Virus record (IMG/VR): IMGVR_UViG_3300021061_000001
DNA length: 64,000 bases
DNA from: a virus
Reading direction: 5' to 3' (one strand)
The notes beneath the pieces are model-generated. The model ran no database searches and was not told where the DNA came from. It worked only from the letters and a program-made list of their open reading frames with translations. Positions within the stretch are counted from its first letter, which is position 1; each line of letters starts with the position of its first letter. Both the position numbers and the translations under genes were made by a program. Below are positions 1 through 64,000 of this stretch, piece after piece.

Positions 1-1
1 C

Positions 2-1231
2 GACCTCACCGAACTGTCGGTTCCCGACCTGGCCGACATGATCTACGTTGTGGACGATCCGGCTGGCACGCCTCTGTCGCGCAAGATGTCCTTGAACAGG
101 CTTCTCGGTCTGCGGCAGTCGGTCTGCGAGGGCAGGCTGACGCTGGTCAGTGGGCAGCCCCTGTACGAGCCGACGAAGTTCCTCACGCCTTCCTCTGTGA
201 ATAGCACGACGGACATCGCTACGTTCTCTTCGGCGCATGGGCTCGTGACAGGAACTCTCGTGAAGCATCTTGGCCCGGGCATCTCCGGCATTACGGCCGG
301 CACGACATCCTGGATTCTGGCACAGTCAAGCACCACGGTGAGCTTTCATTCTTCATTGAGTGACGCCCTCTCGGACACTAACAGGAGAAACATCACAAGC
401 ACCACGATCTCCGGTGGCGCTTCCCTGCGGTTTATCGGCGTACAGAGCGGCACGCTTTATTTCACTCCGTATGTAGGCAACTGGATTGGGCTCTATGACG
501 GCACGCGCTGGAAGGTGCATTCGTTCACCGAACGCAGTTTGACGCTTGTTGGTCTTACGAGTGGCACGCCCTACGACGTGTTCATCTACGACAATGCTGG
601 CACGCTGACGTTGGAGTTATCGGCGGCGTGGGCGGACGACAACACGAGAACCGATGCCCTAGCCACGCAAGATGGCATACTCGTGAAATCCGGCGCGCCT
701 ACCAGGCGTTGGCTTGGCATCATCTACCCAATCGGAACGAATAGGGCTGATGATTCCGAAAGGAGCCGCCACCTTTTGAACGGTTACAACCAGGTGCCGC
801 GTTCAGTCTACATATGTCCGTCGTACAGGGACGATAACGCCTCGACGACATTTACTCATGGTGCGACTGGCGGCGAGGCTGGCGGCTGGACGGACGCCAC
901 AGAAGAAAACGTCAGTGGTGCCGTCAGCTTTCTCAGCGACGGCAGGAGCGCCTGTCGTTTCTGTTTCCAAGCCAGTGCCAATGCCATTTTCCGTGTCGGC
1001 TTACGAATCAACCCAGACACGCCGAGCAACATCGTAGCGAGTTCTGGAGGTGGCACTGGCAACATGGCCATGGCGACCTGGGCCGGCCTTCTGCCTGCTG
1101 GCCAGAACGGCGCCGCTGGAGTTGTTTTCGCCAGCGCCACCACCACGGCCTACAGCGTGGATTTTTCGCGAGGCTCCATATCCCTGCGCGATGTGCCCCT
1201 GACTCATCTCGAAGGTGTCGTGTATGGCTGA
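2..1231 (+). CDS. fibre/tail-associated virion protein, 5' end outside window
   Basis: The frame is open from the window edge, with no stop before the listed Met at 38. The 3' end overlaps the next gene start (GTGTATGGCTGA). It sits directly upstream of the fibre-paralog cassette. Confidence 0.6.
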   Translation, partial: DLTELSVPDLADMIYVVDDPAGTPLSRKMSLNRLLGLRQSVCEGRLTLVSGQPLYEPTKFLTPSSVNSTTDIATFSSAHGLVTGTLVKHLGPGISGITAGTTSWILAQSSTTVSFHSSLSDALSDTNRRNITSTTISGGASLRFIGVQSGTLYFTPYVGNWIGLYDGTRWKVHSFTERSLTLVGLTSGTPYDVFIYDNAGTLTLELSAAWADDNTRTDALATQDGILVKSGAPTRRWLGIIYPIGTNRADDSERSRHLLNGYNQVPRSVYICPSYRDDNASTTFTHGATGGEAGGWTDATEENVSGAVSFLSDGRSACRFCFQASANAIFRVGLRINPDTPSNIVASSGGGTGNMAMATWAGLLPAGQNGAAGVVFASATTTAYSVDFSRGSISLRDVPLTHLEGVVYG

Positions 1232-2489
1232 GCAGATCCTGAACGGCCCGATGAACCGCCTCCTGACTGGCCTTCAGTCGCAGAGCTACGGCGCGCATGT
1301 CCTGGGCATCTCCGGCACGCCCAAGACCACGGACATCGATGCCTCGATCACCATTACCTGGTCCGGCTCGCAGACCGGCACGGACGAGACGAACGCCGCC
1401 GCCTACATCGCCGCCTTCGACTGGCAGTATTCCACGACCGAGCGCGTGGCCCAACTCAACTGGAACGGCGAGGTGCTGGCCGCTCTCATCATGCAGGTGG
1501 ACCGGCTCCGGCGCGGGGATTGGACCGACGGCTGGGACTCGGCCCTCATCGCCACGGAGCGGGCCAAGGTCGAGAACTACTACAACAGCGTGGCCCCGAC
1601 CAACACGGTGCCCGGGGCCCAGACCATCGCCACGGGCCTCACCATCACCTTCTCGGGCGCGAAACAGATTTCGATTGCCGACGCGGCCCTGACCGGCAAC
1701 ATCAAGGTCACCCTGACGGTGACGAGCGGCACCCTCACCCTGTCGGGGACAACTGGCCTCACATTCACCACTGGCGACGGCACCAATGACGCCACGATGG
1801 TGTTCACGGGGACGCTCACCAACTGCAACAACGCCATCAACGGCATGACCTACACCGCGCCGGGTGGCGCTGGCTCTGACACCTTGACCATCACTGCGGA
1901 CGATCAGGCCAATACGGTGTTCGGGGCGGCCACGGGGATCAACCTGTGGGACAGGGACACGGTGGCCATCACGATCAACACGCTGTCCTCGTCGGAAGCG
2001 ATCGTCGGCACCGGCCTGGACGATTCCAGCTACGGCACGGCAACATGGCTCACGCCGACCAACATCCAGACCGATGACACCAACTACGCGACATGCCCCA
2101 ATGCCCCCATGGGCGCCGATACCAAGAGTCACTACCTCAAGGGTCGCAACTGCGGCTTCATGATCGCGTCGGACAAGACGATTGCCGGCATCGAAGTGAA
2201 AATCAACCGCAAGAAAACGGGCACCCACGCCATCACCGACGACCGCGTGCGCATCGTCAAGGCCGACGGCACGATCGGCACCACCGACAAGTCCACCGGC
2301 TCGGCCTGGACGACATCCGACGTGGAAGCGGTCTACGGTTCCAGCAGCGACCTCTGGGGCGAGACGTGGACTTACGCCGACATCAACGACGCGGACTTCG
2401 GCGCGGTGATCGCGGTCAACCTCGTGTCGGGAATGCCACCTGCGGATGCACAGGTCGATTACATGAAGATCAAGGTCTACTACTACTAG
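1224..2489 (+). CDS. fibre-like paralog 1 (421 aa)
   Basis: ATG at 1224 has GAAGGTG 6 nt upstream; the track start at 1215 is GTG. The N-terminus (LL.GLQSQSYGA.VLG ... W.G.Q) and C-terminus (ADINDADFG..IAVN ... VYY) are shared with the ORFs at 3232, 4782 and 6343. Confidence 0.75.
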   Translation: MAEQILNGPMNRLLTGLQSQSYGAHVLGISGTPKTTDIDASITITWSGSQTGTDETNAAAYIAAFDWQYSTTERVAQLNWNGEVLAALIMQVDRLRRGDWTDGWDSALIATERAKVENYYNSVAPTNTVPGAQTIATGLTITFSGAKQISIADAALTGNIKVTLTVTSGTLTLSGTTGLTFTTGDGTNDATMVFTGTLTNCNNAINGMTYTAPGGAGSDTLTITADDQANTVFGAATGINLWDRDTVAITINTLSSSEAIVGTGLDDSSYGTATWLTPTNIQTDDTNYATCPNAPMGADTKSHYLKGRNCGFMIASDKTIAGIEVKINRKKTGTHAITDDRVRIVKADGTIGTTDKSTGSAWTTSDVEAVYGSSSDLWGETWTYADINDADFGAVIAVNLVSGMPPADAQVDYMKIKVYYY

Positions 2490-2495
2490 CCGCCC

Positions 2496-2726
2496 ATGAC
2501 GGAAGAGGAACTGAAAACCTGGGAGGAGCGGCTGCGGCAGCGCGAGGAGTTGATCGTGGAGCGGGAGCAGGCTTTGTGGATGTGGTGGCTTAAAGGGCTG
2601 CAAGGGTGTGCTGGCAGCCTGCACGGCCTGCAAAAGCATGGCTTCGCGATTACGCCGCCGTGGCGCAAGGTGCTCAAGGATCAAGTGGATGTTCTCGGCG
2701 AAACGCTGACCAAGCTGGGAGACTGA
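2496..2726 (+). CDS. small coiled-coil protein (76 aa), possible fibre assembly factor
   Basis: The ORF fills the gap between two fibre-module genes. The N-terminus is charged and helical (EELKTWEERLRQREELIVEREQ). The RBS is weak. Confidence 0.45.
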   Translation: MTEEELKTWEERLRQREELIVEREQALWMWWLKGLQGCAGSLHGLQKHGFAITPPWRKVLKDQVDVLGETLTKLGD

Positions 2727-2727
2727 T

Positions 2728-3222
2728 ATGGCATCCGGTAATCATCTGGCTGTTTTCCATGCCCGCGACGGCTTCCCGCCCGCGTCGAACTACGGCGCGC
2801 GGGACGCGCGGAACACGAACCCCGTCGTGGACTTCGACCCGTCCACGATCGAAACCTTGTACTTCGACGGCATCCTGTCGCACCTCTACGGCGGCGGCGG
2901 GCTGACGTTCGAGATATGGTTCGCCATGACCACTGCCACCTCTGGCAACGTGGTCCTGGGCCTGGCCATGGAGCGGCACCAGGACGGCACGGACACCATC
3001 GCCTCGGACAGCTTCGCGACGGAGCAGACCGCGACCGTGGCCGTGCCCGGAACGGCGGGGGTGGTGAAGAAGGGGACCATCACCATGACCTCCGGGGCGC
3101 AGATGGACAGCCTAGCGGCCGGGGAGCACTTCCGGCTTCGCTTCCGCCGCGTGGCCGACAACGGCTCGGACACGGCGGCGGGGGACTGTGAGCTGATCGC
3201 GATTTTGGTCAAGGAGACGTAG
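2728..3222 (+). CDS. conserved 164-aa virion-module protein, paralog of 10813..11307
   Basis: GGGAGA RBS lies 5 nt upstream. It aligns by eye over its full length with the ORF at 10813 (MASGN, SNYA..D.RN..PV.DFD..TIE, ERHQD, GAQMDS.A.GEHFRL, ET end). Confidence 0.75.
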   Translation: MASGNHLAVFHARDGFPPASNYGARDARNTNPVVDFDPSTIETLYFDGILSHLYGGGGLTFEIWFAMTTATSGNVVLGLAMERHQDGTDTIASDSFATEQTATVAVPGTAGVVKKGTITMTSGAQMDSLAAGEHFRLRFRRVADNGSDTAAGDCELIAILVKET

Positions 3223-3231
3223 GAGGCACCC

Positions 3232-4767
3232 ATGGCCGTCACTAGCCTGCAAAAGGTCCAGGAACGTCTGCTGGCCGCGCTGCAAGCCGCTTCGTTTGGA
3301 GCGAAGGTGGTCGGCGTGGACCCGTACCCGCCCGCCGTCACCGATGCTACGCGCCAGCAACTGGTGATGGCCGGCGACGGGGACGAGTGGATGATCCGCT
3401 GGGACGGTACACAGAGCGAAGACGATACGACGGCAGCAGCAAATGCCGTTGGCGACTTCGACATGACCGAGACGCCGAGCGATGCGGCCGAAGAGTCACC
3501 AGCCAAAATCTCCCAGGGCACCTACGCCGCAATGCTGTTGGCGATGAACCAACTCATCAGGAAGGAGGAAGTGCAAGAGGATGCTGCCTCGCTGATCTCT
3601 GGTGCCGCAAAGGACATCACTGTCCTGACCACCAATTTCTCGGACACCTCGACTTACTTCGTGTCTGGCCCGGCCGCCAGTCCAACTATCAGCGTCAATA
3701 AGGGGCCTGTCGGTGGTTTCTCATTGTCTGGCCCGGTGGATTTTGGTGCTCAGCGTGCGGATGGCACCTTTCATGTGACACGCGGACAATTCGTGTTCGG
3801 CGGCACCGTGCCGAACGGTGTTAACGCGGCGGGGCCTGGACAGTGGAACATCGCGGGGTTTCGTGATTGGCCGACGATCCTCGAAGCGCAATCCTTGGAC
3901 CAGAATTTCCAGCCAGTAGGCAAGGTAAAGTTGTCGCGGACTAACGGAGATACTGGTCCCAACGCCGCCACCTTCCTTGTCGGTGATGCCGTCAACGGCT
4001 CCCAGCGTCTTGTGCTCGAAGGGACAGCGATCGAAATCTACGAATACCTCAACGTCACCTTCAAGGGTGATACCGGACCTCTCCCTCTTGGCACGTACTA
4101 CGTCAAATTGCGGGCCACGATCGAGGACCCGGTGTTCGGCGACAAGTACACCGGCAAGTGCAGAATCATGGCGATGGTTGGCTTTCTGCAAAACAACACT
4201 TATACGCCATGGGTCTATCCGACGAGCGTGACTACCACAGCCTCGACTCCGAGTTACCCATGGCTTAGCCCCAACGCGATCCGGTCCAAAGACAACCAGT
4301 TCGCTTTTTGTGCCGGCGCTCCGCGGCGGCCGTGCTCCTCGCCTCCCGCAGTGGTGAACAGCGATTGGCTGAATGCCTTGTTCCGATTCAGCGTGGCCGA
4401 CTTCGGTATGTCCGAGGGGGTCATTGGCAACGGCGTGAGGATTCGCGGTATCGAACTTCAGATCAAGAAGGCGAATCTCAGCGCTGGTGGTCAAATCTGG
4501 GATGAGACGCTGAAATTCGATCGTCCCGTCGCCGACAACAAAGCGAGTCCGGTGTTTTGGCAGAGAACGAACGGCAGCGAAGTGCCATGGAATACTTACG
4601 GCGGTCCAGGCGACAGATGGGGGACCACGCTTGACAACCACGTCGATTTCGTCAATGGCGTTACCATCAAACTGCGAGCGGCCCTCGGCACGTCGGCCCT
4701 TCTCGAAACCACCACGGCCATGATCGACACCATGCGTATGCGAGTTCGCTACGAACCAAGACCGTAA
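3232..4767 (+). CDS. fibre-like paralog 2 (511 aa)
   Basis: GGAGG RBS. The N-terminus (LQKVQERLLAALQAASFGAKVVGVDPYPPAVTDA ... W.IRWDGTQ) is shared with the ORF at 4782. The C-terminal beta-domain ends MIDTMRMRVRY. Confidence 0.8.
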   Translation: MAVTSLQKVQERLLAALQAASFGAKVVGVDPYPPAVTDATRQQLVMAGDGDEWMIRWDGTQSEDDTTAAANAVGDFDMTETPSDAAEESPAKISQGTYAAMLLAMNQLIRKEEVQEDAASLISGAAKDITVLTTNFSDTSTYFVSGPAASPTISVNKGPVGGFSLSGPVDFGAQRADGTFHVTRGQFVFGGTVPNGVNAAGPGQWNIAGFRDWPTILEAQSLDQNFQPVGKVKLSRTNGDTGPNAATFLVGDAVNGSQRLVLEGTAIEIYEYLNVTFKGDTGPLPLGTYYVKLRATIEDPVFGDKYTGKCRIMAMVGFLQNNTYTPWVYPTSVTTTASTPSYPWLSPNAIRSKDNQFAFCAGAPRRPCSSPPAVVNSDWLNALFRFSVADFGMSEGVIGNGVRIRGIELQIKKANLSAGGQIWDETLKFDRPVADNKASPVFWQRTNGSEVPWNTYGGPGDRWGTTLDNHVDFVNGVTIKLRAALGTSALLETTTAMIDTMRMRVRYEPRP

Positions 4768-4781
4768 GGAACCAAGCCACA

Positions 4782-6329
4782 ATGGCAACCGTACTCGAAA
4801 AACTCCGCGACCGGCTCACGACCAGCCTTCAGAGCCAGTTCGGCTCGAAGTTCCTGAAGCTGGATCCCTACCCGCCAGCAATCACCGACGCGGCCACGCA
4901 GCAGGTCGTGGAGGGCGCGGACGGGCTGGAGTGGATGGTGACGTGGGACGGCACGCAGACCGATGTAGATATGGCGAAGGCGCAAGCGATCGTCCAGGGG
5001 TCGGATGCAGTCTCGACACCCGAAGAGGAGGCCGCCGAGTCGCCAGCCGTCATCTCTTCAAGCACCCATGGGGCCTTGCTGGTGGCGGTGAACAAGCTGA
5101 TCCTGGGCGAAACCGTGCCCGTCAATGCGGCAGCGGAGGTGGCGGCTGCGGCGAGCCAGGCGCAGATTGCTTCCGGGCGGGCCTTGTCCTACGTGGTCAG
5201 CGGCGCGGCGGCAAACCCGGTGATCCTGGAGCAGCAGCAAGGCGCTCCGCGTTTCATCGGCCCTGGTACGGCTACCGGCGACCTGAATGCCAACGTACTG
5301 CGGCGCGGCCTGGCGAATGAGGAGTTGAACGTCGTCGCCCTCGCGCATGGATTCCATAACACGCCCGCCAATGCCGAAATTTCTTTGCAGATTCGATTTG
5401 AGTTTGCCAACACGGGCCAGCAGCTACCCGCAGTGGTCATCTTGTCGCGTGGGGCTTCGGCGCCGAACTGCGTCATAGGCGGCAACGTCAACGGGGACGC
5501 TGGTTTTCTCCTGCGCGGGAGGCGTGACGATGTTTTGATGAATCTGTTCATCAGAGTTCCCAAGGGCAGCCTCCCGATCCAGCGGACCATCAGGATCATC
5601 TACAACGCTACCATCAACGTCCCCGGAGTCGGCATCCACAGTAACAGGCAAATTGCCACCTTCATGTTTGGTCCGCTGCCGGGTGACAGGACGCCATGGC
5701 GATCTCCAACCTCCGCGATTACGACATCCACTCCTGACGGGGATCATGATTGGAGTGGCAACGATAACGATATTTTGCGCTCAGATGATCGGTCCATGTT
5801 CGTGGTAGGCGACCGAAACTGCATGGATCCGCGCATAGGAGTGCGAACACCCTTGGCGGAGGTGAAATCTTACTGGCTGAGGTTTTGCTTCCTGTTCAGG
5901 GCGTCGGACTTCGGCCTAATCAATGGAGATCCCGCCAGCAGGGCCACGATTCAGGGGATCGAGTTTTCCATTCTAAGGCGAGCCGCAGGCCCAGGCGTGC
6001 CTGGGGCTGTCTTAGACGAGTGGGTCAAGGTCGGTCATGACGATGGCGGAACTGAAATGATAGGCACGTCTGGGGTCGGGGGGACCGTATGGCCGGCCGC
6101 TTGGTCCTGGCAAACGTGGGGCGCTCCTCCAGCCGTTGGCGGATCTGGAAACTACCTCTGGCTAGACCCTGCCGCCCCTCCAGCGCCTGCACCGTTTTGG
6201 GACTGGATCAAGTGCCAAACGATGTACGGCTATCTCCAGGTCAAACTTGTTACGCCGACGGCTACGGCCGGGATGGTGCAGGCCATCGTGGACACGGCTC
6301 GGATGCGCATTTGGTTTCGCAGGAACTAA
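4782..6329 (+). CDS. fibre-like paralog 3 (515 aa)
   Basis: The N-terminus (LEKLRDRLTTSLQSQFGSKFLKLDPYPPAITDA ... WMVTWDGTQ) is shared with the ORF at 3232. The C-terminus ends IVDTARMRIWF, parallel to paralog 2. Confidence 0.8.
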   Translation: MATVLEKLRDRLTTSLQSQFGSKFLKLDPYPPAITDAATQQVVEGADGLEWMVTWDGTQTDVDMAKAQAIVQGSDAVSTPEEEAAESPAVISSSTHGALLVAVNKLILGETVPVNAAAEVAAAASQAQIASGRALSYVVSGAAANPVILEQQQGAPRFIGPGTATGDLNANVLRRGLANEELNVVALAHGFHNTPANAEISLQIRFEFANTGQQLPAVVILSRGASAPNCVIGGNVNGDAGFLLRGRRDDVLMNLFIRVPKGSLPIQRTIRIIYNATINVPGVGIHSNRQIATFMFGPLPGDRTPWRSPTSAITTSTPDGDHDWSGNDNDILRSDDRSMFVVGDRNCMDPRIGVRTPLAEVKSYWLRFCFLFRASDFGLINGDPASRATIQGIEFSILRRAAGPGVPGAVLDEWVKVGHDDGGTEMIGTSGVGGTVWPAAWSWQTWGAPPAVGGSGNYLWLDPAAPPAPAPFWDWIKCQTMYGYLQVKLVTPTATAGMVQAIVDTARMRIWFRRN

Positions 6330-6342
6330 AGAGGAGACAAAC

Positions 6343-7662
6343 ATGCGCGACATGGTGAAACGGCTCTACTCGGATCTCAAGGGCCAGAGTTACGGCGACA
6401 AGATCCTCGGCATGCGCGTCGATCCCGACGCCTCGGTGGGTCTGTCCTGGGACGGCACGCAGAGCAACGTCGATGTCGATGCCGCCAAGGCCGTCATCGA
6501 CGCCTTCGACTGGAACCCCAAGAACGCCGAGCGGGCCGCCCACGCCGGGCGCCCCGACGATGCGACCCTGACGGCTCTCGTCGTGGCGGTGAAGGAACTC
6601 AACGACCAGGTACAGAAACTTCGCCGCGGCGACTTCTCCGACTCGGCTCCCGCTTCGTGGGCGACCTCGGCCCTGGCCACGCCTGCCAGCAACGCCACGA
6701 CCGAGCAGGCCATCAGCGGGCCGGTCATCACGGCCCCATCGTCCAAGACGGTGGCGAACGCCTCGACCATCACGTTCTCGGGCGGCGATCTGATCTCGAT
6801 CGCTCACTCGTCCCTGACCGGCGACATCCAGGTGTCGCTGACCGTGGGAGGAGGCACCCTTACCCTGTCCGGCACGACGGGGCTCAGCTTCGCTTTCACG
6901 GCGGACAACTACGGCACGGCGGCCGGGGATGGCACGGGCGACGCCACGATGGTGTTCCGCGGCAGCCTGACCAATGTCAACAACGCCCTCAGCGGCATGG
7001 TCTACACGCCCACGACGGGAGTGTACGGCACCGATACGCTCACGATCACAGTCAACGATCTGGCCAACTCGCCGTGCGATTGCTGCGCCCAGACGGCCAC
7101 AAGGACCGTTAGCATCTCCGTGTACGGGCTCTCGTCCGGCCCGCGCCTGGCCACGGTCGGGGCCACCAGCAACAGCAACGGCGGCACGGCGGACTGGCCC
7201 AGCCCCAACGATGGCCGCATCACCGCCGACGATGGCAACTACGCCATCGCGGCTGGCTCGCCGACGCCGGGGCAGCAACTCAGCTACTACCTGTTCCTCA
7301 AGACGTTCGGCTTCAACCTCCCCTCGAACGCGATCATCGACGGCATCCTGTTCGAGGTGAAGCGGAAGGCCACGGCGGGCACGGGCGGGGTAACGACCGA
7401 CAACGAGGTGCGGGCCATTACGGCCGACGGCACGCTGGCGTCGAGCAACCTGGCCCAGGCCGCGTGGGCGACCACGGAGGGCTGGGTGCCTTACGGAGGG
7501 CCTACGGAATTGTGGGGGGCGACCTGGGCACACACCGACATCAACGACGCCGACTTCGGCCTCGCCATCGCGGTCAACGTCTGGGGTGGAATGTTGCCGG
7601 GCACCACGCCGTCTGACGCGCAGGTCAACACCTGCCGCTGCACGGTCTATTACCACACGTAG
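6343..7662 (+). CDS. fibre-like paralog 4 (439 aa)
   Basis: ATG at 6343 has GAGGAGA upstream. It shares with paralog 1 the ITFSG..ISIA..LTG.I.V.LTV..GTLTLSGTTGL ... DATMVF.G.L.N.NNA..GM.Y module and the TDINDADFG C-terminus. Confidence 0.8.
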   Translation: MRDMVKRLYSDLKGQSYGDKILGMRVDPDASVGLSWDGTQSNVDVDAAKAVIDAFDWNPKNAERAAHAGRPDDATLTALVVAVKELNDQVQKLRRGDFSDSAPASWATSALATPASNATTEQAISGPVITAPSSKTVANASTITFSGGDLISIAHSSLTGDIQVSLTVGGGTLTLSGTTGLSFAFTADNYGTAAGDGTGDATMVFRGSLTNVNNALSGMVYTPTTGVYGTDTLTITVNDLANSPCDCCAQTATRTVSISVYGLSSGPRLATVGATSNSNGGTADWPSPNDGRITADDGNYAIAAGSPTPGQQLSYYLFLKTFGFNLPSNAIIDGILFEVKRKATAGTGGVTTDNEVRAITADGTLASSNLAQAAWATTEGWVPYGGPTELWGATWAHTDINDADFGLAIAVNVWGGMLPGTTPSDAQVNTCRCTVYYHT

Positions 7663-7958
7663 GCCAGGAGGCGGCGAAGTGTGCCGGTAAGGCGCGGAGG
7701 AGGCGGGGAGGCAGGTAGTACGGCGCTGTAACGTGGCTGGCCGTGATGGTACGAAACAACGATGTCGCTGCGAAAGTTGGTCCACCAATGATCTTCCCAG
7801 CCATCTTCAGGAGTGTCGCTGCGACCTATGCCCGTGAACACGAACCGGGCCGGTTCGGTCGGAACAGGGGCTGTCCACCAGCAACATGCCAGGTTGGCGA
7901 CCACGCAGAGCAGGACAGCAGCCTCGGCGAGGCAAACGACTTTCAAGGCGGCTTTCAT
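7650..7958 (-). CDS. small secreted/membrane protein on the opposite strand (102 aa, moron-like)
   Basis: ATG at 7958 has GAGGAGG 6 nt upstream. The N-terminus is hydrophobic (MKAALKVVCLAEAAVLLCVVANLACCWW). It occupies a 520-bp gap that has no credible + strand ORF. Confidence 0.55.
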   Translation of the reverse strand: MKAALKVVCLAEAAVLLCVVANLACCWWTAPVPTEPARFVFTGIGRSDTPEDGWEDHWWTNFRSDIVVSYHHGQPRYSAVLPASPPPPRLTGTLRRLLAYVW

Positions 7959-8097
7959 GGCTGACCTCCTCAAGGCAAGTGTAGCCCGCAAAGCGGGGTG
8001 AAGCAAAATGGGTGGCCCGATCCTCTTGACCCTGTTGCAGCTTGGCGGCTCGGCCGTCGGTGACGCGCCGGCCGCGTTCGATCCGTGCGCGGTCCAC

Positions 8098-8187
8098 TAC
8101 CGCAGCCGCCCCGAGGAAACACTGACCCCGCGCAGCTTCCCCGAGGAGTCCGGCCAGCCGCGCACGCGGCCCGAGGAGTGCTAAGAT
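8098..8187 (+). repeat. three imperfect 30-bp tandem units, each containing CCCGAGGA
   Basis: CCCGAGGA occurs at 8110, 8140 and 8170, exactly 30 nt apart. CCGCGCA occurs at 8128 and 8158. The last unit supplies the RBS of the gene at 8186. Confidence 0.6.
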
Positions 8188-9373
8188 GCCGAATCAACGG
8201 CTCATCACGTTTCGCGATTGCGTCGAGCACCTCTTGGACTATACCGGGGGCGGCACGGACGAGATCAACCTGCGCCGCGCCCGCCGCGCCGTCCTCAACG
8301 CCTACCGCGAAGTCAGCAACGCCCGCCCCTGGCATTACTACTTCCGCCTCGGCAAGATCAACACCGTCGCCAGCTACTCCACCGGCACCGTGGCCTACGA
8401 CCACACCGGCGGCAGCAACGAGCGAGAACTGACCCTGACCTCGGGAACCTGGCCGGACTGGGCCGGGCTGGGGACCGTTCTCGTGGACAACGTGCCCTAC
8501 GACGTGGCCGCGCGCGTCTCCGCGACGGTGCTCACCCTGTCGGTCAACAACAACCCCGGCGCCGATGTGGCGGCAGGGACCAGCTACCAGATTTTCCAGG
8601 ATACCTACCAGTTGCCGGGCGATTTCAAGTCGTGCGGCGAGATGGTGAACAGCACGACGGCGGGAACGATCCCCTACATCCAGCCCGACGAGTGGCCCGG
8701 CCTGCACCGCAGCCTGCGTGCCCCGGCCATGCCCAGCCACTTCACGATCACGTCCGACCCGCGTTATCACGGCGTCCTGGCCGTCCGTTTCGGGCCGCCA
8801 CCCAGTTCCACCTGGCGCTACGATTTCGTCTACCGCCGCAAGCCGCGCGACCTGGTGACGGAGAATTATTCGACCGGCACCGTGACGGTCAACTCGGCGT
8901 CCACGACCGTCACCGGCACCGGCACGGCCTGGACCACGGCCATGGAGGGGGCGGTGATCCGCTTTTCCGGGGATGGCACCAACCTGCCGACCAGCCCCGC
9001 GGGCGGGCCTGGCGGGGAGCCGGCGGTTGTGGAGCGGATCATCACCGACGTGGCCAGCGCCACCAGCCTGACGATCGACGCCGTGCCGGGACAGACCCTG
9101 ACGGCGGTGAAGTACCTGATCTCCGACCCCATCGACATCGAGATGGAGTCGATGCAGAACTACCTCTTGCGCGAGTGCGAGCGACAGGTCAGGATCGGCA
9201 CCAAGTACCAGCCCACGGCGTTCGAGGAGGAGTTGCACAAACTGGCGATGATGCAGGCGTTCGAGGCGGACAACCGGGCGACGGAGCCGCGCTGGAGCGG
9301 GTCGGGCAGGCGGGCGTGGCCTCGCGTGGACGACTTCCCGGCAGCGGCGGCACTGAGGACGAGTTTGCCATGA
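8186..9373 (+). CDS. virion structural protein (395 aa), function unknown
   Basis: GAGGAG RBS and balanced amino-acid composition. The stop overlaps the next start (ATGA at 9370-9373). Confidence 0.75.
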   Translation: MPNQRLITFRDCVEHLLDYTGGGTDEINLRRARRAVLNAYREVSNARPWHYYFRLGKINTVASYSTGTVAYDHTGGSNERELTLTSGTWPDWAGLGTVLVDNVPYDVAARVSATVLTLSVNNNPGADVAAGTSYQIFQDTYQLPGDFKSCGEMVNSTTAGTIPYIQPDEWPGLHRSLRAPAMPSHFTITSDPRYHGVLAVRFGPPPSSTWRYDFVYRRKPRDLVTENYSTGTVTVNSASTTVTGTGTAWTTAMEGAVIRFSGDGTNLPTSPAGGPGGEPAVVERIITDVASATSLTIDAVPGQTLTAVKYLISDPIDIEMESMQNYLLRECERQVRIGTKYQPTAFEEELHKLAMMQAFEADNRATEPRWSGSGRRAWPRVDDFPAAAALRTSLP

Positions 9374-9546
9374 AACCAGCACGGCCGGCCGTGGTGATCA
9401 TCGATTTTCCTGGGCTGCTCTCCAACGTCGATCCGATCGACTTCCCGGAGGGCGGGGCGGAAGTGCAGCTCAACCTGGCGTCCGTGACGCTGGGGGAGGC
9501 GGTAGTGCGGCGAGGGCTTCGCAAGGTCGATTTCGAGGACGACTAA
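9370..9546 (+). CDS. small protein (58 aa)
   Basis: ATG at 9370 overlaps the upstream stop. It lies in the frame of the longer track ORF 8218..9546. It fills the gap before 9549. Confidence 0.45.
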   Translation: MKPARPAVVIIDFPGLLSNVDPIDFPEGGAEVQLNLASVTLGEAVVRRGLRKVDFEDD

Positions 9547-9548
9547 CC

Positions 9549-9860
9549 ATGTTCGCAGGCTTCGTACAACTCGGCTCGACCATCACCGGCGCGGTCTTGA
9601 CCAGGAACGCCAGCACTCAGGTGCCGACCGACGCGGCCAGCCCACCGACCTTCCGTATCTACGGCCCGTCGGGCCTGATGGCCAACGGCACCGGCACGGC
9701 CTCGCTCCTGGACTCGTCCAACACGGACGGGCTGTACTCCTGGTCCTACACGCCGGCCGGGGCCAACGGCTTCGCGGCCGGGGTGACTTACACGATCCTG
9801 TTCCAGTACACGGTGTCCGCAGTGGTGCAGGCCCAGATCGTGACCTTCACGGTGACCTAA
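9549..9860 (+). CDS. small beta-rich virion protein (103 aa), tandem paralog of 9861..10280
   Basis: Both proteins start MF.G.FQLG.T, followed by T.NAS..P.....P.... RIY. They are immediately adjacent. Confidence 0.65.
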   Translation: MFAGFVQLGSTITGAVLTRNASTQVPTDAASPPTFRIYGPSGLMANGTGTASLLDSSNTDGLYSWSYTPAGANGFAAGVTYTILFQYTVSAVVQAQIVTFTVT

Positions 9861-10280
9861 ATGTTCCTCGGTGATTTCCAACTTGGCCGCACGGTGATCC
9901 TGGACGTTCAGACGACGAACGCCTCGGGGACGCCGACCGTGCCGGACGATGCGCCGACGTGCCGCATCTATTCGGCGGCCGGGGCGCTCGTGCAGTCGAA
10001 GTTGATGCCGGTGGTGGAGCCGGAACAGGTGACGGGCCTGTTCGGCCTGCCTGTGTTCCTGGGCCTGGAGTTCGCCACGGGCTACTATCTGGTGCTCCTC
10101 CGCTGGGCGATCTCGGGGACGACTTACGCGGAAGCGCGCAGCTTCCGCATCGTGGCGGGCGGGGACGTGGAGGGGGCCGTGGTCGACATGCACTGGTTCC
10201 AGCGGCCACACGCGAACTATCTGGTCCATGTCCTGGAGTCGGGCTACGTGCGCAAGGGGCAGAATCCCAGCCTAACGTGA
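9861..10280 (+). CDS. small beta-rich virion protein (139 aa), tandem paralog of 9549..9860
   Basis: It starts directly after the upstream stop (TAAATG) and shares the N-terminal motif with the preceding ORF. Confidence 0.65.
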   Translation: MFLGDFQLGRTVILDVQTTNASGTPTVPDDAPTCRIYSAAGALVQSKLMPVVEPEQVTGLFGLPVFLGLEFATGYYLVLLRWAISGTTYAEARSFRIVAGGDVEGAVVDMHWFQRPHANYLVHVLESGYVRKGQNPSLT

Positions 10281-10405
10281 GGTGGAAGATGATCCAAGAG
10301 GCGACGGAACGCGAAAAGAGACTTTTGGTCAGGGGGCACTACGGCTGGCGGCACTGGTCCGCCCCGCGCAAGAGCGGCCTGCGCACTCTCCTGGGGGAGG
10401 GCGGC

Positions 10406-10810
10406 ATGGACAACCTCATCGTCACGACGGGGCTGAACCTGATCCTCAATAGCGGCCTGGGGACGCTCTACATGGGGCTCATCAACGCCAGCCCCACGCC
10501 GTCGATCGTGGCTGGCGACACGATGGCCTCGCACGCGGGCTGGGCCGAGACGCACACGACCTACAACGAGGCGACCCGGCCGCAGTGGTCCTATTCGGTG
10601 ACGAACGGGGTGGCGTCGGCGGCGAACGTCAACTTCAACTTCACCGGCACCGTCACCGTCCACGGTCTGTTCATGACCTCGAACAACACCAAGGGGGGCA
10701 CGACCGGCACACTCCTGTCGGCCGCCGCGTTCTCTCAGGGCAACCGCAGCTTCCAGAACGGGCAATTTCTCCAGGGCTCCTTCACCCTCACCCTCACACG
10801 AGTGCAATAA
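10406..10810 (+). CDS. virion-module protein (134 aa)
   Basis: ATG at 10406 has GGGAGG 6 nt upstream. An alternative ATG at 10289 would add an Arg/Lys-rich extension. Confidence 0.55.
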   Translation: MDNLIVTTGLNLILNSGLGTLYMGLINASPTPSIVAGDTMASHAGWAETHTTYNEATRPQWSYSVTNGVASAANVNFNFTGTVTVHGLFMTSNNTKGGTTGTLLSAAAFSQGNRSFQNGQFLQGSFTLTLTRVQ

Positions 10811-10812
10811 CG

Positions 10813-11307
10813 ATGGCCAGTGGTAACACGCTCTTGGTCCTGCTCCCGCAGCAGCACATACCGCCCAGCAGCAACTACGCCACGCTGGATCTGCGCAACC
10901 AGCACCCGGTCCTCGACTTCGATAAGGCCACGATCGAGTCGGCCCTGTTCGAGGACGTGATGCCCCGGGCCTACGCCGGGGGCGGCATCACCTGCCGGAT
11001 CTGCTTCTCGGCGACCACGGTCACGACGGGGGACGTGGTTTGGGGGATCTCCCTGGAGCGGCACCAGGACGAGACGGGGGATCTGGACTCGGACGACTTC
11101 GCCGCCGAGCGGACGGTGACGGCCACGGTACCGGGCACGTCGGGCATGGTGCAGTACGCCGAGATCGCCTTCACGGAAGGGGCGCAGATGGACTCGATCG
11201 CCCTGGGGGAGCACTTCCGGCTCAAGATCCGCCGCGTGGCAACCGACGCCGCCGACACCGCCGATAACGACGCGGAGTTGTGGTCCATTGAGGTGCGTGA
11301 GACGTAG
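10813..11307 (+). CDS. conserved 164-aa virion-module protein, paralog of 2728..3222
   Basis: It is collinear with the ORF at 2728 over its full length, with the same N- and C-terminal motifs. Confidence 0.75.
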   Translation: MASGNTLLVLLPQQHIPPSSNYATLDLRNQHPVLDFDKATIESALFEDVMPRAYAGGGITCRICFSATTVTTGDVVWGISLERHQDETGDLDSDDFAAERTVTATVPGTSGMVQYAEIAFTEGAQMDSIALGEHFRLKIRRVATDAADTADNDAELWSIEVRET

Positions 11308-11316
11308 GAGTTTCGG

Positions 11317-12174
11317 ATGGCCCGCAAGGGGAACGGATCATCGGCCAAGCTCGTCGGCCCCAGCCTCGGTTCGGGCCTGACCAGGCTCTCCATCCATCTG
11401 CGCTACCGCAACGACTCCGTTCCCGGCTCGGGGGACATCACGATCCCCGTCCACCTCTCCGACGCGGGCGGGGCCAATTACTCCACGATCTTCGCCTGGA
11501 ACCATTCGTCGGCCGGATCGCGGCAAGCCTGGACCATGGTGCAGGCCGACCACTCGACCCAGACCGTCGCGAAGTACGTGACCAGCCTCCAGGCCAATAC
11601 CTGGTATGACCTCGTCATGACCTGGGACGGCTCCAATCTCAAGGCGTACCTCAACGGCGCATTGGAGACGACCACGGCGGGGGCCGATCCCGACGGGGCG
11701 ATCACGGTCACGCCCAAGTTGCTGGTCTACGATGGGGCGCCCGATGCTTTCTGGGACGACGGCGAGGTCGCCGAGCTCGCGGTCTGGAGCGTGGCCCTGG
11801 ATGCGGCCGAGGCCAATGCACTCGGCAAGGGCTTCTCTCCCTACTTCATCCGCCCAGCTTCGCGGCTCCTCTACGCCCCGCTCATCCGCGAGACGAACAA
11901 CTGGCACGGCACGGCCCTGACCGACACCAGCACCACCGTCACGGACCACCCCGGCGTCATCTATCCGTTCGCGCGTGCGATGCCCCCGGGCCTGACCACC
12001 GTCCAGATGACCCAGACCGGCTCGGTGTCGGAATCGCTGACGGGCGACGACGCGGAGGAGTTCCGGGGGGAGTCGGCCACGGTGGCCGAGGCGTACCGGG
12101 TGAAGGGGATTGCACTGGCGCACACGCCGTATCTGGCCGTAGGGCGGCACCGGCCCAGCCCGCGAGGGAACTGA
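11317..12174 (+). CDS. LamG/concanavalin-like lectin-fold protein (285 aa)
   Basis: The motif WYDLVMTWDGSNLKAYLNG plus a later ElAvW segment is the pattern I associate with the Laminin_G_3 jelly-roll. GGAG RBS. Confidence 0.65.
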   Translation: MARKGNGSSAKLVGPSLGSGLTRLSIHLRYRNDSVPGSGDITIPVHLSDAGGANYSTIFAWNHSSAGSRQAWTMVQADHSTQTVAKYVTSLQANTWYDLVMTWDGSNLKAYLNGALETTTAGADPDGAITVTPKLLVYDGAPDAFWDDGEVAELAVWSVALDAAEANALGKGFSPYFIRPASRLLYAPLIRETNNWHGTALTDTSTTVTDHPGVIYPFARAMPPGLTTVQMTQTGSVSESLTGDDAEEFRGESATVAEAYRVKGIALAHTPYLAVGRHRPSPRGN

Positions 12175-12175
12175 C

Positions 12176-12397
12176 GTGGTGCCGCTCATCAAGGCTTTCG
12201 TCATCAAGCGGTTCAGCGGCTGGTATGTCTGCTTCGGAAGGCCAGACCTGGTGCTGGTGGATGCGGTAGGGCCGCTGGCGAAGAAGGCGGAAGCGAACAA
12301 GGCGCTACAGCGGATCAAGGCCGGGGCCACGACCATGAAGGTGATGCGCCGCATCGCCAAGGCGTACCAGCGAATGGTGGATCTGAGGGAGATATGA
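12176..12397 (+). CDS. small protein (73 aa)
   Basis: GTG start has GAGGGA 6 nt upstream. The stop overlaps the next ATG (ATGA). Confidence 0.5.
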   Translation: MVPLIKAFVIKRFSGWYVCFGRPDLVLVDAVGPLAKKAEANKALQRIKAGATTMKVMRRIAKAYQRMVDLREI

Positions 12398-14652
12398 CCG
12401 ACTTCGCCGAGACGGATCTGGGGCTCCTTTACCTGGCTGACGGCTTCTCGCCGGTCATGCGCTGGGACGGCATCACGCCCTCGATGGAACTGGCCGGGCT
12501 GGCCGCCCCAGCCACGGCCCCGGCCATCACCTCGCCGGGCAGCGGCAGCACGCTCGGGGTGTACTACGCCTACGTCCGCTACAAGGACCGATTCGGCTTC
12601 AAGTCGAACCTGTCGCCGATCTCGGCCGCGGCCATCGTGAAGGGGAACCTGACCGGCACCATCACGGGGGCGACCAACGCCGACCCCATCGTGATCTCGG
12701 CGGCCGGCCACAACCGGGCGACTGGGGACGAGGTGACGATCACCGGCGTGGGGGGCAACACGGCGGCCAACGGCACATGGACGATTACGGTCATCGACGC
12801 TAACTCTTTCTCTCTCGACGGTTCGCAGGGGAGCGGCGCGTACACCTCGGGAGGCTCATGGACGGCCAGCCCCATCATCACCTACACCGGCCTGGCCGTG
12901 CCGACCGATCCCAAGGTGACGCGGCGGCAGATCCTTCGCAACACCGACGGCCAGGCCGACGTGTTCTACGTGGACATCGACACCGACGACCTGACCTCCA
13001 CCACGCTGACCTCGACCCGCACCGACACGGAACTTGCCACGCAGGAGGCTCAAGCGATCCTCGACGATCTGGCCCTGCCGCTGGCCAATCGGCGGGACGT
13101 GCCGCCCAACCACAAGCCGTACCTGTTCCACCTCCTGTCGCGGCTGTTCTACCTGGGGTCGGTGGACTACAAGCGCGGACACGTCAAGGTGACGGTGGCT
13201 TCCACGACGGTGACCGGGGTCGGCACGGACTGGACCGAGGCCATGGAGGGCCGCTACCTGTACGTGACCGGGGCCAACGAATCGTACCTGATCTCGGCGG
13301 TGGACGAGACGGCGCAGACCCTCACCCTGTCCACGGCCTACCTGGGGCCCACGGACCTGTTCGCTCGCTACGCGATCCGGCCAGCACCGGCGGAGCGGCG
13401 GACGATGTACTGGTCCGAAGCTGGCGAACCGGAGGCGGTGAGCGTTTTCAATGCGTTGTCGATCCCGGAGAACTCCGACGAGATCACGGGCGGGTTCGTG
13501 CGCGGCTCGTTCGGTTACATCCTGGAGAAGCGGCACATCCACAAGCTGACGTTCCAGGACGATCCGGCGCGGGACGGGGGGCTGTTCCCGGCCGCCGACC
13601 GGGGCTGCATCAACAACCGCTGCTGGGTGCTGGTGGACTCGACGGCGTACATGCTGGACGAGGAGGGGGTTCATCGTTTCGGCGGCGGCGAAAGCGGGTC
13701 GGTATCGGACGCGATCCAGGACCTGTTCCGGCCGGGGGCGAACGTGCCCTATGCCATCAACTGGCAGGCGCAGGAGCAGTTCCATGCCGGGCACTGGCGG
13801 CAGCACTCGACGATACGCTGGTTCGTCTGCTTCGAGGGGGATTACCTGCCGCGGCACGCGCTCTGTTACAACTACCGCGCCGACAGGTGGTGGATCGAGC
13901 GCTACCCGTTCGCCATCGCCTCGGCGGCCAAGGGGGAGGTCAGGGGCGTGCCGTGTGTGTTCCTGGGCGGAGATGGGCGGCAGGTGTTCGTCTCCTGGGA
14001 GGGGCACCTGGATGTGGCGCAGTCATCCGCAGGAACGGTTCGTGGTACGGCGACATCGGCGGGCGTCCTGTCCCTGTCCGACTCGGGCGCTAGCTTCCCT
14101 GCGTCGTTCGTGGGAGCCCCCGTGGTCATCGTCGCGGGCAAGGGCAAGGGGCAGGAGCGGCGGATCGTGGACGTGAGCGCCACCACGCTCTACCTGGACC
14201 GTCCCTGGCTGGACCGGCCCGACACGACCTCGATCTACCAGGTGGGCGGCATCCAGTGGCAACTGCGGCTGTCGGACTTCCGCTTCGCCGTGGCGGAGGA
14301 GCACAAGGACCGCCGCGTGGAGCTGGTGTTCGAGCCGCAGTCCAGGGCGGCCCTGCTTGACATGCGATACTACTACGACTTCTCGGATACCCCCGTGACC
14401 CAGCGCGAGACAGTGCAGGGCGCGAAGCAGCGGGGCTTCTCTTCGACGGCGGGGCAGACTGATCTGGTGCTGGACCTGACGCGCGTGCGCGGCGTGGCCA
14501 GCCACTTGCTGCCCGACCACCGCGAAGACAGCAGCGAGGGGACGCGCTTCGTGCAACTGGAGTTGGGCGGGTGCTCCAACGGCGAGGAGCAGAAACTGCG
14601 GCAGGTGACCATGAACGGCGTCACCATGCCCGGGCAACTGGAGGCACCCTGA
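12394..14652 (+). CDS. large virion/tail protein (752 aa)
   Basis: Long ORF with balanced composition, coupled at both ends. I recognised no family motif. Confidence 0.8.
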   Translation: MTDFAETDLGLLYLADGFSPVMRWDGITPSMELAGLAAPATAPAITSPGSGSTLGVYYAYVRYKDRFGFKSNLSPISAAAIVKGNLTGTITGATNADPIVISAAGHNRATGDEVTITGVGGNTAANGTWTITVIDANSFSLDGSQGSGAYTSGGSWTASPIITYTGLAVPTDPKVTRRQILRNTDGQADVFYVDIDTDDLTSTTLTSTRTDTELATQEAQAILDDLALPLANRRDVPPNHKPYLFHLLSRLFYLGSVDYKRGHVKVTVASTTVTGVGTDWTEAMEGRYLYVTGANESYLISAVDETAQTLTLSTAYLGPTDLFARYAIRPAPAERRTMYWSEAGEPEAVSVFNALSIPENSDEITGGFVRGSFGYILEKRHIHKLTFQDDPARDGGLFPAADRGCINNRCWVLVDSTAYMLDEEGVHRFGGGESGSVSDAIQDLFRPGANVPYAINWQAQEQFHAGHWRQHSTIRWFVCFEGDYLPRHALCYNYRADRWWIERYPFAIASAAKGEVRGVPCVFLGGDGRQVFVSWEGHLDVAQSSAGTVRGTATSAGVLSLSDSGASFPASFVGAPVVIVAGKGKGQERRIVDVSATTLYLDRPWLDRPDTTSIYQVGGIQWQLRLSDFRFAVAEEHKDRRVELVFEPQSRAALLDMRYYYDFSDTPVTQRETVQGAKQRGFSSTAGQTDLVLDLTRVRGVASHLLPDHREDSSEGTRFVQLELGGCSNGEEQKLRQVTMNGVTMPGQLEAP

Positions 14653-15155
14653 TGGCTGGTCTATGGCAGGAACGGCAACGGCTCTTGCGCGAGGAGAAAT
14701 GGACGGCGAACGGGCTGGCCGAGGAACTGTACGCCATGATCTCGCCGGACGTGCCGGAAGATTTCCAGGCCCCGACCACGTTCCATCAAACGCCGGGCGG
14801 GGCACCGGCCATCACCATCACGGGGGCGGGGGAGGGGGATTCGGTATTCGACTTCAAGGGCCGCGACGGGGCAAAGGTCGGCGACATCAGGATCGTCAAC
14901 AACACGATCGAGATCGTGCAGCGCGACAAGGACACCGGGGCGGAGACGACCATTGCCGGGGCCAGCGTGGCCGGCGGCTTGCGCGGCACGGTGGTGTCAG
15001 GTTCGGGAAGCAGCTACGTGGTCAACACCAGCAGCGGCAACAAGAACGTGACCCAGCTCCAGATCGACAGCGGCGAAACGATCCCGGCCGGGACCAGCGT
15101 GGTCTTGTTCCGGGACGCCAGCGGCTACTTCATGCAGGTTCCCGTGTGGCTCTAA
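14652..15155 (+). CDS. virion protein (167 aa)
   Basis: ATG overlaps the upstream TGA. The track ORF 14571 extends upstream without an RBS. Confidence 0.65.
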   Translation: MAGLWQERQRLLREEKWTANGLAEELYAMISPDVPEDFQAPTTFHQTPGGAPAITITGAGEGDSVFDFKGRDGAKVGDIRIVNNTIEIVQRDKDTGAETTIAGASVAGGLRGTVVSGSGSSYVVNTSSGNKNVTQLQIDSGETIPAGTSVVLFRDASGYFMQVPVWL

Positions 15156-15901
15156 CACCTTTCTCGATCCCTGGCGAACAGTACAAGCTGCCCCTGGCCA
15201 GCCGGAAGTCGTCGTACACGCAGGTCTTTTTCCATGGTTCCTCGGTCAATCTCTATGCCGGTATGACCGGCAGCCAGAACTCCCTCACCGACAACTTCGC
15301 CAGGCAGGGCTACCTCGTGCGGCTGCCGCGCGTGGTGCGGTTTTTGTTCTCCTCCTCGGGTGGCACGCCAGCGACCGCGTTCACGAACCACTACAGCCCC
15401 CTCTGCTCAAGCCTCGGTATGGCCCTGGCATCGCATGGGATCTGCGTGGCGTGGGGTAAGGACGGCGGGGCAAGCCAGCGATGGCTCTCGCACGCCACGC
15501 CGGACAAGGACGCCAACTTCACGGCGGCGAACATGGTGGCGGGAGACATCTTCACCTACGTATTCGCCAGCTCGAACCTCGCTTACGGCAACGACCTCAT
15601 CGAGTACAACTCCCCGCTCAGCGCGGCGGCGACACAATACCAGTCGGACTACAACCGCTTCGTGGAGCGGCATCCGCGCTGCAAGAGTTTCGGCGGGCAC
15701 ATCTACCAGGTGCCGTTCGGCACGGACCTGGACGAGATCGCGCAGCGGGCGGTATCGGGGGCAGCGCCCATGGCCCAGTTCGGCCAGGGGCTCGACCAGT
15801 ACGGATGGACTTACACCGCCGTTGAATGGGACCTGCCCGCGAACTACGTCGGCTTGTCCGCGATCCAGGCGGAAGTTGAGAGTTTCTTCGGCATCGCGTA
15901 G
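15146..15901 (+). CDS. virion protein (about 251 aa)
   Basis: An in-frame GTG at 15146 overlaps the preceding gene by 10 nt. The start is uncertain. Confidence 0.55.
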   Translation: MALTPFSIPGEQYKLPLASRKSSYTQVFFHGSSVNLYAGMTGSQNSLTDNFARQGYLVRLPRVVRFLFSSSGGTPATAFTNHYSPLCSSLGMALASHGICVAWGKDGGASQRWLSHATPDKDANFTAANMVAGDIFTYVFASSNLAYGNDLIEYNSPLSAAATQYQSDYNRFVERHPRCKSFGGHIYQVPFGTDLDEIAQRAVSGAAPMAQFGQGLDQYGWTYTAVEWDLPANYVGLSAIQAEVESFFGIA

Positions 15902-15926
15902 AATCGGGGCAACAGGAGGATCTGCC

Positions 15927-16637
15927 ATGGCCATGCGACCCTTATCTTTCTTCTCGCGGGATCCGCTCAGCGGCTCGGCTGGTGGCGGGGGCGGGCTTCA
16001 GGCTCGCATGGAGTCGGACTTCGACCCCTTCGAGGCCGCTTCGCAGCGGAGCCTCCAGAACGAGCTGGCCGACAAGTCCGCTGCGGCCAGGCTCCGCGAA
16101 GCGCAGATCCAGGCCAACGCCGCCACGGCGGGGGTGCGAGCGCAGCAGAACAGGTTCAAGCAGATTTTTCCGCTCATCAAGAGCCAGCTTTCGGGCGCGT
16201 TCGGCGGCGGGCTTGGCGGCGGCGCGGCCACGGCGGGGGGCTCGTCCGGCTCTGGCCCGGCCATCAACGCCAACCCGATCTTTTCCGGCTCGCAGATCCA
16301 GCAACAGGTCAACGCCGCCACGGCGGCCAACGATCAGCGGGCGCAGACCCAGGCCCGCCTGGCCCGGGAACAGACTGCCGGCCACGGATTCGGCGCGCAG
16401 TCGCCTCTGGCGCGAGCGCTCGAGATGGGCGCGCAGAATCAGGCCATGGCGGCGAACACGGCCAACGAGCGCGAGATCCGGCTAGGGGCCACGGGGCGCA
16501 ATGCGGCGCACGTCCTGGATGCGCAGCGGGCGCAGGAGGAGCAGTACGCCAGCAGAATGCGGGAGGACATCGAGCGCCGCAAGCCGTACTTCCAGCAGCA
16601 GCAGAACATGCTCGCCGTGCTGGCTGGCTTGGTATAG
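15927..16637 (+). CDS. Gly/Gln/Ala-rich internal virion-type protein (236 aa)
   Basis: AGGAGGA RBS lies 6 nt upstream of ATG 15927. It is low-complexity with coiled-coil character and is followed by a terminator. Confidence 0.7.
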   Translation: MAMRPLSFFSRDPLSGSAGGGGGLQARMESDFDPFEAASQRSLQNELADKSAAARLREAQIQANAATAGVRAQQNRFKQIFPLIKSQLSGAFGGGLGGGAATAGGSSGSGPAINANPIFSGSQIQQQVNAATAANDQRAQTQARLAREQTAGHGFGAQSPLARALEMGAQNQAMAANTANEREIRLGATGRNAAHVLDAQRAQEEQYASRMREDIERRKPYFQQQQNMLAVLAGLV

Positions 16638-16716
16638 GATGAAACGGGTCATTGCTTGGAATTGGCGTCGCCTTAACGAATACCAAAACCAAGGCACTTG
16701 ACCTCGCCACATAGGA

Positions 16717-16757
16717 GATGCCGGGCGGTTACCCCAAGCCGCCCGGCATCTTTTTTG
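16717..16757 (+). terminator. intrinsic terminator
   Basis: A perfect 12-bp stem (GATGCCGGGCGG / CCGCCCGGCATC) with a 10-nt loop is followed by TTTTTTG. Confidence 0.75.
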
Positions 16758-16974
16758 CTTTAGCCGGAACAGGGGGCCTCATTCGGAGGATCCGGCCATG
16801 GCTGTCGAAATGCTCGTGATCGTGAGCATCGCCACCTGATTTGGGCTGCCGTTGCGCATGATCGTGCTCATGTGCGGGAACATGGTTGCGGATGAGGCCC
16901 TTTCTTCTCATCTCATGTCCGGGTAGAATGGCGGCACCACACTTCTTTTCCGGCCCCCGCCCGGAGCCGCGCCA

Positions 16975-18435
16975 ATGCCATTCACCAATCCACTCGGGGC
17001 CATGATCGGCTGGACCGAGCAAGACGAGGAAGAACTTCTGCGCCAGCGCCGCGAGGGACCGCTGGCCGGCCGCATGCCGGGCATCGTCGGCGGCGGCAGG
17101 CTGGGCGGCCTCGGAGCCGTGGCGCAAGCGGTTGGCGATGCCTCGCTGGGGGCGATGGAGGTAATGCCGCCACCGCCAAGCCCGGAGCGGCCTGCGGTCG
17201 AGTTGCCCGGCGCGAGGCCGCAATTGCCGATCACGCGCATCGTCGCCGACCTGCCCGACCAGAACCGGCCCAGGTCCGGTCCCACCAGTCCACCACCGCC
17301 TACGAGTCCTCCGACGCCGACCTCGCCGGCGCAGGCTGCGCCGGTACGGGCGCTGACCTTCGGCCCGCAGAGCACGTTGCCCAACGGGGTCGGGGTCCGC
17401 GATGTAGCCTTCGAGACGGCCGAGTTGGCTTTTGCTCGACAGCAGAATCCCACCCTCCCCATCGTCTCCTCGCCCTACTTCGATCCCAGCGTGGCCCCCA
17501 CCATCGTTGGCGGTCCCGGTAACTATGCCGTCATGCGCGGCGGCCAGGTGACGGCGGCACAGACACCGGCCGGCGGAGTGATGCCGAACCCGAACGACCC
17601 GGCCTTCTGGCAGGCGGTCAACGGCCAGATGCGCTTCAATGGTGACGCCTTCGGAGGGGCGATGCAGGGCTACCAGGCCGGGCTTCAGAATGCAGCGAAC
17701 CAGGCCAGACTGGATCTGGCGAGGCAGGAGGCGTTCGGCGGCATGGGGCTTGGCGGGCAATTCGTTCCGGGGCGGCTTCAGACCGATGCCTTGCAGGCGG
17801 CCAATGCGGGCAGGGCGGCGGAGATCCAGCACGGCCCCGATGCGGTCAACGAGCGGAACTTCAGCAGTTTCCTCCAGGCCACGCTTCAGCAGGGGGGCAC
17901 CATCCAGGATGCACGGCGGCGCTGGGCCGAGTCGGGGCTGGCCCTGCCACCGTCCCAGGGCGGATCGCCGCAGTCTCCAGCCTCGTTCGGCGCACCTACA
18001 GCGACAACGGGCGCAACAACTGTGGCGCCGACCGGCCCGCAGCGTGGCCCGACTCCGGTTCAGCAGTCCCCCGAAACGGTAATGGAACAGGTCTTGGCCG
18101 AGATGATGCGAGCGCAGACCCCGCTCCAGGGGGCGACGGGGCCGCGACCGCTGGGGCAGGGGGACGTAGCAAGCTTCATCCAGCGACTGCCGCCGGGATT
18201 TCTGGACCAGAACATCCAGCAGTTCATGCCGTTCATGATCCGCCGCTTCGGGCCGCAAGTCATGGACCAGTGGTTCACCGGGCGGTCCTGGCGTGGCAGT
18301 TCATCGCCGGACGCGGTAACTCGTCAGGCGGTCATGAACGCCGTCAACCGGGTCCGACCCGGCACCGTCGGCGGCAGCATCGCCAACCCGCAGTCGCCGT
18401 GGTGGACCCTGTACTTCGGCGGGCGGGAGCGGTGA
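16975..18435 (+). CDS. Pro/Gln/Gly-rich internal virion-type protein (486 aa)
   Basis: Long ORF downstream of the terminator. Its composition is typical of ejected or internal proteins. Confidence 0.7.
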   Translation: MPFTNPLGAMIGWTEQDEEELLRQRREGPLAGRMPGIVGGGRLGGLGAVAQAVGDASLGAMEVMPPPPSPERPAVELPGARPQLPITRIVADLPDQNRPRSGPTSPPPPTSPPTPTSPAQAAPVRALTFGPQSTLPNGVGVRDVAFETAELAFARQQNPTLPIVSSPYFDPSVAPTIVGGPGNYAVMRGGQVTAAQTPAGGVMPNPNDPAFWQAVNGQMRFNGDAFGGAMQGYQAGLQNAANQARLDLARQEAFGGMGLGGQFVPGRLQTDALQAANAGRAAEIQHGPDAVNERNFSSFLQATLQQGGTIQDARRRWAESGLALPPSQGGSPQSPASFGAPTATTGATTVAPTGPQRGPTPVQQSPETVMEQVLAEMMRAQTPLQGATGPRPLGQGDVASFIQRLPPGFLDQNIQQFMPFMIRRFGPQVMDQWFTGRSWRGSSSPDAVTRQAVMNAVNRVRPGTVGGSIANPQSPWWTLYFGGRER

Positions 18436-18633
18436 AACCACCATCCAGCCCGCCGCGGCCACCAGAATGACCACGGCAACCTGCACGAAGAGGACGGTCC
18501 AGTGCAGCGCCGATCCCGGACTGCCGATGAAGCGGTATTCGGTTCCCCACGGTTCGGACCAGGGCGGCACCAGGAGCATCACCGCCACGGCAGCGATCGC
18601 CGCCACGACAACCTTCTTGCGTTCCTCGTTCAT
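18301..18633 (-). CDS. small two-TM membrane protein on the opposite strand (110 aa as ORF)
   Basis: ATG at 18633 has GAGGAGAG 5-6 nt upstream. Two hydrophobic segments are present (VVVAAIAAVAVMLLV, VLFVQVAVVILVAAAGWMVV). The 3' tail overlaps the convergent gene and may be unstructured. Confidence 0.5.
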   Translation of the reverse strand: MNEERKKVVVAAIAAVAVMLLVPPWSEPWGTEYRFIGSPGSALHWTVLFVQVAVVILVAAAGWMVVSPLPPAEVQGPPRRLRVGDAAADGAGSDPVDGVHDRLTSYRVRR

Positions 18634-18694
18634 CGCATCTCTCCTCAAGTAGTGACCCCGCGCCAACCGTAGGTCACGACGGAGATCCGGTCAA

Positions 18695-21600
18695 ATGCCG
18701 CAACTCCCCGACCCCTTTGACTTCATCGGTCAACCACGCCCAATCCGCCCTCGCGCTGCCGACATCCTGCCGCCGCAGTCCCCCGAGGAGGAGCAGTCCC
18801 TGCTTGGCCAGCTCGGCTCGGGGCTCCTCTCCGGCCTGGGCTACATCGGCTCCAGCCTCGACAAGGTGCGCCGCGCCGCCTGGGCACTGCCGACCGGCAA
18901 CGCGCGCGAACTGGCCGCCATCATCCCCTTCTCCGACGCCCTCGGCATCACCGACCCGACCCAGGCCGTGCATGGCTCGGATTTGCTCGGCGGGGACGAA
19001 AATACGCCGTTCCTGTCCGGCGAAGGGCTGGGCGGTCTGGCCCTCGACATCGCCCTGGACCCGCTCACCTACCTCTCCTTCGGCGGCTCGGCCGTCTCCA
19101 AACTCGGCCAGGCCGCCAAGAAGGCCGGTGTCCTGCCCAAGTCGGGCGCCGCTCGTGCCGCCGGGCTGGCCGCAGCTTCGCCCGAGGCGGCCAAGCTGGC
19201 CCAGTACACCGGCCAGACGGTCGCCGATGTCGCCGGCAAGTCCCTGGGCGGGCACATCGGTGTCGGCCTGCCATGGCCCGGAGCGGCCAACTTCTGGACC
19301 GCCGATTTGACCCCTCTGGGCAACACCCTGTCGGGGGCCGCACAGGCCGCTTCTGGCGCCGTCGGAGCCCTTCCCGTGGTCGGGAAGCCTTTGCAGGCCC
19401 TGGGGAGCGGCCTGGGCGAAGCTGGGGCCGCTACGGGGCGTGCCTGGAACGCCCTTTTTGACCGTGACGTACTCGGCCAGCTCAGCCAGAAAGGTCAAGA
19501 ATACGGCCGTGAACTGTCCCTGGCCCGCAAGCTGGCCCAGGAGCAGGCTTTGGAATCGGTCGGTAGTGCGGTCAAGGCATATGGGCCAGACGCGCTCAAG
19601 GGTGGGCAGGAAGTGCGCGGCATCCTGGAAGGGACCTTGCCGGCCGGGCAGGCGTCGGCAGGCGGTCAGCGGGCGGCACCCGTCATCAAGAACGCGCAGG
19701 AGGCTTTTCTGGCGGAGGCGAAGGAGTGGGGGGTGCCGGTTGGGGAGATCGACAACTATTTTCACCGTTCTGTGGTGAAGCCCGAACTGGACGTGGCCCA
19801 CGGCGGCAAGGGGGCCGGATCCGGGCTGACGGTACGCTCCCCCTCGCAGATCGCGCGCGAGGAGATCTTGACCAACATCCCGGGCGGCACGGCGGCGATC
19901 GAGAAGATGGTGGCGGACCCGTTCCTATCCGGCACGGCGCGCGGGGCAGGGCAGGACACGGCGGCAGCCGCGCAGCACATCATGCAGAACTACGCCATCC
20001 AGGACCCGGTGAAGGCGAAGAACCTGGCGGAGTTTCTGTATAGCCTCAGCCCGGAGCGGCAAAAGATCGGCCTGTTCGCCAAGGAGGCCATGACGGATTT
20101 CGAGGAGGGGCTGAAGCAGATCGCGCAGTCCACGGCCACGGCCAAGACCATGATCGGCTTTCTGGCCAAGGAGGCGGTGACGGGGGCGAAGCCGCCCGGG
20201 GGCCGGTCGCTGGGGGAAGTGCTGGCCAACGTCGGGCTGGACCGGAACGTGGCCGACATCAAGATGCTCGACGCCCTGGTCGCCTCGGGCAAACATCCAC
20301 CGTTTCGCGGCAATCCGGCCCAGCAGGTGCTGACGCTCGACAACCACTTCGTCAGCCGCGAAGTGGCCGACGCCCTGGAGCGGAGCCTGCAAGCCTTCAC
20401 CATGCCGCGCGTCCTGGAGCCGGTGGTGAAGGTGTGGGACTCGATCCAGAACCTCACCAAATCGTTCCTGACATCGCCCAACCCGGCCTTTCACGCCCGC
20501 AACGCCGCTTCGGGCCTGTGGCAGAACTACATCCTGACCGGGGCCAAGGCCCTGCCCGACGCCTACCGCGAATCGGCCGCCCTCCTGCGCGACCCGGCCC
20601 ATGTGGTGAAGGGGCTCAGCCAGCACCCGGAGTTTCGCGGCCTCTCCGACGCCGCCGCCACGGAGATCCTGCGCCAGAAGGCGTTCACCTCGGGTCTGCT
20701 CGGGGCTGGACCGGCGCAGGACGTGGTCGGGCAGGCGGCGGCGCAGGAACTTCTCATGCGATTTCCGGGTGCCATGCCGGGCCGCAAGGTCGGACTCGAA
20801 GCCGTACCCGACTACCTTCAGGGGCTGGTCGGGCGAGGTCAGCCGGGGACGGCGGCGGAGAAGGCGAACCCCCTGGCGGTGCGCGGCGTGGGCGGCAGGG
20901 CGGAGAGCAAGTTCGCTCCTGTCGCGGCCGGGCAGAAGCTGGGCAACGAGGTCGAGGACCTGGGCCGCCTGGCCGGGTTCGTGGGGCTGGCACGGCAGGG
21001 CTACAGCCTTGATGTGGCGACCGAGATGGTGAAGGCGGCGCACGTGGACTACACGCGCCTGACCGGCTTCGAGTCGCAGGTGATGAAGCGGCTGGTGCCG
21101 TTCTACAGCTTCGCGCGCGGCAACGTACCGCAGCAATTCCGCCAGATCCTGGAGCGGCCCGGCGGCATCACGGCCAACATGGTGAAGGCCAGCAGCCAGG
21201 CCCGCGACGAGTTCGCCCCCGACTATCTGGGGCAGGGACTAGCCATCCCGGTCGGCGGGGACGATAAGACGCGGCGCTACCTGTCCAGCCTGGGACTGCC
21301 GTTCGAGCAGCTTGGTGAGTTTACGACCTTGCGAGGCTTGGCCGGACAACTGTCGCCTCTTCTCAAGTACCCTTACGAGCAGCTATCCGGCCAGCAGTTG
21401 TTCTCTGGCCGCGACCTGCGCGATCTGCATTCGAGACTGGGCGACCTCGGCGTCAACCTGCCGCAGCCGGTGGAGAACCTGCTGATGAACTCGCCCCTGT
21501 CGCGGCTCATCGGCATGGGTTCGACGCTGGTGGATCCGCGCAAGAGCTGGGCGGACGCGGCGCTGAACCTGGCGACGGGGGCAAGGGTGACGGACGTGGA

Positions 21601-21796
21601 CATGCAGAAGGCGAGGCAGCAGGCGATTCGCAAGGCGCTCGATGAGGAGTTGCGTGGCCAGCCTGGCGTGGGCGTGTTCAGCCGGATGTATTTCCGCCCG
21701 GAAGAGATCCAGAACATGGACCCACGTGAACAGGCCCTGGCTCGGCTATACCTGGCCCAGGAGCAGCGGGCGCGGCAGCAGCGGGCGCAGAGGTAG
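18695..21796 (+). CDS. very large virion/internal protein (1033 aa)
   Basis: This is the longest ORF in the block. GGAGA RBS. I recognised no family. Confidence 0.85.
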   Translation: MPQLPDPFDFIGQPRPIRPRAADILPPQSPEEEQSLLGQLGSGLLSGLGYIGSSLDKVRRAAWALPTGNARELAAIIPFSDALGITDPTQAVHGSDLLGGDENTPFLSGEGLGGLALDIALDPLTYLSFGGSAVSKLGQAAKKAGVLPKSGAARAAGLAAASPEAAKLAQYTGQTVADVAGKSLGGHIGVGLPWPGAANFWTADLTPLGNTLSGAAQAASGAVGALPVVGKPLQALGSGLGEAGAATGRAWNALFDRDVLGQLSQKGQEYGRELSLARKLAQEQALESVGSAVKAYGPDALKGGQEVRGILEGTLPAGQASAGGQRAAPVIKNAQEAFLAEAKEWGVPVGEIDNYFHRSVVKPELDVAHGGKGAGSGLTVRSPSQIAREEILTNIPGGTAAIEKMVADPFLSGTARGAGQDTAAAAQHIMQNYAIQDPVKAKNLAEFLYSLSPERQKIGLFAKEAMTDFEEGLKQIAQSTATAKTMIGFLAKEAVTGAKPPGGRSLGEVLANVGLDRNVADIKMLDALVASGKHPPFRGNPAQQVLTLDNHFVSREVADALERSLQAFTMPRVLEPVVKVWDSIQNLTKSFLTSPNPAFHARNAASGLWQNYILTGAKALPDAYRESAALLRDPAHVVKGLSQHPEFRGLSDAAATEILRQKAFTSGLLGAGPAQDVVGQAAAQELLMRFPGAMPGRKVGLEAVPDYLQGLVGRGQPGTAAEKANPLAVRGVGGRAESKFAPVAAGQKLGNEVEDLGRLAGFVGLARQGYSLDVATEMVKAAHVDYTRLTGFESQVMKRLVPFYSFARGNVPQQFRQILERPGGITANMVKASSQARDEFAPDYLGQGLAIPVGGDDKTRRYLSSLGLPFEQLGEFTTLRGLAGQLSPLLKYPYEQLSGQQLFSGRDLRDLHSRLGDLGVNLPQPVENLLMNSPLSRLIGMGSTLVDPRKSWADAALNLATGARVTDVDMQKARQQAIRKALDEELRGQPGVGVFSRMYFRPEEIQNMDPREQALARLYLAQEQRARQQRAQR

Positions 21797-21941
21797 GCTG
21801 GTGTTCGCCGCACCAGTCCTCCGCGTCCGTCTCGGGTGGCCAGTTATCGTCGCGCGGAGCGTGGCGGCGGCAGACGCCGATCTCATCTTCCATATGCTCC
21901 CAGTAGCGACACGTCCGGCAAGTTTCCAGCGAACCCGGCAT
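21678..21941 (-). CDS. small Cys-rich protein (87 aa)
   Basis: ATG at 21941 has a GGAGGAG RBS. The motif is C..C.YW......G.C.....WP....DWCGEH. The Pro/Ala tail overlaps the convergent gene end by 119 nt. Confidence 0.55.
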   Translation of the reverse strand: MPGSLETCRTCRYWEHMEDEIGVCRRHAPRDDNWPPETDAEDWCGEHQPTSAPAAAAPAAPGPGIAEPGPVHVGPCSGSLPGGNTSG

Positions 21942-21979
21942 GTCCCTTGCTCCTCCACCTGGCATGAACGATCTCCCCC

Positions 21980-22198
21980 TCATTCGCTGGCTACTGGACC
22001 CGACGGCGACAACCCAGGAGGCGCTGCTGCTGGCGTCCCATTGCGGCGGAAGGCGGCTCTGGCCTCCTCGTAGCGCCGCCACGCCGCCTGCGCCGCCTTC
22101 CACAGCCGCCCGCGCATCCGCCAGTCATCGCAGGCCAGCGCCACACCAAGAGCGTCCTGGCACTCATCCAGCAGCCGATGCAGTTCCGCTTGCGTCAT
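21980..22198 (-). CDS. small helical protein (72 aa)
   Basis: ATG has AGGAGG upstream. It overlaps the upstream gene end. Confidence 0.5.
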   Translation of the reverse strand: MTQAELHRLLDECQDALGVALACDDWRMRGRLWKAAQAAWRRYEEARAAFRRNGTPAAAPPGLSPSGPVASE

Positions 22199-22541
22199 CG
22201 GTGGATCGCCTCCTGTCGCGGATCTTGTAGTACGCGGTCAGGCACGCTTGGCACCAACTCCGCCTGATCCGCCGGCCGTGGCAGGTCGTCGTCGGGAACG
22301 AGCCCTTGGGATAGGCGACCTTGCAGCGCGAGCAGGTCTTGGGTTCTTCCGGCGGGTTCCTGGCGGCCTGTTCGGCGTCGGCCTCGCTGGCGAACACGGC
22401 GAGCAGGGTATCGCCCTGCCATACCCCATAGCCGCCCGCGATCGGCCCCACGCGGCAGGCCCGGCGGCGCTCGTGAGCGGGCGGGGCCTTCTCGCGGAGA
22501 CGCAGGACGTACTTGTCGGTGCTGGTAAAGGCCATGACCAT
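22164..22541 (-). CDS. zinc-ribbon protein (125 aa); speculative late-gene regulator
   Basis: ATG at 22541. The C-terminus has CSRC ... WCQAC. Its position after RusA at the end of the early operon resembles the lambda nin-Q layout. Confidence 0.55.
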   Translation of the reverse strand: MVMAFTSTDKYVLRLREKAPPAHERRRACRVGPIAGGYGVWQGDTLLAVFASEADAEQAARNPPEEPKTCSRCKVAYPKGSFPTTTCHGRRIRRSWCQACLTAYYKIRDRRRSTDDASGTASAAG

Positions 22542-22573
22542 TCGCGGCGTCCTTTCCAATCAAGGTTTGCGGC

Positions 22574-22876
22574 TCACTCCATCATCTCTTTCAGCTTCAC
22601 GAGCAGCGCCAGCACGTCGCGGTACGGGCCGGCGTCGGCCGCCTTGAGGTACACCGCCGCATCGAGCAGTTCCTGATAGGCGTCCACCAGATGGTCCCGG
22701 CCGCTACCGCGCTGGACCGGGCAGCCGTACTTGGCGATGCCGAACTCGCGGCGGGCGCGCATGTCCCGTAGCAGCTTGCACCACCGATCCGACCCAGCTA
22801 CGTCCTCGATCACTTCCAGCCACACGTCCCCCTTGGCGGGTCGTGGTGGCGGCTGAGGGGTGGTGGGGTCGCTCAT
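22574..22876 (-). CDS. phage protein (100 aa)
   Basis: ATG at 22876 overlaps the rusA stop (ATGA). The motif FGIAKYG ... AYQELLDAAVYL recalls small phage dNTP-pyrophosphohydrolase-like proteins, but the match is weak. Confidence 0.55.
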   Translation of the reverse strand: MSDPTTPQPPPRPAKGDVWLEVIEDVAGSDRWCKLLRDMRARREFGIAKYGCPVQRGSGRDHLVDAYQELLDAAVYLKAADAGPYRDVLALLVKLKEMME

Positions 22877-23316
22877 GTGCCGATCGTCTCCACTTCGAGG
22901 ATCATCTTGGGTCCGTCCAGGTCGTAATACTTGCTCAGGTGTTCGACCGCGATCTGCGAATCGTCCCGCCACAGCACCCCCGTCAGCGCGTCCTCGATCG
23001 CCCGCGTCAGCTTGAGCAGGTCCGGCCTGGTCGTGACCCAGTAGGGGGCGCCAACCTTGACGGCGCCCGTGCTGCGCAGATGCGTCTTGGGGCGGGGGGC
23101 GATGAACACGATGGTTAGCTGGAGCGGTCCTTCGAGCGGGGGGCGGTCGCCGAACTCGCGCCGCACCACGTCGGCCACGGCCCGCTTCCAGTCGCGGCTT
23201 TTCGGGTTGGCGTCGGACACGGCCACACCGATGCTGCCGTCCGTGCGCGGGATCGGGAAGGCCCGCTTCGAGCCGGCCGTCTGGGGTTTGCCGCGGACGA
23301 CGAAACGGTGGATCAT
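22873..23316 (-). CDS. rusA: RusA-family Holliday junction resolvase
   Basis: 147 aa. It begins VVRGKPQTAGSKR and ends RPDLLKLTRAIEDALTGVLWRDDSQI, matching the RusA catalytic region (PD.DN..K...D.L......DD). Confidence 0.8.
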   Translation of the reverse strand: MIHRFVVRGKPQTAGSKRAFPIPRTDGSIGVAVSDANPKSRDWKRAVADVVRREFGDRPPLEGPLQLTIVFIAPRPKTHLRSTGAVKVGAPYWVTTRPDLLKLTRAIEDALTGVLWRDDSQIAVEHLSKYYDLDGPKMILEVETIGT

Positions 23317-23579
23317 GGGCTCACCTTCTTGCAGTGGTACACCGATACATAGCCGCTCACGCCTTCGAGGAACACGACCGGATGCCCGGACGAATCAAGG
23401 AAAGCCTCCGACCGGACCTTGGCCACGACCGGAGGCCCGAACGGCAGGACGCTCCAATACTCCAGTTCGTCGCCTGGCTTGAAATCCTCGTTGAAGCGGT
23501 CCACGGATTCCTGGCCCATGCCGACCCGGCAGCGGCCACGGAGGTAGTTTTTCGGTTTCAGGATGTTGTCTGCCATCAC
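23313..23579 (-). CDS. hypothetical protein (88 aa)
   Basis: Coupled at both ends, with balanced composition. Confidence 0.6.
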   Translation of the reverse strand: MMADNILKPKNYLRGRCRVGMGQESVDRFNEDFKPGDELEYWSVLPFGPPVVAKVRSEAFLDSSGHPVVFLEGVSGYVSVYHCKKVSP

Positions 23580-23830
23580 GCCCTCCCTTCCGCCTTCGCG
23601 ATCGCGACAATGAGCAGACCGTGGACCGCACCGATGGCCAGTTCGATCGCCTCGACGGCTGTCTTGGCATCCGTCAGCAGATCAATGAGTCGTTCCTGAT
23701 GCCTACCCACTTCCTTACAGAGATCCTCGCAGGTGGCTTGTAGGGAGGCAAGTTCGGCGCGGAGTTGGGCATTCTCGGCTTGCAAGGTGCTTAGCCACGT
23801 ATCGGTCATGTTGCTGAAGTCTGGTTGCAT
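23576..23830 (-). CDS. coiled-coil protein (84 aa)
   Basis: Heptad-like LQAENAQLRAELASLQ. Coupled to the downstream gene. Confidence 0.55.
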   Translation of the reverse strand: MQPDFSNMTDTWLSTLQAENAQLRAELASLQATCEDLCKEVGRHQERLIDLLTDAKTAVEAIELAIGAVHGLLIVAIAKAEGRA

Positions 23831-23834
23831 CGGC

Positions 23835-24104
23835 TCACTCCTCCCTCATCTCCCTGTAGTAATGCCACTCCCGCCCGCACGCCTCGCACCGCCCGTCCCG
23901 GTAACTATCCCCGCCCGTCGGCGTCACGAGCAGCACGATCCCGTCCTGGCCGCAGTAGGGACACCGCCTCTCGCGGCACTCGTCGCAGATGTGCCACTGA
24001 CCTGCCTCGCGAATGCGTCCCTGGCCGCCAAGTCTGGCGTAGTCGCCGTTCGCGGCGGACCGGAGGCACCAGTCGCATGTGAGGGCGTTGAGGAAACTGG
24101 TCAT
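23835..24104 (-). CDS. Cys-rich zinc-binding protein (89 aa)
   Basis: Four CxxC-type pairs are present (CDWC, CDEC, CPYC, CEAC). Confidence 0.6.
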   Translation of the reverse strand: MTSFLNALTCDWCLRSAANGDYARLGGQGRIREAGQWHICDECRERRCPYCGQDGIVLLVTPTGGDSYRDGRCEACGREWHYYREMREE

Positions 24105-24121
24105 CTTGGCTCCCTTTGTCC

Positions 24122-24172
24122 GAACTATCCGGAAATTCCGGATAGTTCATTTGGAGAGTTGTGGAGAGTTGT
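24122..24172. promoter_or_regulatory. 27-bp perfect palindrome followed by a 10-bp x2 tandem repeat
   Basis: GAACTATCCGGAA-A-TTCCGGATAGTTC spans 24122-24148. GGAGAGTTGT occurs twice at 24153-24172. The element lies 18 nt upstream of the start at 24104. Confidence 0.6.
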
Positions 24173-24273
24173 GTCCTCTCGGAACCAACGCTTCACGGCA
24201 ACTCCCTGACTCACCCAAACGGCGCCCGTGCCGTCCGCTCGCGGCGAATCCAGACGGCCGCCGATTGATAGCC

Positions 24274-24453
24274 TCACGACCGCCTGCTAATCAATTCGAG
24301 TCCGTCCTGGAACAACTCGCTGGCCTCTTCGATCGTCTCAAGCACCTCGCTGTACTCGTCAAGCAACTTCCGCAACTTGTCGCGTTCCTTGGCTATCGTG
24401 TCGATGATGCCCCTGGCTTGCTTCCTGAAGTCGTCTGCGGTTTTTCGCGGCAT
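24274..24453 (-). CDS. small helical protein (59 aa)
   Basis: ATG at 24453 has GAGGAG 8 nt upstream. Confidence 0.5.
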   Translation of the reverse strand: MPRKTADDFRKQARGIIDTIAKERDKLRKLLDEYSEVLETIEEASELFQDGLELISRRS

Positions 24454-24709
24454 CTGTCTCACTCCTCGAACAGCGGCAGGCCCGGCGCCTGCGTCATCTC
24501 GTCCGCCTCACTAGACCCACGCGGGTCACTTCCCACAAAACAGCCCGCAACTCGTCACCGTCAGAGGGTCAAACTCGTCAGACCACAACATGCCTTGCTG
24601 ACGTGCACCGATGAGTTTCCGTACCGCCTTGACTCGCTTCGCGAAGATTTCCGGGGCACGCCGCCTGATCTCTCGTAGCGGCGTGCCCGGAATCCAAAAA
24701 AATAGTTGT

Positions 24710-24997
24710 TCACGAGGGGGGGCTGCCGTAGTCTATTTCGAGTTTCTCCGCTCTCTCAAAGAGTGCTGGATGGTGCTCCAACAACCCAGCCCACTCATAC
24801 CTCCTCTGGTAGAAGCACAAAAAACAATTGGCCCTGGATCGCCACGAAAAGAGAAAAGCACGGTCCCAAGGTTTCAGGTTTCGCACACACTCCCGGCCTG
24901 CATCGTCCAGCTTGGTCCACACCGCGTCGTAGAGCCGTTGCCAGAAGAACGTCGGCGGTAAGACGCCACGGGAACACGCCGTTGCGGTAGTCGTTGC
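24710..24997 (-). pseudogene. orphan C-terminal fragment resembling PAPS-reductase-family proteins
   Basis: The frame is open from the stop at 24998-25000, but the only start is a GTG at 24922. The motif NCFLCFYQRRYEWAGLLEHHPALFERAEKLE resembles the C-terminal GC..C..Q...EW...L...HP..F motif. Confidence 0.35.
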
Positions 24998-25044
24998 TTA
25001 CGATTCCAGAAGATCAATGGGCGGATCGCTCCACCTGCTCTTTC

Positions 25045-25473
25045 TCAATCAGCAACCCGCCGCATCGTCTTCGGGTCGAACTGGTACGTCACCTGGTACA
25101 CGCCGGCCGGTAGCCGATGGTGCGGATGCTCCGGGTGAGTCAGCATCCACACCTCAGACGCCACGACGACCGGGCCGAGAATTTCTTGGGGCTCCACGTC
25201 CATCGGCGGCTTCACGTATTCCGGCAGTTCCACGCCTTGAAACACCTCAACGGCTCCCTCGGCGACGTGCCTGGCTCCGTTGCCGGTTCCCAGCGCTACC
25301 TGGACCGAACCGCGTCCAATCTGTTTGCCGCGGGGGTGAGTATCGGCAACGCGATGGACGTAGATATCGCCCTGCTGGACGGCGTGACCAATCTCGATTC
25401 GCCGCGTGATGCGGACGTTTTCGTCGGCCTTGGCGTTCATCACGGCCTGGATTTTTTCGAGAACTTGCGTCAT
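25045..25473 (-). CDS. conserved phage protein (142 aa), function unknown
   Basis: The QQGDIYV ... ALGTGNGARHVA ... HPEH ... LPAGVY.V.YQ pattern is common in phage small beta-barrel proteins. Confidence 0.7.
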   Translation of the reverse strand: MTQVLEKIQAVMNAKADENVRITRRIEIGHAVQQGDIYVHRVADTHPRGKQIGRGSVQVALGTGNGARHVAEGAVEVFQGVELPEYVKPPMDVEPQEILGPVVVASEVWMLTHPEHPHHRLPAGVYQVTYQFDPKTMRRVAD

Positions 25474-25494
25474 GTTCTGACTCCTTGAAAAAGG

Positions 25495-26430
25495 TTAGGA
25501 CTTGGCCAAAATCCGTGATTCATCGAAACCGCAAATCGATTCGTGTGCTTCTCGGCACGTCTTCACTGTGCCGACGACCGGCATGTAGTAAACTCGCTTG
25601 GTGCCGCCATCAGTTCCAACGAGCCACTGGTCGCCGTGGGCGTCTCGCACCAGGCAGCGCGGTGCCGCTCCCTTCCGGCATTTTTCGCGGTCGGCGTCTA
25701 CCAGTTCGGCTTTGGATTCCCAGAGGTATTTTTCGGGCGTCATTCGCTCGATGAGTGCTCGGCGAACTTCGGCGTTCGATTCGGTGCGAATTTCTTCGAC
25801 CGTAATTTGTTCGGGACAGAGAATCGCGTAGGCCGGGACCAGAACGCCGTGCCAGAAATACAGGTTCTCGACATCGTTTCTTATCGCCGGACCATCCTCG
25901 CAATGCAGACGGCGAACGTCACCGACCGACTCGGTTTTCACTTCGGGTTTGGCTATCCAGAACAGCGTCTTGTCGGTCCAAAACAGACACCAGCACCCTC
26001 CCAGGAAGGCGTCTAAGAGCGGCATCGACCACGACTGAACTTTTGGCTTGTTGTCACTACCGAAGTAGGTGGTTGACAACCAAGAGAGTTCCCACCAGTA
26101 CCACCGACAACCAGTCAGCACACACCATTGCGCGAAACGTCGAAACTTACCGTTCAGAACGTCCCGAGCGTTCCGAGCGTCCCGAGCGGCCCGAGCGGCC
26201 CGAGCGGCCCGAGCGTCTTTCGGCAACCGCTTGCAAACGTCTTCTGCGATCTCGAAGACTGTTTGGCGGAGATCGATATCCTGGCACCATTCGCCGACTA
26301 AGCGTTTCACCTTCCGCTCGATTCCAAGCGTGCGACAATACTCGGCAAGAGCCGCATTGACGGTATCCTCGTCCAGGATGCCGGGATAGTTGCACGCCTC
26401 AACGTAACGGTCGAACAGTTCGCCTTTCAT
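25495..26430 (-). CDS. DUF6745-like protein (311 aa)
   Basis: The C-terminal LHCEDGPA ... YFWHGVLVP ... IRTESNAEVRRALIERM pattern matches my memory of that family. Confidence 0.7.
   Translation of the reverse strand: MKGELFDRYVEACNYPGILDEDTVNAALAEYCRTLGIERKVKRLVGEWCQDIDLRQTVFEIAEDVCKRLPKDARAARAARAARDARNARDVLNGKFRRFAQWCVLTGCRWYWWELSWLSTTYFGSDNKPKVQSWSMPLLDAFLGGCWCLFWTDKTLFWIAKPEVKTESVGDVRRLHCEDGPAIRNDVENLYFWHGVLVPAYAILCPEQITVEEIRTESNAEVRRALIERMTPEKYLWESKAELVDADREKCRKGAAPRCLVRDAHGDQWLVGTDGGTKRVYYMPVVGTVKTCREAHESICGFDESRILAKS
26163..26216. repeat. 9-bp x6 tandem repeat inside the CDS
   Basis: The unit is (C/T)CCGAGCG(G/T). It encodes ARAARAARAARDARNARD on the minus strand. Confidence 0.85.
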
Positions 26431-26437
26431 CGCACGC

Positions 26438-26863
26438 CTAGCCTTTTCGCAAGAGTGAGCAGAGCAAGAGCCGCTGTTGCCGGAACCACCGCGTTACCTC
26501 CTGCTCGGAGACGTTCCAAGCGGTTGTCCAGCCGATCGGCATCCCCATCAGCCATTCCACGAAGGTAGCGTTCAGCCTCTTCCGCTGTGAGGGCGGGAGC
26601 GAGGTGCGGGTAATCGCGCAGGATTTCGGCCCAGCGTTCTCGCTCTCCTGGGCCTGGTGGGAAAGGTCCGAAGTCCAAGATGCAGCATCCCGGTTCAGGT
26701 TGCCGCCCTGGGTGCTGTGCTCGTCCACTCCCAGTCGCCTGCCGTCGTGAGCATTCGGTGTCGCCCAGACTTCCGTCTGGCCTGGTAGCCTCGCTCCACC
26801 AGCCACCGCCGTTCCTTTTGCCGACCCCCGAACAGAGCGAGATGTAGGAACGTAGAGCCACAT
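26438..26863 (-). CDS. small protein with W.TP.A.D and LN..FVEWLMG.P.GWT motifs (methyltransferase-associated tail type)
   Basis: ATG follows directly after the SWIM gene stop (TGAATG). Contains VWATPNAHDG and RLNATFVEWLMGMPIGWT. No methyltransferase catalytic domain is present. Confidence 0.6.
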   Translation of the reverse strand: MWLYVPTSRSVRGSAKGTAVAGGARLPGQTEVWATPNAHDGRRLGVDEHSTQGGNLNRDAASWTSDLSHQAQESENAGPKSCAITRTSLPPSQRKRLNATFVEWLMGMPIGWTTAWNVSEQEVTRWFRQQRLLLCSLLRKG

Positions 26864-27160
26864 TCACTGCCTCCTGGGTTGCGGCGGCATCAGCCCAAGC
26901 TCGACCAGCGCGCGCAGGTGCTTGCACCCCGCGTAGTCCACGCCCTCGCGGCGAAAAGTGAAGTCGGGGCAGCCGCAGTGGTTGCCGTGGCCGTTCGTGT
27001 AGAGGTCGTAGCTGACGTGGCCCAGCCTGGGGTCGGGCCGCGTCAGGCGCCAGGCCGGTTCCGCCACGCGCGGGTCCGGGGACAACCTCTCCAGCTTGTA
27101 CCAGCGGCGGCCGATCAGGACGGCCAGGGCCACCTTGGGCCGCGTAGGCGTGCGTGTCAT
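26864..27160 (-). CDS. SWIM zinc-finger protein (98 aa)
   Basis: HCGCPDF ... GCKHLRAL fits the C.C..nC.H signature. ATGA overlap with the upstream gene. Confidence 0.65.
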   Translation of the reverse strand: MTRTPTRPKVALAVLIGRRWYKLERLSPDPRVAEPAWRLTRPDPRLGHVSYDLYTNGHGNHCGCPDFTFRREGVDYAGCKHLRALVELGLMPPQPRRQ

Positions 27161-27339
27161 TCGTAGAACTCCAGATTGATCTTCAGGCGGTCCGCATCGG
27201 CCCGGTAGGCTGGCGTGGCGCGGATCTCCACATAGTTTTCGGACCCGGTGACACCGTGCAGGGCGTCCAGAAGGATCAGGCGGCACGCATTCCAGTTCGG
27301 CGCCTCCAGCGCATACTCGATCATCTCGCGCATCGACAT
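27157..27339 (-). CDS. small protein (60 aa)
   Basis: ATG at 27339. The upstream part of the track ORF is Arg/Gly-rich and unlikely to be coding. Confidence 0.45.
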   Translation of the reverse strand: MSMREMIEYALEAPNWNACRLILLDALHGVTGSENYVEIRATPAYRADADRLKINLEFYE

Positions 27340-27359
27340 GCCGCGCCGCTCGACATTGC

Positions 27360-28025
27360 TCACAGCATCACGCTCACTTTCTTCTTGCCCCGCCCCGCCT
27401 CCAGGAACAGGCAACTCTCCCGCCCCCGCAGCTTTGGCTTCACGCCGGATTCCAACTTCTCCTTCACGGCCTGCAGCGTCTCGGTGTCGCGCCACCGGAG
27501 AGCCCGCTTGATCGCCTCGGGGATCTGGTCGCGGATCGGCTCCTCCACCAGGTCGGCAATCTCCTGGGCCAGTTTGTTCTTGAGCCGCTTCACGCCTTCA
27601 TCCGGTGCGTCCTTGACCATGACTTCGCCCCACGCCTCGAAGCCCATCCATACCAGCATCGGCACACGCTTGTCCGCCTTCATCCGCTCGCGCAGTTCGT
27701 GGTAGAACTCGCGAATCTGGGCTACCGGGGCGGTCAGGAGCGGGCCGAGCAGTTCATCGGCCTTGGCGTCGTGAGCGTCGTACTCGTCCTTGTCGTGCGC
27801 CAGGCACATGCCGACCACGGCCTCGATCCACTTCTCCACCATCTCTTTCACCTGCATGTTGGTTCTCCGTTTCTTGCTTGGGAAACGCATCGCGTAGCGG
27901 ATCAGGGCACCGACATCTCGCATCCTCTGGACCGGCACACTGCGGCCACCCTTCCACCTCATGCGCAGGTCCCAGAGGAATTTGCCGGCTTCCAGGCTGG
28001 CCATCACGGCGGAACGAACGCCCAT
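27360..28025 (-). CDS. hypothetical protein (221 aa)
   Basis: ATG at 28025 overlaps the upstream stop (TGATG). The C-terminal two thirds are helical and charged. Confidence 0.6.
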   Translation of the reverse strand: MGVRSAVMASLEAGKFLWDLRMRWKGGRSVPVQRMRDVGALIRYAMRFPSKKRRTNMQVKEMVEKWIEAVVGMCLAHDKDEYDAHDAKADELLGPLLTAPVAQIREFYHELRERMKADKRVPMLVWMGFEAWGEVMVKDAPDEGVKRLKNKLAQEIADLVEEPIRDQIPEAIKRALRWRDTETLQAVKEKLESGVKPKLRGRESCLFLEAGRGKKKVSVML

Positions 28026-28459
28026 CACTTCTTGACCCTCCTCCAGTCCAGGCCCATCTCCAGGAACGTCCTTTTCGCCAGCTTCGCCGTGCCGTGCGAA
28101 ATCTCCGCCATCTCGGCTACGTAGTGCTCCAGGACCTCGAAGGGCGGGTTCTTCGGCAGGCGCAGGATCAGGTTCACGACCAGCTCGATCTCGCATTGCA
28201 GGCACCGCTCGCGGCGGGCCACGATCTGGCGGAACTCGGCCACGGTCGGCGAGTTTCGCGAGTGAAACCCGTCGTGGCAGGGGCACTCCAGGGGATGGCC
28301 AAGCGAGATCAGGTTAATGCGGATGTCCAATCTGCTGCCGCCCCCATGCCCTTTCGGGCGGATGTGGTGCGGCTGCCTGGCCCGGCACTTGGCCAGGCAA
28401 AACGCGCACGTTCCGGGGCCGCGAAATAGATCAAGGGTTTCCTCGCTCGTGTAGATCAT
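28025..28459 (-). CDS. HNH-fold nuclease-like protein (144 aa)
   Basis: The motif string is CAFC ... HHI.PKGHGGG ... NLISL ... CPCHDGFH. Confidence 0.6.
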   Translation of the reverse strand: MIYTSEETLDLFRGPGTCAFCLAKCRARQPHHIRPKGHGGGSRLDIRINLISLGHPLECPCHDGFHSRNSPTVAEFRQIVARRERCLQCEIELVVNLILRLPKNPPFEVLEHYVAEMAEISHGTAKLAKRTFLEMGLDWRRVKK

Positions 28460-28487
28460 CGCTCGATTCCTTGCGATTAAGGGCCTG

Positions 28488-29036
28488 TCACTCCTCGATC
28501 TCGCCGATCTTGCTCGTCAACTGGCGGATTGTGCTCGGCAACGAAGCCATCTCTTTCTTCAGCGCGTTTGGCAGCAACCGCTCTCGGTAGTTGCGTGTCT
28601 GAAGTTGCTCGTAAACCTTCATGAACTGAGCCCTGACGACGGCGACCGGCTCCTTGCCGTAGCAGAGCGCGTGAATGCCCATGACCTGCATTGCCTCGAC
28701 CACCAGAGGCGGCAGGTCTTTGCAGCCGCGCTCGATCGAGCCGTCAACCTCCGGGTCGATCTTGCCGATGCCTCGCCACGCGATCGCCCACGCTTCCGCC
28801 GGTGTCGGTTCCTTGTCCGATCGCATCACTTCGGCGGCAGCTTCTCTCAACTCGCTGACCGTCGGGAACGTCGCCCACTTGTGCTCCAGCACCACTTTTT
28901 TCGCCGCAAGCCTCAGCGCCTCGATCGGTATGTCGCCGAGCAGGTCCATGTAGACCTCGGCCAAGTCGGCCGATGGCGGTTTGCCGATCGCGGCGCCGAT
29001 GTAAGCCAGCACTTGAGCCAATTCCAGCCTGGTCAT
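28488..29036 (-). CDS. helicase-loader-like protein (G39P-type N-terminus), 182 aa
   Basis: The N-terminus (E.a.vLayI.aa....p...l.evy.dlL.D....al..A.kk......FPtv.El) resembles the replicative helicase loader family. It sits downstream of the replication-organiser-like gene. Confidence 0.5.
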   Translation of the reverse strand: MTRLELAQVLAYIGAAIGKPPSADLAEVYMDLLGDIPIEALRLAAKKVVLEHKWATFPTVSELREAAAEVMRSDKEPTPAEAWAIAWRGIGKIDPEVDGSIERGCKDLPPLVVEAMQVMGIHALCYGKEPVAVVRAQFMKVYEQLQTRNYRERLLPNALKKEMASLPSTIRQLTSKIGEIEE

Positions 29037-29881
29037 CTCGCTTCCCCTCGCGCAACGAACTCTTCCAGGCCAGCAAAGAGTTTTCCGTTGCTGTTGCGAT
29101 CGTCGTACTTGCCCTCGATGAGTTGCGCCACGGTGTCGCTACGCAGAAACCAGTCGATGTCAGCCCGCCACCCTCGACTGCCGCCGCCTTGGCAAAACGA
29201 ACTCGCGGCAACTTTCGCCAGCGCCGCCTCGACATTTCCCAGCCAGCCGCTTTGCTTGATCCGAAGGCGGTACTCTTTCCGCCGTTTGTCCGTCACGACC
29301 TGGCAGTGCGAGACGTTGGGGATTTCGTTCCATCGAGCGATCAGCGTTTCGATGGTTGGCGCCGCCGCCGCCGGTGTTGTCTCCTGCTCTTGTTCCTGCT
29401 CTTGCTCCTGCTCTTGTTCCTGTTCTTGGCTTCGGACACCCTTTGAAGGGGCTTCGAGGACCCTCATGGGAGGCAGGTGATAACGGTCCCCGTATCTGGC
29501 GTAAAACGCCTTATAGAATGGGGACTTATGGTAAGGTTCCAGCGCCCGCACGATGCCCTTAACCCGGTTGTCCTTTGGTTGGAGCGATTCCCCGATCTGG
29601 TAGCGCGCCATTTCGGGTATCCAAACGACCTCTGAAGCCCTGTCGTACTCCGCGAAATCCGCTTCGCGGACCCTTTGAAGGGCCTTCCAAGCGGCTTCGC
29701 GGCCCAGCCCGAGGTCATGAGCGATCATGGGCAGCGGCAGGTAATAAAGGCCGATCATGTTGGCGAGCCGGCAGGTGAGGAGGTAAATCGCCACGAGCTG
29801 GGTCTGTGGTCCAGCCCTGCGAAGTTTGAGGCCGGTTTCGCCCGTCCAGAATGACGGGGCGACTTTGCAATACTCTCTCAT
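29033..29881 (-). CDS. replication organiser/initiator-like protein (282 aa)
   Basis: ATG at 29881. Two domains are joined by an (EQ)n linker. The gene is coupled to the loader-like gene. Confidence 0.6.
   Translation of the reverse strand: MREYCKVAPSFWTGETGLKLRRAGPQTQLVAIYLLTCRLANMIGLYYLPLPMIAHDLGLGREAAWKALQRVREADFAEYDRASEVVWIPEMARYQIGESLQPKDNRVKGIVRALEPYHKSPFYKAFYARYGDRYHLPPMRVLEAPSKGVRSQEQEQEQEQEQEQEQETTPAAAAPTIETLIARWNEIPNVSHCQVVTDKRRKEYRLRIKQSGWLGNVEAALAKVAASSFCQGGGSRGWRADIDWFLRSDTVAQLIEGKYDDRNSNGKLFAGLEEFVARGEAR
29383..29430. repeat. 12-bp x4 tandem repeat in the linker of the replication-organiser-like gene
   Basis: The units are CCTGCTCTTGTT / CCTGCTCTTGCT / CCTGCTCTTGTT / CCTGTTCTTGGC. 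Confidence 0.85.
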
Positions 29882-29930
29882 GGTCCATCCACCGCAGCCT
29901 GCGGTCCCTCTCGTTGGGCGAAAAGGGTTC

Positions 29931-30155
29931 CTACGTGCGATCCTTGAGCAGTCCGCGCTTGAGCAGTTCCCAGGCGCAGACCATGGTGTTGAGCTGGCCG
30001 AAGCGGGCGTAGCATTCGGCATCGGTGGGCATCCTGCCCTGCACCCGCCGAGCCTCCCGGATGAACTCCAGGAGGATCTCGGGGGTGCAGCGGGCGAAGC
30101 TCCCCGTGTCCGCGGGGGTGTCGCTCTTGGCCGCGTTGGGGTCGAATAGCCTCAT
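29931..30155 (-). CDS. small protein (74 aa), possibly DNA-binding
   Basis: Coupled to the upstream gene (ATGA) and helical in composition. Confidence 0.55.
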   Translation of the reverse strand: MRLFDPNAAKSDTPADTGSFARCTPEILLEFIREARRVQGRMPTDAECYARFGQLNTMVCAWELLKRGLLKDRT

Positions 30156-30409
30156 TCCTCGTCGTCCTCGTCGGCCCAGCTATCGTCCGGGTCGGGGTCG
30201 CCGTCTGGCTCGTCCTTCTTCTTGCGAACCTTGATCTTTTCCTCGCCTGGTACACGCTCCACGACCTGGCCGTCGAACTCGTCGCGCACGTCCACATACG
30301 CCTCGGCCGCCCGCTCGATCGCGTCGATCTTGGGCGGTTCCATTTCGGGGAAATGGCCCTGCCTCGCTTTCGGCTCCTTGGGCGGTCTGGGGGTCTTGGT
30401 CTTTGCCAT
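30152..30409 (-). CDS. small protein with basic N-terminus and acidic tail (85 aa)
   Basis: ATG at 30409 has an AAGGAGA RBS. It ends DSWADEDDEE. Confidence 0.6.
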   Translation of the reverse strand: MAKTKTPRPPKEPKARQGHFPEMEPPKIDAIERAAEAYVDVRDEFDGQVVERVPGEEKIKVRKKKDEPDGDPDPDDSWADEDDEE

Positions 30410-30422
30410 CCTGTTTCTCCTT

Positions 30423-30465
30423 GGGGAAAAGCCTGCCGGGCCGGTTCCGCAACCACCCGGCAGGC
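30423..30465 (-). terminator. hairpin plus short U-tract (candidate attenuator or terminator inside the operon)
   Basis: A 10-bp stem (GCCTGCCGGG / CCCGGCAGGC) is followed on the minus strand by TTTTCCCC. A second 9-bp hairpin lies at 30476-30502. Confidence 0.35.
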
Positions 30466-30581
30466 CGCTCATCCCCTGTTCCGGCTCTCGAAACCGGAAC
30501 AGGTTCACGGCCAGCTACGCCGCCGCCGTGCCCCGCCATTTGGGGTGATCGGAACGAGGGACCTGGCGGGGCCGGCACCGG

Positions 30582-30779
30582 CTACGCCGCCGGGCCGTTT
30601 TTCGTGGGTTCGGACTCCTCGGCGAAGATCGGCTGCCCCTGGCCGTCCTCGGCGCAAACGCAGCGCAGACCGAGCGCCCGGCCGGCGTGCTTGAGCAACT
30701 GTCTGATGCGGTGAGCCACCGGCGGGTCCTTGTCGTCGGCGGCGACGAACGTGAGTCGGAAGCGATCCGTGCCCTTCAT
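30582..30779 (-). CDS. small protein (65 aa)
   Basis: Coupled to the upstream gene, with balanced composition. Confidence 0.5.
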   Translation of the reverse strand: MKGTDRFRLTFVAADDKDPPVAHRIRQLLKHAGRALGLRCVCAEDGQGQPIFAEESEPTKNGPAA

Positions 30780-31069
30780 ATGCGATCCATCTCCTCGATG
30801 AGATCCCGGAACAAGCCGATGGCCAGGTAACGGGCATCGGCGACCGTGATGTCTGCCGTGTCGTGGCGGTTGCCGAGGACGCGACCGTAGTGCGCCTTCA
30901 GCTTTTTCATCAGGCGATCAAGCTGCTCGTCGATCGCGGCTATGGCTACCTGATCCACTGTCTCGCACGGGTTGCAGAGAAAGGTGGTCATGACGACGGC
31001 CCCTTTCATCGCGTCAAGCATGTGCGCCCACTGCCCATAGAGCAGGAAGGGGTTGGGTTGCTCGCTCAT
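30776..31069 (-). CDS. small protein (97 aa)
   Basis: ATG at 31069 overlaps the upstream stop (ATGA). Confidence 0.6.
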   Translation of the reverse strand: MSEQPNPFLLYGQWAHMLDAMKGAVVMTTFLCNPCETVDQVAIAAIDEQLDRLMKKLKAHYGRVLGNRHDTADITVADARYLAIGLFRDLIEEMDRI

Positions 31070-31758
31070 GCCCCCGCCTTCTTCCTGCCGCGCCTGCGGC
31101 TCGTGCCGTTCTCCGGCGGCTCCTGGCTTGGCAGAGGGTCGGCGTCGGGGTTCTCGGGGTACTGGTCGCCGTTCTGGAACTTTTCCGAGACGGGGGGCAG
31201 TTCCTCCTCCTCGTCCGGGAATTGCTCCTCGCCGCCGAAGCTCTCTTCCTGTGGCTGCGAGAGCTGAGCGATCCAGGCCCTGACCGCCGCCGTGTCGCGG
31301 GCCGGGTTGTACGCCTGGAAGCCCTGCTCGCGCCACCGCTCGATAAATTGTTCCCTGGTCACGCCGAAGCGGCCCAGTTCGGTCAGGGCGCGGTTGAGGT
31401 CCCAGAACTCGACGCCTGGCACCCCTGGCGCACCGCCCACGCGCGGCGCTCGCACCCGCACGCCGCCCACCAATTTGCCGCCGAAGTTGACGTTGGGCTC
31501 CCAATACAGTTCGATCGGCTTGCCGGACCAGAAATCGCTCTCGTCGCCGTACAGGCTTTCGACGATCGACCAGTTCGTGTTGTTGACGATGAGCGGCTTG
31601 AGCCCCGGGGGGCTCATGAAGCTCATCACCGGCTTGTCCTCCTCGCCGTGGTCGGACTTGATCCGCCCCATCTGCACGGAACGGATCGTGGCCACGACCG
31701 GCGTCGATACGTCCTCCTTCGACAGATAGGTGCTGGGGAATGCCTGCGACTTCTTCAT
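31066..31758 (-). CDS. putative ssDNA-binding-like protein (230 aa)
   Basis: The N-terminal domain carries LIVNNTNW..VESLYGD....W.GKPIELY. There is an acidic segment (EEQFPDEEEE). Its neighbours are recombination genes. Confidence 0.5.
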   Translation of the reverse strand: MKKSQAFPSTYLSKEDVSTPVVATIRSVQMGRIKSDHGEEDKPVMSFMSPPGLKPLIVNNTNWSIVESLYGDESDFWSGKPIELYWEPNVNFGGKLVGGVRVRAPRVGGAPGVPGVEFWDLNRALTELGRFGVTREQFIERWREQGFQAYNPARDTAAVRAWIAQLSQPQEESFGGEEQFPDEEEELPPVSEKFQNGDQYPENPDADPLPSQEPPENGTSRRRGRKKAGA

Positions 31759-31775
31759 GTCATGCCTCCGAAAAC

Positions 31776-32129
31776 TTAGTTGAGTGTGAATCCGCCTTCG
31801 CTGTTGATCCTCGCTATGCGCTGGTCGATCTCCTCTTGCATGGCCTTCTTCTTCTGCTCCTCCGCCTTGATGTGAGCCAGCACTTCGTCACGGGTCATCG
31901 GGGCCAGTGTGTCGCCAACGATCAGCGCGAAGGGCCGCTCGCCGGCCTCGCAAATCTCGTGGATGCCTTCGCACTCCGGCAGATAGCCTCTCTCGTCGCC
32001 ATGGCACACCGCCGCGGCCACGAACTCGCGTGCCAGACCGAACTTGCGCGATCGGCCAGTAACGAAAGCGACCCACGTTTTTGCCCCCGGCTGGTTCTTG
32101 AGCCAGAGACACACGCCGTCGTAGCGCAT
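31776..32129 (-). CDS. hypothetical protein (117 aa)
   Basis: Compact ORF with balanced composition. Confidence 0.6.
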   Translation of the reverse strand: MRYDGVCLWLKNQPGAKTWVAFVTGRSRKFGLAREFVAAAVCHGDERGYLPECEGIHEICEAGERPFALIVGDTLAPMTRDEVLAHIKAEEQKKKAMQEEIDQRIARINSEGGFTLN

Positions 32130-32131
32130 CG

Positions 32132-32368
32132 CTAGCTCCGCACCGCCACCGTGGTTGGTTGCTCGGCAAGCACTTCGTCATGAGTTGCCAGTAGCGAGAT
32201 GTTCGGCGGCTCGATGTCCGGGTGCGATAGTTCGCCCATCGTGCCGTCTGACTGATCGAACATCCACTTACGCCATCGTTCGATCGCACGCTGCATCGAT
32301 GTGGCCACAATGAATAGTGGCCCCGTTTCTTCGTCGCTCACCAAATACAGATTGTTCTTGTCTTTCAT
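32132..32368 (-). CDS. hypothetical protein (78 aa)
   Basis: Compact ORF coupled to its neighbours. Confidence 0.6.
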   Translation of the reverse strand: MKDKNNLYLVSDEETGPLFIVATSMQRAIERWRKWMFDQSDGTMGELSHPDIEPPNISLLATHDEVLAEQPTTVAVRS

Positions 32369-33021
32369 CGCACCGCCACCGTTTGCGCCTCGTAGAACTC
32401 CACGCCGGCCACCTTCGCGTCCGGCCCCAGTGCCTGCGCCAGCTTGGACAGCTTCTGCTCGTCCACCATCAGGAACTCGCGCGGCACCTGGGCCGCGTCG
32501 GTTACTCGGAAGGTCCAGCGCCGCCGGGTCACGACCCCGGCCGGCTTGGGAGGCGGAGCCGACGGCAGGACCACCGGCGCCACCACCTGGGCGGCCTGGG
32601 CCAGACGCTGCTCGCGCAATTCCGGCGTCTTGAGCTTGGCGGCCTGCTTCGCGAGCCGCTCCCGCTCCTTCCTGGCACGCTCGTCCGCCTCGGCCTGCAA
32701 CCTGCGGGCCTCCTCCTGCCGCTTACGATCCTCTTCGCGCTGGTAGGTGAGCATGGCGGCTTTTACTAGCCGCTCTGCTTCGTCGAGGGGGCCAAGCAGC
32801 CCCTTCTCGGTCTGGCAGATTTCCTTGTGGGCCTCCGCCGCCCGTTTTTTCATGGGGGCGAAGAAGTCGGCGATCCGGCGGCCGAGCGATTTGACCGCCC
32901 GTAGCCGGTCGCTGACCGCCTGCATCTGGTCCGGTGACGTGATCGTGACCGCCTTGGCCCACGCCAGGACAGAGGACGATTCGGTAGCCATCTCGGCCGG
33001 GATCTCTACGAGGTCTGGCAT
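32365..33021 (-). CDS. coiled-coil phage protein (218 aa)
   Basis: ATG at 33021. It has a central charged coiled coil and a C-terminal W.FRV.D...VPREFL..D motif seen in phage recombination modules. Confidence 0.65.
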   Translation of the reverse strand: MPDLVEIPAEMATESSSVLAWAKAVTITSPDQMQAVSDRLRAVKSLGRRIADFFAPMKKRAAEAHKEICQTEKGLLGPLDEAERLVKAAMLTYQREEDRKRQEEARRLQAEADERARKERERLAKQAAKLKTPELREQRLAQAAQVVAPVVLPSAPPPKPAGVVTRRRWTFRVTDAAQVPREFLMVDEQKLSKLAQALGPDAKVAGVEFYEAQTVAVR

Positions 33022-33614
33022 CACGCGCTCCTCATGTACTGCTGTTGGAAGTTCCACACTGTCAGCGCCGCCAAAAACTGCTGCTCGGCCAGCCGTAGCT
33101 CGTAGGGCGACAGCCAGAGTGTGCGGTAGCTGCCGTCCTCGCGCAGCTCCACTGCGGCCGCCCTGGCCGGCTTGCCGTGGCCGTTCTCGCACGCGAGGAG
33201 CGAGTACGCGCCGAGCTGCAATCGCACGCGCGGCTCGATCGTCGATTTGAGGTCCACCACCACCAGCCCGACCCCCGGCACGCTCCCCAGCCTGTCGAGC
33301 GTGCCCGCGAAGCGATATGTCCGGGACGCCAAGGGCTGTTCGGCCAGGACCGGCACCAGCCCGGCCGCCGACCGGAACTCTTGCCAGGCCCGCACACGCC
33401 CAAGCACCGTTGCCGGCACGGCTGTCCAGTCCAAAAAGTTCTCGTCAAATTGCTGGCACAGTTCATGGACCAGCGTGCCGCGCTCCAGGTGGTGCGGCTC
33501 GGCCTGGAACTGCCCGGGCAGGACCGCGCGGACGACTTGCGTCACGCTGGGCAGGATCTGTCCATCGAGGGTGTAGGTGTGCCGGGATGAGTCGAATTGC
33601 AGGTCCATTCTCAA
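33021..33614 (-). CDS. PD-(D/E)XK (Cas4/RecB-like) nuclease
   Basis: The motifs H.Y.LDG..LPSVT.V, GT.VH, VVDLKS and QLGAY appear in the canonical order. Confidence 0.7.
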   Translation of the reverse strand: MRMDLQFDSSRHTYTLDGQILPSVTQVVRAVLPGQFQAEPHHLERGTLVHELCQQFDENFLDWTAVPATVLGRVRAWQEFRSAAGLVPVLAEQPLASRTYRFAGTLDRLGSVPGVGLVVVDLKSTIEPRVRLQLGAYSLLACENGHGKPARAAAVELREDGSYRTLWLSPYELRLAEQQFLAALTVWNFQQQYMRSA

Positions 33615-34015
33615 TTCTCTTCGCCGTTGCCGTCGCCGTTGCCGTCGCCGTAGCCGTTGCCGTCGCCGTAGCCGTTGCCGTTGCCGTCGCCGTTGCCGTC
33701 GCCGTAGCCGTTGCCGTCGCCGTAGCCGTTGCCGTTGCCGTCGCCGTTGCCGTTGCCGTTGCCGTCGCCGTAGCCGTTGCCGTAGCCGTAGCCGTAGCCG
33801 TAGCCGTAGCCGTCGCCGTCGCCGTTGCCGTTGCCGTAGCCTTTGCCGTTGCCGTAGCCGCCTACGGCGGCGGCCTGGATGTACTCGTTGTCTGAGTAGT
33901 CAGAGGCGTTCCCGGCAATGACGCCGTGCTCCTCAACCCACTTCTTCACGCCGTCGATACAGGCGCCAGCGTCCAAGACGTCAGCGACGGTGACTCGCTC
34001 CTTGTACTCGAACAT
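33611..34015 (-). CDS. protein with a small N-terminal domain and a long Gly-(Asn/Asp/Tyr) dipeptide repeat (134 aa)
   Basis: A 55-aa N-terminus (GACIDGVKKWVEEHG) is followed by about 75 aa of GNGDGYG-type repeats, encoded by GCCGTT/GCCGTC/GCCGTA hexamers. Confidence 0.65.
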   Translation of the reverse strand: MFEYKERVTVADVLDAGACIDGVKKWVEEHGVIAGNASDYSDNEYIQAAAVGGYGNGKGYGNGNGDGDGYGYGYGYGYGNGYGDGNGNGNGDGNGNGYGDGNGYGDGNGDGNGNGYGDGNGYGDGNGDGNGEEN

Positions 34016-34291
34016 TTACTTCGCCTCCTCCCACGCCTTGGCTGCTTCGGGAGTGACCTCGAAAACGGCCGTCACTTTCCGCACGTCGATGTCGGCGCGA
34101 GCGGAAATCTTGCTGGTGGAGGTCGGGCCGGTTTCCGCAAGCTGCATGACGCCTCGCTGTGTGCCGAAGTAGATAGCCATGCGAGCACGCTTGAGGTGGA
34201 CGCGATCACCGTTCGTATCCTCGGCGTACCCGAAGAACACTCCGCGATGCTCGGTGCAGACGATGACAGGTCGCTCAGATTTCTTGGCCAT
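34016..34291 (-). CDS. conserved small phage protein (91 aa)
   Basis: ATG at 34291. It contains VIVCTEHRGVFFGY ... ARMAIYFG. Confidence 0.65.
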   Translation of the reverse strand: MAKKSERPVIVCTEHRGVFFGYAEDTNGDRVHLKRARMAIYFGTQRGVMQLAETGPTSTSKISARADIDVRKVTAVFEVTPEAAKAWEEAK

Positions 34292-34320
34292 CGAAATTCT
34301 CCTTGTGTGGTTTTCGTCGT

Positions 34321-34680
34321 TCAGCTTCCGACCGCGAAGGGGTCTTGTGCGCCAGTGAAGGCGGCCTGTACGTCGGCCAGATCGTCCTTGCCTCTCTGCT
34401 TCTCCAGGGCACCGCTCAGCGCCGCCGCCAGGGTCGGCCCGGTCGCGATCCGCCCATCGGCATAGACCCGCCAAACGACCTCGTTCCTGTCCTTGTGCAG
34501 CGCCAGGTCGAACGAGATCGAGGCGTAAGTGTCCTCACCAAAGGCCAGCTTGAGTTTCTGCGCCGCCTCCAGGAGATCCACTGGCCCCTGAATCGGCAGG
34601 CCGATCATGCCCGCGATTCCGTCCAGCTTGTCAGCCATGCCTCTGAGAGTCTCGGCCGCCTCGCGTATGTCCTGACGCAT
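34321..34680 (-). CDS. hypothetical protein (119 aa)
   Basis: ATG at 34680 has GGAGG 8 nt upstream. Confidence 0.6.
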   Translation of the reverse strand: MRQDIREAAETLRGMADKLDGIAGMIGLPIQGPVDLLEAAQKLKLAFGEDTYASISFDLALHKDRNEVVWRVYADGRIATGPTLAAALSGALEKQRGKDDLADVQAAFTGAQDPFAVGS

Positions 34681-34900
34681 TCCCCTGCCTCCAAATCGTG
34701 TAAAGAAAAGCCCGCCGCCGTATGATGAAGCCGGCGGCGGGCGCGACCCCGACAACGGAGCCGTCCAGGTCCGTCACCGACTCGACCAGGAAGCCCTCGG
34801 GGTAGTCCGGCTCGTGCGGCATGTTCCGCTCCGCTCGCTCGTAACGCCCCTCGACCACCACCACCAAACCGCTCTCCAGCGTGTGCTCGAACCCAATCAC
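34631..34900 (-). CDS. hypothetical protein (89 aa), first gene of the minus-strand block below the integrase
   Basis: GTG at 34900 has GAGGGA 6 nt upstream. It overlaps the next gene by 50 nt. Confidence 0.5.
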   Translation of the reverse strand: MIGFEHTLESGLVVVVEGRYERAERNMPHEPDYPEGFLVESVTDLDGSVVGVAPAAGFIIRRRAFLYTIWRQGNASGHTRGGRDSQRHG

Positions 34901-35084
34901 GACACGTCCCTCGCAAAAACAAACGGGGTCAGGAACTAGGGATTAAGCAGCAGTTATGGCCAGCGCCCAAGAATGAGCCGGCTATTTCGCGAGTCAGAAA
35001 CTCCCTGACATCCGAGAAGGGGTTATTTTCTTTTTGAACAAGTGTTCCGCTTTCTTTGCCGGGCCTTCGTGGTAGGATTGGTAT

Positions 35085-35118
35085 CTCTCGTGCGCACGCT
35101 GGGGCATGCGCACGAGAG
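35085..35118. promoter_or_regulatory. 12-bp perfect inverted repeat in the divergent region upstream of int
   Basis: CTCTCGTGCGCA - N10 - TGCGCACGAGAG lies 45 nt before the int start. Confidence 0.5.
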
Positions 35119-35162
35119 TGAAAGCCTCCTTGCCGCGTAGCGCGACATAGGGAGGCCCGTCC

Positions 35163-36110
35163 GTGTCCACGATCCGCCTTTTCTCGGGCAACCAGCCCGA
35201 ACCAGCCCTCACCGTGCGCCAGGTCATCGCCGCCTACCTTGACCAGAAGGCGCTCGACCACCTCGCCGGCGCTTTCAGCCTCAAAGCCCTGGAATCGGCC
35301 CGCCATTACCTTGGCCGCTTCGCCAAGGACTTCGGCGATCTGCCCGTCAGCCAGTGCCACAAGAACGATCTGACACACTGGCTGCTCAAGCACCCGGAAT
35401 GGGAATCGACCTTCACCCGCCACGATGCCGTCGGCCGCGTGGTGACGTGCTTTTACTGGGCCGAGGACGAGCTGGGCATCGTCAGCCGCTACCGCCGCCC
35501 CAAGTTCGTGGGCGCCCCCCTGCGCCCACGGCCGGCCATCGAGCCGGCCGAATACCGCGCCATGCAGCGCTATGCTCGCCGGGCCAGGAACACCCGCCGC
35601 ATGCTCCGCACGCGAAACGTATTCCGTGCCGCCTTGTCCTTCCTGTGGCGGACGGGTGCCCGGCCCTGCGAGATGCGCACCGCTCAATGGACCGAACTCG
35701 ACTGGCGCCGAGAGATCATCGTCACCAAGAACAAGACCGAGAAGGCGACCGGCAAGGACCGCATGATCCCCGTCGGCTCCGTCATGCACCTCTTGCGCTG
35801 GCTCTACCGCCGCAAGAAGCCCGGTCAGACGCACATCTTCACCAACACCCTGGGAAAGCCCTGGACGGCCGACCGCTTCGCCAAGGAGTTCCGCCGCTAC
35901 GCCAACCTGGCCGGCGTCCGCCAGAAGGTGAGCGCCTACTGCCTGCGCCATGGCATGTGCGTCCGGCTGCTGGAGAAGGGCGAGGGGGAGAGGCAGATAG
36001 CCGACGTGCTCGGCCACGAATCGACCCGCTACGTGAGCTGGTACGGCAGAACGACCCGGACCATGGCCGACTACCTCAACGACGTGATTCGCCGGAAGAA
36101 GCGGCCCTGA
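35163..36110 (+). CDS. int: tyrosine recombinase / phage integrase
   Basis: 315 aa, GTG start with a GGAGG RBS. It carries WRTGARPCE (Arg), CLRHGMCVR (His-x-x-Arg), VLGHES (His) and YVSWYGR (Tyr). Confidence 0.9.
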   Translation: MSTIRLFSGNQPEPALTVRQVIAAYLDQKALDHLAGAFSLKALESARHYLGRFAKDFGDLPVSQCHKNDLTHWLLKHPEWESTFTRHDAVGRVVTCFYWAEDELGIVSRYRRPKFVGAPLRPRPAIEPAEYRAMQRYARRARNTRRMLRTRNVFRAALSFLWRTGARPCEMRTAQWTELDWRREIIVTKNKTEKATGKDRMIPVGSVMHLLRWLYRRKKPGQTHIFTNTLGKPWTADRFAKEFRRYANLAGVRQKVSAYCLRHGMCVRLLEKGEGERQIADVLGHESTRYVSWYGRTTRTMADYLNDVIRRKKRP

Positions 36111-36346
36111 TTCGCCGACACCTGGCGGGTGTGTTTCGGCCTGTGAGAGGAAGTTGCGCCCCAAGGTCGTGCGCGCGGCCCATCTAGGGTCACGCCCCGA
36201 CGCGCGGCACATTGGTCGGTCTGTGACCGGCCAGTCAAGCGGGTTACCCGCCCAATCGCGGAGGTTTTCGTACTCGACGCGGCGTGCCATTTGGGACTGC
36301 CTTGGTGGACCTTGGATCTGGCTTGGTCAAAGCATAGGCGGCTTAC

Positions 36347-36393
36347 TTGCAAAATGCAAGATCAAAATTTCCGCAAATTTTGCAATTGCAAAA
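36347..36393. promoter_or_regulatory. two TTGCAA-type palindromes upstream of the first HTH gene
   Basis: TTGCA-AAA-TGCAA spans 36347-36359. The perfect 16-bp TTTTGCAATTGCAAAA spans 36378-36393. Confidence 0.5.
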
Positions 36394-36415
36394 AGACAGG
36401 AAGTGGGATAGCTTT

Positions 36416-36670
36416 ATGAGCATGCACAAGGATTCGTCAGGTATGCCAACCTCGGAACTTCAGGAGTTCATGAACCTGAAGGGTTGGAACCGAACCAAGC
36501 TGGCAGCGGCTCTCGACATAACCGCCAATACGGTAGATCGTTGGTTCATGGCCGGAAAAGTCGCTGGCGGTCCCCCATCCATCCTTCTCCGCGAGTGGCT
36601 GGAGCGCGAACGCGCCCGGGCCGCCCACGAGGGGAACGGTCGCAAGCAACTCACTGGCTCCGCTAGCTAA
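36416..36670 (+). CDS. HTH DNA-binding protein (84 aa)
   Basis: WNRTKLAAALDITANTVDRWF looks like a helix-turn-helix. ATG at 36416. Confidence 0.6.
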   Translation: MSMHKDSSGMPTSELQEFMNLKGWNRTKLAAALDITANTVDRWFMAGKVAGGPPSILLREWLERERARAAHEGNGRKQLTGSAS

Positions 36671-36721
36671 ACCCTGCGCGGAGCCACATCATGGAACCAT
36701 TCCGCAGTTTCTGCGTCGGAC

Positions 36722-36750
36722 TTGACCAGTCTGGTCAAGCGTCCTATCCT
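36722..36750 (+). promoter_or_regulatory. promoter/operator module TTGACC-N5-GGTCAA-N6-TATCCT
   Basis: The -35-like TTGACC forms the left half of a 17-bp palindrome. A 17-nt spacer leads to TATCCT. The module lies 19 nt before ATG 36769. The same layout occurs at 43674-43702 on the minus strand. Confidence 0.6.
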
Positions 36751-36768
36751 CCAACAGAGGAGGACGAC

Positions 36769-37002
36769 ATGCAGACCAAACCGCGCGCCTTGTTCACCCC
36801 GGAACTCATCAAGGAGATCCGCGCCACGCTGGGGCTCACGCTGGAGCAGGCCGCGGCCCGCGCCGGGGTAACCCTGTTCACCTGGCACCGCTGGGAGTCG
36901 GGCAAGCGCCATCCGCGCTGGCAGCATCAGCAGACGCTCGAAGAGATGTACGAATCAGCGAAGCGGAAGCGGCCGAAGAAGCCGCAGACGGAGGGTGAGT
37001 GA
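36769..37002 (+). CDS. XRE/Cro-CI-type HTH regulator (77 aa), candidate repressor
   Basis: GAGGAGGA RBS. LIKEIRATLGLTLEQAAARAGVTLFTWHRWESG is a typical HTH_3 pattern. Confidence 0.7.
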   Translation: MQTKPRALFTPELIKEIRATLGLTLEQAAARAGVTLFTWHRWESGKRHPRWQHQQTLEEMYESAKRKRPKKPQTEGE

Positions 37003-37005
37003 GTT

Positions 37006-37245
37006 ATGGGCGTCATGCCATGCTACCGGGCCGGCTGCCCGAACATCCTTTGCGACCACTTTTTGAACGGCCACTACATCTGCCTTGAGTGCCAGATGGA
37101 TTTTGACAAACTCCTGGAGGACTGGCCAAAGCAGATGACGCGTGCCGGGATCAAGAGGCGAATCGAGGAGTTTTTCGCCAAGTCGAAGGACGACTACGAA
37201 GTAGTTGACGTGGACGAGGCGATCAAGAAATTGGAAGAACCATAA
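37006..37245 (+). CDS. zinc-ribbon protein (79 aa)
   Basis: CYRAGCPNILC ... CLEC. It is the last gene of the plus-strand island. Confidence 0.6.
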   Translation: MGVMPCYRAGCPNILCDHFLNGHYICLECQMDFDKLLEDWPKQMTRAGIKRRIEEFFAKSKDDYEVVDVDEAIKKLEEP

Positions 37246-37256
37246 GCGATCCGCGA

Positions 37257-37673
37257 CTAGCCCCCATCCTTGCCCGCCCCTTGGCGGGCCTTCCTTGCCC
37301 TTCTGGCCTTCTCGCAGAGCCTGTCCACCAGCCTGGCCGACCACGGTTGCGACCAGCGTTTTTCCGGCTCGACCCGGTGCTCCAGCATGTGCAGCGCCAG
37401 CGCGTGAGCGCTCCAGCCCTGGCCGCGCTGGGTTAGGAAATATTCCCCCCAGCGCACGTCGTCGGCCTGGGCCTGGCTCTGTCGCCAGTCCTTGCGCCTG
37501 GCGGCGCGGATTAGCTTGGGCCAGGGCCAGAAGGTCTTGTGATGGCGTCCCCGATACCAGACCCAGATACCGTCGGGGGTGGGGCAGTAGACGAGGGGGT
37601 TGCCGGCCTGGTCGGTGAGGTGGGGGAGGGTAATGCGGCCTGGCTTGGGGGGGCGCTTATCGTGGCGGGGCAT
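37257..37673 (-). CDS. hypothetical protein (138 aa)
   Basis: Trp/Arg-rich but a plausible protein. The ATG abuts the repeat with no visible Shine-Dalgarno sequence. Confidence 0.55.
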   Translation of the reverse strand: MPRHDKRPPKPGRITLPHLTDQAGNPLVYCPTPDGIWVWYRGRHHKTFWPWPKLIRAARRKDWRQSQAQADDVRWGEYFLTQRGQGWSAHALALHMLEHRVEPEKRWSQPWSARLVDRLCEKARRARKARQGAGKDGG

Positions 37674-37776
37674 CGCTTAAAGTGTCGCTTAAAGTGTCGT
37701 GATCCCGAATTTCTGTACTGCGACTTGCATTACAATTTTGGACCAGCTTTCGATTTGTATTGCGCTTAGCATTACA
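37674..37776. promoter_or_regulatory. AT-richer intergenic region with direct repeats
   Basis: CGCTTAAAGTGT occurs twice at 37674-37697. GCG.CTT.GCATTACA occurs twice, with GCATTACA at 37727 and 37769, 42 bp apart. Confidence 0.45.
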
Positions 37777-37781
37777 TTTTC

Positions 37782-38060
37782 TCACCCTCGATCGATCTCC
37801 AGTCCGACCCGGGCCGCGAAGTAGAGCCGCGCCAGCCCGTCGTCATCCGCAGCCAGGCCGAGTTTCCTCTTGATCCCGGAGCGGAACGAGTTGACGGTTC
37901 TGGCCGAGATCCCGAGACGCCTGGCGATCTCCCGGGGAGTATACCCCATTGCGATGTGGGCGAGGATGTCCCCCTCGCGCGGCGAAAGGCCCTGGACCCG
38001 CGCGATCGTGTCGTGCAGGTCCAGGGCGAATAGTTCGGTGGCTCGCTGGATGGTCAGCAC
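37782..38060 (-). CDS. LuxR/GerE-type HTH protein (92 aa)
   Basis: LSPREGDILAHIAMGYTPREIARRLGISARTVNSFRSGIKRKLG. GTG at 38060 has GAGGAGGA 9 nt upstream and overlaps the upstream stop. Confidence 0.7.
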   Translation of the reverse strand: MLTIQRATELFALDLHDTIARVQGLSPREGDILAHIAMGYTPREIARRLGISARTVNSFRSGIKRKLGLAADDDGLARLYFAARVGLEIDRG

Positions 38061-38419
38061 TGTTGACCGTCCTCCTCGCAAAACATCTGGACGTGCATGA
38101 TGCAGCGGAGCGGAGCGTCCAGCAGGACCATCACGCCCTCCCGCCGGCAGTGTGCCACCGTTTCGCGTGGACAGCCACGAATGCCAACCACGCTTGGCCA
38201 GCCGGCAAGTTGCACAGCATCGACAGCATCGCGCAGCTCCGCGTCGGTCCATGTTGCCGACGTGAAGCACAGCAGCATCGGGCGATCGTTCGGTTCGATG
38301 ATGGCGCATTCGCCATCACGGTTTTTCAGCGCCAACCACTCGGCGGGCTCATCGGGGAGCGACGGCGTCGGCAGAGCGTCCGTCAAATACTTGTCCAGGT
38401 TGACCAGTTTGTGCCTCAT
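38054..38419 (-). CDS. hypothetical protein (121 aa) coupled to the LuxR-type HTH gene
   Basis: The stop lies inside GTGCTGA, which is shared with the next start. Confidence 0.6.
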   Translation of the reverse strand: MRHKLVNLDKYLTDALPTPSLPDEPAEWLALKNRDGECAIIEPNDRPMLLCFTSATWTDAELRDAVDAVQLAGWPSVVGIRGCPRETVAHCRREGVMVLLDAPLRCIMHVQMFCEEDGQQC

Positions 38420-38440
38420 GTCTGGCCTCGCGACAGTGCT

Positions 38441-38527
38441 GGAGCCCCGCTTGGGCGATTTTGTTTAGCCTAGGTACCGTTTTCAATGCGACCCGCAGCA
38501 ATTGCGGGAGGCACCTTCGGTCTTGGG
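38441..38527. repeat. intergenic two-hairpin element, copy A
   Basis: It shares GGAGCCCCGCTTGGGC and TTCAATG.GACCCGCAGCAATTGCGGGAGG..CCTTCG with copy B. Copy A carries a 25-bp insertion. Confidence 0.75.
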
Positions 38528-38573
38528 CCGGTCCGATTTACTCGGCCTGCTCCCGCGCTTCGATGATCTGGTT

Positions 38574-38849
38574 TTAGCGCTGACCATCGCTCAACTGCAC
38601 TTCGCCGATTACGCGGCAGTCGCCGCACGACGCCACTCGCAAGTCGCCCAGAGCCACGCAGTATTCCTGGCCCTCGTCGCCCTGCGTGAAGCACACCAAG
38701 CCGGCCTCTTCCTCGTTCTCGCCCCACCACGAGCCGTCCACGAACTCGGCTCCCTCGATCACGTTCGAGGGCTCCCAGCCGATTGGAACGCACCAGCGGG
38801 CTTGCGGAATCGAACTGCGGCGCCCAAGGCGGATTTTCAACTGAGCCAT
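38574..38849 (-). CDS. hypothetical protein (91 aa)
   Basis: It is preceded by the conserved leader TTTTTAACGGAGGGTAGGACA. Confidence 0.6.
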   Translation of the reverse strand: MAQLKIRLGRRSSIPQARWCVPIGWEPSNVIEGAEFVDGSWWGENEEEAGLVCFTQGDEGQEYCVALGDLRVASCGDCRVIGEVQLSDGQR

Positions 38850-38911
38850 TGTCCTACCCTCCGTTAAAAAGTGTCCGTGTTCTTTGCTTCAATGGGTCCA
38901 TCGACGAATGA

Positions 38912-38989
38912 CCGCAACTCGCGAGCGTACTCTTGCGCGTCCTCGCGTGAGCCGAAAGTCTGCTCGCGATTGAGGCCACAATCGCGGCC
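38912..38989. repeat. 78-bp perfect repeat, copy 1 (startless gene remnant)
   Basis: It is identical to 40406-40483. Here its reading frame has an upstream stop at 39014-39016 and no start codon. Confidence 0.9.
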
Positions 38990-38990
38990 A

Positions 38991-39404
38991 TCACCTGCGG
39001 TGCGGCAACTCGCTCATCGGCGCCAACTCTGCCTCGAATATGCACTCGGATGCCCTCCTTGGGTCGTAGTGGTCCGAGCCCGTCTGGGCCCACACCTTTC
39101 CATTCTCGTCAATGAGCACGAACTCCTCCCATGGGCGCCTATCTGCCACGACGCGACTATCGCCGGGCGTTAGCGGCTCTAGCCGCCCGTCGACGGCGCG
39201 CCTGTGCGTCGCAAGCAAACCGGCGCGGGATGCCAGGTCGTGAAAGAAGTTGCTCCCGCCATAGGTGGGCGTGGCGGCCGGTGTCCAGCCTGCGGGGATG
39301 TCCCCGCTGACCTCGACGCGGTAGGTGGCCCAGCCGGGGTTGATGCTACTCATGTCTGTCGGCCGGTGGGAATCCACCTTGACGGCCTTTAGGACTAGTT
39401 TCAT
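38991..39404 (-). CDS. hypothetical protein (137 aa)
   Basis: AGGAGGAAA RBS region upstream and balanced composition. Confidence 0.6.
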   Translation of the reverse strand: MKLVLKAVKVDSHRPTDMSSINPGWATYRVEVSGDIPAGWTPAATPTYGGSNFFHDLASRAGLLATHRRAVDGRLEPLTPGDSRVVADRRPWEEFVLIDENGKVWAQTGSDHYDPRRASECIFEAELAPMSELPHRR

Positions 39405-39473
39405 TGTTTCCTCCTAGCCAGCGGAGTCGGTCATTTTCGCCGCAGTGACCGATAGTTTGGGGAGCTTACCCCC

Positions 39474-39540
39474 GGAGCCCCGCTTGGGCTCACTTCAATG
39501 TGACCCGCAGCAATTGCGGGAGGGCGCCTTCGATCCTGGG
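39474..39540. repeat. intergenic two-hairpin element, copy B
   Basis: See copy A. It overlaps the last codons of the ORF ending at 39490. Confidence 0.75.
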
Positions 39541-39783
39541 TACCGGCATCACCGTGCATTCGATGCGTCGGCGTTTGCCGGCTATTGTCACCTTGCCGCG
39601 ATAGATTGTGGCTCCGCTCTTGGTGTCCTTGCCGATAACTGGCTTCGCCGTCAGGCTCAGGTCGCCGAGAGCCTTTTGGGCCGCGACGAAATCGGGGTTA
39701 CTGTCTTCCAACTCGCCGCGCAGGCCCGCCAGGTCCATGTACTGGCGGACCGCAGCGATGGTGATGTACCAGCGCCATGTCAT
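39490..39783 (-). CDS. hypothetical protein (97 aa)
   Basis: ATG at 39783 overlaps the upstream stop (ATGA). Confidence 0.6.
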   Translation of the reverse strand: MTWRWYITIAAVRQYMDLAGLRGELEDSNPDFVAAQKALGDLSLTAKPVIGKDTKSGATIYRGKVTIAGKRRRIECTVMPVPRIEGALPQLLRVTLK

Positions 39784-40310
39784 GGAGTACCTCGGTCCAA
39801 TGACATCTTGACGGGGTATCGCGACGGAACGTCCGCCGCTTGCTGCTCGGCCAACCCGGCATGCAGCGCGAATGTATGAGTCGCCGACGATGCGCCGGCA
39901 AGGCGGGCCGAATGATATCTGGCCACACTTGCGCGGTCGCGATAATACTGCGCGGTCGCGACCCTGACCGGAAGAGGCACCGGGCCAACAGGACAATCAT
40001 CTCCCAGCCATTCAATCAACTCCTCCGCTTCGTCCTCATCCATGTCGAGCAGCAGCGCCAGCACGGGGACTCGCTCGATGTCATACATGGCAGCCCAATC
40101 CTTGCGGTCCCATTCGCGCTGCTCGTCGTCGCTCAGGGACGGGGGGTTGTTCCGCCACGCCGCCACGCAACAACGTTTCCAACGGCGAGCGTCGGCGGCA
40201 GACAGATAGTAGGCGTGAGAGCCAATGACAACGCCGTTGCCGCCGTCGCCATAACTGGCGTCAACGCATTCGCATTCGGTGTCCGTTAGTCTGTACAGGT
40301 AGTGCTTCAT
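39780..40310 (-). CDS. hypothetical protein (176 aa)
   Basis: ATG at 40310 is preceded by the shared leader GGACCCATTGAAGCAAAG. Confidence 0.6.
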   Translation of the reverse strand: MKHYLYRLTDTECECVDASYGDGGNGVVIGSHAYYLSAADARRWKRCCVAAWRNNPPSLSDDEQREWDRKDWAAMYDIERVPVLALLLDMDEDEAEELIEWLGDDCPVGPVPLPVRVATAQYYRDRASVARYHSARLAGASSATHTFALHAGLAEQQAADVPSRYPVKMSLDRGTP

Positions 40311-40393
40311 GTTCTTTCCCTTTGCTTCAATGGGTCCACCCCTGTTCGCTGGGGCCGCGTTCCCGCCTGAAACCCCGGCGGGTCGGGTTCGGG

Positions 40394-40927
40394 CTACTCC
40401 TTGGCCCGCAACTCGCGAGCGTACTCTTGCGCGTCCTCGCGTGAGCCGAAAGTCTGCTCGCGATTGAGGCCACAATCGCGGCCTTGGCCCTCGGTCCACT
40501 CGTACCAGGACACGGTGTAGCCGTTGCCGCTGATCGTCACCGTCACGTCTTCGTAATTCTTCATCGTCCTACCCTCCGTTAAAAAGATGGCCGTCGCCTC
40601 AATGCTGTCCGTTCTCGGGGCCGCTTTGCCGCTCGGGTCGCTGTTTAGCAGCATCCACAATTCGGCCTCGTCGAGTCTGACGGCGACCCATTCGCCGTCG
40701 GACCAAACAAACCATCGCCATGACCAGTCGTTAGCGTTATTGAGCCTCGCAATCCGCTTGTACTCGTCGTACACGGAACGGACGTAGCCTGTAATCTGCG
40801 GCTCGTTGCCTGGACTGCTAATGCGCAGACTGGTCTGGCCGTTGCGATCTGTCCACCGCTCTGGCGAGTTAGTCCACGCCAACCCGACACGGCTGCGGCG
40901 AGTGATGGTTAGTGTCGTTGCGGTCAT
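40394..40927 (-). CDS. hypothetical protein (177 aa) with a nested in-frame start at 40564 (56-aa product)
   Basis: ATG at 40927 has an AGGAGA RBS. An internal copy of the leader TTTTTAACGGAGGGTAGGACG precedes the in-frame ATG at 40564. Confidence 0.55.
   Translation of the reverse strand: MTATTLTITRRSRVGLAWTNSPERWTDRNGQTSLRISSPGNEPQITGYVRSVYDEYKRIARLNNANDWSWRWFVWSDGEWVAVRLDEAELWMLLNSDPSGKAAPRTDSIEATAIFLTEGRTMKNYEDVTVTISGNGYTVSWYEWTEGQGRDCGLNREQTFGSREDAQEYARELRAKE
40406..40483. repeat. 78-bp perfect repeat, copy 2 (coding)
   Basis: It is identical to 38912-38989 and encodes GRDCGLNREQTFGSREDAQEYARELR. Confidence 0.9.
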
Positions 40928-41061
40928 GATTCGTTCTCCTGAGTTAAGCGTGTGTGAATAGCACCAGCCCCGGCCCGTAACCTGGCAGGGTGGACGGGCG
41001 CGGGCGCTGGTGCGTGGATCGTTCGTTGTGCGGTGGATTCCCTGCCAGGAATATCCCAAGT

Positions 41062-41280
41062 TTAGCACGGTTTTAGCGCGGTGTTAAGCGTGCTGCTGTC
41101 TCGCGCGCTGTCTCGCGCGGCGGCTTCCAGGCCGGCATCGAAGCACGCTTGCATGACGGCCCCCAGCATTTCGCGGCCGATGTCGTCAAGCTGGCCGAGA
41201 AGCACGGGGACATAGGACAGCGCCACATCGGCCCGTACCGAGTAGGGCGCGGCTGCGGATTGTTGGCTAATCTTCGGCAT
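41062..41280 (-). CDS. small protein (72 aa)
   Basis: Compact ORF between coupled genes. Confidence 0.5.
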   Translation of the reverse strand: MPKISQQSAAAPYSVRADVALSYVPVLLGQLDDIGREMLGAVMQACFDAGLEAAARDSARDSSTLNTALKPC

Positions 41281-41285
41281 CGCGG

Positions 41286-41624
41286 CTACCTCCTCGCGTC
41301 GAAGTCGTCCAGGTCCAGGACCTGGGCGGGTGATGGTTCATGCTGCTTTCCCTCCGCTTTGGCGAGAGCGGCATTGATTGCATCCAAGCAAGATCCGTTG
41401 CCGTCGTATTCACTGGCCATAGCATGAGCCATCTTGCATGCCGCCAGTAGTGCCGGCGCGGCTGCGATCAGCCGGGCATTGGCTTCTGCTTCGGCAATCG
41501 AGATGTCTGGCAGCATCCGGCGCAACCTCGCTACAATCCAGTTCTCAGAATCAACAATCACCATGTCCCTTCGTTCGTTCACGCAAACGAATTTCCATGG
41601 CCCCGGCGTGTGCGGCATCTTCAT
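41286..41624 (-). CDS. conserved small phage protein (112 aa)
   Basis: PGPW ... EANARLIAAAPALL is a recurrent phage motif of unknown function. Confidence 0.65.
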   Translation of the reverse strand: MKMPHTPGPWKFVCVNERRDMVIVDSENWIVARLRRMLPDISIAEAEANARLIAAAPALLAACKMAHAMASEYDGNGSCLDAINAALAKAEGKQHEPSPAQVLDLDDFDARR

Positions 41625-41702
41625 TCCCTCCCATTCGCGGTTAGTGGTAAACGGCCTCCGCCGTCGCCCTGGTGGGGATGCCAGGGCGTCAGCGGCGGCC
41701 GG

Positions 41703-42923
41703 TTACGCCATAGCCAGCTTGTAGGCTACCTGCTTCATCTGGTCGCCGGTTCCAGCGATCGCGCTCTCGAATCGCCGCGTACGGCGCTCGTCCAGGTCCT
41801 TCGCCTGGCGGCCAAGCGTGTTATGATCTGCGTGGTCGGTGATCGCGTTAAACGCCTTCCAGGCCGTGCCATCTTCGGCGATCTGCTCGCGGTGATAGCG
41901 GTCGATGATGTCAGCCAGGGCGGCGCGGTGGGCTGCTTCCTTGCGGGCCAGCGCCTTTTCGGCTTCCTCCTTGGCTCGCAGGTCGTGCGCGGCCGCCAGT
42001 TCGCGTACCAGCTCGCGAGACTCCTCGATGCGCATGATCTCGTCCAGGACATTGCGGGCGTAGGGGCGGATCTCCAGGCGCTTGCTTGCCATATGGGCGG
42101 CCGCAAGGGCAAACGCCTCGTGCGCCTTGGCCGTGTTGGCAAGCGCCCTTTCGGCATTGGCAAGCTTCTGTCGCACTGATCCGGTATGCCTGATGCTGAT
42201 GCCCTTCACGCGATCGCTGATCGACGCGGTAAAAGTGTTGTTGCAGACAACGCGCACCGATGTCGGATAGCAGTAGAGCGCGCCGGACCCATCGTGCGCC
42301 ATGGTCACCAGTGCGTATGCCTCGTTCCGGTCCTGCTTGCCGAAAACGAAGCATTGCTTGGGGAGCTGGGCCAACATCCAGACTTTGCGGCCGCCGTCCA
42401 GGGCCCCCGCGGTTTCATACTTCGCCCCGAAGCTTGAAAGCGCCCCGTCCAGGAGGCCGAAACCGTCCTTATTCTGGATCGGCGCATATCGGCTGCCAAC
42501 CGCGCCAAGAAAAGCGCCCGTGTCCTGCCTGACGATTCCCCAAGCGTCATCCGCAATGCGAGTCTCCCCGTTGTACGTGTAGGTGAGCTGCTGCTTCACA
42601 ACCTGCCAGTCCAGGGAAGCCAGGCGGATTGCATCCGCGCTCGAAACCGCTTCGCGCACGAGTACGCCGAGCCCGTGCCATGGCAGCGTGCCGGCGGCCA
42701 TGATCGCCACTCGGCCAGTGCTGTTGTCCAGCGCGTGGCAGGAGTTGTAGTAATCGTGGTTCTCGCTCACGATCTCCGGCCCGGCGCCGTTGCCAATTTC
42801 GGTAGCTTCGAGCATGGCCCGCAATTCGGCGCGGCGCTTTTCGGCGTGATCCCCCTTCGTCGATCGCAGCATTTCCAGCTCTTTTCCGAGTTGAGAAAAC
42901 AGGCTAGCCCATTGCTGGCCCAT
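41703..42923 (-). CDS. DUF932-like phage/plasmid protein (about 406 aa)
   Basis: The motifs LPWHGLG, IVRQDTG..LG.VG.RY.P.QN, GGRKVW, HDGSGA and VRVVCNNT fit my memory of DUF932/TIGR03299. The start is uncertain (ATG at 42923; the track start is TTG at 42938). Confidence 0.7.
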   Translation of the reverse strand: MGQQWASLFSQLGKELEMLRSTKGDHAEKRRAELRAMLEATEIGNGAGPEIVSENHDYYNSCHALDNSTGRVAIMAAGTLPWHGLGVLVREAVSSADAIRLASLDWQVVKQQLTYTYNGETRIADDAWGIVRQDTGAFLGAVGSRYAPIQNKDGFGLLDGALSSFGAKYETAGALDGGRKVWMLAQLPKQCFVFGKQDRNEAYALVTMAHDGSGALYCYPTSVRVVCNNTFTASISDRVKGISIRHTGSVRQKLANAERALANTAKAHEAFALAAAHMASKRLEIRPYARNVLDEIMRIEESRELVRELAAAHDLRAKEEAEKALARKEAAHRAALADIIDRYHREQIAEDGTAWKAFNAITDHADHNTLGRQAKDLDERRTRRFESAIAGTGDQMKQVAYKLAMA

Positions 42924-42962
42924 ACCATCGCCCCGCAACAGCGCGCGGGGCGTTAGTGCGGG

Positions 42963-43187
42963 TCAGAACCCCAGCAACTCACGACCGTAGGCGAATGCCT
43001 TTTCCCAGGCAGGAAAGCGGCAGTCGATGTAGATCGCGCTCGGCCCAACCGTGGACAGCATGACCTTGCAGATGCCGAACCCGTAAACCGCTTCAATCTT
43101 GTCTGCCAGGTCACAAAGCCCGTTGCTGTCCCGATGGGAAACCAGATGCTTTGTCCCTTGCCACCAATGCCGATTCTCGCTTGCCAT
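42963..43187 (-). CDS. small protein (74 aa)
   Basis: Balanced composition within the operon. Confidence 0.55.
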   Translation of the reverse strand: MASENRHWWQGTKHLVSHRDSNGLCDLADKIEAVYGFGICKVMLSTVGPSAIYIDCRFPAWEKAFAYGRELLGF

Positions 43188-43206
43188 TGCCCAGCCCCTT
43201 TCACGG

Positions 43207-43449
43207 TTAAATCAACCCCTCATCCTGCGCCGCCTCGATACTCAACATCGCCTTTTCAATCGCCAGCTCGGCATCCTGGAGATGCGCCACTGCTTCCGGG
43301 ATCAACTCCCCTTCGTCGTTCTCCGGGTCCTGACGCTCTTCCAAGTCGGCATAGGCGTCAGATACCAGCGTCATCAGCTCGGCAAGGGTTAGTTCCATGG
43401 GCTGCCCCTTGACGGTTACCGCAACGGTCACGTCCGTTCTCTGCTTCAT
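43207..43449 (-). CDS. small acidic protein (80 aa)
   Basis: ATGA overlap with the upstream small gene. Confidence 0.55.
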   Translation of the reverse strand: MKQRTDVTVAVTVKGQPMELTLAELMTLVSDAYADLEERQDPENDEGELIPEAVAHLQDAELAIEKAMLSIEAAQDEGLI

Positions 43450-43622
43450 GACAGCCCCTTCACGATTCCAACAGCCAGGAATACCAGCCCGGTAATGTCA
43501 GCGGACCACGCCGGGAATCCCAGCGTCACCAGCCCGGCGCCGATCACGATGCCGATTCCCAGCATGTGGAATACCCTGGCTAGGGCAGTCAGTTCCGGCA
43601 CATGATCCCGATTCCGTTTCAT
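43446..43622 (-). CDS. small two-TM membrane protein (58 aa, below the ORF-track cutoff)
   Basis: ATG at 43622 has GGGAGGGG 6 nt upstream. The translation is MKRNRDHVPELTALARVFHMLGIGIVIGAGLVTLGFPAWSADITGLVFLAVGIVKGLS. Confidence 0.55.
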   Translation of the reverse strand: MKRNRDHVPELTALARVFHMLGIGIVIGAGLVTLGFPAWSADITGLVFLAVGIVKGLS

Positions 43623-43639
43623 CGCTTGCCCCTCCCGGT

Positions 43640-43726
43640 AAAACCGCTCTGGTCAAATTGACCAGTCAAGGGAAGAATAAACCACTTGACCGAAATGGTC
43701 AAATAGATTTTTTCCGAATTGGTCAA
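43640..43726 (-). promoter_or_regulatory. early promoter with clustered TTGACC/GGTCAA operators
   Basis: On the minus strand, TTGACC-atttc-GGTCAA-gtggtt-TATTCT spans 43702 down to 43674. The perfect palindrome TGGTCAAATTGACCA lies at 43650-43664. A further GGTCAA lies at 43721-43726. Confidence 0.6.
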
Positions 43727-43861
43727 AAAACCGGAAAGACCTGAAAAGGCCAGAAGATCGGCAAAGGAAAAAAACCGGAAGGGACGAAACCGAGAAAGGA
43801 AAAAAGACCGGCCCAGCTCGAAAACCGCCCGATTCCCAGGGAATCAGCCCAAAATGTGACC

Positions 43862-44270
43862 CTAAGCGGCCCAGAGTACCGTACAGGGAACACAGAACCA
43901 AGGAATACGGCACCAGCACCACCAGCCCAGCACCAGAACCAGCAGCACCAACAGAGCAGTACGGGGGCAGGAACCAGAGCACGCTCGGGGCATGATCCAG
44001 GCATGACCTGGCATATGCAACCAGCAGCACCAGTCCCGTCCCCGGGCCAGCCACCAGCCCAGCCACCAGCCCAGCCACCAGTCCAGCCCCTCATACACCA
44101 ACACCTAACCCCGGCATCAGCACATGACCAGCCCCACTACCAGCCCTGCACCAGCAGCAGCACAGTACGTAAGCTGCTGCAGCAGCAGCACTACAGCAGA
44201 GCGGGGCAGGAGCAGGAGCAGGAGCGGGGCAGGAGCGGGGGCCGGCGCAGGAGCAGGAGCAGGCCGGTGG
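43862..44270. repeat. T-depleted CA-rich / GA-rich low-complexity tract with short tandem repeats
   Basis: CCAGCCACCAGC occurs three times at 44047-44082. GCAGGA hexamer runs lie at 44204-44264. CAG/CAC/CCA runs are present. All reading frames are open because + strand T is rare. Confidence 0.75.
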
Positions 44271-44340
44271 TATACCCGGAGTGCCCCCAGATGGGGGGGC
44301 TGGCGGGTCTTCATATGCTGGCGGTGGGGTTTTTCGGACA

Positions 44341-44668
44341 TTATCGTGTTTTGGAACTGGAGCAGATCCTGTTGCTGCCCCAGAGTTTACGAGGCTTGCC
44401 GAGATGAGATTGCTTGGTGACGCCAGTGAGCCAGGACCATGTTTGGCCGGTTTTGATTCCAGAGACGGTGTTGACGCTGATTCGGTATCTGGCTGCAAGC
44501 GTTTGAAGTTTCGCCCCGGCCGGTTCCTTCTTTGAACGTGACATAGTCGTAACCGTACTGGTTCTTGCAGGATTTGATCCTTCTGTCGCCTTTCCAGACG
44601 CTGCCATCAGAGCCGATGCGAAACCCTGGCTGGCCCATGATCTCTCGGTATTCAACGGTTTCGTTCAT
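44341..44668 (-). pseudogene. NUMOD4-like N-terminus and HTH C-terminus in two frames (frameshifted homing-endonuclease-related gene)
   Basis: Frame 1 gives MNETVEYREIMGQPGFRIGSDGSVWKGDRRIKSCKNQYGYDYVTF. Frame 2 gives KLQTLAARYRISVNTVSGIKTGQTWSW. The junction is near 44515-44540. Confidence 0.45.
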
Positions 44669-44949
44669 GATTTTCTCAGGCAGGAACAGGACTGGTACCC
44701 CATGCGGCGGTGGCGGGGGCAGGCGGTGCCGAGTTGTTTGCGAGTTGAGTTGATGAGGCGGTGGTCGGATTGGTCTTGGCTGCCGTGGCGGCTCAGGGTG
44801 TCTTCGGCGGCGTTTAAGATGGCTTTGCTGGCCCAGATAAGGAGATGTTCGCCGCTCATGGCGGCTACTTTCTCCAGGAGGGCGTGTTCCTTGGGGGTGA
44901 GGGAGATCGTGATGGTGTAGGCGAATTCGGGCTTTTTGGTGCGTGGCAT
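44665..44949 (-). CDS. ribbon-helix-helix-like protein (94 aa)
   Basis: ATG at 44949. ITISLTPKEHALLEKVAAMSGE resembles an RHH/CopG-type N-terminus. Confidence 0.55.
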   Translation of the reverse strand: MPRTKKPEFAYTITISLTPKEHALLEKVAAMSGEHLLIWASKAILNAAEDTLSRHGSQDQSDHRLINSTRKQLGTACPRHRRMGYQSCSCLRKS

Positions 44950-44954
44950 GGCGA

Positions 44955-45131
44955 TCACTTCACTTTCTTTGGGTCGAGGGCCTTGAGTTGCTCCAGGCAG
45001 CGCTGGCAGATGTGGTTGAGGTCGGTCCAGCCAACGACGGTGAGCTTGCCGTCGGTGATGAGCAGGTGGACCAGGTTTTGCTCGCTGGCGCAGAGGTTGC
45101 AGACCGGGAGCGGCTTGTTGACGATGGTCAT
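44955..45131 (-). CDS. small zinc-ribbon protein (58 aa, below the ORF-track cutoff)
   Basis: ATG at 45131 overlaps the upstream stop. GAGGAAA RBS. It contains CNLC ... CQRC. Confidence 0.5.
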   Translation of the reverse strand: MTIVNKPLPVCNLCASEQNLVHLLITDGKLTVVGWTDLNHICQRCLEQLKALDPKKVK

Positions 45132-45403
45132 GGTTTCCTCGAAACGAGCATGGGCAGGATGCCCTTGTGGATGTGAATGCCGCAGAGGACGCCTTCTTCG
45201 TTGTAGCTGGCCGTTACGGCCCCTGGGATGATCTCCGTGGCTGTCTTGGGCTTTCCGGTGGCGGTGTAGATGTAGCAGCGATCCGGCGCGTAGTAGACGC
45301 GGACCTGGGAGGCTTCGGACATGGCGGCGCGGATCACGTCGGCGACCCTGGCGCGGGCCTCATCGGCCAGGCCGAGTGTCGCCGCCCACTGTTCGGGGGT
45401 CAT
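45128..45403 (-). CDS. hypothetical protein (91 aa)
   Basis: ATG at 45403 has GGGAGG 5 nt upstream. Confidence 0.6.
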   Translation of the reverse strand: MTPEQWAATLGLADEARARVADVIRAAMSEASQVRVYYAPDRCYIYTATGKPKTATEIIPGAVTASYNEEGVLCGIHIHKGILPMLVSRKP

Positions 45404-45439
45404 TTCCGCCTCCCTTCGGCTCTGGAACCACACGAGCGA

Positions 45440-45838
45440 TCATGGCTTGATCCTCCTCTTTGCTTCTTCCACCCTCTTGCGCATCCTGGCAGCGTCCTCG
45501 ACGACGTGGGAATTGCTCCGCAGCCACGAATACAGGTGGCCGAACGCAAAATGGTCGCGGCGGCAGAGCGTGATGAGGTTGGCCGCGTCACATTCCAGGT
45601 CCGGCCGCTCGGCAAACGGAACAACATGGTGAACCTCGATATCGTTCGCCGTGCCGCACACCTCGCAGCGCGGGTGCTTGGCCAGGTGGGCCGCCCTCGC
45701 TTTGGTCCAGCACGCCGTTCGCGCTGTATGGCCGACTGGCGGAACTGCCTCTTCGGCGGTTGGCATGTTCATGCCGACCAGGGCGCCGATCAGCAGAGTG
45801 ACCAGATAAGCCAGCGGATTGCTTCTTCGATGTGGCAC
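45440..45838 (-). CDS. HNH endonuclease with hydrophobic N-terminal segment (132 aa)
   Basis: CEVCG ... EVHHVVP ... NLITLC..DH...GH. Confidence 0.7.
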   Translation of the reverse strand: MPHRRSNPLAYLVTLLIGALVGMNMPTAEEAVPPVGHTARTACWTKARAAHLAKHPRCEVCGTANDIEVHHVVPFAERPDLECDAANLITLCRRDHFAFGHLYSWLRSNSHVVEDAARMRKRVEEAKRRIKP

Positions 45839-45839
45839 T

Positions 45840-45980
45840 TTACGACCGCCCCGCCCATTTGCAGGCGCATGCCAGACCGAAGAGGATCGAGGCGGCGAGG
45901 TTGCCCCAGAACAGGTAATGGTCGGGGGTGGTAAAGAGTACCGTGGCCGAGCAGCACAGGGCCGCGAAAGATCGGATCAT
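45840..45980 (-). CDS. small hydrophobic peptide (46 aa)
   Basis: ATG at 45980 overlaps the upstream stop (ATGA). The translation is MIRSFAALCCSATVLFTTPDHYLFWGNLAASILFGLACACKWAGRS. Confidence 0.4.
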   Translation of the reverse strand: MIRSFAALCCSATVLFTTPDHYLFWGNLAASILFGLACACKWAGRS

Positions 45981-46396
45981 GTGGTGGGCTCCTTGACTCG
46001 GGACGCTTCACGCTTCTTCGCCTCGGCAAGCATAGCTTCCGCAGCATCGAAGCACACGCTGGCAAACAGGGTCCACTCCATTTCGGCGTGGTCCACGATG
46101 CCCATCGCCGCCACCGCCCAGCGCCGCACCCACTCGTTGTCATGCGCTCGCTCCATCATGGCAGCTTGTTTGGCTTTGTCCTTTACCGCTGCCGCCGCCT
46201 CCAGGAAGTCAACGACCTCTTGCCGCGTGCCCTTGGCAATCTCGAAGATTCCTAATTTTGCGGCTGGCTCAGTCGCAGGCTCGCCGACGCAGACCGGCTC
46301 GTCGGCTCGTCTGGGGCAGTCGGGATGGTGCTCGTTCACCGACTCGCCCTCCTTGCGGTTCCACAGGCGGCATTCGCACAATTCGGGGCTCATCAT
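45977..46396 (-). CDS. hypothetical protein (139 aa), first gene of the minus-strand block
   Basis: The N-terminus is Cys/His-rich (CECRLWN ... HHPDCP). GAGGAAAAG RBS. Confidence 0.6.
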   Translation of the reverse strand: MMSPELCECRLWNRKEGESVNEHHPDCPRRADEPVCVGEPATEPAAKLGIFEIAKGTRQEVVDFLEAAAAVKDKAKQAAMMERAHDNEWVRRWAVAAMGIVDHAEMEWTLFASVCFDAAEAMLAEAKKREASRVKEPTT

Positions 46397-46496
46397 CTTT
46401 TCCTCACTGGTGTGGTATTAGTCCAAAACGGACAAAAACAGTCTACGCCGCTTGGCCAAAGGGTGCAAGAAATTTTGTCAAAAACGGTCTAAGTCC

Positions 46497-46526
46497 TTGA
46501 CTGAGCGAGCGGCTCGGCTGTAAATT
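46497..46526 (+). promoter_or_regulatory. candidate sigma70-like late promoter
   Basis: TTGACT - 18 nt - TAAATT. The spacer contains the dyad CGAGC-G-GCTCG. The host is unknown, so the consensus may not apply. Confidence 0.35.
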
Positions 46527-46715
46527 GTGAGCAAGAAGCCGCAAGGTGGCGGCGCATCCACACCTCGAAAAAGCGGACCAAGAGATGCAAGCAAGCGTCG
46601 TTGGCAACCCAAAAACCCCCACAAGATAACGCCCGCTCGGATTTGGCAAGGAACCGACAACCAGCATTTGGCGACATGGGCGACTGATCCCCGCCTGTGA
46701 CACCAGCAAAACAGG

Positions 46716-46758
46716 TAGCCGTCGAGGGCTCGACACCTCGGCGGCTATTTTCGTTTTT
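46716..46758 (+). terminator. intrinsic terminator 45 nt upstream of the first late gene
   Basis: A 12-bp stem (TAGCCGTCGAGG / CCTCGGCGGCTA, one G-U pair) with an 8-nt loop is followed by TTTTCGTTTTTG. Confidence 0.7.
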
Positions 46759-46802
46759 GCTCGTCCTTGCTGGTTGTCGGTTTCTTTTTTACGAGGCACT
46801 TC

Positions 46803-47951
46803 ATGGCAGACGAAGCCCCCCTGTTCCAAGCGGACACGTCGGAAGCCGCTCCCGCCAGCACCACTCCCGAACCTTCCGCGCCCGAAACACAGCCGGTCGC
46901 GGAAGCGTCTCCAGAACAACCGGCAGCGCAGCCAGCGCAGCCGTCAAGCCAGCCCGATACCGCAGCACAACAAGCCGCCCAGCCCGCCCAGCAGCCGTGG
47001 TGGTCCAGTCTGGGGGCCGACGAGTCCGCCGCGCAAGCCGCCGTCAACGGCATGCGGCAGCAGCTCGAACAGATGCGGCAACTCGCGCCTTACGCGAACT
47101 TCGTGGCGCAGTATCCGCAGGAAGTCCAGGAGTTCATTCGGGCCCGACACCAGAAGCAGCAACCGGCCGCCGCGCCCGCCACGGAAAAATCGTGGTACGA
47201 CGGGCTGTACGAGGCCCCGGAATACGATCCGGCCTGGCTGACGATGGTGCAGAAGAACCCGACCACGGGCCTGATCGAGTCTTTGCCGGGCTACCCGGCC
47301 GAAATCGGCCTCAAAGTGCAGGCCGCCTTGCACCACCAGCAGCAAGTGCAGCGGCGTTTCCTGGAAAATCCGCCCGAGTTCATCAAGCCCTTCGCGGAGC
47401 GGATCGCCGAGCAGGTGGCCGAAAAGGTCGTGCAGCGGCACCTGGGAGGCCGCGACGAACAGCAACTTCAGCGCGACTTCATCAACCAGAACAACGGCTG
47501 GCTCTACGAGCGCGACGACAAGGGCCAGCAGCGCATGACGCACGTCTGGGATCCCAACACCGGGCGGCAGGTGCAGACGCCGGTCCTGTCCGTGTGGGGC
47601 AAGCGCTACCGCGACCTGCTCAACGAGCGGCACGCCTACCAGATGCAGCGCTTCGGCCAGGCCGACTACCAGGATCAACTGGCGTGGGCGCTGGCGCACG
47701 TCAAGAACGAATACTACGAGTGGGCGCAGCAGCACGGCCAGCCACAGGCCGCAGCGCAGCCCGCTCCGGCACAGCCTGCCGCCGACCCGCGCAGTCCGCG
47801 CGAGAAGGCCAATGAGCAGTGGCTGGCCGGCCAGCCCAAGGCCGGTTCTCGGCCGTCCAACGGAAACACCGCACCCGCCGATACCCCCGTGACCAACAAC
47901 ACGTTCGCATCCCACCTGCTGCGTGAGCTGGAAACAGCCGGCGCGGCATAG
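46803..47951 (+). CDS. scaffolding-like protein (382 aa)
   Basis: ATG at 46803 has a GAGG RBS. It has Pro/Gln/Ala-rich ends and a helical core and lies directly upstream of the capsid gene. Confidence 0.6.
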   Translation: MADEAPLFQADTSEAAPASTTPEPSAPETQPVAEASPEQPAAQPAQPSSQPDTAAQQAAQPAQQPWWSSLGADESAAQAAVNGMRQQLEQMRQLAPYANFVAQYPQEVQEFIRARHQKQQPAAAPATEKSWYDGLYEAPEYDPAWLTMVQKNPTTGLIESLPGYPAEIGLKVQAALHHQQQVQRRFLENPPEFIKPFAERIAEQVAEKVVQRHLGGRDEQQLQRDFINQNNGWLYERDDKGQQRMTHVWDPNTGRQVQTPVLSVWGKRYRDLLNERHAYQMQRFGQADYQDQLAWALAHVKNEYYEWAQQHGQPQAAAQPAPAQPAADPRSPREKANEQWLAGQPKAGSRPSNGNTAPADTPVTNNTFASHLLRELETAGAA

Positions 47952-47973
47952 GGCCAGTTTGGGGGTTTAGGAC

Positions 47974-49122
47974 ATGGACCAAGCAACGCTTCGCGCGATC
48001 AACACCACGATCGCCAAGTATTTCAAGACCGTCGAAGAGGCGGTTTTGCGCAAGCGCGTTGTCCTCGCCATGCTCATGAGCAAGGGCAATATCCACATGG
48101 GGGCCTCGGGCCTCAAGATGAACTGGAAGATCCGCTTCAGGCGCACCAGTTCGCAGCCGCTCCTGGGCGGCCAGACCCTGACCTTCGTGCCGCGCGACCA
48201 GTGGCGCACGGCCGAACTGGGCTGGCGCGGTTTCGCCTCCACCAACTCCATCGAGGAGTTCGAGCTGGAGATGAACAAGGGCAAGGAAGCCATCGTCAAC
48301 GTCTGGTCCAACGCGGCCAAGCTGCTCGCCTCGGACATCGAGCAGAACTTCGCCGACCAGCTCTACACCGACGGCGAGGCTTCCGGCCGCGAGTCGGACC
48401 TGCACGGCTTCGAGTCGATCTTCGGCACCAACGGCGTTTCGACCAAGCGCCCCATCGGCATCAACGACGATAGCTACGCCGGTGTCGCCACCGACCTGGC
48501 CTCCGAGGGTGGTTCGTGGTCCACGACCGGCACCAATACGTCGTACACCGACTGGCCCGACGGCCGCGGCGACTACCACTACGACTTCTTCACCCCGCTC
48601 GTGGTCAACTACTCCTCCACGATCTCGACCAGCGCCGGCGCCGGCAACATCGGCTGGTCGGCCTCGACCAAGACCTGGCTCAACACCTGCATCGAGGCGC
48701 TGCGATTCGGCATCCTGGGCTGCTCCAAGAACGACGGCCCCGACGCCAAGATGGACCTCATCATCCTCGAACAGGCCATGATGCGGGACCTCAAGAACAA
48801 GCTCCAGGCCGAGGAGCAGATCACGGTCACGAAGAACACCGGCCCGGGCAGCCCCTACGCCCTGGGCTTCACCGACACGATCAACGTGGACGGCGTGGAC
48901 TGCATGTGGGAGTACGGCGTGCCGGCCAACGTCGGCTACGGCCTGCCTTTGGGCCTCATCGAGCTGCACTCGCTCAAGCCCAAGCTGTTCAACCCCGGCG
49001 GCCCGGACTTCCGCCCCGAGGATCAGTCCTGGCGGATCTGGACCAAGTTCATGGGCAATCTCAAGTTCGGCAACGAGAAGGGCGGCGTGCGGAACTTCCT
49101 CAAGTTCGCCGCTCTCGGCTAA
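47974..49122 (+). CDS. major capsid protein (382 aa)
   Basis: The call rests on size, position after the scaffold-like gene, composition, and the decoration-like gene and terminator that follow. The family was not confirmed. Confidence 0.65.
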   Translation: MDQATLRAINTTIAKYFKTVEEAVLRKRVVLAMLMSKGNIHMGASGLKMNWKIRFRRTSSQPLLGGQTLTFVPRDQWRTAELGWRGFASTNSIEEFELEMNKGKEAIVNVWSNAAKLLASDIEQNFADQLYTDGEASGRESDLHGFESIFGTNGVSTKRPIGINDDSYAGVATDLASEGGSWSTTGTNTSYTDWPDGRGDYHYDFFTPLVVNYSSTISTSAGAGNIGWSASTKTWLNTCIEALRFGILGCSKNDGPDAKMDLIILEQAMMRDLKNKLQAEEQITVTKNTGPGSPYALGFTDTINVDGVDCMWEYGVPANVGYGLPLGLIELHSLKPKLFNPGGPDFRPEDQSWRIWTKFMGNLKFGNEKGGVRNFLKFAALG

Positions 49123-49177
49123 GTCGTCATCCGCGTTCGCTTAACCATCAACCGCTCACGATTTCGAGGATATTGCC

Positions 49178-49798
49178 ATGAACAGTCCCTTGATGGAACG
49201 CGGCCAGACGGCATACGGCCCGACCGCGTCCATTGACACCAACGCTCTCAAGTTCGTGCACTGGGAGGGCAAGGAGTTCACCTTCGAGGACATCGACTAC
49301 AACGATGTCTCGGTGGGGACCAAGCCGCTCCGCTCCAAGGCCATGGTCAAGTGCCGCATCGTGCGGAATATGTCGAGCGCCACCCTGCTTCCCAAGCGGC
49401 TGGCGCGGCTCAAGAAGTCGGGCCTCGACATCCTATCCCGCGTGGACGGCTATGCCTGCACCACGGCGGACGGCCCGTGCTACCCCATCGACGAGTTCCT
49501 GCCCGCGGCCGGTGTGCGGCACGGCGATCTCTTTTACGTCGTCGTCGAAGGCCCGGCCATGGTGCTCACCGACATTGCCTCGGGGGCCAACAACCTGATC
49601 TCGGTCGGCGACTGGCTCGTGTCCCTGACCGGCGCCACCACCGGCGCCACCACGTCGGGCCGCGTCAAGCCGCAGGACCTCACCGGCGCCACCGCCCTGC
49701 TCGGCAACGAGATCCAGCACCGCATCGGTCGGGCGCTGTCGGCCCAGACCACGGCCAACACGGCCAACAGCCTGCTCATGAACGTGACGAAGTTCTGA
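49178..49798 (+). CDS. capsid-associated (decoration-like) protein (206 aa)
   Basis: It lies immediately after the capsid gene and is followed by a hairpin. Confidence 0.55.
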   Translation: MNSPLMERGQTAYGPTASIDTNALKFVHWEGKEFTFEDIDYNDVSVGTKPLRSKAMVKCRIVRNMSSATLLPKRLARLKKSGLDILSRVDGYACTTADGPCYPIDEFLPAAGVRHGDLFYVVVEGPAMVLTDIASGANNLISVGDWLVSLTGATTGATTSGRVKPQDLTGATALLGNEIQHRIGRALSAQTTANTANSLLMNVTKF

Positions 49799-49816
49799 CC
49801 CGCACTGTCGTGCGCC

Positions 49817-49850
49817 GGCCCGGTCTGGCACCTGCCAGGCCGGGCTTTCC
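49817..49850 (+). terminator. candidate partial terminator after the capsid genes
   Basis: A 10-bp stem (CCCGGTCTGG / CCAGGCCGGG, one G-U pair) with a 6-nt loop is followed by CTTTCC. Confidence 0.4.
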
Positions 49851-49868
49851 CACACCCGAGGACTCGTC

Positions 49869-50612
49869 ATGTCGGCCACCTGTCACCCCCGCCACATCCA
49901 GATCGACTACCGCCCTGGCACCCAGGACGAAGAAGCCTTCCGCGAAGTCATGTCCGAAAACTGCTACCGCCTCCCTTCGCGGCTCCGCGCCGACGACGTG
50001 GTGGTGGACGTAGGCGCGCACATCGGCAACTTTTCCCTGGCCTGCATCCTGCGCGGTGCTGGCCGCGTCCTGGCCTTCGAGCCGGACCGGGACAACTTCC
50101 GCTATCTGACCAGCAACCTCGAGCGCTGGATCGGCGCCACCGCCCGCAACGCCGCCGTCTGGCGCAGCGACAAGATCGAACAGGTCCATTTCACCGGCTA
50201 CCCGGCGCAGAACGCCTTCCTGGACGCCGCCCCCTACGCCAACGCCTGCGGCTCGTGCATGCCGCAGGTGAACGTGAGCGGGGTCAATGAGCGCCGCCCC
50301 GTGGAATCCGTGCCCCTGGACCAGATCCTGGAAGGCATCGCGGCGGACGGCAAGCGCGTGCGGCTACTCAAACTTGACTGCGAAGGAGCCGAGTTCCCCA
50401 TCCTCTACACCTCCAAGCGGCTCGATCTCGTTGACGAGATTTGCGGCGAACTGCACGATTTCGGCCTGCGCGGCCTGCCGCCGATGGTGGAGGGATTCAC
50501 CGACTACGACATGGACGAGATGGCCTACTACCTGGAGGGCCAGGGCTTCGACGTGGACGTGGAGCCCAATAGCCAGAGCCGGCAAATGTTCCTGTTCTGG
50601 GCCAGGCGCTAG
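49869..50612 (+). CDS. FkbM-family SAM-dependent methyltransferase
   Basis: VVDVGAHIGNFSL (motif I) and LLKLDCEGAEFPIL match the FkbM pattern. Confidence 0.75.
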   Translation: MSATCHPRHIQIDYRPGTQDEEAFREVMSENCYRLPSRLRADDVVVDVGAHIGNFSLACILRGAGRVLAFEPDRDNFRYLTSNLERWIGATARNAAVWRSDKIEQVHFTGYPAQNAFLDAAPYANACGSCMPQVNVSGVNERRPVESVPLDQILEGIAADGKRVRLLKLDCEGAEFPILYTSKRLDLVDEICGELHDFGLRGLPPMVEGFTDYDMDEMAYYLEGQGFDVDVEPNSQSRQMFLFWARR

Positions 50613-50640
50613 CCGCCACACCCTTACCCCCGAGGACACG

Positions 50641-51564
50641 ATGACCCCCGCGAAACTGAACATTCTCCTGGCCGGCTTCCCCTATGGCGGCAACGGCGCG
50701 ACCAGTTCCGAGGTGCCGTGCCTGCGCCACTGGTTCGCCAAGGTGGTGGTCGCAGCCAAGAAGGACGAGCGCGTTGGCGACATCTGGGCCATGGATTTCT
50801 CGGACACGCCCATCACGATGACCCGCAACGCGGCCGTGCTCAAGGCAAGACAACTGGGGGCCGACGTGCTGGTCATGTTCGATTCGGACCAGAAGCCCGA
50901 CATGCTCCTGGGCCAGGACCCGACCGCCAAGCCCTTCTTCGAGTCCAGTTTCGACTTCCTCTACGAGCGCAAGCAGCAAGGAAAGGCGACCTCGATCTGC
51001 GCCCCTTACTGCGGCGCGCCGCCCGAGCGGGTGCCGTTCTGCTTCACCTGGACCACCGACGACCCGGACCATCCCGACGGTCACGCACGGATGCGGCTCC
51101 TGACCCGCGAGGAAGCGGCCCTGCGCATGGGCATTCACGAGGTTCCGGCTCAGCCGACCGGCCTCATCATGTTCGACATGGACCTGTTCGAGATCACCGA
51201 CCCCAAGCACGAGTTCGAGCGCATGCTTCAGGCCGGTTATCCGCGGCAGATCGCTCAGGCGGTCACCAAGCCGTGGTTCTACTACGAGTGGCCGGACATT
51301 TATGCGGCCCGCAAGGACTCGACCGAGGACGTGACGGCCACGCGCGACATGGGGCTCGCGTGCATCAACGCCCGCGGCTACAACCCGCTCTTTTGCAACT
51401 ACGACGCCTGGGCCGGGCACTGGAAGCCGGAATGCGTTGGCAAGCCCAGGCCGATCAGTGGCGATGCCGTGAACGAGAAGTACCGCACTGCGGCCCTCAA
51501 AGGCAAGCAGTCCGGCGAAAGGCTGGTGCATGTCCGTGCCAACGGACAGCTTGTGAGCGCCTAG
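50641..51564 (+). CDS. glycosyltransferase-like protein (GT-A-type motifs), 307 aa
   Basis: ATG at 50641 has a GAGGA RBS. It contains VLVMFDSDQ (DxD-like) and a later STEDV...RD...G segment. The family was not confirmed. Confidence 0.5.
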   Translation: MTPAKLNILLAGFPYGGNGATSSEVPCLRHWFAKVVVAAKKDERVGDIWAMDFSDTPITMTRNAAVLKARQLGADVLVMFDSDQKPDMLLGQDPTAKPFFESSFDFLYERKQQGKATSICAPYCGAPPERVPFCFTWTTDDPDHPDGHARMRLLTREEAALRMGIHEVPAQPTGLIMFDMDLFEITDPKHEFERMLQAGYPRQIAQAVTKPWFYYEWPDIYAARKDSTEDVTATRDMGLACINARGYNPLFCNYDAWAGHWKPECVGKPRPISGDAVNEKYRTAALKGKQSGERLVHVRANGQLVSA

Positions 51565-51607
51565 CTCCGCCGCGCCCCGGCCAAGACCGTTTGACTGAGG
51601 GCTCCCG

Positions 51608-51925
51608 ATGTTCGCACAGGCTCCGCCAGACTGGCTCAACAACTGGGAGCGCTTCGGCTATGGCGGCATCAGCTTCCTCATGGCGGCCACGATGTTCTGG
51701 TTCTACGGCCGCCACTGGTTTCTGCGGCAGATCAAGCTGGCGGACATCTGCATCCGGGACAAGCGGATGTCGCGCAAGAGGCTCAGATGGGCGCACAGGC
51801 GGCTTCAAGAGGCCCTGCAAGGACTGGAAGAGGCACAGGCGGAACTGGTGGCCACCAAGGCCAAGGTGATCGAACTCGAACTGAGGCTCAGCCATGCAGA
51901 CCGTCCTGGTGATCGAGGACAGTAG
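51608..51925 (+). CDS. membrane protein with coiled-coil tail (105 aa), holin/spanin-like candidate
   Basis: It has one hydrophobic segment (GGISFLMAATMFWFY) followed by a charged helix. Confidence 0.5.
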   Translation: MFAQAPPDWLNNWERFGYGGISFLMAATMFWFYGRHWFLRQIKLADICIRDKRMSRKRLRWAHRRLQEALQGLEEAQAELVATKAKVIELELRLSHADRPGDRGQ

Positions 51926-52325
51926 CGAACTGGCCAAATTGTGGCAGCAGACCCTACCCGGCTTCGGCTTGCATGTGAGGCTGGCCGGCTCGCTCAGGGA
52001 GGCATTCGTGGCGCTAGCAGCAGAGGTCCCCGACTGCATCGTCCTTGATCTGTGCCTGCCAAACGGTGCCGGGGTCAACTGCGTTAAGGCAGTGCGGGCC
52101 GTCGCGGCCGACACCCCGTTGATCGTGGTCACTGGCTCGATCGAGCCGGGGCTGCGGGAAAGATGCCTGGCGGCAGGCGCGGATGTGTACTTGGAAAAGC
52201 CGACCGGGGTCAAGGACATGGTGCGGGAGATCAAGGTGGCGATCGCGACGCGCAGCACGCTGGCCGAGTGCGGCCGGCATATCGAGTCGGCCCGGCGCGG
52301 GCTGGCCTGCACGCGAGGGATGTGA
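51894..52325 (+). CDS. stand-alone CheY-like response-regulator receiver domain (143 aa)
   Basis: VLVIEDS (E8, D9), IVLDLCLP (D52), LIVVTG (T80) and YLEKP (K102) give the full receiver signature. No output domain is present. Confidence 0.8.
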   Translation: MQTVLVIEDSSELAKLWQQTLPGFGLHVRLAGSLREAFVALAAEVPDCIVLDLCLPNGAGVNCVKAVRAVAADTPLIVVTGSIEPGLRERCLAAGADVYLEKPTGVKDMVREIKVAIATRSTLAECGRHIESARRGLACTRGM

Positions 52326-52954
52326 TGAGCGAAGAACGCCTGCATGCTCTGGAAGGCGCGTTGACGGAACTGCGTACCCGGCTGTCCGCCGTCGAAACGC
52401 ATGCCGTCGAGATGGACCACCGGATCGACGTGCTGGAGGAACCCAACCCAATCGTCGTCAAGGCCAGGGGCTGGCTCGGCTGGCTGTGGGAAAACAGGCC
52501 CGAGTGGCGAACACTCCTGCCTTACCTCATCATCGCCGCCCTGCTCCTGCGCGGCGGTCAGGGCTGCGACATCCGCTGCGACCGGCTGCCGATCCCCGAC
52601 TGGGTCAATCCGATTCCTGTCCCCAAGGGGGACCTGCGCGTCGTGGTCATCTACGAGTCGGCCGATGAGCACAAACTACCGGCCGGTCAGCGCAACATCA
52701 TCATGGGCCAGAAATTCCGCGACTGGGTGACGGCCCACTGCGGCAAGTCCGATGGCAGGACGGCCGACTTCCGCGCCTACGACAAGGACACCGACACCGC
52801 CAACGATTATCCGTGGGCGCAAGAGGCCATGAAGCGGCCGCGTGCCGAACTGCCGTGGATCGTGGTCATCAAGGGAACCTCGATCGTTCACGAGGGCAAA
52901 TTGCCCGCCGACCCGGACCAGGCGATTTCGCTCTTGTCGAAGTACGGAGCCTGA
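52325..52954 (+). CDS. coiled-coil / TM / C-terminal globular domain protein (209 aa)
   Basis: ATG overlaps the upstream TGA. The hydrophobic segment is LLPYLIIAALLL. Confidence 0.6.
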   Translation: MSEERLHALEGALTELRTRLSAVETHAVEMDHRIDVLEEPNPIVVKARGWLGWLWENRPEWRTLLPYLIIAALLLRGGQGCDIRCDRLPIPDWVNPIPVPKGDLRVVVIYESADEHKLPAGQRNIIMGQKFRDWVTAHCGKSDGRTADFRAYDKDTDTANDYPWAQEAMKRPRAELPWIVVIKGTSIVHEGKLPADPDQAISLLSKYGA

Positions 52955-52955
52955 G

Positions 52956-53765
52956 ATGCCCGACATCATCACCATCACCGACGACAACTATCGTGGCTTC
53001 ATCGACTCGGCCGATGACATGCCGGGCGACCACAAGGGGCTCACCCCTCGCGACTTCGCCACCTTCCCGGTCGGCCACTACGCCAACGCTGGCCCGATCG
53101 ATTTCCCCCTCTTCTCCGATGAGCAGATCGAGAAGGAGATCAGGAACCAGGAGGAGAACGGTTCCTCGCTCGAACATCTGCGAATGACTTACGACGGCGG
53201 CAAGCCGATCGACGCCCTGGACCAGAACGGGCAGGGCTATTGCTGGGCCTACTCGACGACTTCCTGCGTGACCCTGGCGCGGGCCAAGCAGGGCATGCCC
53301 TACGAGCCGCTGTCGGGGCACATGATCGGCTGCATCATCAAGAACTATCGCAACCAGGGCGGTTGGAACGCGCAATCGATGCAGTTCGCGCAGGAGCATG
53401 GCGTGGCCTCGCAAAAGTTCTGGCCCGCCAAGTCGATGTCGCGCTCCAACGACACGCCCGAGATGCGCGAGGACGCCCGCAAGCGCCGCATTACCGAATG
53501 GTGGGACCTGTCGGACGATCCCGAGACGGTCAAGCGGCAGTTGGCGACCCTGCTCCTGCTCAACTGCCCGGTGGCGGTGGACTTCAACTGGTGGTTGCAC
53601 TCGGTCTGTGCCATCCGGCTCATGTCGTGGCGGCCGTTCAAGATCAGGATTCTCAATTCGTGGTCCAATAGCTGGTCGAAATTGGGCATGGGCGACCTCG
53701 AAGGGGGCCGGGCCATTCCCAACGGCGCGATCGCGCCGCGCGTCATCACCGCCAAGGCGGCCTGA
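52956..53765 (+). CDS. papain-family (C1-like) cysteine peptidase (269 aa)
   Basis: QNGQGYCWAYS (Gln and Cys), WWLHSV (His) and ILNSWSNSWSKLGMG (Asn-Ser-Trp) appear in the canonical order. Confidence 0.7.
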   Translation: MPDIITITDDNYRGFIDSADDMPGDHKGLTPRDFATFPVGHYANAGPIDFPLFSDEQIEKEIRNQEENGSSLEHLRMTYDGGKPIDALDQNGQGYCWAYSTTSCVTLARAKQGMPYEPLSGHMIGCIIKNYRNQGGWNAQSMQFAQEHGVASQKFWPAKSMSRSNDTPEMREDARKRRITEWWDLSDDPETVKRQLATLLLLNCPVAVDFNWWLHSVCAIRLMSWRPFKIRILNSWSNSWSKLGMGDLEGGRAIPNGAIAPRVITAKAA

Positions 53766-53779
53766 AAGGAAGGTGTTCC

Positions 53780-54331
53780 ATGAAGAAGTTCATCGACAAC
53801 CGGCACGTCTACATCGGTCTGGGCATCTTCGCGGCTGTGCTGGTGCTGGCCATCTCGCTCGGCGCCTTCCAGTCGAAAGCCAACCCCATCCTGCCGCCGC
53901 CTCCCGTGCCGGATCAGGTGCCTGTCATCGACGACGACAAGCGACCGGACGGCTTTCTGGAACCCAAACCGGAACCCGTCAAGAAACAGGCGAGCAGCCC
54001 TTATTGTGATCCGTCCTGCTCCTGCGGATGCCAGGGGGGCGGGTCGTGCGTCTGCTACATGACCATGCGAGCCAGAGCGATCAAGGAGGGGGCTGGTCTG
54101 GTGGTCTGGATCGGCTGCCGGCGCGGCACAGGCTACGACGATCATTTGCACTGCGAAGTGAAGTCGCTGCCTGGCTTCGAGGGGTTCAAGGGGCATGTCA
54201 TCAGCTACGTCAGGAACGGCGAGTTGTGGTTCGCCAGGGCGGTGCCGCACGCGGCCATGCAGGCCCCGAGGCAACCAGTGTTCTTCCAGCCGGGCGGTGG
54301 AGTCGTGCGCATGCGCGGACGCTCGTGCTGA
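53780..54331 (+). CDS. N-terminally anchored Cys-rich protein (183 aa)
   Basis: It has the TM segment VYIGLGIFAAVLVLAISLGAF, a Pro-rich linker and CDPSCSCGCQGGGSCVC. Confidence 0.6.
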   Translation: MKKFIDNRHVYIGLGIFAAVLVLAISLGAFQSKANPILPPPPVPDQVPVIDDDKRPDGFLEPKPEPVKKQASSPYCDPSCSCGCQGGGSCVCYMTMRARAIKEGAGLVVWIGCRRGTGYDDHLHCEVKSLPGFEGFKGHVISYVRNGELWFARAVPHAAMQAPRQPVFFQPGGGVVRMRGRSC

Positions 54332-54375
54332 TAGGTCCGATGTCGGCTCCGGTGCGGGGCCAGAGGAGACATGCC

Positions 54376-54594
54376 ATGGAAAACGAAGTGCAAAAGGCCA
54401 TGATGGCGGCGGCGGCGGTCGGCCTGAACCTTACCGAGGAGCAGGTCAGGGCGATCCTGGACCTCATCTACAGCGGCGGCGATTCGGTCGTGCTGGCCAC
54501 GGCCAACCCGTTCGACAACCTGGCCTGGGCCATCGCCAAGCCGATTCTCAAGCAGTTCGAGGCCAAACTGATCGCGATTCTGACCAAGAAGTGA
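54376..54594 (+). CDS. small protein (72 aa)
   Basis: AGAGGAGA RBS lies 6 nt upstream of ATG 54376. Confidence 0.5.
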   Translation: MENEVQKAMMAAAAVGLNLTEEQVRAILDLIYSGGDSVVLATANPFDNLAWAIAKPILKQFEAKLIAILTKK

Positions 54595-54597
54595 TCC

Positions 54598-54708
54598 ATG
54601 GATCGCTGGATCATTCGAGCCCTGGTGCTCCTGGCTGCCCCGATCTGGGTGCCTTACATCGCCTGGCTCGTGGCCAGGGATGTTCTGGCCGAGATGAAAA
54701 AGAGGTGA
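54598..54708 (+). CDS. 36-aa hydrophobic peptide
   Basis: The translation is MDRWIIRALVLLAAPIWVPYIAWLVARDVLAEMKKR. It fills the gap between two genes and is below the ORF-track cutoff. Confidence 0.3.
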   Translation: MDRWIIRALVLLAAPIWVPYIAWLVARDVLAEMKKR

Positions 54709-54711
54709 CCC

Positions 54712-55083
54712 ATGTCCCGCTCTCTCGTGCTCCTGAAACTCGTCCTGCTCCTGGCCCCGGTCGTGCCCGCCGAGCGCAAGGAGGGCCAGCAGCCGGTGCC
54801 GGATCTGGTGGCGACCACTCAATTCGGTTCGATGACCCAGAGCGGCAAGGTGCTGACGATCCAGGGCACCTACTGGTCGGCGACGGGCGAAATCCGCGAG
54901 GACGGCACGATCTACCTCTTGTGGATCACCAGGGGCGGCCGCATCGCTCCGGGCGTGTACCGGCAAGACGGAGACACGCTTGTGGGAAATTGGGGCTGGG
55001 TCGATGACGTGGAGATCGCCTTGGACGGCGAACTGATCGGGCAAACGTGTCGCGAGACGCTGTACCTGACGCGGCCCAAGTGA
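54712..55083 (+). CDS. secreted protein with signal-peptide-like N-terminus (123 aa)
   Basis: MSRSLVLLKLVLLLAPVVPA. Confidence 0.6.
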   Translation: MSRSLVLLKLVLLLAPVVPAERKEGQQPVPDLVATTQFGSMTQSGKVLTIQGTYWSATGEIREDGTIYLLWITRGGRIAPGVYRQDGDTLVGNWGWVDDVEIALDGELIGQTCRETLYLTRPK

Positions 55084-55185
55084 GCCTTACCCCGGCGTCA
55101 CCGTGTTCGGCTGGGCGACGGGCCGGTGCGCCGGGGCGGATCTTGTGATGGAAGGGGATGGGTGGGGGCCTGTCCCCGGTGTGGA

Positions 55186-55225
55186 CCGGACCTGGGGAGG
55201 GCGACCGAACCAGGTCCGGGTTTAT
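55186..55225 (+). other. 10-bp perfect hairpin in the 212-bp gap before the terminase genes
   Basis: CCGGACCTGG - N14 - CCAGGTCCGG is followed by GTTTATC. Confidence 0.35.
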
Positions 55226-55295
55226 CGCCGGCAGGCCGGGACAGTCGGAAGCGTACACCGCATACCGGCCGCCGGCGGCCATCGAGGCGAAGTAG

Positions 55296-55706
55296 ATGCC
55301 GAAGAAGAAGTCCGCGAGCAAACGAACCGAAGAAGCCATGCTCGTGGAGACGATGCGCGGAGCCCTCCAGACCCGCAACACCGGCATGCTCCGCGAGATC
55401 ATGGAAGAGACGATGAACCTGGCCGGCGGAACCAGGTGCTTCGCGAAGCTCTTGTGGGATGCGTACACGTCCTCTGACGCCGGGCCGCTCTTGCGGTCAC
55501 GCATCCTGGACGTGTGGATGAGAGCCCTGATGGTGACCCAGCCCAAGGGCGACCCCGACAACGATCTTGGCGCACTCAGCGCCGAGGACATCGACAGGGA
55601 GATGAAGGAGTTGATCGGTGCCGTTCGATCCGAGCAAAATGCCGCCGACGCCGCCCAAGAGGACCACCACCTCGAAGGCGACGACGACAGCGCCGAAGAA
55701 GAATAG
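55296..55706 (+). CDS. candidate small terminase subunit (136 aa)
   Basis: Assigned by position directly upstream of, and overlapping, the large subunit gene. It has a basic N-terminus and an acidic tail. Confidence 0.45.
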   Translation: MPKKKSASKRTEEAMLVETMRGALQTRNTGMLREIMEETMNLAGGTRCFAKLLWDAYTSSDAGPLLRSRILDVWMRALMVTQPKGDPDNDLGALSAEDIDREMKELIGAVRSEQNAADAAQEDHHLEGDDDSAEEE

Positions 55707-57372
55707 CGTGCCCGAAGCGCCGCCGCCTGGGATGCCCGAGCACAAGCTGGCCCGCTTCCGCAAGCTGCTCGTCGCTCGCGCCAAGCTGCGCATGGAAGGG
55801 CTCAAGCTGTTCGAGCCCATGCCGGTGCAGACCGCCTTCCTCTCCTCCTCCTGCCGCGAACGCATCGTCTATGGGTCCAACCGCAGTGGCAAGACAACGG
55901 TGGCCATGGTGGACCTGGCCCGCATCCTGACCGGCCAGGACCCGCTCGGCCGCCTGCCGCGCGAGAACCTGATCTGGTATGTGGTTGGCAAGGACGGCCG
56001 CGAGCTGGCCAACGTCGTTCACAAGAAACTGTTCATGCCCGCCTGCTTCCAGATCATCCGCGACGAACGGACCCGGCAGTGGCGAGCCTTCCGGCCTTAT
56101 CAGGAGGCGGACGCCCAGAGAGAGCAGGAAGCACGCTGGGCTCCGCCCCTGATCCCGGAGCGGTTCGTCCGCGAGGTGTCGTGGGAGAACAAGAAGGAAG
56201 GGCTGCCCAAGCTGGTGAAGCTCATCAACGGCTCGGAGATCCACTTCTTCTCGGGCAACGCCCGTCCGCCACACGGCTCGTCGATTCACGGGGCGAACTT
56301 CGACGAGGAAGTGCCCGACGGCTGGTATGCCGAGATCGCGGCCCGCCTGGTGGACTACCGCGGCTACTTCACCTGGTCGGCCACGCCCGAGCAGGGCACG
56401 GACCAGCTCCTCATCCTGCACGAACGGGCGATGGGGGAGATGGAGCGGTTCATGCAGACCGGCGTCAAGCCGTCCATCGAAGAGTATTTCATGGCCATCC
56501 ACGGCAACCGGCACCTGACCCGGGAGCAGGTGGAGGAGTTCGAGTCGAAGCTGACCGACGAGCAGAAGCGGGTCAAGGTCTACGGCGAGTTCCTGCAGCT
56601 TGGCGCGTCGGTGTTCCCCGAGTTCCTGCCATCGCTGCATGTCGTGGACCAGTTCCCGATCCCGCTCGACTGGACGCGCTACCTTTACATCGACCCCGGT
56701 TATCAGGTGTGTGCGGTCCTGTTCATGGCCGTGCCCGACCCTCGCGACGAGAAGCACGCCGGTTACAGGTACGTCTACGACGAACTGTACCTCTACAACT
56801 GCAACGCGGACCTGTTCGGCCGCAAGATGCGCGAGAAGTGCGAGGGGCAGGACTTCGAGGCGTTCCTGATCGACGAGCACGAGGCGCGCAAGCACTCGGC
56901 CGGCGACGGCAAGACTCTGGCCTCGCAGTATTCGGAGGCCCTGAGCCGCTACAAGATTCGTTCGCGCACGACCGGCTACGGTTTCTCGCCCGGCTCGGAC
57001 GATCCCAAGGCCGACGTGGCGGCCATTCGCGACTGGCTGCGTAACCGGCCCGACAAGGGGCCGATCCTGCGCGTCTTTCCCAAGGACGCCATCCCCAACT
57101 TCCACTACGAGATCACGCACTGGCGGTTCAAGAAGGACGCCAAGGGGCTGGTTACGGATGAACCCGAATCGCGCGGGCGCGTTCACCTCATGGCGGGGCT
57201 GCGCGGGCTGGTGCAGTGCGATCCGCAATGGGTCAGGCCCAAGCACATGCCGGCACCGGACGAGATCCAGCGCATCATCGCCGAGGACCGCAGGCGCGAG
57301 AAGGCCCTGTATGGCGACGGCCCCGCGGTGTTTTGCGGCCCGCGCGGCGCGCGGGTGGGGGTGGGGGCATGA
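55618..57372 (+). CDS. terL: terminase large subunit
   Basis: Walker A is GSNRSGKT and the Walker B-like segment is GANFDEE. The product is 584 aa. GTG start has AAGGAG 7 nt upstream. Confidence 0.85.
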   Translation: MPFDPSKMPPTPPKRTTTSKATTTAPKKNSVPEAPPPGMPEHKLARFRKLLVARAKLRMEGLKLFEPMPVQTAFLSSSCRERIVYGSNRSGKTTVAMVDLARILTGQDPLGRLPRENLIWYVVGKDGRELANVVHKKLFMPACFQIIRDERTRQWRAFRPYQEADAQREQEARWAPPLIPERFVREVSWENKKEGLPKLVKLINGSEIHFFSGNARPPHGSSIHGANFDEEVPDGWYAEIAARLVDYRGYFTWSATPEQGTDQLLILHERAMGEMERFMQTGVKPSIEEYFMAIHGNRHLTREQVEEFESKLTDEQKRVKVYGEFLQLGASVFPEFLPSLHVVDQFPIPLDWTRYLYIDPGYQVCAVLFMAVPDPRDEKHAGYRYVYDELYLYNCNADLFGRKMREKCEGQDFEAFLIDEHEARKHSAGDGKTLASQYSEALSRYKIRSRTTGYGFSPGSDDPKADVAAIRDWLRNRPDKGPILRVFPKDAIPNFHYEITHWRFKKDAKGLVTDEPESRGRVHLMAGLRGLVQCDPQWVRPKHMPAPDEIQRIIAEDRRREKALYGDGPAVFCGPRGARVGVGA

Positions 57373-57548
57373 AGCAGCGCGAACGCGGCTCGCTGGACGC
57401 TCAGCTTCGGGATCTTGGCTTCAAGATCCATTCCCGGCCGTCCAAGGGGGAGCCGATCTGGGAGCGGCTAGGGATCAGGTACACACAGAAGGCGGCGCTG
57501 GAAGTTCTGGCCCGCTACAAGGAAACCCACAAGGAGAACCAGCAGTGA
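57369..57548 (+). CDS. small protein (59 aa)
   Basis: ATG overlaps the terL stop (ATGA). Confidence 0.45.
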   Translation: MKQRERGSLDAQLRDLGFKIHSRPSKGEPIWERLGIRYTQKAALEVLARYKETHKENQQ

Positions 57549-57889
57549 GCGCAACAGCAACCGCGCCGGCCAAAGGGCCGGTCCAGTACGACATGCCCGA
57601 GGTGGAGCCGGGCAGCCTGGTGTGGTGGTACCGGGAAGGACATCCGCACGGGGAGCCGACGGCGGCTCTCGTGACGCGTGTCTATGCCCGCAGCGTGGAC
57701 CTCAACTTCTTCGTCGCGGGACGGGCCACGATGGACGGCCGCTCCGGGGTGCGCTGCTGCGACGACCCGGACATGAAGGACTCGGAGCGGCGCTACAACG
57801 GCGGCTGGACGCTGACCGGCCAGGACCGCAAGCTGCGCGAGCGGCTGGCGGCCCTGGAGGCACAGGTGAAGGACCTCAAGAAGAAGTAG
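57545..57889 (+). CDS. small protein (114 aa)
   Basis: GTG overlaps the upstream stop (GTGA). AGGAGA RBS. Confidence 0.5.
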   Translation: MSATATAPAKGPVQYDMPEVEPGSLVWWYREGHPHGEPTAALVTRVYARSVDLNFFVAGRATMDGRSGVRCCDDPDMKDSERRYNGGWTLTGQDRKLRERLAALEAQVKDLKKK

Positions 57890-57893
57890 GCCG

Positions 57894-59798
57894 ATGGACA
57901 ACCCTTTCCTGGCGGTGAAGTCCGGCTGGATCAAAAAGATCGTGGCGTCCCTGAAAGCCAAGCAGGAGTTTCAGGAGAACGCCAACGAGGGGATGGCGTT
58001 TTTCAATGGCCCCTACGACTTCCTCTATAAGCCGGAAACATTCGCCGAGAAGAAGTCCCTGGCCTGGCACGGCGACGGTTCGTTCCCAACCCCCGGCTTC
58101 GGCATCGTCATCAACAAGATTTCCGAGGGGGTGCAGCTTTTCGGGCCATCGCTCTACCACCGCAACCCGGACAGGCAGGCCACGCCGCGCCTGTTCCCGA
58201 TCCTGCCGCCGGAGGTGTTCGGCGACCCGCTGGACCCCGCCGTGCAGCAGATGCACCTGGCCATGAAGATGCAGGTCATGCAGGAGCAGCTTCCCGACCG
58301 CATCCGCGGCCGCCTGGTGGAGCACTACCTGGACGCCACCCCGAACATGCTGGACCTGGAAAGTTCGGCCCGCAAGGTGGTGGACGAGGCGATCATCAAG
58401 GGCATGGGCTGCTTCCGGCACAAGCTCTACCGCGTGCCGGGCGGGCGCATGCGGGTGGCGGGCTCGTTCTATCAGTCGGTCGATGACGTGACCGTGGACC
58501 CGGACATGGAATCGTTCGAGGACGGCAAGTGGCTGGCCATCCGCTGCGTCAAGCCGATCTGGGAGGTCGAGGACCAGTACAACCTGCCGCGCGGCTCGCT
58601 CAAAAACAAGGGCACCGACCAGTCGCTGACCCAGAACGAAACCAGCACCGATTTCGAGACGCAGTTGCGGCGGGTCAAGGGGGAGACGTGCGACCTCCTG
58701 ACCTACTGGGAAGTCTATTCCCGGATGGGCATGGGCTCGCTCCTGTCTGGCGTCCACGAGGACGCCAAGGCCATCGACGTGTTCGGTCCCTACGTGAAGC
58801 TGGTCGTGGCCGAGACGGTCGATTACCCGCTCAATCTCCCCGAGGCGATCTGGGCCGACAAGGACGCCGTGGCCCGCGCCGTTCAGTGGGACACGCCGTT
58901 CTGGGTCGGCGACGGCTGGCCGGTGACGCCGCTCAGTTTCCACTGGATCCCGCGCAAGGTCTGGCCGCAGTCGCACTTCGCCCCGGCCATGGGGGAGTTG
59001 CACTTTCTCAACTGGGCCTACTCGTTCATCGCCACGAAGATGGCGGTGTCGATCAAGGACTGGATCGGCATCAAGGCTGGCGCGGAAGAGGCGATCCAGA
59101 AGGCCATCGAGAGCCCGGTCGGCGACTACCGCGTCGTCAAGATCCCGGCCAACCTCGGCGACAACATCAAGGACGTGATCGAGTTCCTTCAGCATCCGCC
59201 GTTCCACCCGCAGTTCTTCCAGGTGGTGCTGGCGTTCATGGAGAGCTTCGACAAGCGCACCGGCCTCACGGAACTCATGTACGGCCAGACCGCCACCCAG
59301 TCGCGTTCCTCGGCCGACTCGCAGCTCAAGGGCGAGGCCATGAAGATTCGCCCCGACGACATGGCCAAACAACTCGAACGCACCATGGCCGCCACGGGCT
59401 GGAAAGAGGCCCTGATGGCCCGCTGGCACCTGGAGCCGGAGGATCTGCTGCCGATCCTCGGCCAGGTCGGGACGCAGTATTGGCAGCAGTTCGTGGCCAC
59501 GCACGACCCGGCCCAGCTCGTTCACGGCCTGGAGTATCGCGTCGAGTCGGGCAACATCCGCAAGCCGAACCAGGACAAGAAGGCGCAGGACGCGACGGCG
59601 GCGTTGTCGCAACTATTCCAACCCTTCTGGCAATATGCTACGATGACTGGCGACGTGAATCCGGTCAACGCCCTCGTCACGCTCTGGTGCGAGGGGCAGC
59701 AGCTTGATCCGGCCCCCTTCCTCCTTCCCACACCACCTCCCGTAGCTCCCACCGCTACCGGCCAACCCCCTCCCGAAAAACCGAAGGAAGCCGCATGA
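57894..59798 (+). CDS. portal protein (634 aa)
   Basis: Assigned by size and position downstream of terL. The family was not confirmed by motif. Confidence 0.65.
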   Translation: MDNPFLAVKSGWIKKIVASLKAKQEFQENANEGMAFFNGPYDFLYKPETFAEKKSLAWHGDGSFPTPGFGIVINKISEGVQLFGPSLYHRNPDRQATPRLFPILPPEVFGDPLDPAVQQMHLAMKMQVMQEQLPDRIRGRLVEHYLDATPNMLDLESSARKVVDEAIIKGMGCFRHKLYRVPGGRMRVAGSFYQSVDDVTVDPDMESFEDGKWLAIRCVKPIWEVEDQYNLPRGSLKNKGTDQSLTQNETSTDFETQLRRVKGETCDLLTYWEVYSRMGMGSLLSGVHEDAKAIDVFGPYVKLVVAETVDYPLNLPEAIWADKDAVARAVQWDTPFWVGDGWPVTPLSFHWIPRKVWPQSHFAPAMGELHFLNWAYSFIATKMAVSIKDWIGIKAGAEEAIQKAIESPVGDYRVVKIPANLGDNIKDVIEFLQHPPFHPQFFQVVLAFMESFDKRTGLTELMYGQTATQSRSSADSQLKGEAMKIRPDDMAKQLERTMAATGWKEALMARWHLEPEDLLPILGQVGTQYWQQFVATHDPAQLVHGLEYRVESGNIRKPNQDKKAQDATAALSQLFQPFWQYATMTGDVNPVNALVTLWCEGQQLDPAPFLLPTPPPVAPTATGQPPPEKPKEAA

Positions 59799-59920
59799 AG
59801 TGTGCTTCGTGCAAGAAGGTCCGCGTTCGCTTCCGCGGTAATCGCTGCGCTCGCTGCGGTGACAAGATCGTCAAGGCGGCCATCCGTCTCATCAAGCGCG
59901 AAAGGTCAGGTGCCCGATGA
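59795..59920 (+). CDS. 41-aa zinc-ribbon peptide
   Basis: The translation is MKCASCKKVRVRFRGNRCARCG... ATGA overlaps occur at both ends. Confidence 0.4.
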   Translation: MKCASCKKVRVRFRGNRCARCGDKIVKAAIRLIKRERSGAR

Positions 59921-60135
59921 TGCCTCCTCAAGATCCCATGGCCCAGCTCATGGCCGGACAGGGGCCGGCGATGCCCGGCGGCGTACCCGGCGCCGCCGTC
60001 TGTCCCATGTGCGGCATGCCCATGGGCGCCCCGGTCGGCATGCCCCCCGGCCCGCCGATGGCCATCCCGCCCGAACAAGACCAGAGCCCGCTCGCGGCCA
60101 TGCTGATGGGCGGAGCGCCTCCGGGAGCCTACTGA
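59917..60135 (+). CDS. Met/Pro/Gly-rich small protein (72 aa)
   Basis: Coupled at both ends and of low complexity. Confidence 0.45.
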   Translation: MMPPQDPMAQLMAGQGPAMPGGVPGAAVCPMCGMPMGAPVGMPPGPPMAIPPEQDQSPLAAMLMGGAPPGAY

Positions 60136-60695
60136 TGCCCAGCCACGCCGAGTACCTGGAACTGTTCGCCGAGACGGACGATCCGGCGCAGATCGAGCAC
60201 TACGAACTGTGCCGCAAGAACGGCGCGTCGCACCGGCTGGCGCTGATGCTGGCCCTGGGCGTGCCGCCCATGTCCAACTCGGATCGGGAGTTTTTGCAAG
60301 GCTCGGAGAATGGCCGCCAGTTCCAGAACTGCCCGCACATCGGCAACGCTTACGCGAAGCTGGCCAAGCGGGCCGGGTTCACGGACCTGTCAGGCAAGAA
60401 GTACCTGTCGGGCCTGGCCCGCTTCCCGGGCGATCCCGAGGCGTGGGTATCCGACCGCAGCGACGTGAAGCGCGTTCTGGAGAACCGCGGATGGGGGGCG
60501 GAGGGGGCGGTCACGACCAAGGTCCGCGAACTGGACCAGCCTCCCGAGATTACCCCGGTTGCTCCGCACATCGTCGAACGCGAGACGCAGGCGGAGGTGG
60601 CCAAGACGGGGCCGGTGACGCCCAAGAAGAGGCGAGAGATCAAGGAGCAGGTCCGCGAGCGGCTAACGCCGCACTGGGCCAAGAAGGGGGTCTGA
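60135..60695 (+). CDS. head-module protein (186 aa)
   Basis: ATG overlaps the upstream TGA. Composition is balanced. Confidence 0.6.
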   Translation: MPSHAEYLELFAETDDPAQIEHYELCRKNGASHRLALMLALGVPPMSNSDREFLQGSENGRQFQNCPHIGNAYAKLAKRAGFTDLSGKKYLSGLARFPGDPEAWVSDRSDVKRVLENRGWGAEGAVTTKVRELDQPPEITPVAPHIVERETQAEVAKTGPVTPKKRREIKEQVRERLTPHWAKKGV

Positions 60696-60696
60696 C

Positions 60697-61005
60697 ATGG
60701 CGAACAAGATCGGCAAGATCGTGGAGCAGATCGTGTCGGATGCGGTGGCGACGGGGCAGGTGGCCCTGAACGCCTCGACGCCGACCCTGATCGCGGCGGC
60801 GCGGCCGGGGCGGCAGCGCATCACGATCACCAACGATTCCTCGATCAAGGTCTACATCGGCGGCTCGACCGTCGCGACCAACAGCGGGGACATGATCGCG
60901 GCCACGTCCGGCTCGGCCAAGACATACCACACGGAGGCGGCGCTGTACGGCATCGCGGCCTCGGGCACCCCCACCGTCACGTACCTGGAAGAATACGTCT
61001 CTTGA
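60697..61005 (+). CDS. small beta-rich virion protein (102 aa)
   Basis: It starts 2 nt after the upstream stop. Confidence 0.6.
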   Translation: MANKIGKIVEQIVSDAVATGQVALNASTPTLIAAARPGRQRITITNDSSIKVYIGGSTVATNSGDMIAATSGSAKTYHTEAALYGIAASGTPTVTYLEEYVS

Positions 61006-61024
61006 TCCGAAGGGAGATCGCGTC

Positions 61025-62068
61025 ATGTCTCTGAACGTAGCAATCGAACCTCGTCTGGCGAAGGCCCTCAAGGACGACGGACTGGCCCGCGACCTCGTAA
61101 CGGACATCAACGCCGTCCTCGACGGCAGCCTGGGCGACACGACTCCCGGCACGGTCGAAGCCTCCAAGGTCGTGGTGGTGGATTCCAACAAGGACATCTC
61201 CAGTTTCCGCAACGTCGGGCTCACCGGCGACCTGACCCTGGCCAGCGGCGGCAATCTCGTCCTCAGCGGGGCAACGGGCGAGTCGGAAATCATCCTCACC
61301 GACAACCTGGCCGATGCCCTGTCCGTCAAAATCTCGGGCGGCGCGGACTTCTTCGTGTTCTGCACCACCGACTCGGCCGAGAAGCTGACCCTCGCCCAGG
61401 ACTTCCACCTCATCGGCGGCAAGGACTTGGTATTCACGGGGGCAACCGGCGAGTCGGAGATCCACCTGACGGATAACCTGGCGGACGCTCTTTCGGTCAA
61501 GATCGCTGGCGGGGCCGATTTCCTCGTCTGCGTCACCACCGATTCCGCCGAGAAGATCAACATTTCGCAGGACGTTCACTTGATCGGCGGCAAAGACCTC
61601 TTGTTCGTCGGGGCCACGGGCGAGTCCGAAATCCACCTGACCGACAACCTCGCCGATGCCCTGTCGGTGAAGATCGCGGGCGGTGCCGACTTCCTGGTGT
61701 TCGTGACCACGGACTCGGCCGAAGGGATCACGGTCGGCCAGCATCTGACCATGGCCGACGCCAAGAACATCATCCTCAACACCACGACCGGCACGAAGAT
61801 CGGCACGGCCACGACCCAGAAGCTGGGCTTCTACAACGCCACGCCGGTCGCGCAGCCCGCCGCGCTGACCGCGCAGCTTACGACCATCACGCATACCGCT
61901 CCGGGTAGCGACGACTTCGCCATCCAGAACCTGACCAATTCCTCGCCCTTCGGCTTCGTGACGGCGGACGAAGGCAACACGGTCCTCAAGGTGATCGCCA
62001 ACTTGCAGGCCAGACTGGCCGAAGTGGAAGCCCGTCTCGAAGCTCTCGGACTCGTGGCCGCCAACTAA
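61025..62068 (+). CDS. virion fibre/decoration protein with three 57-aa tandem repeats (347 aa)
   Basis: The repeat is GATGESEI.LTDNLADALSVKI.GGADF.V..TTDSAE. The C-terminus ends in the coiled coil LQARLAEVEARLEALG. Confidence 0.75.
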   Translation: MSLNVAIEPRLAKALKDDGLARDLVTDINAVLDGSLGDTTPGTVEASKVVVVDSNKDISSFRNVGLTGDLTLASGGNLVLSGATGESEIILTDNLADALSVKISGGADFFVFCTTDSAEKLTLAQDFHLIGGKDLVFTGATGESEIHLTDNLADALSVKIAGGADFLVCVTTDSAEKINISQDVHLIGGKDLLFVGATGESEIHLTDNLADALSVKIAGGADFLVFVTTDSAEGITVGQHLTMADAKNIILNTTTGTKIGTATTQKLGFYNATPVAQPAALTAQLTTITHTAPGSDDFAIQNLTNSSPFGFVTADEGNTVLKVIANLQARLAEVEARLEALGLVAAN

Positions 62069-62078
62069 GGAGCCTCGC

Positions 62079-62558
62079 ATGGCCGTATCCGGTCCAGCTA
62101 CGTTCCGCCTGGAAACGGCGCTGAACGATCCCGATTCCGCCCGCCACCTGATCGAGCAGATCAACGCGGCGGGCGGCACGGTCATCGACGAACTGGTGAC
62201 CCTGACCAACGCGGTCACGGTCAACCTGTCGCAGGTCGTGCCGTCGGGATCGGTCGTTTTGTCGGTCCAGGCCAACTTGCAAACCACCGTGAGCGGGGAC
62301 GGGTCGGGGGACGATTTGCTGGCCAAGGTCGGCATCGGCACCACCGTGGACCCCGACAAGTACGCCATCACCTCGGCGCTGACCAAAAACTCCAAGGCCA
62401 AGGGGCTGGCCGACTGGGCCGTCCTGGCCTCCGACGAGCAGATCGCGGTCAGGGCCTGCCAGTCGGACGGCTCCCCATGCACCGAGAAGTTCCTGGCCGG
62501 GGGCCAGGTCCGCGTCCGCGTCGTGTACCTGTCCGTTCCCGACCTGGGCAACGCCTGA
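62079..62558 (+). CDS. virion protein (159 aa)
   Basis: Compact ORF between two fibre-like genes. Confidence 0.65.
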   Translation: MAVSGPATFRLETALNDPDSARHLIEQINAAGGTVIDELVTLTNAVTVNLSQVVPSGSVVLSVQANLQTTVSGDGSGDDLLAKVGIGTTVDPDKYAITSALTKNSKAKGLADWAVLASDEQIAVRACQSDGSPCTEKFLAGGQVRVRVVYLSVPDLGNA

Positions 62559-62569
62559 GAGGGTGACCT

Positions 62570-64000
62570 GTGGCCGATAATGTCCAGCTCAACTCGGGAA
62601 GCGGCGGCGCTACCGTCCGCACGCTGGAGGACGGCTCCTCCATCCAGTGGCCGGCCGGGGTGTGTGCCTACGCCATCTCGGTCGGCACGCCCGACGTGCT
62701 CCAGATCGTCACCCTGGCCAACGGTCTGCCGGTCCAGCCCGGCACCTCGACCACCTGGACCGTGGTCAACAGCGGCACCTTCGCGGTCCAGGCCGCCCAA
62801 TCGGGAACCTGGACCGTCCAGCCTGGTAACACCGCCAACACGACCCCATGGCTCGTCTCCATCCACGACGGCACCAACAAGGCGTCCGTCCGCGACCTGG
62901 GCTCCAGCGATGCCCTCAACGTCGCCATCTGCGATGGGTCCGGCAACCAGATCACCTCGTTCGGCGGCGGCACCCAATACACCGAAGGGGACACGGACAC
63001 CACCATCACCGGCACGGCGATGATGTGGGAGGATGCGTCCGACACCCTGAGAGCCGTGTCGGCATCCAAACCGCTGCCGGTCGGAGACGCGGGCGGCTCC
63101 CTGACCGTGGACAACGCCGGCACCTTTGCCGTGCAGGCGGCCCAGAGCGGCACCTGGAACATCACGAACATCTCGGGCACGGTCAGCCTGCCCACCGGGG
63201 CGGCCACCGCCGCCAAGCAGCCCGCTCTGGGCACCGCAGGAACCGCCTCCAGCGATGTCATCACCGTGCAGGGCATCGCCTCGATGACGCCCGTGCAGGT
63301 CAGCCAGGCCACGGCCTCGAACCTGAACGCCACCGTGGTCGGGACCGGCACCTTTGCCGTGCAGGTGACGAGCCTGCCCGCCTCCACCAGCACGATCGAG
63401 GTGGTCGGCGATGCGGCCCACGATGCCGCGGCAGCCGGCAATCCCCTGCTCCTGGGCGGCTACGCTTCCGCTGCGGCTCCTTCCGACGTGTCCGCCGATG
63501 GCGATGCGGTCAGACTGTGGGCTCTGCGAAACGGCGCCTTGGCGGTCAACGTCACCGCGGCCGGAGCGCTGGTTGGCGGGGACGCGACGAACGGCCTGGA
63601 CGTGGATGTGACCCGCGTGCAGGGGAGCGTCACGGTCGCTCAAGCCACTGCAGGCAACTTGAACGCCACCGTCGTGGGAACCGGCACCTTCGCGGTACAG
63701 GCCGCGCAGAGCGGGACCTGGAATGTGGCCACCGTCACCAACATCACGGGCGGCAGCACGGCCCACGACGCGGCTGCTGGCTCGGTCAACCCGCTCCTTC
63801 TGGGCGGCTATGCGTCGGCGGCAGCCCCGACCTCCGTCTCGGCGGACGGGGACGCGGTGCAGGCGTGGTTTCTCCGCAACGGGGCGCAGGCGACTGTCAT
63901 CACGGCGGCCGGGGCCTTGATCGGTGGGGACGCCACCAATGGCCTGGACGTGGACGTGACGCGGGTCAAGCCCGATGGCACGAACACGATGCCCTCTCTC
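62570..64000 (+). CDS. repeat-containing fibre-like protein, 3' end outside window
   Basis: GTG at 62570 has GAGGG 5 nt upstream. The frame is open to the window edge, so it is absent from the ORF track. It contains recurrent GTFAVQAAQSGTW motifs and a repeat of about 115 aa. Confidence 0.75.
   Translation, partial: MADNVQLNSGSGGATVRTLEDGSSIQWPAGVCAYAISVGTPDVLQIVTLANGLPVQPGTSTTWTVVNSGTFAVQAAQSGTWTVQPGNTANTTPWLVSIHDGTNKASVRDLGSSDALNVAICDGSGNQITSFGGGTQYTEGDTDTTITGTAMMWEDASDTLRAVSASKPLPVGDAGGSLTVDNAGTFAVQAAQSGTWNITNISGTVSLPTGAATAAKQPALGTAGTASSDVITVQGIASMTPVQVSQATASNLNATVVGTGTFAVQVTSLPASTSTIEVVGDAAHDAAAAGNPLLLGGYASAAAPSDVSADGDAVRLWALRNGALAVNVTAAGALVGGDATNGLDVDVTRVQGSVTVAQATAGNLNATVVGTGTFAVQAAQSGTWNVATVTNITGGSTAHDAAAGSVNPLLLGGYASAAAPTSVSADGDAVQAWFLRNGAQATVITAAGALIGGDATNGLDVDVTRVKPDGTNTMPSL

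Follow-up and report, generated by a model that had tools for sequence, protein, structure and literature searches.

Two overlapping frames in a phage genome as the probable remnant of a two-frame C5-cytosine DNA methyltransferase gene

The M.EcoHK31I methylase of E. coli HK31 (Lee, Kam and Shaw 1995, NAR 23:103) consists of two chains, alpha and beta, which according to the published accounts are encoded in two overlapping frames of the same strand (PMC2836561; PMC3404938). In the same accounts alpha carries motifs I-VIII and X, beta carries motif IX, and both chains are needed. Another naturally split C5 methylase is M.AquI, whose chains must also associate, and which is divided after motif VIII such that motifs IX and X are found in the second chain (PMC3404938). 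M.HhaI (PDB 2uyc/10mh) is a monomer; its target-recognition domain is folded, and one frame encodes the whole protein including motif IX. In the present work we consider a locus in a 64-kb stretch of phage DNA, called the window in the following, where two overlapping frames each end in a methylase-associated motif. We argue that it derives, by an internal deletion, from a two-frame C5-cytosine DNA methyltransferase gene of the M.EcoHK31I type, a reading to which we assign a probability of roughly 0.78.

The window has a GC content of 64% and is recognizable as phage DNA by its portal gene, its tail genes and a DnaD/O-like replication gene (29033-30022) on the strand of the locus. An earlier note on this sequence had pointed out two overlapping open frames, A at 26438..26863 and B at 26427..26927. 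These coordinates and the quoted strings were confirmed, with both frames on the minus strand, and the features are collected in Table 1. Frame B is the -1 frame relative to frame A; it is given as 26427-26927 in the ORF list and is open from stop to stop over 26430-27182. Frame A begins with MWLYVPTS, contains a single WxTPxAxDG repeat (WATPNAHDG), and ends in a tail of the form LNxxFVEWLMGxPxGWT (LNATFVEWLMG...GWT). Frame B contains the strings FPPGP...HLAPA and ...GNAVVP. The bases that encode the repeat in frame A are read in frame B as a non-conserved linker, and those of the frame-A tail motif are read there as RG.ADG...RLD.

The earlier note had also stated that frame B lacks a plausible start, and this statement has to be revised. 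There are two candidates, GTG 26867 and GTG 26861, and the latter is located 8 nt from the GGAGG element and is homologous to the methylase start of the relatives (MNVAL...). The double start in the window reads GTGAATGTGG, and the TGA of the upstream ORF directly precedes the ATG of frame A. This upstream ORF (26864-27286, minus strand, 140 aa) is in the same reading frame as frame A and has a C-x-C...C-x-H pattern with a weak match to the SWIM zinc finger (PF04434, E 0.054). On the other side, the DUF6745 gene (25495-26430, minus strand) contains about six tandem 9-bp units (CCCGAGCGN-like) at 26160-26215, which encode an (A-R-A)n run. An ORF of 144 aa at 28025-28459 on the minus strand has paired Cys/His motifs (C-x-x-C ... 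H-H ... C-x-C-H) and no PHROG match; it may be an HNH-like or zinc-binding nuclease.

Table 1. Features of the two-frame locus in the window. Nucleotide positions are those of the whole stretch; residue ranges are from gap-tolerant alignments of the two products to six full-length relatives.
Feature	Position	Strand	Remarks
Frame A ORF	26438..26863	-	141 aa; ATG at 26863, TAG at 26438-26440; beta-type (+1) frame
Frame B ORF	26427..26867	-	alpha-type (methylase) frame; ~144-146 aa; TGA 26427-26429
GGAGG ribosome-binding site	26870..26874	-	common to both staggered starts; 6 nt to ATG 26863, 8 nt to GTG 26861
Methylase motif I remnant, frame B	26817..26843	-	I-S-L-C-S-G-V-G-K; aligns with family consensus LxLCxGxGG
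Lone WATPNAHDG...W repeat module, frame A	26675..26767	-	66% identity to P0005, 57% to P0002
Head of frame B tail, FPPGP...W..IL...P.LAPA	26592..26663	-	P0005: 44% identity over 80 aa, E 3e-10
Frame A tail motif, R-L-N-A-T-F-V-E-W-L-M-G-M-P-I-G-W-T	26525..26578	-	motif-IX-like
GNAVVP (motif X), frame B	26481..26498	-	G and N invariant across family
ATGA overlap	26427..26430	-	frame B stop overlaps ATG of next gene (25495-26430, DUF6745)
Common start, frame A	residues 1-8		gap-tolerant alignment
One WATPNAHDG module, frame A	residues ~16-65		gap-tolerant alignment
Tail, frame A	residues 73-141		gap-tolerant alignment
Start and motif I (consensus LxLCxGxGG), frame B	residues 1-15		gap-tolerant alignment
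Linker opposite repeat, frame B	residues 33-65		gap-tolerant alignment
Tail, frame B	residues 66-146		gap-tolerant alignment

The assignment of both end strings to methylase-linked proteins, made in the earlier note from the sequence alone, is upheld by profile searches with the two translations. In PHROG, frame A matches phrog_1008, annotated as DNA methyltransferase, with an E-value of 4.4e-10 and phrog_27243 with 2.1e-9, and frame B matches phrog_29583, also annotated as DNA methyltransferase, with 2.6e-9 over the last 125 profile positions. With family HMMs built in this analysis from 17 related loci, the E-values are 2.9e-19 for frame A and 1e-16 for frame B, the latter in two pieces (profile positions 5-29 and 252-351). 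The similarity of both frames to methylase families is far above chance. Pfam gave nothing relevant for either full frame or for the tails alone, and a tblastn search with frame B against cultured phages gave no match.

The pieces also occur in single-frame proteins. P0005 (186 aa) combines, within one frame, the repeat module of frame A (E 1e-18) with the tail of frame B (E 3e-10), and P0002 the module and the tail of frame A (E 6e-15 and 4e-13). Since these two proteins carry them, both tails are real protein sequences elsewhere. The nearest full-length relative of frame A is P0014 (508 aa), which has the same start and a near-identical stretch ahead of the tail motif.

The earlier note had asked which of the two frames is used at homologous loci, and the relatives turn out to keep both, at full length. 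Across more than 40 related loci of viruses and bacteria, a C5-cytosine methyltransferase ORF (frame B) shares its entire length with a +1 ORF (frame A); the intact relatives span 0.9-1.5 kb. Their frame B contains the PF00145 motifs I-VIII (with E-values of 3e-28 and 1e-41), a disordered linker and a GN(A/G)VVP tail, and their frame A has an MxWLYxPS start, WxTPxAxD repeats that vary in number across the family, and an LNPxFxEWLMGxPxGW end. The two starts follow a single ribosome-binding site, staggered so that the +1 ORF begins within 2-5 nt of the methylase start; the double start often reads ATGAATGTGG, and RTGTGG is also seen. Two examples can illustrate the arrangement. In the Microcystis phage Mae-JY24, the annotated CDS of 398 aa consists of motifs I-VIII, about 190 featureless open codons and a frame-B-type tail, and the +1 frame codes for a protein rich in repeats, with a frame-A-type tail at its end. 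In the IMG/VR contig L002/L003 the overlap is complete: ORF-A (397 aa) begins with MTWLYIPS, to be compared with MWLYVPTS in the window, ORF-B (398 aa) matches PF00145 with 3.2e-28, and the starts are 5 nt and the stops 8 nt apart. A scan with ORF-A gave 35 viral loci, which reach down to 26-34% protein identity, and in nearly all of them one frame matches ORF-A and its -1 frame matches ORF-B, over the full length. The same layout is found in further viral, metagenome and bacterial loci, including Chromobacterium, Vicinamibacteria and Rhodopseudomonas.

Among the 26 loci first examined (0.9-1.4 kb), 24 have no stop codon in either frame, loci with a GC content of 47-54% among them, and the third frame contains 10-34. 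Shuffling of synonymous codons leads to an expectation of 6-23 stops in frame B given protein A and of 2-10 in frame A given protein B, to be compared with zero observed in 15 of 15 loci (P <= 0.005 in most of them). For the family, the suggestion in the earlier note that a frame has stayed open by chance is therefore rejected. The complete two-ORF overlap is the normal architecture of a large family and not an accident of the window locus.

A few variants contain pieces of the two frames fused by indels (L006, L050, L058, L072 and P0038). At L050:608-1909 the LNPxFVEWLMG tail shares its frame with a catalytic domain that has P-S-Q instead of P-C-Q, and the GNAVVP tail is found in a separate ORF. 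At L072:2217-3821 a single frame contains the catalytic domain, FAPGP...PDLAPA, LGPRFVEFLM and, after an inserted stretch of about 150 aa, GNAVVPQ. Single-frame chimeras also occur, L006 and P0005 having a frame-A body with a frame-B tail and P0038 a frame-B N-terminus with a frame-A body. These three look like products of indels or deletions, and they could be natural variants or sequencing errors.

We have also scored conservation region by region across the 17 diverse loci, and the dominance was found to alternate between the frames along the gene. At the extreme N-terminus frame A is more conserved than frame B (W3 is invariant and P7 is present in at least 90% of members), and in the catalytic part conservation is higher in frame B. 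In the middle part frame A is conserved, with its WxTP repeats, and frame B is not. In the tail, the FxPGP...P.LAPA stretch is conserved in frame B and not in frame A, the LNPxFxEWLMGW stretch is conserved in both (with scores of 4.6 for frame A, whose most conserved stretch it is, and 3.2 for frame B), and in the GN(A/G)VVP stretch frame B again is the better conserved one. The invariant residues of the frame-A tail are L, N, F, E, L, M, G, P and W. The substitution rates of the codon phases change accordingly: given in the order A position 1 = B position 2, A position 2 = B position 3 and A position 3 = B position 1, they are 0.088, 0.241 and 0.146 in the N-terminal part, 0.286, 0.294 and 0.373 in the middle part, and 0.121, 0.220 and 0.190 in the tail.

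In terms of structure, the ORF-B profile matches M.HhaI with 2.6e-25 over motifs I-VIII. The ORF-B model of a full-length relative is confident at residues 1-200 and for the C-terminal helix, with residues 201-319 disordered, and it superposes on M.HhaI with a Z-score of 18.5 and an rmsd of 3.2 for 195 aligned residues (model 1-398 on chain 10-326). Since the model thus reaches the C-terminus of M.HhaI, the tail helix in it occupies the position of the motif X helix. Together with the invariant G and N, this is in line with the assignment of GNAVVP to motif X in the earlier note. The ORF-A model has a mean pLDDT of only 49.5, with confidence only for the EWLMG helix and a last helix. Such a poor model fits a chain that would fold on its partner, and proves nothing in this respect. 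For its LNPxFxEWLMGxPxxW tail we presume a likeness to motif IX of M.HhaI, and the invariant helix of this sequence is probably motif IX. Searches of Pfam PF00145 and of PDB profiles gave no alignment of the ORF-A tail with motif IX, and when the ORF-A alignment or the tail alone was compared with PDB profiles, only chance matches to the MS2 coat or nothing resulted.

We now come to what is left of this gene in the window. The alignments place both products on the two ends of the full-length relatives, the initial 8-15 and the final ~125 residues. Motifs II-VIII, including the catalytic PCQ (motif IV) and ENV (motif VI), are absent from frame B of the window, and the alignment places them in the deleted part. 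A catalytic-domain HMM gave no match in any of the six frames of the 64-kb window, in agreement with the remark in the earlier note that there is no catalytic domain nearby. From the alignments, the absent motifs and this HMM result, it follows that the locus is a phase-preserving deletion derivative. Since nothing but part of motif I and the tail with motif X is left, and no catalytic domain is matched, the window copy is to be regarded as a remnant and not as a working member of the family. No close relative of the locus, with or without the deletion, was found above ~60% identity in the viral, genome and metagenome collections, so the deletion is deduced from distant relatives (at most ~60% identity), and no other mini versions were found in these collections either.

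On this basis, the following scenario can be proposed. In the intact relatives one stretch would be read in two frames, from starts that are a few bases apart and share a single ribosome-binding site. Frame B would give an alpha-type protein with the catalytic large domain (motifs I-VIII), a disordered linker and a FxPGP...W..I...P.LAPA...GN(A/G)VVP tail with the motif X helix, and frame A (+1) would give a beta-type protein with the MxWLYxPS start, the WxTPxAxD repeats and the LNPxFxEWLMGxPxxW helix. By analogy with M.EcoHK31I, the alpha and beta chains would assemble into the active enzyme. In the window phage, some 260-370 codons would have been lost with the reading phase kept, and the deletion would have spared the shared start, the motif I remnant, one repeat and both tails. 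That both frames are still open in the window would then be due to an ancestor that was free of stops in both and to a loss in phase. In the absence of the catalytic cysteine motif, the alpha remnant presumably cannot methylate. The family-invariant tail residues are all intact in both frames of the window copy, a single near-invariant proline of frame A excepted, which suggests either that the deletion is recent or that the small products are under some selection. The window copy is most likely a dead relic, and a residual role for the two small products is possible. Of the three options listed in the earlier note, the decayed methyltransferase came closest; what it missed was that the enzyme is of a two-frame, and presumably two-subunit, kind.

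One alternative, which we consider unlikely, is that the mini locus is alive, that is, that the 141-aa beta protein and/or the ~145-aa alpha remnant is selected for another role, for example the binding or modulation of a family methylase of the host or of another prophage. Such a role would be consistent with the intact tail residues and with the setting of the locus, since both frames are intact in a translationally coupled early operon, with the GGAGG element, the upstream stop-start junction and the downstream ATGA overlap. The codon composition can also be quoted here. The GC contents at codon positions 1, 2 and 3 are 0.59, 0.57 and 0.72 for frame A, 0.72, 0.59 and 0.57 for frame B, and 0.64, 0.47 and 0.80 for the reference genes. 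The GC3 check proposed in the earlier note thus gives a value close to the genomic one for frame A but not for frame B, and GC by codon position favours frame A. Against a living locus stand the missing second mini version in the three collections, the missing partner catalytic domain in the 64-kb window, and the alanine that replaces, in the frame-A tail motif, a proline conserved in at least 90% of the members. In addition, the openness of the second frame is not significant in the window alone: with the codon usage of the window itself, P is 0.06 for B being open given protein A and 0.02 for A being open given protein B. The openness in the window alone is thus only weakly beyond chance. 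By the earlier note, its proposal would fail if frame B had no significant similarity to methyltransferase C-termini and an openness matched by shuffled sequence; the similarity is significant, and the openness is marginal in the window.

A related view, also improbable in our estimate, is that the full-overlap family constitutes a distinct two-subunit variant, with a +1 product that covers the whole gene, a staggered start and target recognition by the WxTPxAxD repeats, and that the mini pair has been kept as still acting, for instance on a family methylase of the host or of a competing prophage, which it would bind or block.

The deletion could also be an artefact of assembly, in which case the two-frame methylase gene of the real phage would be of full length. 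The record seems to come from a metagenome or virome assembly, the protein is present on only two contigs, and the variable number of internal repeats in the family could favour such an error. However, the sequences that meet at the main junction, the motif I region and a repeat module, are dissimilar, and both frames and the flanking genes read cleanly through. We therefore consider an artefact very unlikely.

Even less can be said for a programmed -1 frameshift that joins A to B into one protein with the repeat module and the FPPGP...GNAVVP tail, as suggested among the options in the earlier note. Protein P0005 and locus L006 do combine a body of the frame-A type with a frame-B tail in one frame. 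Frame A is preceded by a good ribosome-binding site, and the TGA of frame B shares bases with the start codon of the next gene. On the other hand, P0005 is a single-member cluster, and both P0005 and L006 resemble simple indels. Frame B has a start of its own, homologous to the methylase start, and in the relatives two complete ORFs with adjacent starts are open from the common start to the common end, which would be needless for a product joined by a shift. Finally, there is no X_XXY_YYZ heptamer in frame A, and it is on this missing slippery site that programmed frameshifting was rejected.

That GC-rich DNA keeps the second frame open and that the motif likeness is a coincidence would be in keeping with the 64% GC of the window and its marginal openness, but it is practically ruled out by two-frame homology, with E-values of 1e-9 to 1e-19 against independent profiles for both frames and of 1e-10 to 1e-18 in pairwise comparisons with single-frame proteins.

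The preferred reading, an internally deleted two-frame methylase gene, means that the odd double motif in the window is the footprint of such a gene minus its catalytic core. The family behind it is large. Counted as representatives at 50% identity, the ORF-A profile matches 42,739 sequences at E <=0.001, 27,250 at <=1e-10 and 6,001 at <=1e-30. There is no Pfam family for the frame-A protein, and the longer homologues of frame A of the window are without a Pfam domain, with one exception. Its treatment in the databases can be seen from two phage records. Gp46 of Alfacinha1 (L092, OP131590.1 33915-35048) is annotated in the +1 repeat-protein frame, yet is named cytosine-specific methyltransferase, and gp68 of phi1026b (L093, NC_005284.1 45804-47105) is annotated in frame B, the true PF00145 frame. 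In both records the partner ORF is unannotated. Since gene callers choose one frame, the records miss either the methylase or its probable partner. A full overlap of 300-500 codons on the same strand, conserved down to ~26-34% identity, is unusual for phages and bacteria, and the two-frame methylase family is a good natural system for studies of dual coding.

It remains to compare the locus with the known systems. Like M.EcoHK31I, as far as the published description goes (PMC2836561), the family distributes its motifs over two frames, with motifs I-VIII and GN(A/G)VVP in frame B and the motif-IX-like helix in frame A. The two frames of the window overlap over 26438-26863, and the overlap is complete in 24 of 26 relatives. 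According to that description the beta ORF of M.EcoHK31I is said to lie inside the alpha gene, whereas the second ORF here covers the whole gene, and a further difference from the enzyme as described there is that it has WxTPxAxD repeats opposite a non-conserved, disordered alpha linker. Of the motifs of the large chain of M.EcoHK31I in the same accounts, frame B of the window retains no more than part of motif I and the tail with motif X. A plasmid search for relatives of M.EcoHK31I gave one unrelated Sphingomonas match only. With M.AquI the family would share the need for two chains to associate, but motif X is kept here with the catalytic chain. With M.HhaI, the frame-B product of a full-length relative shares the large-domain fold and the C-terminal helix according to the model, the difference being that M.HhaI has everything in a single chain. 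Members of the family in cultured phages are gp68 of Burkholderia phage phi1026b and gp46 of Acidovorax phage Alfacinha1, which are full-length double ORFs with the same starts, repeats, tails and frames; they are intact at 377-433 codons, compared to 141-146 in the window. The two-frame principle has been in the literature since 1995.

Follow-up and report, generated by a model that had tools for sequence, protein, structure and literature searches.

In a 64,000-nt stretch of viral DNA (IMG/VR record IMGVR_UViG_3300021061_000001; the whole stretch is called the window here), the same palindrome-containing promoter module was found in front of the gene for a small XRE-type helix-turn-helix (HTH) protein, HTH2, and in front of an early operon. 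The favored reading, to which I assign a probability of roughly 0.55, is that HTH2 binds these palindromes and would repress its own promoter (P_HTH2) and two early promoters (P_E and P_IE). HTH2 belongs to a rightward cassette of four genes, which encodes a tyrosine integrase, a second small HTH protein (HTH1), HTH2, and a Cys-rich protein, and the surroundings of this cassette are all leftward. The integrase marks the cassette as a lysogeny cassette and shares its strand with HTH2. Since HTH2 lies with the integrase and opposite all the early genes, it is the leading candidate for the role of immunity (lysogeny-maintenance) repressor. The coordinates of the features are collected in Table 1.

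Table 1. Genes, operons, promoter modules, and operator clusters of the window. Centers are relative to the predicted transcription start.
Feature	Position	Strand	Details
Tyrosine integrase	35163-36110	+	Pfam Phage_integrase 1.2e-19; phrog_1 2.7e-25
HTH1, small HTH protein	36443-36670	+	Gene calls and domain search
M1 (P_HTH2)	36721-36750	+	TTGACC-AGTCT-GGTCAA-GCGTCC-TATCCT; -35 TTGACC at 36722-36727; -10 TATCCT at 36745-36750
HTH2, XRE-type HTH protein, 77 aa	36769-37002	+	Ribosome-binding site GAGGAGGA 5 nt upstream; GC3 0.88
Cys-rich protein, 79 aa	37006-37245	+	phrog_22735 at 6e-9; no Pfam match
GerE/LuxR-type HTH regulator, 92 aa	37782-38060	-	Penultimate gene of the P_E early operon
DUF932 gene	41703-42923	-	In the P_E early operon
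P_E-driven leftward early operon	43622 to 37257	-	About 15 small genes, including the DUF932 gene, a P22 Y8K6-like gene, and the GerE/LuxR-type regulator
P_E operator cluster	43626-43726	-	Five sites with up to 3 mismatches; centers -51, -27, +1, +19, +33
M2 (P_E)	43674-43702	-	TTGACC-ATTTC-GGTCAA-GTGGTT-TATTCT; operator center -27 from the predicted start at about 43667
Leftmost minus-strand operon	46396 to 44665	-	Downstream of P_IE
P_IE degenerate sites (three)	46419-46491	-	Centers about -50, -27, +6
M3 (P_IE)	46468-46440	-	TTGCAC-CCTTT-GGCCAA-GCGGCG-TAGACT; 6-5-6-6-6 architecture as in M1 and M2; palindrome degenerate; predicted start near 46433

The window represents a novel temperate phage with a GC content of about 64%, which is known only from metagenomes. 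It has a large terminase gene (55618-57372) and genes for an adaptor-like protein and a major-head-like protein. A megablast search against 50,697 phage genomes gave no nucleotide match to the window, and the integrase query found nothing in the genome collection. Two public assemblies contain this phage: ERZ27252495, with a contig of 68,103 bp, and Logan, with a contig that is 100% identical. The source samples are ERZ27252495 and SRR7004197. The lineage is deep-branching and uncultivated, and few, indeed almost none, of its proteins have recognizable homologs. The early operon driven by P_E runs convergently to the HTH2 transcription unit. It contains an exact 78-bp direct repeat (38912-38989 and 40406-40483) with the palindrome GCGATTGAGGCCACAATCGC in each copy. 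On the other side of the cassette, a recombination/replication arm with exonucleases and a DnaD/O-like initiator occupies 34.9 kb to 22 kb. GCCGT(T/C/A) hexamers form a long tandem array at 33620-33830, within a minus-strand ORF in which they would encode Gly-rich repeats. It is precisely at this array that the 68-kb public contig is broken, and the first 229 bases of that contig are unmatched in the window. The leader of the integrase gene (35085-35118) has a 12-bp inverted repeat, CTCTCGTGCGCA...TGCGCACGAGAG.

The sequences and the coordinates given for the two modules in the original prediction, 36722-36750 on the plus strand and 43702-43674 on the minus strand, were exact. In the window scan that it proposed, TTGACC-N5-GGTCAA occurs exactly twice in 64 kb, while 0.01 copies were expected from 100 dinucleotide shuffles, none of which reached two. 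Both exact copies are in non-coding DNA. The palindrome of M1 is as described but longer than that, being a perfect 19-bp palindrome, CTTGACCAGTCTGGTCAAG, at 36721-36739. The reading of the flanking hexamers as -35 and -10 elements with a 17-nt spacer agrees with an independent consensus scan, in which both modules were called sigma-70-like and are among very few intergenic promoter-like matches, although sigma-70 rules may not fit the host exactly. In both modules, the left half-site is the -35 hexamer. M1 and M2 are identical at 21 of 29 positions, and the identity is limited to the three hexamers, while the spacers and the flanks are unalignable. Thus, a maintained function is indicated rather than a recent duplication. 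In addition, TTGACCANNNYGG is present five times in the window, always within the M1 and P_E regulatory regions. A one-mismatch copy of the palindrome, TTGACTTCATCGGTCAA, was noticed at 18717-18733, 22 nt inside the start of a 1033-aa ORF (18695-21796), with a GGTCAA at 18689 just upstream. It is probably a chance occurrence in a coding sequence, though it lies at a gene boundary.

The genes behind the two modules were also placed correctly. Two gene calls on the public contigs agree on the start of the HTH2 gene at 36769, which a strong ribosome-binding site also supports, and on its length, and the first gene of the minus-strand operon starts at 43622 with a GGGAGG ribosome-binding site in front. 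The GC3 value falls from 0.88 inside the HTH2 ORF to 0.54 in the in-frame upstream extension (36691-36768), which indicates that M1 is non-coding. The perfect site lies 39 bp ahead of the HTH2 start codon. Transcription from M1 is predicted to start at about 36757, and therefore the center of the operator is at about -27. A dimer of HTH2 would recognize the 17-19 bp palindrome through half-sites whose centers are 11 bp apart. With the left half-site as the -35 element and the right one within the spacer, a dimer on the palindrome would exclude RNA polymerase. As judged from the promoter positions, this geometry argues for repression by occlusion and not for activation.

Is the motif confined to these two modules? 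The original prediction counted two, and both are real, but auxiliary sites at 43.6-43.7 kb escaped it, as did a third module at 46.4 kb. At P_E, five sites were observed, whereas composition-matched shuffles of the region had 0.045 on average, and not one in 5000 had as many as five. Five TTGACC hexamers lie within 90 bp there, a clustering matched by one of 20,000 random placements. The cluster includes three direct copies of TTTGACCANNNCGG and an everted perfect palindrome, CTGGTCAA-A-TTGACCAG (43649-43665), whose 8-mers are the same as those of the M1 site. Within the window, no other cluster of sites is as strong or as elaborate. The auxiliary TTGAC sites have no -10 element at a usable distance in the sequence, and hence they are predicted to be binding sites rather than extra promoters. 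The third module, M3, precedes the leftmost minus-strand operon and is flanked by two more weak sites. The three sites at P_IE compare with 0.046 expected, and none of 5000 shuffles reached three. The first three centers at P_E agree with those at P_IE (Table 1). Over the whole window, 51 sites with up to three mismatches were observed against 22.6 expected; nine of the 51 fall in three short regulatory stretches, each of which expects about 0.03-0.05. From these positions, both early promoters appear to have a lambda-like tripartite layout, while the HTH2 promoter would have a single perfect operator. No palindrome-type site was seen in the window scan before the recombination/replication arm (34.9 kb to 22 kb), and thus this arm would need indirect control under the HTH2 model.

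Several other elements were noticed around these regions. A rightward promoter-like site, TTGACT-18-TAAATT, lies at 46497-46526, and about 190 nt past it there is a strong terminator-like hairpin (46713-46750; 15 pairs and a T-run) just ahead of the first rightward gene (46767). The ORF that comes next (47974-49122) has a match to a major head protein. This arrangement recalls late operons under the control of antitermination. The single-copy sequence CTATCCGGAAATTCCGGATAG (24125-24145) is a perfect 21-bp palindrome located 20 bp ahead of the start of a minus-strand gene (24104); it may serve as a terminator or as the operator of some other regulator. On the minus strand at 44340-44668, short ORFs (GFRIGSDGSVW...) look, by eye, like what may be left of a frameshifted homing endonuclease gene of the HNH/NUMOD4 type.

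It was considered whether the palindromes need any dedicated phage regulator at all. They might be what promoters of the host need (TTGACC as the -35 together with an element in the spacer), the site of a host factor, or RNA hairpins for termination or processing on read-through transcripts. TTGAC is indeed the -35 consensus, but no contact of RNA polymerase with the GGTCAA half is known. As RNA, M1 folds at -16.3 kcal/mol (z-score -2.1) and M2 at -12.5 kcal/mol (z-score -2.9); M1 lies 51 nt past the stop codon of HTH1, and the M2 palindrome was also listed as terminator-like in the consensus scan. However, M1 has no U-tract, and identical arms in two places are not needed for the function of a hairpin. 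M3 (z-score +0.42) and the auxiliary half-sites are unfolded, yet the motif and the spacing are kept. Moreover, the motif is absent from the relative L018 (see below) despite otherwise homologous early genes. The RNA-hairpin reading is thus weak, and an explanation without a phage regulator is improbable as a whole. Among host factors, FNR/CRP-type sites were excluded by spacing: an FNR site has the spacing TTGA-N6-TCAA, while the spacing here is TTGA-N9-TCAA.

The DUF932 protein gave access to relatives of the phage. Among the loci obtained in this way, only L018-L021 are syntenic; ten IMG/VR loci (L008-L017) and seven further ones (L022-L026 and L028-L029) were rejected because they have DUF932 alone in common with the window. 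Scans based on the GerE-type protein gave one locus, which is unrelated. When IMG/VR was scanned for exact matches to the complete module, five loci were obtained, which were dismissed as chance matches (GC 40-55%, no similarity to the window), and a literature search with the two hexamers and 'operator' found nothing relevant.

L021 has the same layout as the window: its early operon, its GerE-type gene, and a gene homologous to that of the 138-aa protein of the window are accompanied by an HTH-integrase cassette in convergent orientation. The identities are 61% for DUF932, 54% for the GerE-type protein, and 41% for the 138-aa homolog. Two XRE genes are present. The first encodes an NTVxRW-type helix like that of HTH1, and TGTTGCC-N3-GGCAACA occurs twice upstream of it (13509-13568) and nowhere else. 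The idea that this palindrome recurs at the early promoter of L021 was rejected, and the protein was reassigned to the HTH1 class. The second XRE gene encodes the recognition helix HTWFRWEN, which resembles FTWHRWES of HTH2. The early promoter of L021, aligned to M2, reads TTGACT-TTTTT-GGCAAA-GGGAAG-TAGGTT. Three homologous regulatory regions of L021 were tested, namely those upstream of the HTH2-like gene, at the early promoter, and at the leftmost promoter. Each has one degenerate and weak match with 2-3 mismatches (individual P values of 0.019, 0.041, and 0.040), while the region upstream of the other HTH gene has none. The weakness of these matches, in a single informative relative, counts against the HTH2 model. 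L021 also has intact HNH_3 genes at several places.

L018 comes from the same sample and its DUF932 protein is 76% identical to that of the window. It has an HTH1 homolog (45% over 47 aa) and lacks homologs of both HTH2 and the GerE-type protein, and no match to the motif was found in its equivalent regulatory regions. Instead, CACGTG is present three times at its early promoter and nowhere else in 21 kb. Thus, the motif and the HTH2-like gene are both present in L021 and both absent from L018, although these are only two relatives and the GerE-type gene co-varies in the same way. Such a pattern would be expected of heteroimmune relatives, as far as two genomes can suggest. The HTH1 counterpart of L018 has private palindromes, TTGTCAAG-N23-CTTGACAA, at about 17008-17046. 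In the early operon of L018, the 9-mer GCAACGAGG occurs seven times (9694, 9986, 11209, 11313, 11947, 12319, and 13170), often extended to GCAACGAGGGA. A start codon follows closely on the copy at 9694, so that the 9-mer may be a conserved motif for translation initiation.

Just upstream of the early promoter, between the leftmost operon and the P_E operon, there is a gene-free stretch of about 1 kb in the window (43795-44350, minus strand) and also in L021 (6936-7560) and L018 (8836-9560). It opens with a conserved, -10-like string, ACGATAATGTC. A CTCCTG-rich arm is followed by a GCTGGT-rich arm, together forming a long hairpin (-267 kcal/mol, z-score -2.74), and the stretch closes at a terminator-like hairpin with a T-run (43827-43809). 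The layout and the 5′ end are kept in both relatives, while covariation is almost nil across the three sequences. No Rfam family was found at the gathering score, and there were only chance-level matches near the promoter. The stretch might encode a structured non-coding RNA or act as an origin.

All sequence-level predictions for an autoregulated repressor acting on an early promoter hold. The weaker part of the original prediction is the identity of the binder, since it was drawn from adjacency only, and the 92-aa GerE/LuxR-type protein is as closely associated with the sites. The palindromes may be operators of another phage regulator, chiefly this protein, acting alone or, Cro-like, together with HTH2. 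It would then exert feedback on its own operon (at P_E and P_IE), and it would shut off the HTH2 promoter in lytic growth. LuxR-type dimers bind palindromes of 18-20 bp, which speaks for this reading. The GerE-type gene lies inside the operon driven by M2 and is made from P_E; it is conserved in L021, where the degenerate motif persists, and its absence from L018 coincides with that of the motif. Each site would be autoregulatory or a logical target under this reading, too. On the other hand, the sole solitary and perfect 19-bp site lies directly ahead of HTH2, which is the classic layout of XRE autoregulation, and a center at -27 is no activator position. The recognition-helix regions of the GerE-type proteins of the window and L021 are as divergent as those of the HTH2-like proteins, so that conservation does not favor the GerE-type protein. 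I regard this reading, with the GerE-type protein as a rival or an additional, Cro-like binder, as unlikely but serious.

What kind of protein is HTH2? It scores 35.6 bits with the Pfam model HTH_31 (cut-off 27) and 24.9 bits with HTH_3 (cut-off 23), which places it among XRE/Cro-C1-type proteins. The domain search found the HTH alone, with no S24 peptidase, C-terminal oligomerization, or sensor domain. Thus, HTH2 is not a cleavable repressor of the lambda CI/LexA-like type, and the lack of these domains, which leaves no evident route of induction, counts against the HTH2 model. The match to the MqsA-family antitoxins (TIGR03830), which are defined by an N-terminal CxxC zinc domain plus an HTH and a score above the cut-off, reached 34 bits of the 61.8 required and covers the HTH part alone. 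The scores with Aca2/YdiL (20.1 bits; Pfam cut-off 23.8) and the CTX-phi RstR-family repressor (NF041951; 21.4 bits; NCBIfam cut-off 80) are likewise too low. The controller (C) proteins of restriction-modification systems are recognized by adjacent restriction and methyltransferase genes and a C-box, while the neighbors of HTH2 are the integrase, HTH1, the 79-aa protein, and early genes, and the nearest PDB match has an E value of 0.024. In summary, HTH2 is a member of the XRE superfamily and of none of the S24-type, MqsA, Aca2, RstR, and C-protein families.

Homology searches added little. An exhaustive HMMER search with HTH2 gave 935 matches, most of which are multi-repeat HTH proteins. The best single-domain match, P0167, is 57% identical over the matched stretch and 49% over the full-length alignment. 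P0167, P0169, P0233, P0257, and P0271 are relatives of HTH2 obtained as protein sequences only. The alignment-based scans of metagenome, genome, and viral collections that followed gave nothing, and no relatives of HTH2 were found in IMG/VR. A search of 5.8 billion proteins with HTH2 and the 79-aa protein returned only the queries themselves. The single-sequence AlphaFold model of HTH2 is multi-helical and poor (pLDDT 61), and Foldseek found nothing below E = 1.7 with it.

The 79-aa gene is probably co-transcribed with HTH2. It was considered whether HTH2 autoregulates only this local two-gene cassette as an antitoxin-like, Aca-like, or exclusion module, while the true immunity repressor is encoded elsewhere, for example by HTH1, and the copies at the early promoters are bound weakly or incidentally. 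The sub-threshold matches of HTH2 to MqsA-type antitoxin HTH, Aca2, and RstR models and its weak matches to Aca3 and C-protein structures point in this direction, but all the antitoxin, Aca, and RstR family matches are below the curated cut-offs. HTH1 adjoins the integrase, is conserved in L018, and has palindromes of its own, CTTGCAAAATGCAAG (36346-36360) and TTTTGCAATTGCAAAA (36378-36393), which differ from the TTGACC motif. These TTGCAA-type palindromes are confined, as palindromes, to the upstream region of HTH1. Furthermore, the early-promoter cluster is the strongest in the window, which is unexpected for an incidental target. A purely local role for HTH2 is therefore very improbable. 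HTH1 is outside the TTGACC system; it looks like a second, separate autoregulated regulator beside the integrase and is possibly excisionase-like.

In the scheme with HTH2 as the repressor, the single perfect site of M1 would mediate negative autoregulation. At P_E, one perfect site and four weaker ones (about -51, +1, +19, and +33) would allow cooperative and tighter repression of the leftward early genes, and the three weak sites at P_IE would likewise support cooperative repression. The GerE-type product of the early operon might switch on later genes further down the cascade. A more specific version can be imagined, in which immunity would depend solely on HTH2 as a 77-aa XRE repressor without a sensor, with two lambda-like tripartite operator sets at separate leftward promoters and a private autoregulatory operator 7 kb away, all shared with a LuxR/GerE-type protein in the role of Cro; induction would occur via convergent transcription or an antirepressor, without cleavage. 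This version is improbable in its entirety, and no pair of repressor and anti-repressor from two unrelated HTH classes is known to have been described. If the HTH2 scheme is confirmed, it would be a compact switch for a phage lineage without a cultured member, in which a single small regulator would act through a 17-19 bp operator at three promoters with graded sites. It would anchor the annotation of the early and lysogeny regions of this lineage, and its parts could be used as an orthogonal repressor/promoter pair.

How does this arrangement compare with known systems? The C proteins (C.AhdI, C.Esp1396I, and C.Kpn2I) are XRE proteins of about 80 aa which are autoregulatory and have palindromic boxes over their own -35 elements. 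HTH2 resembles them in its size, its class, and the box over its own -35 element, and C.Kpn2I (4yba) is among the nearest solved sequences, although the E value given above is not significant. In contrast to the C proteins, HTH2 has no adjacent restriction/methylase genes, and its putative sites are also present at distant phage early promoters. The Aca and MqsA/HigA-type HTH autorepressors are small XRE proteins that repress their own operons via a promoter inverted repeat. HTH2 shares the size and the inverted repeat, along with the weak matches to the Aca2_YdiL and MqsA models. However, the gene order is the reverse of that of acr-aca loci, there is neither a toxin nor a zinc-binding domain as for MqsA/HigA, and extra operators at early promoters are no feature of those systems.

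The repressor c of the Streptomyces phage phiC31 acts at a 17-bp inverted repeat found at several separated early promoters, and the stoperators of L5 gp71 are likewise dispersed. The phage studied here is similar in that one candidate repressor motif is found at separated early promoters rather than at a single divergent switch. It differs in having only three target regions and a protein that is much smaller and unrelated in sequence, and it is known from sequence alone.

The lambdoid CI/Cro systems (lambda, 434, and P22 c2) have tripartite OR/OL regions with pseudo-palindromes of about 17 bp, where the repressor controls its own synthesis and a small second regulator shares the operators. 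Here, too, operators of about 17 bp and of graded quality are spaced by roughly 23-28 bp across the -35 and -10 elements of the early promoters; the putative repressor would control itself, and a second small regulator may share the operators. Unlike in lambdoid phages, the candidate repressor gene lies 7 kb from the early promoter in a convergent orientation with a private single operator, two separate leftward promoters would be targeted, and the 77-aa protein has neither C-terminal oligomerization nor S24 self-cleavage domains and no sequence similarity beyond the XRE fold. The same palindrome overlaps core elements both of the promoter of the putative regulator itself and of the early promoters, which is the functional hallmark of this class. 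This pattern is the ordinary signature of a phage repressor with its operators, and conceptually it is the lambda paradigm repeated, which is unsurprising.

Follow-up and report, generated by a model that had tools for sequence, protein, structure and literature searches.

Predicted glycosyltransferase and methyltransferase genes beside the capsid genes of an uncultured temperate phage, and a possible glycan on its decoration protein

The analysed stretch of DNA (the window; 64,000 nucleotides, IMG/VR virus record IMGVR_UViG_3300021061_000001) contains a head and packaging block in which the genes of an FkbM-family methyltransferase and of a predicted GT-A glycosyltransferase lie next to the capsid genes. 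The features considered here are as follows:

46803..47951, plus strand: scaffold-like head protein, 382 aa, with a P/Q/A-rich N-terminus, directly upstream of the capsid gene
47974..49122, plus strand: major capsid protein (phrog_9953 major head protein, 6e-19; conserved synteny)
49178..49798, plus strand: capsid decoration/cement protein of the beta-tulip type (gpD / phi29 gp8.5-base type), 206 aa, the proposed glycan acceptor
49625..49693, plus strand: Thr-rich loop LTGATTGATTSGRVKPQDLTGAT, residues 150–172 of the decoration protein, with candidate O-glycosylation sites
49817..49846, plus strand: GC-rich hairpin of 13 bp with a trailing UUUCCC, in the gap that separates the decoration gene from the methyltransferase gene
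49869..50612, plus strand: FkbM-family SAM-dependent methyltransferase, 247 aa, soluble, predicted sugar O-methyltransferase
50641..51564, plus strand: GT-A fold glycosyltransferase of an orphan family, 307 aa, soluble, predicted to be metal-dependent and inverting
50881..50889, plus strand: DxD motif D81-S82-D83 at the C-terminal end of strand 76–81, invariant
51322..51330, plus strand: xED motif T228-E229-D230 at the start of helix 229–245, putative catalytic base, invariant
51409..51420, plus strand: WAGH motif with His260, invariant, candidate C-terminal metal-binding His by motif order only
55296..55706, plus strand: small-terminase-like gene, so named from its position upstream of the large terminase gene
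55732..57372, plus strand: large terminase subunit, 546 aa (PF03237, 1.1e-9; phrog_2, 4.9e-14)

The rightward head and packaging block opens with the scaffold-like gene, which is conserved in 47 related loci; its product had no family match in Pfam or PHROG, and its position suggests a scaffold. The decoration gene lies directly 3' of the capsid gene in at least 70 loci. The AlphaFold model of the decoration protein (pLDDT 87.3, pTM 0.86) matched in Foldseek the base of the phi29 head fibre (gp8.5; 6qyy, 2.6e-4) and the decoration proteins of Sf11 (4.3e-4), E217 (6.8e-4), TW1 (1.9e-3), and Pam3 (2.8e-3), with lambda gpD lower down. Together with the phrog_9953 match, this fold match bore out the original prediction that the methyltransferase/glycosyltransferase pair directly follows capsid and decoration genes. 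The pair had also been placed in the same late operon as the capsid genes; it is co-oriented with them and adjoins them, but the 13-bp hairpin (MFE −36.8 kcal/mol, z −3.2) intervenes, so that a shared operon would probably mean read-through or attenuated transcription. At the same place, relatives carry canonical terminators made of a hairpin and a U-tract, and the hairpin of the window is likely an attenuator or a weak terminator. No sigma-70-like promoter was found before the pair. Downstream lie genes for a CheY-like receiver, a papain-like peptidase, and small membrane proteins, which fit the earlier description as lysis-like only loosely.

Relatives of the locus were collected via the large terminase and the decoration protein. 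The large terminase gene is the right-hand boundary of a variable accessory region, and the interval between the decoration and glycosyltransferase genes holds a highly variable insert of 0–3 kb. A positional homologue of the small-terminase-like gene was found in about 78 loci, mostly directly 3' of the glycosyltransferase gene or overlapping it, and in relatives the two genes are translationally coupled. The region between decoration and terminase genes of relatives also holds head-fibre-like accessory genes, and in 42 related loci a low-complexity, disordered P/Q/G/Y-rich protein of about 390 aa is encoded between the decoration and glycosyltransferase genes; the window has neither, and many glycosyltransferase-positive loci lack them too. 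The phage is a temperate one that encodes HTH regulators and an integrase (35163–36110), the latter 14 kb from the pair. A 453-aa minus-strand ORF at 34929–36290 was rejected as a gene, since it has no record and runs opposite to the integrase gene.

The methyltransferase matched PF05050 (Methyltransf_21/FkbM) of Pfam over positions 1–172 of the 173-position profile, with an E-value of 6.2e-16 and 59.4 bits (cut-off 22.7), and TIGR01444 (fkbM_fam) of NCBIfam with 3.3e-20 and 73 bits (cut-off 37.7). With both scores above the cut-offs, the FkbM-type SAM methyltransferase named in the original prediction was recovered. Residues 44–52 form class I SAM motif I, VVDVGAHIG (VVDVGAHIGNFS; pattern V/I-x-D-x-G-A-x-x-G), and no transmembrane segment was found in this protein. 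Its closest relatives belong to the same phage lineage. Cellular FkbM homologues adjoin a class Ib tRNA synthetase in two Planctomycete-like genomes, which is uninformative as context. Members of the FkbM family O-methylate hydroxyls (PMC12085832). The predicted substrate is a sugar hydroxyl, as suggested by family knowledge and by the interchange with TylF and Methyltransf_24 enzymes in relatives.

The glycosyltransferase gene starts with ATG at 50641, 7 nt downstream of a GAGGA ribosome-binding site, and this start is common to all homologues; a longer ORF from 50287 is an out-of-frame artefact overlapping the methyltransferase gene. The AlphaFold model of the 307-aa protein (pLDDT 89.4, pTM 0.85) has a Rossmann-like alpha/beta/alpha GT-A fold. 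The original prediction had hinged on whether the protein adopts a glycosyltransferase fold and had pointed to its DSD and TED motifs; the fold is GT-A in the model, and the motifs are invariant in an alignment of 51 homologues. Foldseek against the PDB returned 109 matches at E<=1e-3 with GT-A enzymes on top, including COLGALT1 (GT25; 2.4e-7) and STIV A197 (4e-6). The top matches are metal-dependent GT-A enzymes, among them several protein glycosyltransferases (COLGALT1, LH3, and ppGalNAc-T of GT27) as well as viral GT-A proteins. The TM-scores are modest (0.3–0.54), with 10–15% identity to the structural matches. The 81 matches in BFVD were led by phage GT-A and FkbM fusion proteins (3e-11), with an FkbM/GT-A fusion as the best of them.

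In the alignment, the whole S227-T228-E229-D230 stretch is invariant, and helix 229–245 begins there in the model. G125 (APYCG; G-loop) and H260 are also invariant and stand in the canonical linear order, an assignment made from the alignment. The protein shares with the GT-A superfamily the Rossmann-like fold, a DxD after the fourth strand, and an xED at a helix start, and has a candidate G-loop Gly and a candidate C-terminal His by motif order (for the GT-A core including the xED, see Taujale et al. 2020, PMC7185993). It differs in lying outside existing Pfam or CAZy-type families and in being confined to one phage lineage. The profile-HMM assignment proposed earlier as a check returned no curated glycosyltransferase family: the protein had no match in Pfam, PHROG, or NCBIfam, nor among PDB sequences by phmmer, a scan of 51 family members against Pfam at E<=1 gave one weak Nucleotid_trans match (0.17) and nothing else, and the family profile had no relevant match among PDB sequences. 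With Pfam Glycos_transf_2 and others as proxy, the protein thus appears to fit no existing Pfam or CAZy-type sequence family, and the fold assignment comes from structure prediction, the sequence searches having given none. No transmembrane segment was found (maximal Kyte-Doolittle score over 19 residues 0.83).

We consider both enzyme identities, the FkbM methyltransferase and the GT-A glycosyltransferase, well supported, and an inverting mechanism is predicted for the latter. It is quite improbable that the 307-aa protein is a nucleotidyltransferase-like protein, a structural protein of GT-A fold, or a small-molecule enzyme, rather than an active glycosyltransferase. Such a reading would agree with the lack of an assignable sequence family and with the matches of the model to RmlA-type nucleotidyltransferases, which share the superfold (about 1e-4). 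However, the best structural matches are all true glycosyltransferases, and the invariant DxD and xED, with the candidate C-terminal His, are a glycosyltransferase catalytic signature. That these polar residues are strongly conserved in 735 clusters speaks for catalysis as well, and a sugar product agrees with the repeated fusion to O-methyltransferases of the sugar type.

The glycosyltransferase family comprised 1,336 homologues in 735 protein clusters at 50% identity and on 417 IMG/VR contigs. Decoration and terminase genes flanked the glycosyltransferase gene in 102 of 102 positive loci that hold both. The number of homologues and this rigid synteny place the locus far beyond chance. The gene is accessory, being missing at this locus in about one-third of the relatives defined by their terminase. 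A search of 185,579 species genomes gave only 10 matches, all on phage-sized MAG contigs, and the searches confine the family to a single phage lineage, with essentially no cellular members. The ten contigs were binned to seven different lineages, which makes host assignment from MAG bins unreliable. With tblastn, the 307-aa protein had no match at 1e-5 among the 50,697 phage records of INPHARED, actinobacteriophages included, and the capsid protein of the window had no match among the INPHARED phages either; the large terminase shared only 22–25% identity with those of Bruynoghevirus-like podophages. As judged from these searches, no cultured relative of this phage exists. The host is not an actinobacterium, and there are weak hints of Planctomycetota.

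Methyltransferases from no fewer than six families are very frequently fused to relatives of the glycosyltransferase or encoded beside them. Among the best-scoring 150 cluster representatives, 104 had a C-terminal extension; 85 of these extensions matched Methyltransf_24, and the remaining scanned ones matched Methyltransf_11, _23, _25, TylF, or FkbM. One match to TylF, the macrocin sugar O-methyltransferase, reached 4e-52. About 65% of glycosyltransferase-positive loci had no methyltransferase within 10 kb. The fusion and adjacency to sugar-type O-methyltransferases argue for a methylated glycan.

A glycan made by such a pair could be destined for the host envelope. Polysaccharide pathways commonly include GT-A enzymes and methyltransferases of the FkbM/TylF type, and temperate phages carry Gtr cassettes adjoining the integrase and att site, in which GtrB, a membrane-anchored GT2 enzyme, acts on bactoprenol phosphate and depends on a flippase plus a membrane glycosyltransferase specific to the serotype. 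The pair might thus modify the LPS O-antigen, a capsule or EPS, or an S-layer glycan, either for lysogenic conversion with superinfection exclusion or for stopping progeny from re-adsorbing to the dying cell. The temperate lifestyle, the usual place of such enzymes in polysaccharide synthesis, the accessory, moron-like status of the glycosyltransferase gene, and the terminator-like hairpin upstream, which could mark a separate unit, are all in line with this. We nevertheless regard it as unlikely. Like Gtr cassettes, the window has an accessory GT-A-fold enzyme on a temperate phage, but neither protein of the pair has a transmembrane segment, GtrA and GT2 domains are missing from the window, and no flippase or GtrA/GtrB/GtrC-type partner was found in the 54 or more ORFs. 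The pair lies 14 kb from the lysogeny module, is co-oriented with the late packaging genes, and has no sigma-70-like promoter of its own; in relatives, the glycosyltransferase gene often overlaps the small-terminase-like gene. The near absence of cellular members from the family and the covariation of the glycosyltransferase with a virion protein feature (see below) also count against a host glycan. Seroconversion of the Gtr type was rejected for want of a membrane anchor and partners and because of the distance to the integrase.

Glycosylation of phage DNA, with a hypermodified base for protection from restriction and the methyltransferase in the same pathway, is highly improbable. Phage DNA glycosyltransferases are widespread (bioRxiv 10.1101/2023.12.21.572611), the glycosyltransferase gene abuts packaging genes, and TET-associated glycosyltransferases were among the BFVD matches (1e-5 to 2e-4), but ordinary GT-A matches were far stronger. 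The associated methyltransferases are of the O-type (FkbM, Methyltransf_24, TylF) and not DNA methyltransferases, and the annotated ORFs of the window contained no hydroxymethylase, thymidylate-synthase-like, TET/JBP, or DNA C5-methyltransferase domain. DNA glycosylation was therefore discarded for this pair, a hydroxymethylating or C5-methylating partner not having been found in the window. More broadly, the 20 Pfam families recognised in 54 ORFs of the window included no GtrA/GtrB, flippase, GT2, sugar-nucleotide, or DNA-hypermodification genes.

The decoration protein yielded a feature that follows the glycosyltransferase. Relatives with the glycosyltransferase have its Thr-rich loop LTGATTGATTSGR, whereas relatives without the gene at this locus (here called negative) lack it. 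Counted by alignment column in 126 distinct decoration proteins, at least three Thr in the 13 loop columns were found in 73 of 76 positive vs. 5 of 50 negative loci. T151, T158, T159, G161, T169, and T172 of the loop were invariant in 46 decoration homologues. On a decoration tree built from the N-terminal 126 residues, with the loop excluded, the glycosyltransferase switches between presence and absence at three points, the loop switching with it at each, and the association survives the 0–3 kb variable insert between the two genes. The covariation comprises only about three independent events, and part of it could be due to genetic linkage between the cassette and the adjacent 3' end of the decoration gene. 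In negative loci, the decoration proteins are still fairly Ser/Thr-rich, and single-protein scans with them returned only near-identical contigs. The C-terminal 'ATSATTSGR' of negative clades was dismissed as a Thr-rich motif since it is non-homologous to the loop.

The same enzymes could glycosylate the virion on another structural protein, be it the major capsid protein, a head-fibre or tail protein, or the disordered P/Q/Y-rich protein of about 390 aa encoded by relatives. The capsid protein of the window has a private Ser/Thr/Gly-rich insertion, STISTSAGAGNIG, the P/Q/G/Y-rich protein is encoded beside the glycosyltransferase in 42 related loci, and the acceptors described for mycobacteriophages, as far as the accounts used here go, are capsid and tail-tube subunits. 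Even so, we think a different acceptor rather unlikely: no capsid-protein feature was found to track glycosyltransferase presence, the P/Q-rich and head-fibre-like genes are missing from the window and from many positive loci, and the decoration loop was the only covarying feature found.

The best reading, to which we give about an even chance, is that the pair O-glycosylates and O-methylates the capsid decoration protein in the cytoplasm. Late in infection, the soluble GT-A enzyme would take a nucleotide-sugar of the host, coordinate a divalent metal through DSD and His260, and, with Asp230 of TED as the catalytic base, O-glycosylate Thr or Ser. The most likely acceptor would be the loop LTGATTGATTSGR in the decoration protein, whose gene is the second one upstream of the glycosyltransferase gene. 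The FkbM enzyme would then O-methylate the attached sugar using SAM, and the capsid would become coated with short methylated glycans. The decoration loop as acceptor is suggested by the covariation; the donor sugar, glycosylation as the step before methylation, and a benefit through shielding, stability, or adhesion are presumed parts of the scheme.

A virion target is favoured because both enzymes lack transmembrane segments and lie 14 kb from the integrase, because the window has no Gtr or hypermodification genes, and because of the location of the glycosyltransferase gene between decoration and terminase genes, the loop covariation, and the methyltransferase fusions; precedents in mycobacteriophages and in PBCV-1 A064R support it. 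The hairpin separating the pair from the capsid genes weakens it, as do the translational coupling of the glycosyltransferase gene to the small-terminase-like gene in relatives and the many positive loci that have no methyltransferase nearby. Host-glycan and DNA targets are less likely than a virion target. Of the two roles that had been held open for the pair, the comparative evidence (location, loop covariation, no transmembrane segments) thus favours virion glycosylation over modification of a host glycan. A broader form of this reading is somewhat less than evenly probable: that an orphan, phage-only GT-A family, usually fused to sugar O-methyltransferases, O-glycosylates the Thr-rich loop of the decoration protein, giving a methylated-sugar coat in an abundant uncultured temperate lineage. 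This lineage would consist of environmental phages, possibly with Planctomycetota and other phyla as hosts.

In mycobacteriophages Che8, Corndog, and Myrna, virion proteins are covalently glycosylated according to the accounts drawn on here (Freeman et al. 2023, via PMC11256854, PMC12619734, and PMC12363180). In the same accounts, soluble cytoplasmic glycosyltransferases encoded by the phage, sometimes with a methyltransferase, give a glycan coat, and temperate phages are included. The window resembles this system in a soluble phage glycosyltransferase accompanied by a methyltransferase in a temperate phage, with a predicted glycan here. The 307-aa protein has no sequence relation to that system detectable by tblastn in the 50,697 INPHARED records, so the actinobacteriophage precedent invoked in the original prediction holds by analogy only. 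As those accounts describe them, the mycobacteriophage acceptors are C-termini of capsid or tail-tube subunits and several glycosyltransferases are encoded, whereas the candidate in the window is an internal loop of a separate decoration protein, there is only one glycosyltransferase, and the host is not actinobacterial.

A064R of PBCV-1 (with A061L) joins a GT-A domain with DxD to a SAM methyltransferase that O-methylates a terminal capsid-glycan sugar, in a GT-GT-methyltransferase enzyme (PMC9614988). Relatives of the glycosyltransferase of the window carry the same GT-methyltransferase fusion architecture. The likeness is one of architecture and not of sequence homology: PBCV-1 is a giant virus of eukaryotes that fuses both activities, needs many glycosyltransferases, and carries an N-linked glycan on its major capsid protein, whereas the window has two separate genes. 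FlmG of Caulobacter O-glycosylates flagellin in the cytoplasm (PMC7591256); as in the scheme proposed here, a soluble glycosyltransferase modifies Ser/Thr of an abundant self-assembling structural protein before it is built into an extracellular structure. It is a mechanistic analogue only, being a cellular system with another glycosyltransferase architecture and nonulosonic-acid donors.

To our knowledge, phages have only recently been shown to glycosylate virions with enzymes of their own, the cases being limited to a few mycobacteriophages, in which the modification alters immune recognition. We know of capsid glycan enzymes in a small number of mycobacteriophages and giant viruses, but of no precedent in this large group of uncultured phages. 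If the proposed reading is true, virion glycosylation would be widespread in environmental phages (417 IMG/VR contigs, 735 clusters at 50% identity), and this would be the first glycosylation of a decoration protein and the first virion glycosylation outside actinobacteriophages. An enzyme family wholly missed by current annotation would act on a decoration protein and not on a capsid subunit. Glyco-engineering would gain a new GT-A family whose peptide acceptor is defined, along with a compact glycosyltransferase and methyltransferase toolkit for displaying methylated sugars on phage capsids. The module would be genetically switchable, as relatives with and without the gene occur naturally, and this series of presence and absence would make it possible to probe what capsid glycans do away from mammalian hosts, for instance in stability, in adhesion to polysaccharide matrices, or in evasion of recognition by hosts or grazers.

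The head and packaging genes of the window formed one co-oriented block on the + strand, running from about 46.8 kb to the window end:

46803-47951, +, scaffold-like protein
47974-49122, +, major capsid protein (phrog_9953, 6e-19)
49178-49798, +, 206-aa protein, directly 3' of the capsid gene
49869-50612, +, FkbM methyltransferase, first gene of the pair
50641-51564, +, 307-aa protein, second gene of the pair
51894-52325, +, stand-alone CheY-like receiver domain (PF00072, 9.5e-20; phrog_731)
52325-52954, +, 209-aa protein, coiled coil and hydrophobic segment
52953-53765, +, papain-family Peptidase_C1 protein (5.6e-7) with a QGYCWAYS active-site-like motif
53780-54331, +, 183-aa protein, N-terminal transmembrane helix plus Cys-rich stretch
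3' of the pair, +, several small genes, then a small-terminase-like gene, large terminase (PF03237) and portal

The span originally predicted for the pair, 49869-51564, extends exactly from the start codon of the methyltransferase gene to the stop codon of the 307-aa gene. A 425-aa ORF starting at 50287 was rejected as an artefact: all homologues start at MTPAKLN, and the ATG at 50641 is preceded by a GAGGA ribosome-binding site.

The 307-aa protein had no match in sequence libraries (Pfam, PHROG, NCBIfam, and PDB sequences), and none of its 1,336 homologues at E≤1e-3 was named. When 1.84 billion cluster representatives were searched exhaustively with a profile, 735 clusters matched, 664 of them below 1e-10; the family is thus sharply bounded, without a bridge to known glycosyltransferase families. 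The AlphaFold model, built with 51 homologues as input, had a pLDDT of 89.4 and a pTM of 0.85. Foldseek comparison with the PDB gave 109 matches at E≤1e-3 with modest TM-scores (0.3–0.54), headed by COLGALT1 (2.4e-7), STIV A197 (4e-6), ppGalNAc-T, LH3, and B4GALNT1; RmlA-type nucleotidyltransferases, which have the same superfold, matched more weakly (~1e-4). In BFVD, phage GT-A proteins led, the top match (3e-11) being a 788-aa FkbM/GT-A fusion. All four GT-A core elements defined by Taujale et al. (PMC7185993) are invariant and in canonical order in the family, placed as follows in the 307-aa protein:

D81-S82-D83, after strand 76-81
G125 in APYCG, placement from linear order
T228-E229-D230, at the start of helix 229-245
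H260 in WAGH, placement from linear order

No membrane segment was found in a hydropathy scan. Inverting enzymes typically have a conserved xED aspartate, as found here. From the fold model and the motifs, we conclude that the 307-aa protein is a predicted active, soluble, metal-dependent GT-A glycosyltransferase of a family unclassified by sequence; that it is not an active glycosyltransferase appears improbable.

The 247-aa methyltransferase matched PF05050 (FkbM) end to end (59.4 bits, cut-off 22.7) and TIGR01444 (73 bits, cut-off 37.7), contained SAM motif I as VVDVGAHIG, and showed no membrane segment in the hydropathy scan. Its nearest relatives (45–51% identity) are encoded by contigs belonging to the same phage lineage, and the first named cellular relative (42%) belongs to a Gemmataceae MAG. 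Cellular FkbM homologues were found directly 3' of a class Ib aminoacyl-tRNA synthetase gene (L264 5519-7738, L265 5912-7777), a pairing conserved in both of these large Planctomycete-like contigs; the cellular neighbourhoods gave no useful clue.

Among related loci, a separate FkbM gene near the glycosyltransferase occurred in 8, a Methyltransf_24 domain fused C-terminally to it in 23, and a separate Methyltransf_24 gene in 5; in 66 loci, no methyltransferase was found within 10 kb. A C-terminal extension was present in 104 of the best 150 of the 735 cluster representatives, and 85 of these 104 matched Methyltransf_24. Other extensions scanned matched Methyltransf_11, _23, _25, TylF (4e-52), or FkbM. 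Of these, TylF represents the archetypal sugar O-methyltransferase. That fusion has occurred repeatedly, and with six or more methyltransferase families, is strong evidence, by Rosetta-stone logic, that the enzymes work on a common product, which on these sequence comparisons would most simply be a methylated sugar. The characterised fusion PBCV-1 A064R, which makes capsid glycan, likewise joins a GT-A domain to a methyltransferase (PMC9614988). Action of the glycosyltransferase on DNA is very improbable: the partner methyltransferases are of O-methyltransferase type, and Pfam analysis of 54 further window ORFs detected no hydroxymethylase, TET enzyme, or DNA methyltransferase.

A glycosyltransferase relative was present in 417 IMG/VR contigs. 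In all 102 loci with glycosyltransferase, decoration, and large-terminase genes, the order was identical: scaffold, capsid, decoration, a variable insert of 0–3 kb, glycosyltransferase, small-terminase-like, large terminase, portal. The insert includes head-fibre-like genes, with PTL_trimer and a weak Phage_head_fibr match. Among relatives selected by large terminase and having enough upstream sequence, 31 of 46 carried the glycosyltransferase and 15 did not; in L106 and L109, which lack it, decoration, small terminase, and large terminase genes are directly consecutive. Its absence from 15 loci indicates a frequent accessory gene rather than a core assembly gene. In several relatives (L019 2818-5505, L038 11543-14245, L039, L055, L057, L077, L085, L086), the large-terminase ORF was ~850–900 aa vs. 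the usual ~560 aa, which suggests an intein or inserted domain.

The AlphaFold model of the 206-aa protein (pLDDT 87.3) matched best the capsid-binding base of the phi29 head fibre (2.6e-4), followed by decoration/cement proteins of Sf11, E217, TW1, Pam3, T1, and others, with lambda gpD and P21 SHP ranked lower. These matches to solved decoration proteins support the earlier assignment of a decoration gene upstream of the pair. An Endonuclease_7 (homing-endonuclease-like) gene lies between the capsid and decoration genes of one relative (L001 6004-6450, L002 1063-1509).

Conservation is unusually high in a Thr-rich segment of the decoration protein, LTAATSGATTAGRVxPQDLTGAT (loop residues 150-172), in which T151, T158, T159, G161, T169, and T172 are invariant in the alignment; a second conserved segment is SAxTTANT. 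We compared 126 distinct decoration proteins (76 glycosyltransferase-positive and 50 negative loci, the negative state being scored around this locus only) by counting Thr in the 13 alignment columns matching window residues 150-162. At least three Thr were present in 73/76 positive loci (usual count 4) vs. 5/50 negative loci (usual count 1), where the loop is deleted or replaced. A regex test for the motif was misleading and was discarded. On a tree from the N-terminal 126 residues only, i.e., without the loop, glycosyltransferase presence changed three times (L098; the L106 clade; the L135/L144 clades vs. the lower positive group), and loop state shifted with it each time, although three events are few. 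Because the loop-coding sequence lies in the 3' end of the gene next door, cassette hitch-hiking is a possible source of this covariation; simple linkage is made less likely by the high variability of the intervening insert. Glycosylation of the virion, with this loop of the decoration protein as acceptor, fits all observations, and we give it about an even chance.

In one glycosyltransferase-negative clade (L135 7652-8230, L142, L188, L192, L193, L198, L200), the Thr-rich loop is missing from the decoration protein, which ends instead in a long Thr/Pro/Asp/Glu-rich tail, e.g., TTPDATATPTTEPVVAPV, which resembles O-glycosylated linker regions, yet no glycosyltransferase is nearby.

It is rather unlikely that the acceptor is another virion protein. 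No capsid-protein features tracking glycosyltransferase presence were found. In 42 glycosyltransferase-positive relatives, the insert encodes a ~390-aa P/Q/G/Y-rich, apparently disordered protein without family match, whose role may be that of a second acceptor, a protein of the capsid surface or one used in ejection; it is not present in the window. Examples from the decoration-glycosyltransferase interval are:

L048, 8776-9942
L029, 7955-9130
L020, 8850-9938

At residues ~214–226, the window capsid protein carries a private insertion rich in Ser/Thr/Gly/Ala, STISTSAGAGNIG, that is missing from most relatives; in L001, another insertion occupies this site.

In the promoter scan, the pair had no sigma-70-like site in front of it; one such site preceded the scaffold gene. 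The decoration-methyltransferase gap contains a hairpin (49817-49846; 13-bp GC stem, then UUUCCC; -36.8 kcal/mol, z -3.2), and relatives (L250, L067, L082, L070, and others) have a textbook intrinsic terminator, hairpin plus U-tract, at the same position. This suggests that attenuation of transcription is conserved at the boundary between the genes for the abundant head proteins and those, farther downstream, for the enzymes and packaging. Overlap of the glycosyltransferase gene with the small-terminase-like gene is frequent in relatives. Given the promoter position, the hairpin and terminators, and this overlap, late transcription of the pair by read-through, at a level below that of the capsid proteins, is probable; this suits enzymes working on abundant structural substrates.

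The receiver-domain gene, two genes 3' of the glycosyltransferase within the late head/packaging block, is in an unusual place for a phage orphan receiver; it also lies 3' of the decoration gene in L098 and is present in L016. The 209-aa/Peptidase_C1 pair recurs in L025 and L145, and the Peptidase_C1 gene with its two flanking genes may form a lysis cassette of an unconventional kind, in line with the guess in the original prediction.

Other Pfam domains among the 54 further ORFs were HTH regulators, RusA, DUF932, PD-(D/E)XK nuclease, and HNH; no DNA polymerase was detected. Further features were as follows:

8186-9373, SU10-type adaptor (Pfam)
11317-12174, +, putative tail/adhesin protein, Laminin_G_3 lectin-like domain (6.8e-12)
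12394-14652, +, putative tail/adhesin protein, E1_FCCH-like domain (1.7e-6)
35163-36110, +, tyrosine integrase (PF00589, 1.2e-19)
61025-62068, +, putative tail/adhesin protein, DUF2807 adhesin-head domain (6.3e-6)

The adaptor is consistent with a podovirus-like tail, and the element is a temperate, probably podovirus-like phage of ~68 kb. Because of high GC content, many long shadow ORFs occur across the window; one of them (34929-36290, -), without record or domain, was rejected as spurious in favour of the + strand integrase gene. Modification of a host glycan by the pair, also entertained in the original prediction, is rather unlikely: both enzymes are soluble, no sugar-nucleotide synthesis genes, GtrA, or GtrB were detected by Pfam in the 54 further ORFs, the pair lies in the late block 14 kb from the integrase, and the glycosyltransferase family is phage-restricted.

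No cultured relative was found among INPHARED phage records. Ten lineage contigs from the genome collection (L008-L017) were phage-sized (52–78 kb), three of them binned to Planctomycetota. Their MAG labels (Alphaproteobacteria, Rubrivivax, Chitinophagales, Planctomycetales, Pirellulaceae, Thermoguttaceae, Peribacteria, Chloroflexota, Caldilineaceae) are scattered over unrelated phyla, probably through mis-binning of phage genomes, which makes it unsafe to infer a host from the bins.

Self-glycosylation by phages is already known in mycobacteriophages, and virion self-glycosylation also in giant viruses (PMC9614988); for a glycosylated decoration protein, our literature search turned up no report. 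The new elements are a GT-A family that is unclassified and confined to phages, the systematic fusion of this family with methyltransferases of sugar type, the fixed site of its gene beside the decoration gene in a large uncultured phage lineage, and a specific candidate acceptor loop that is open to test.
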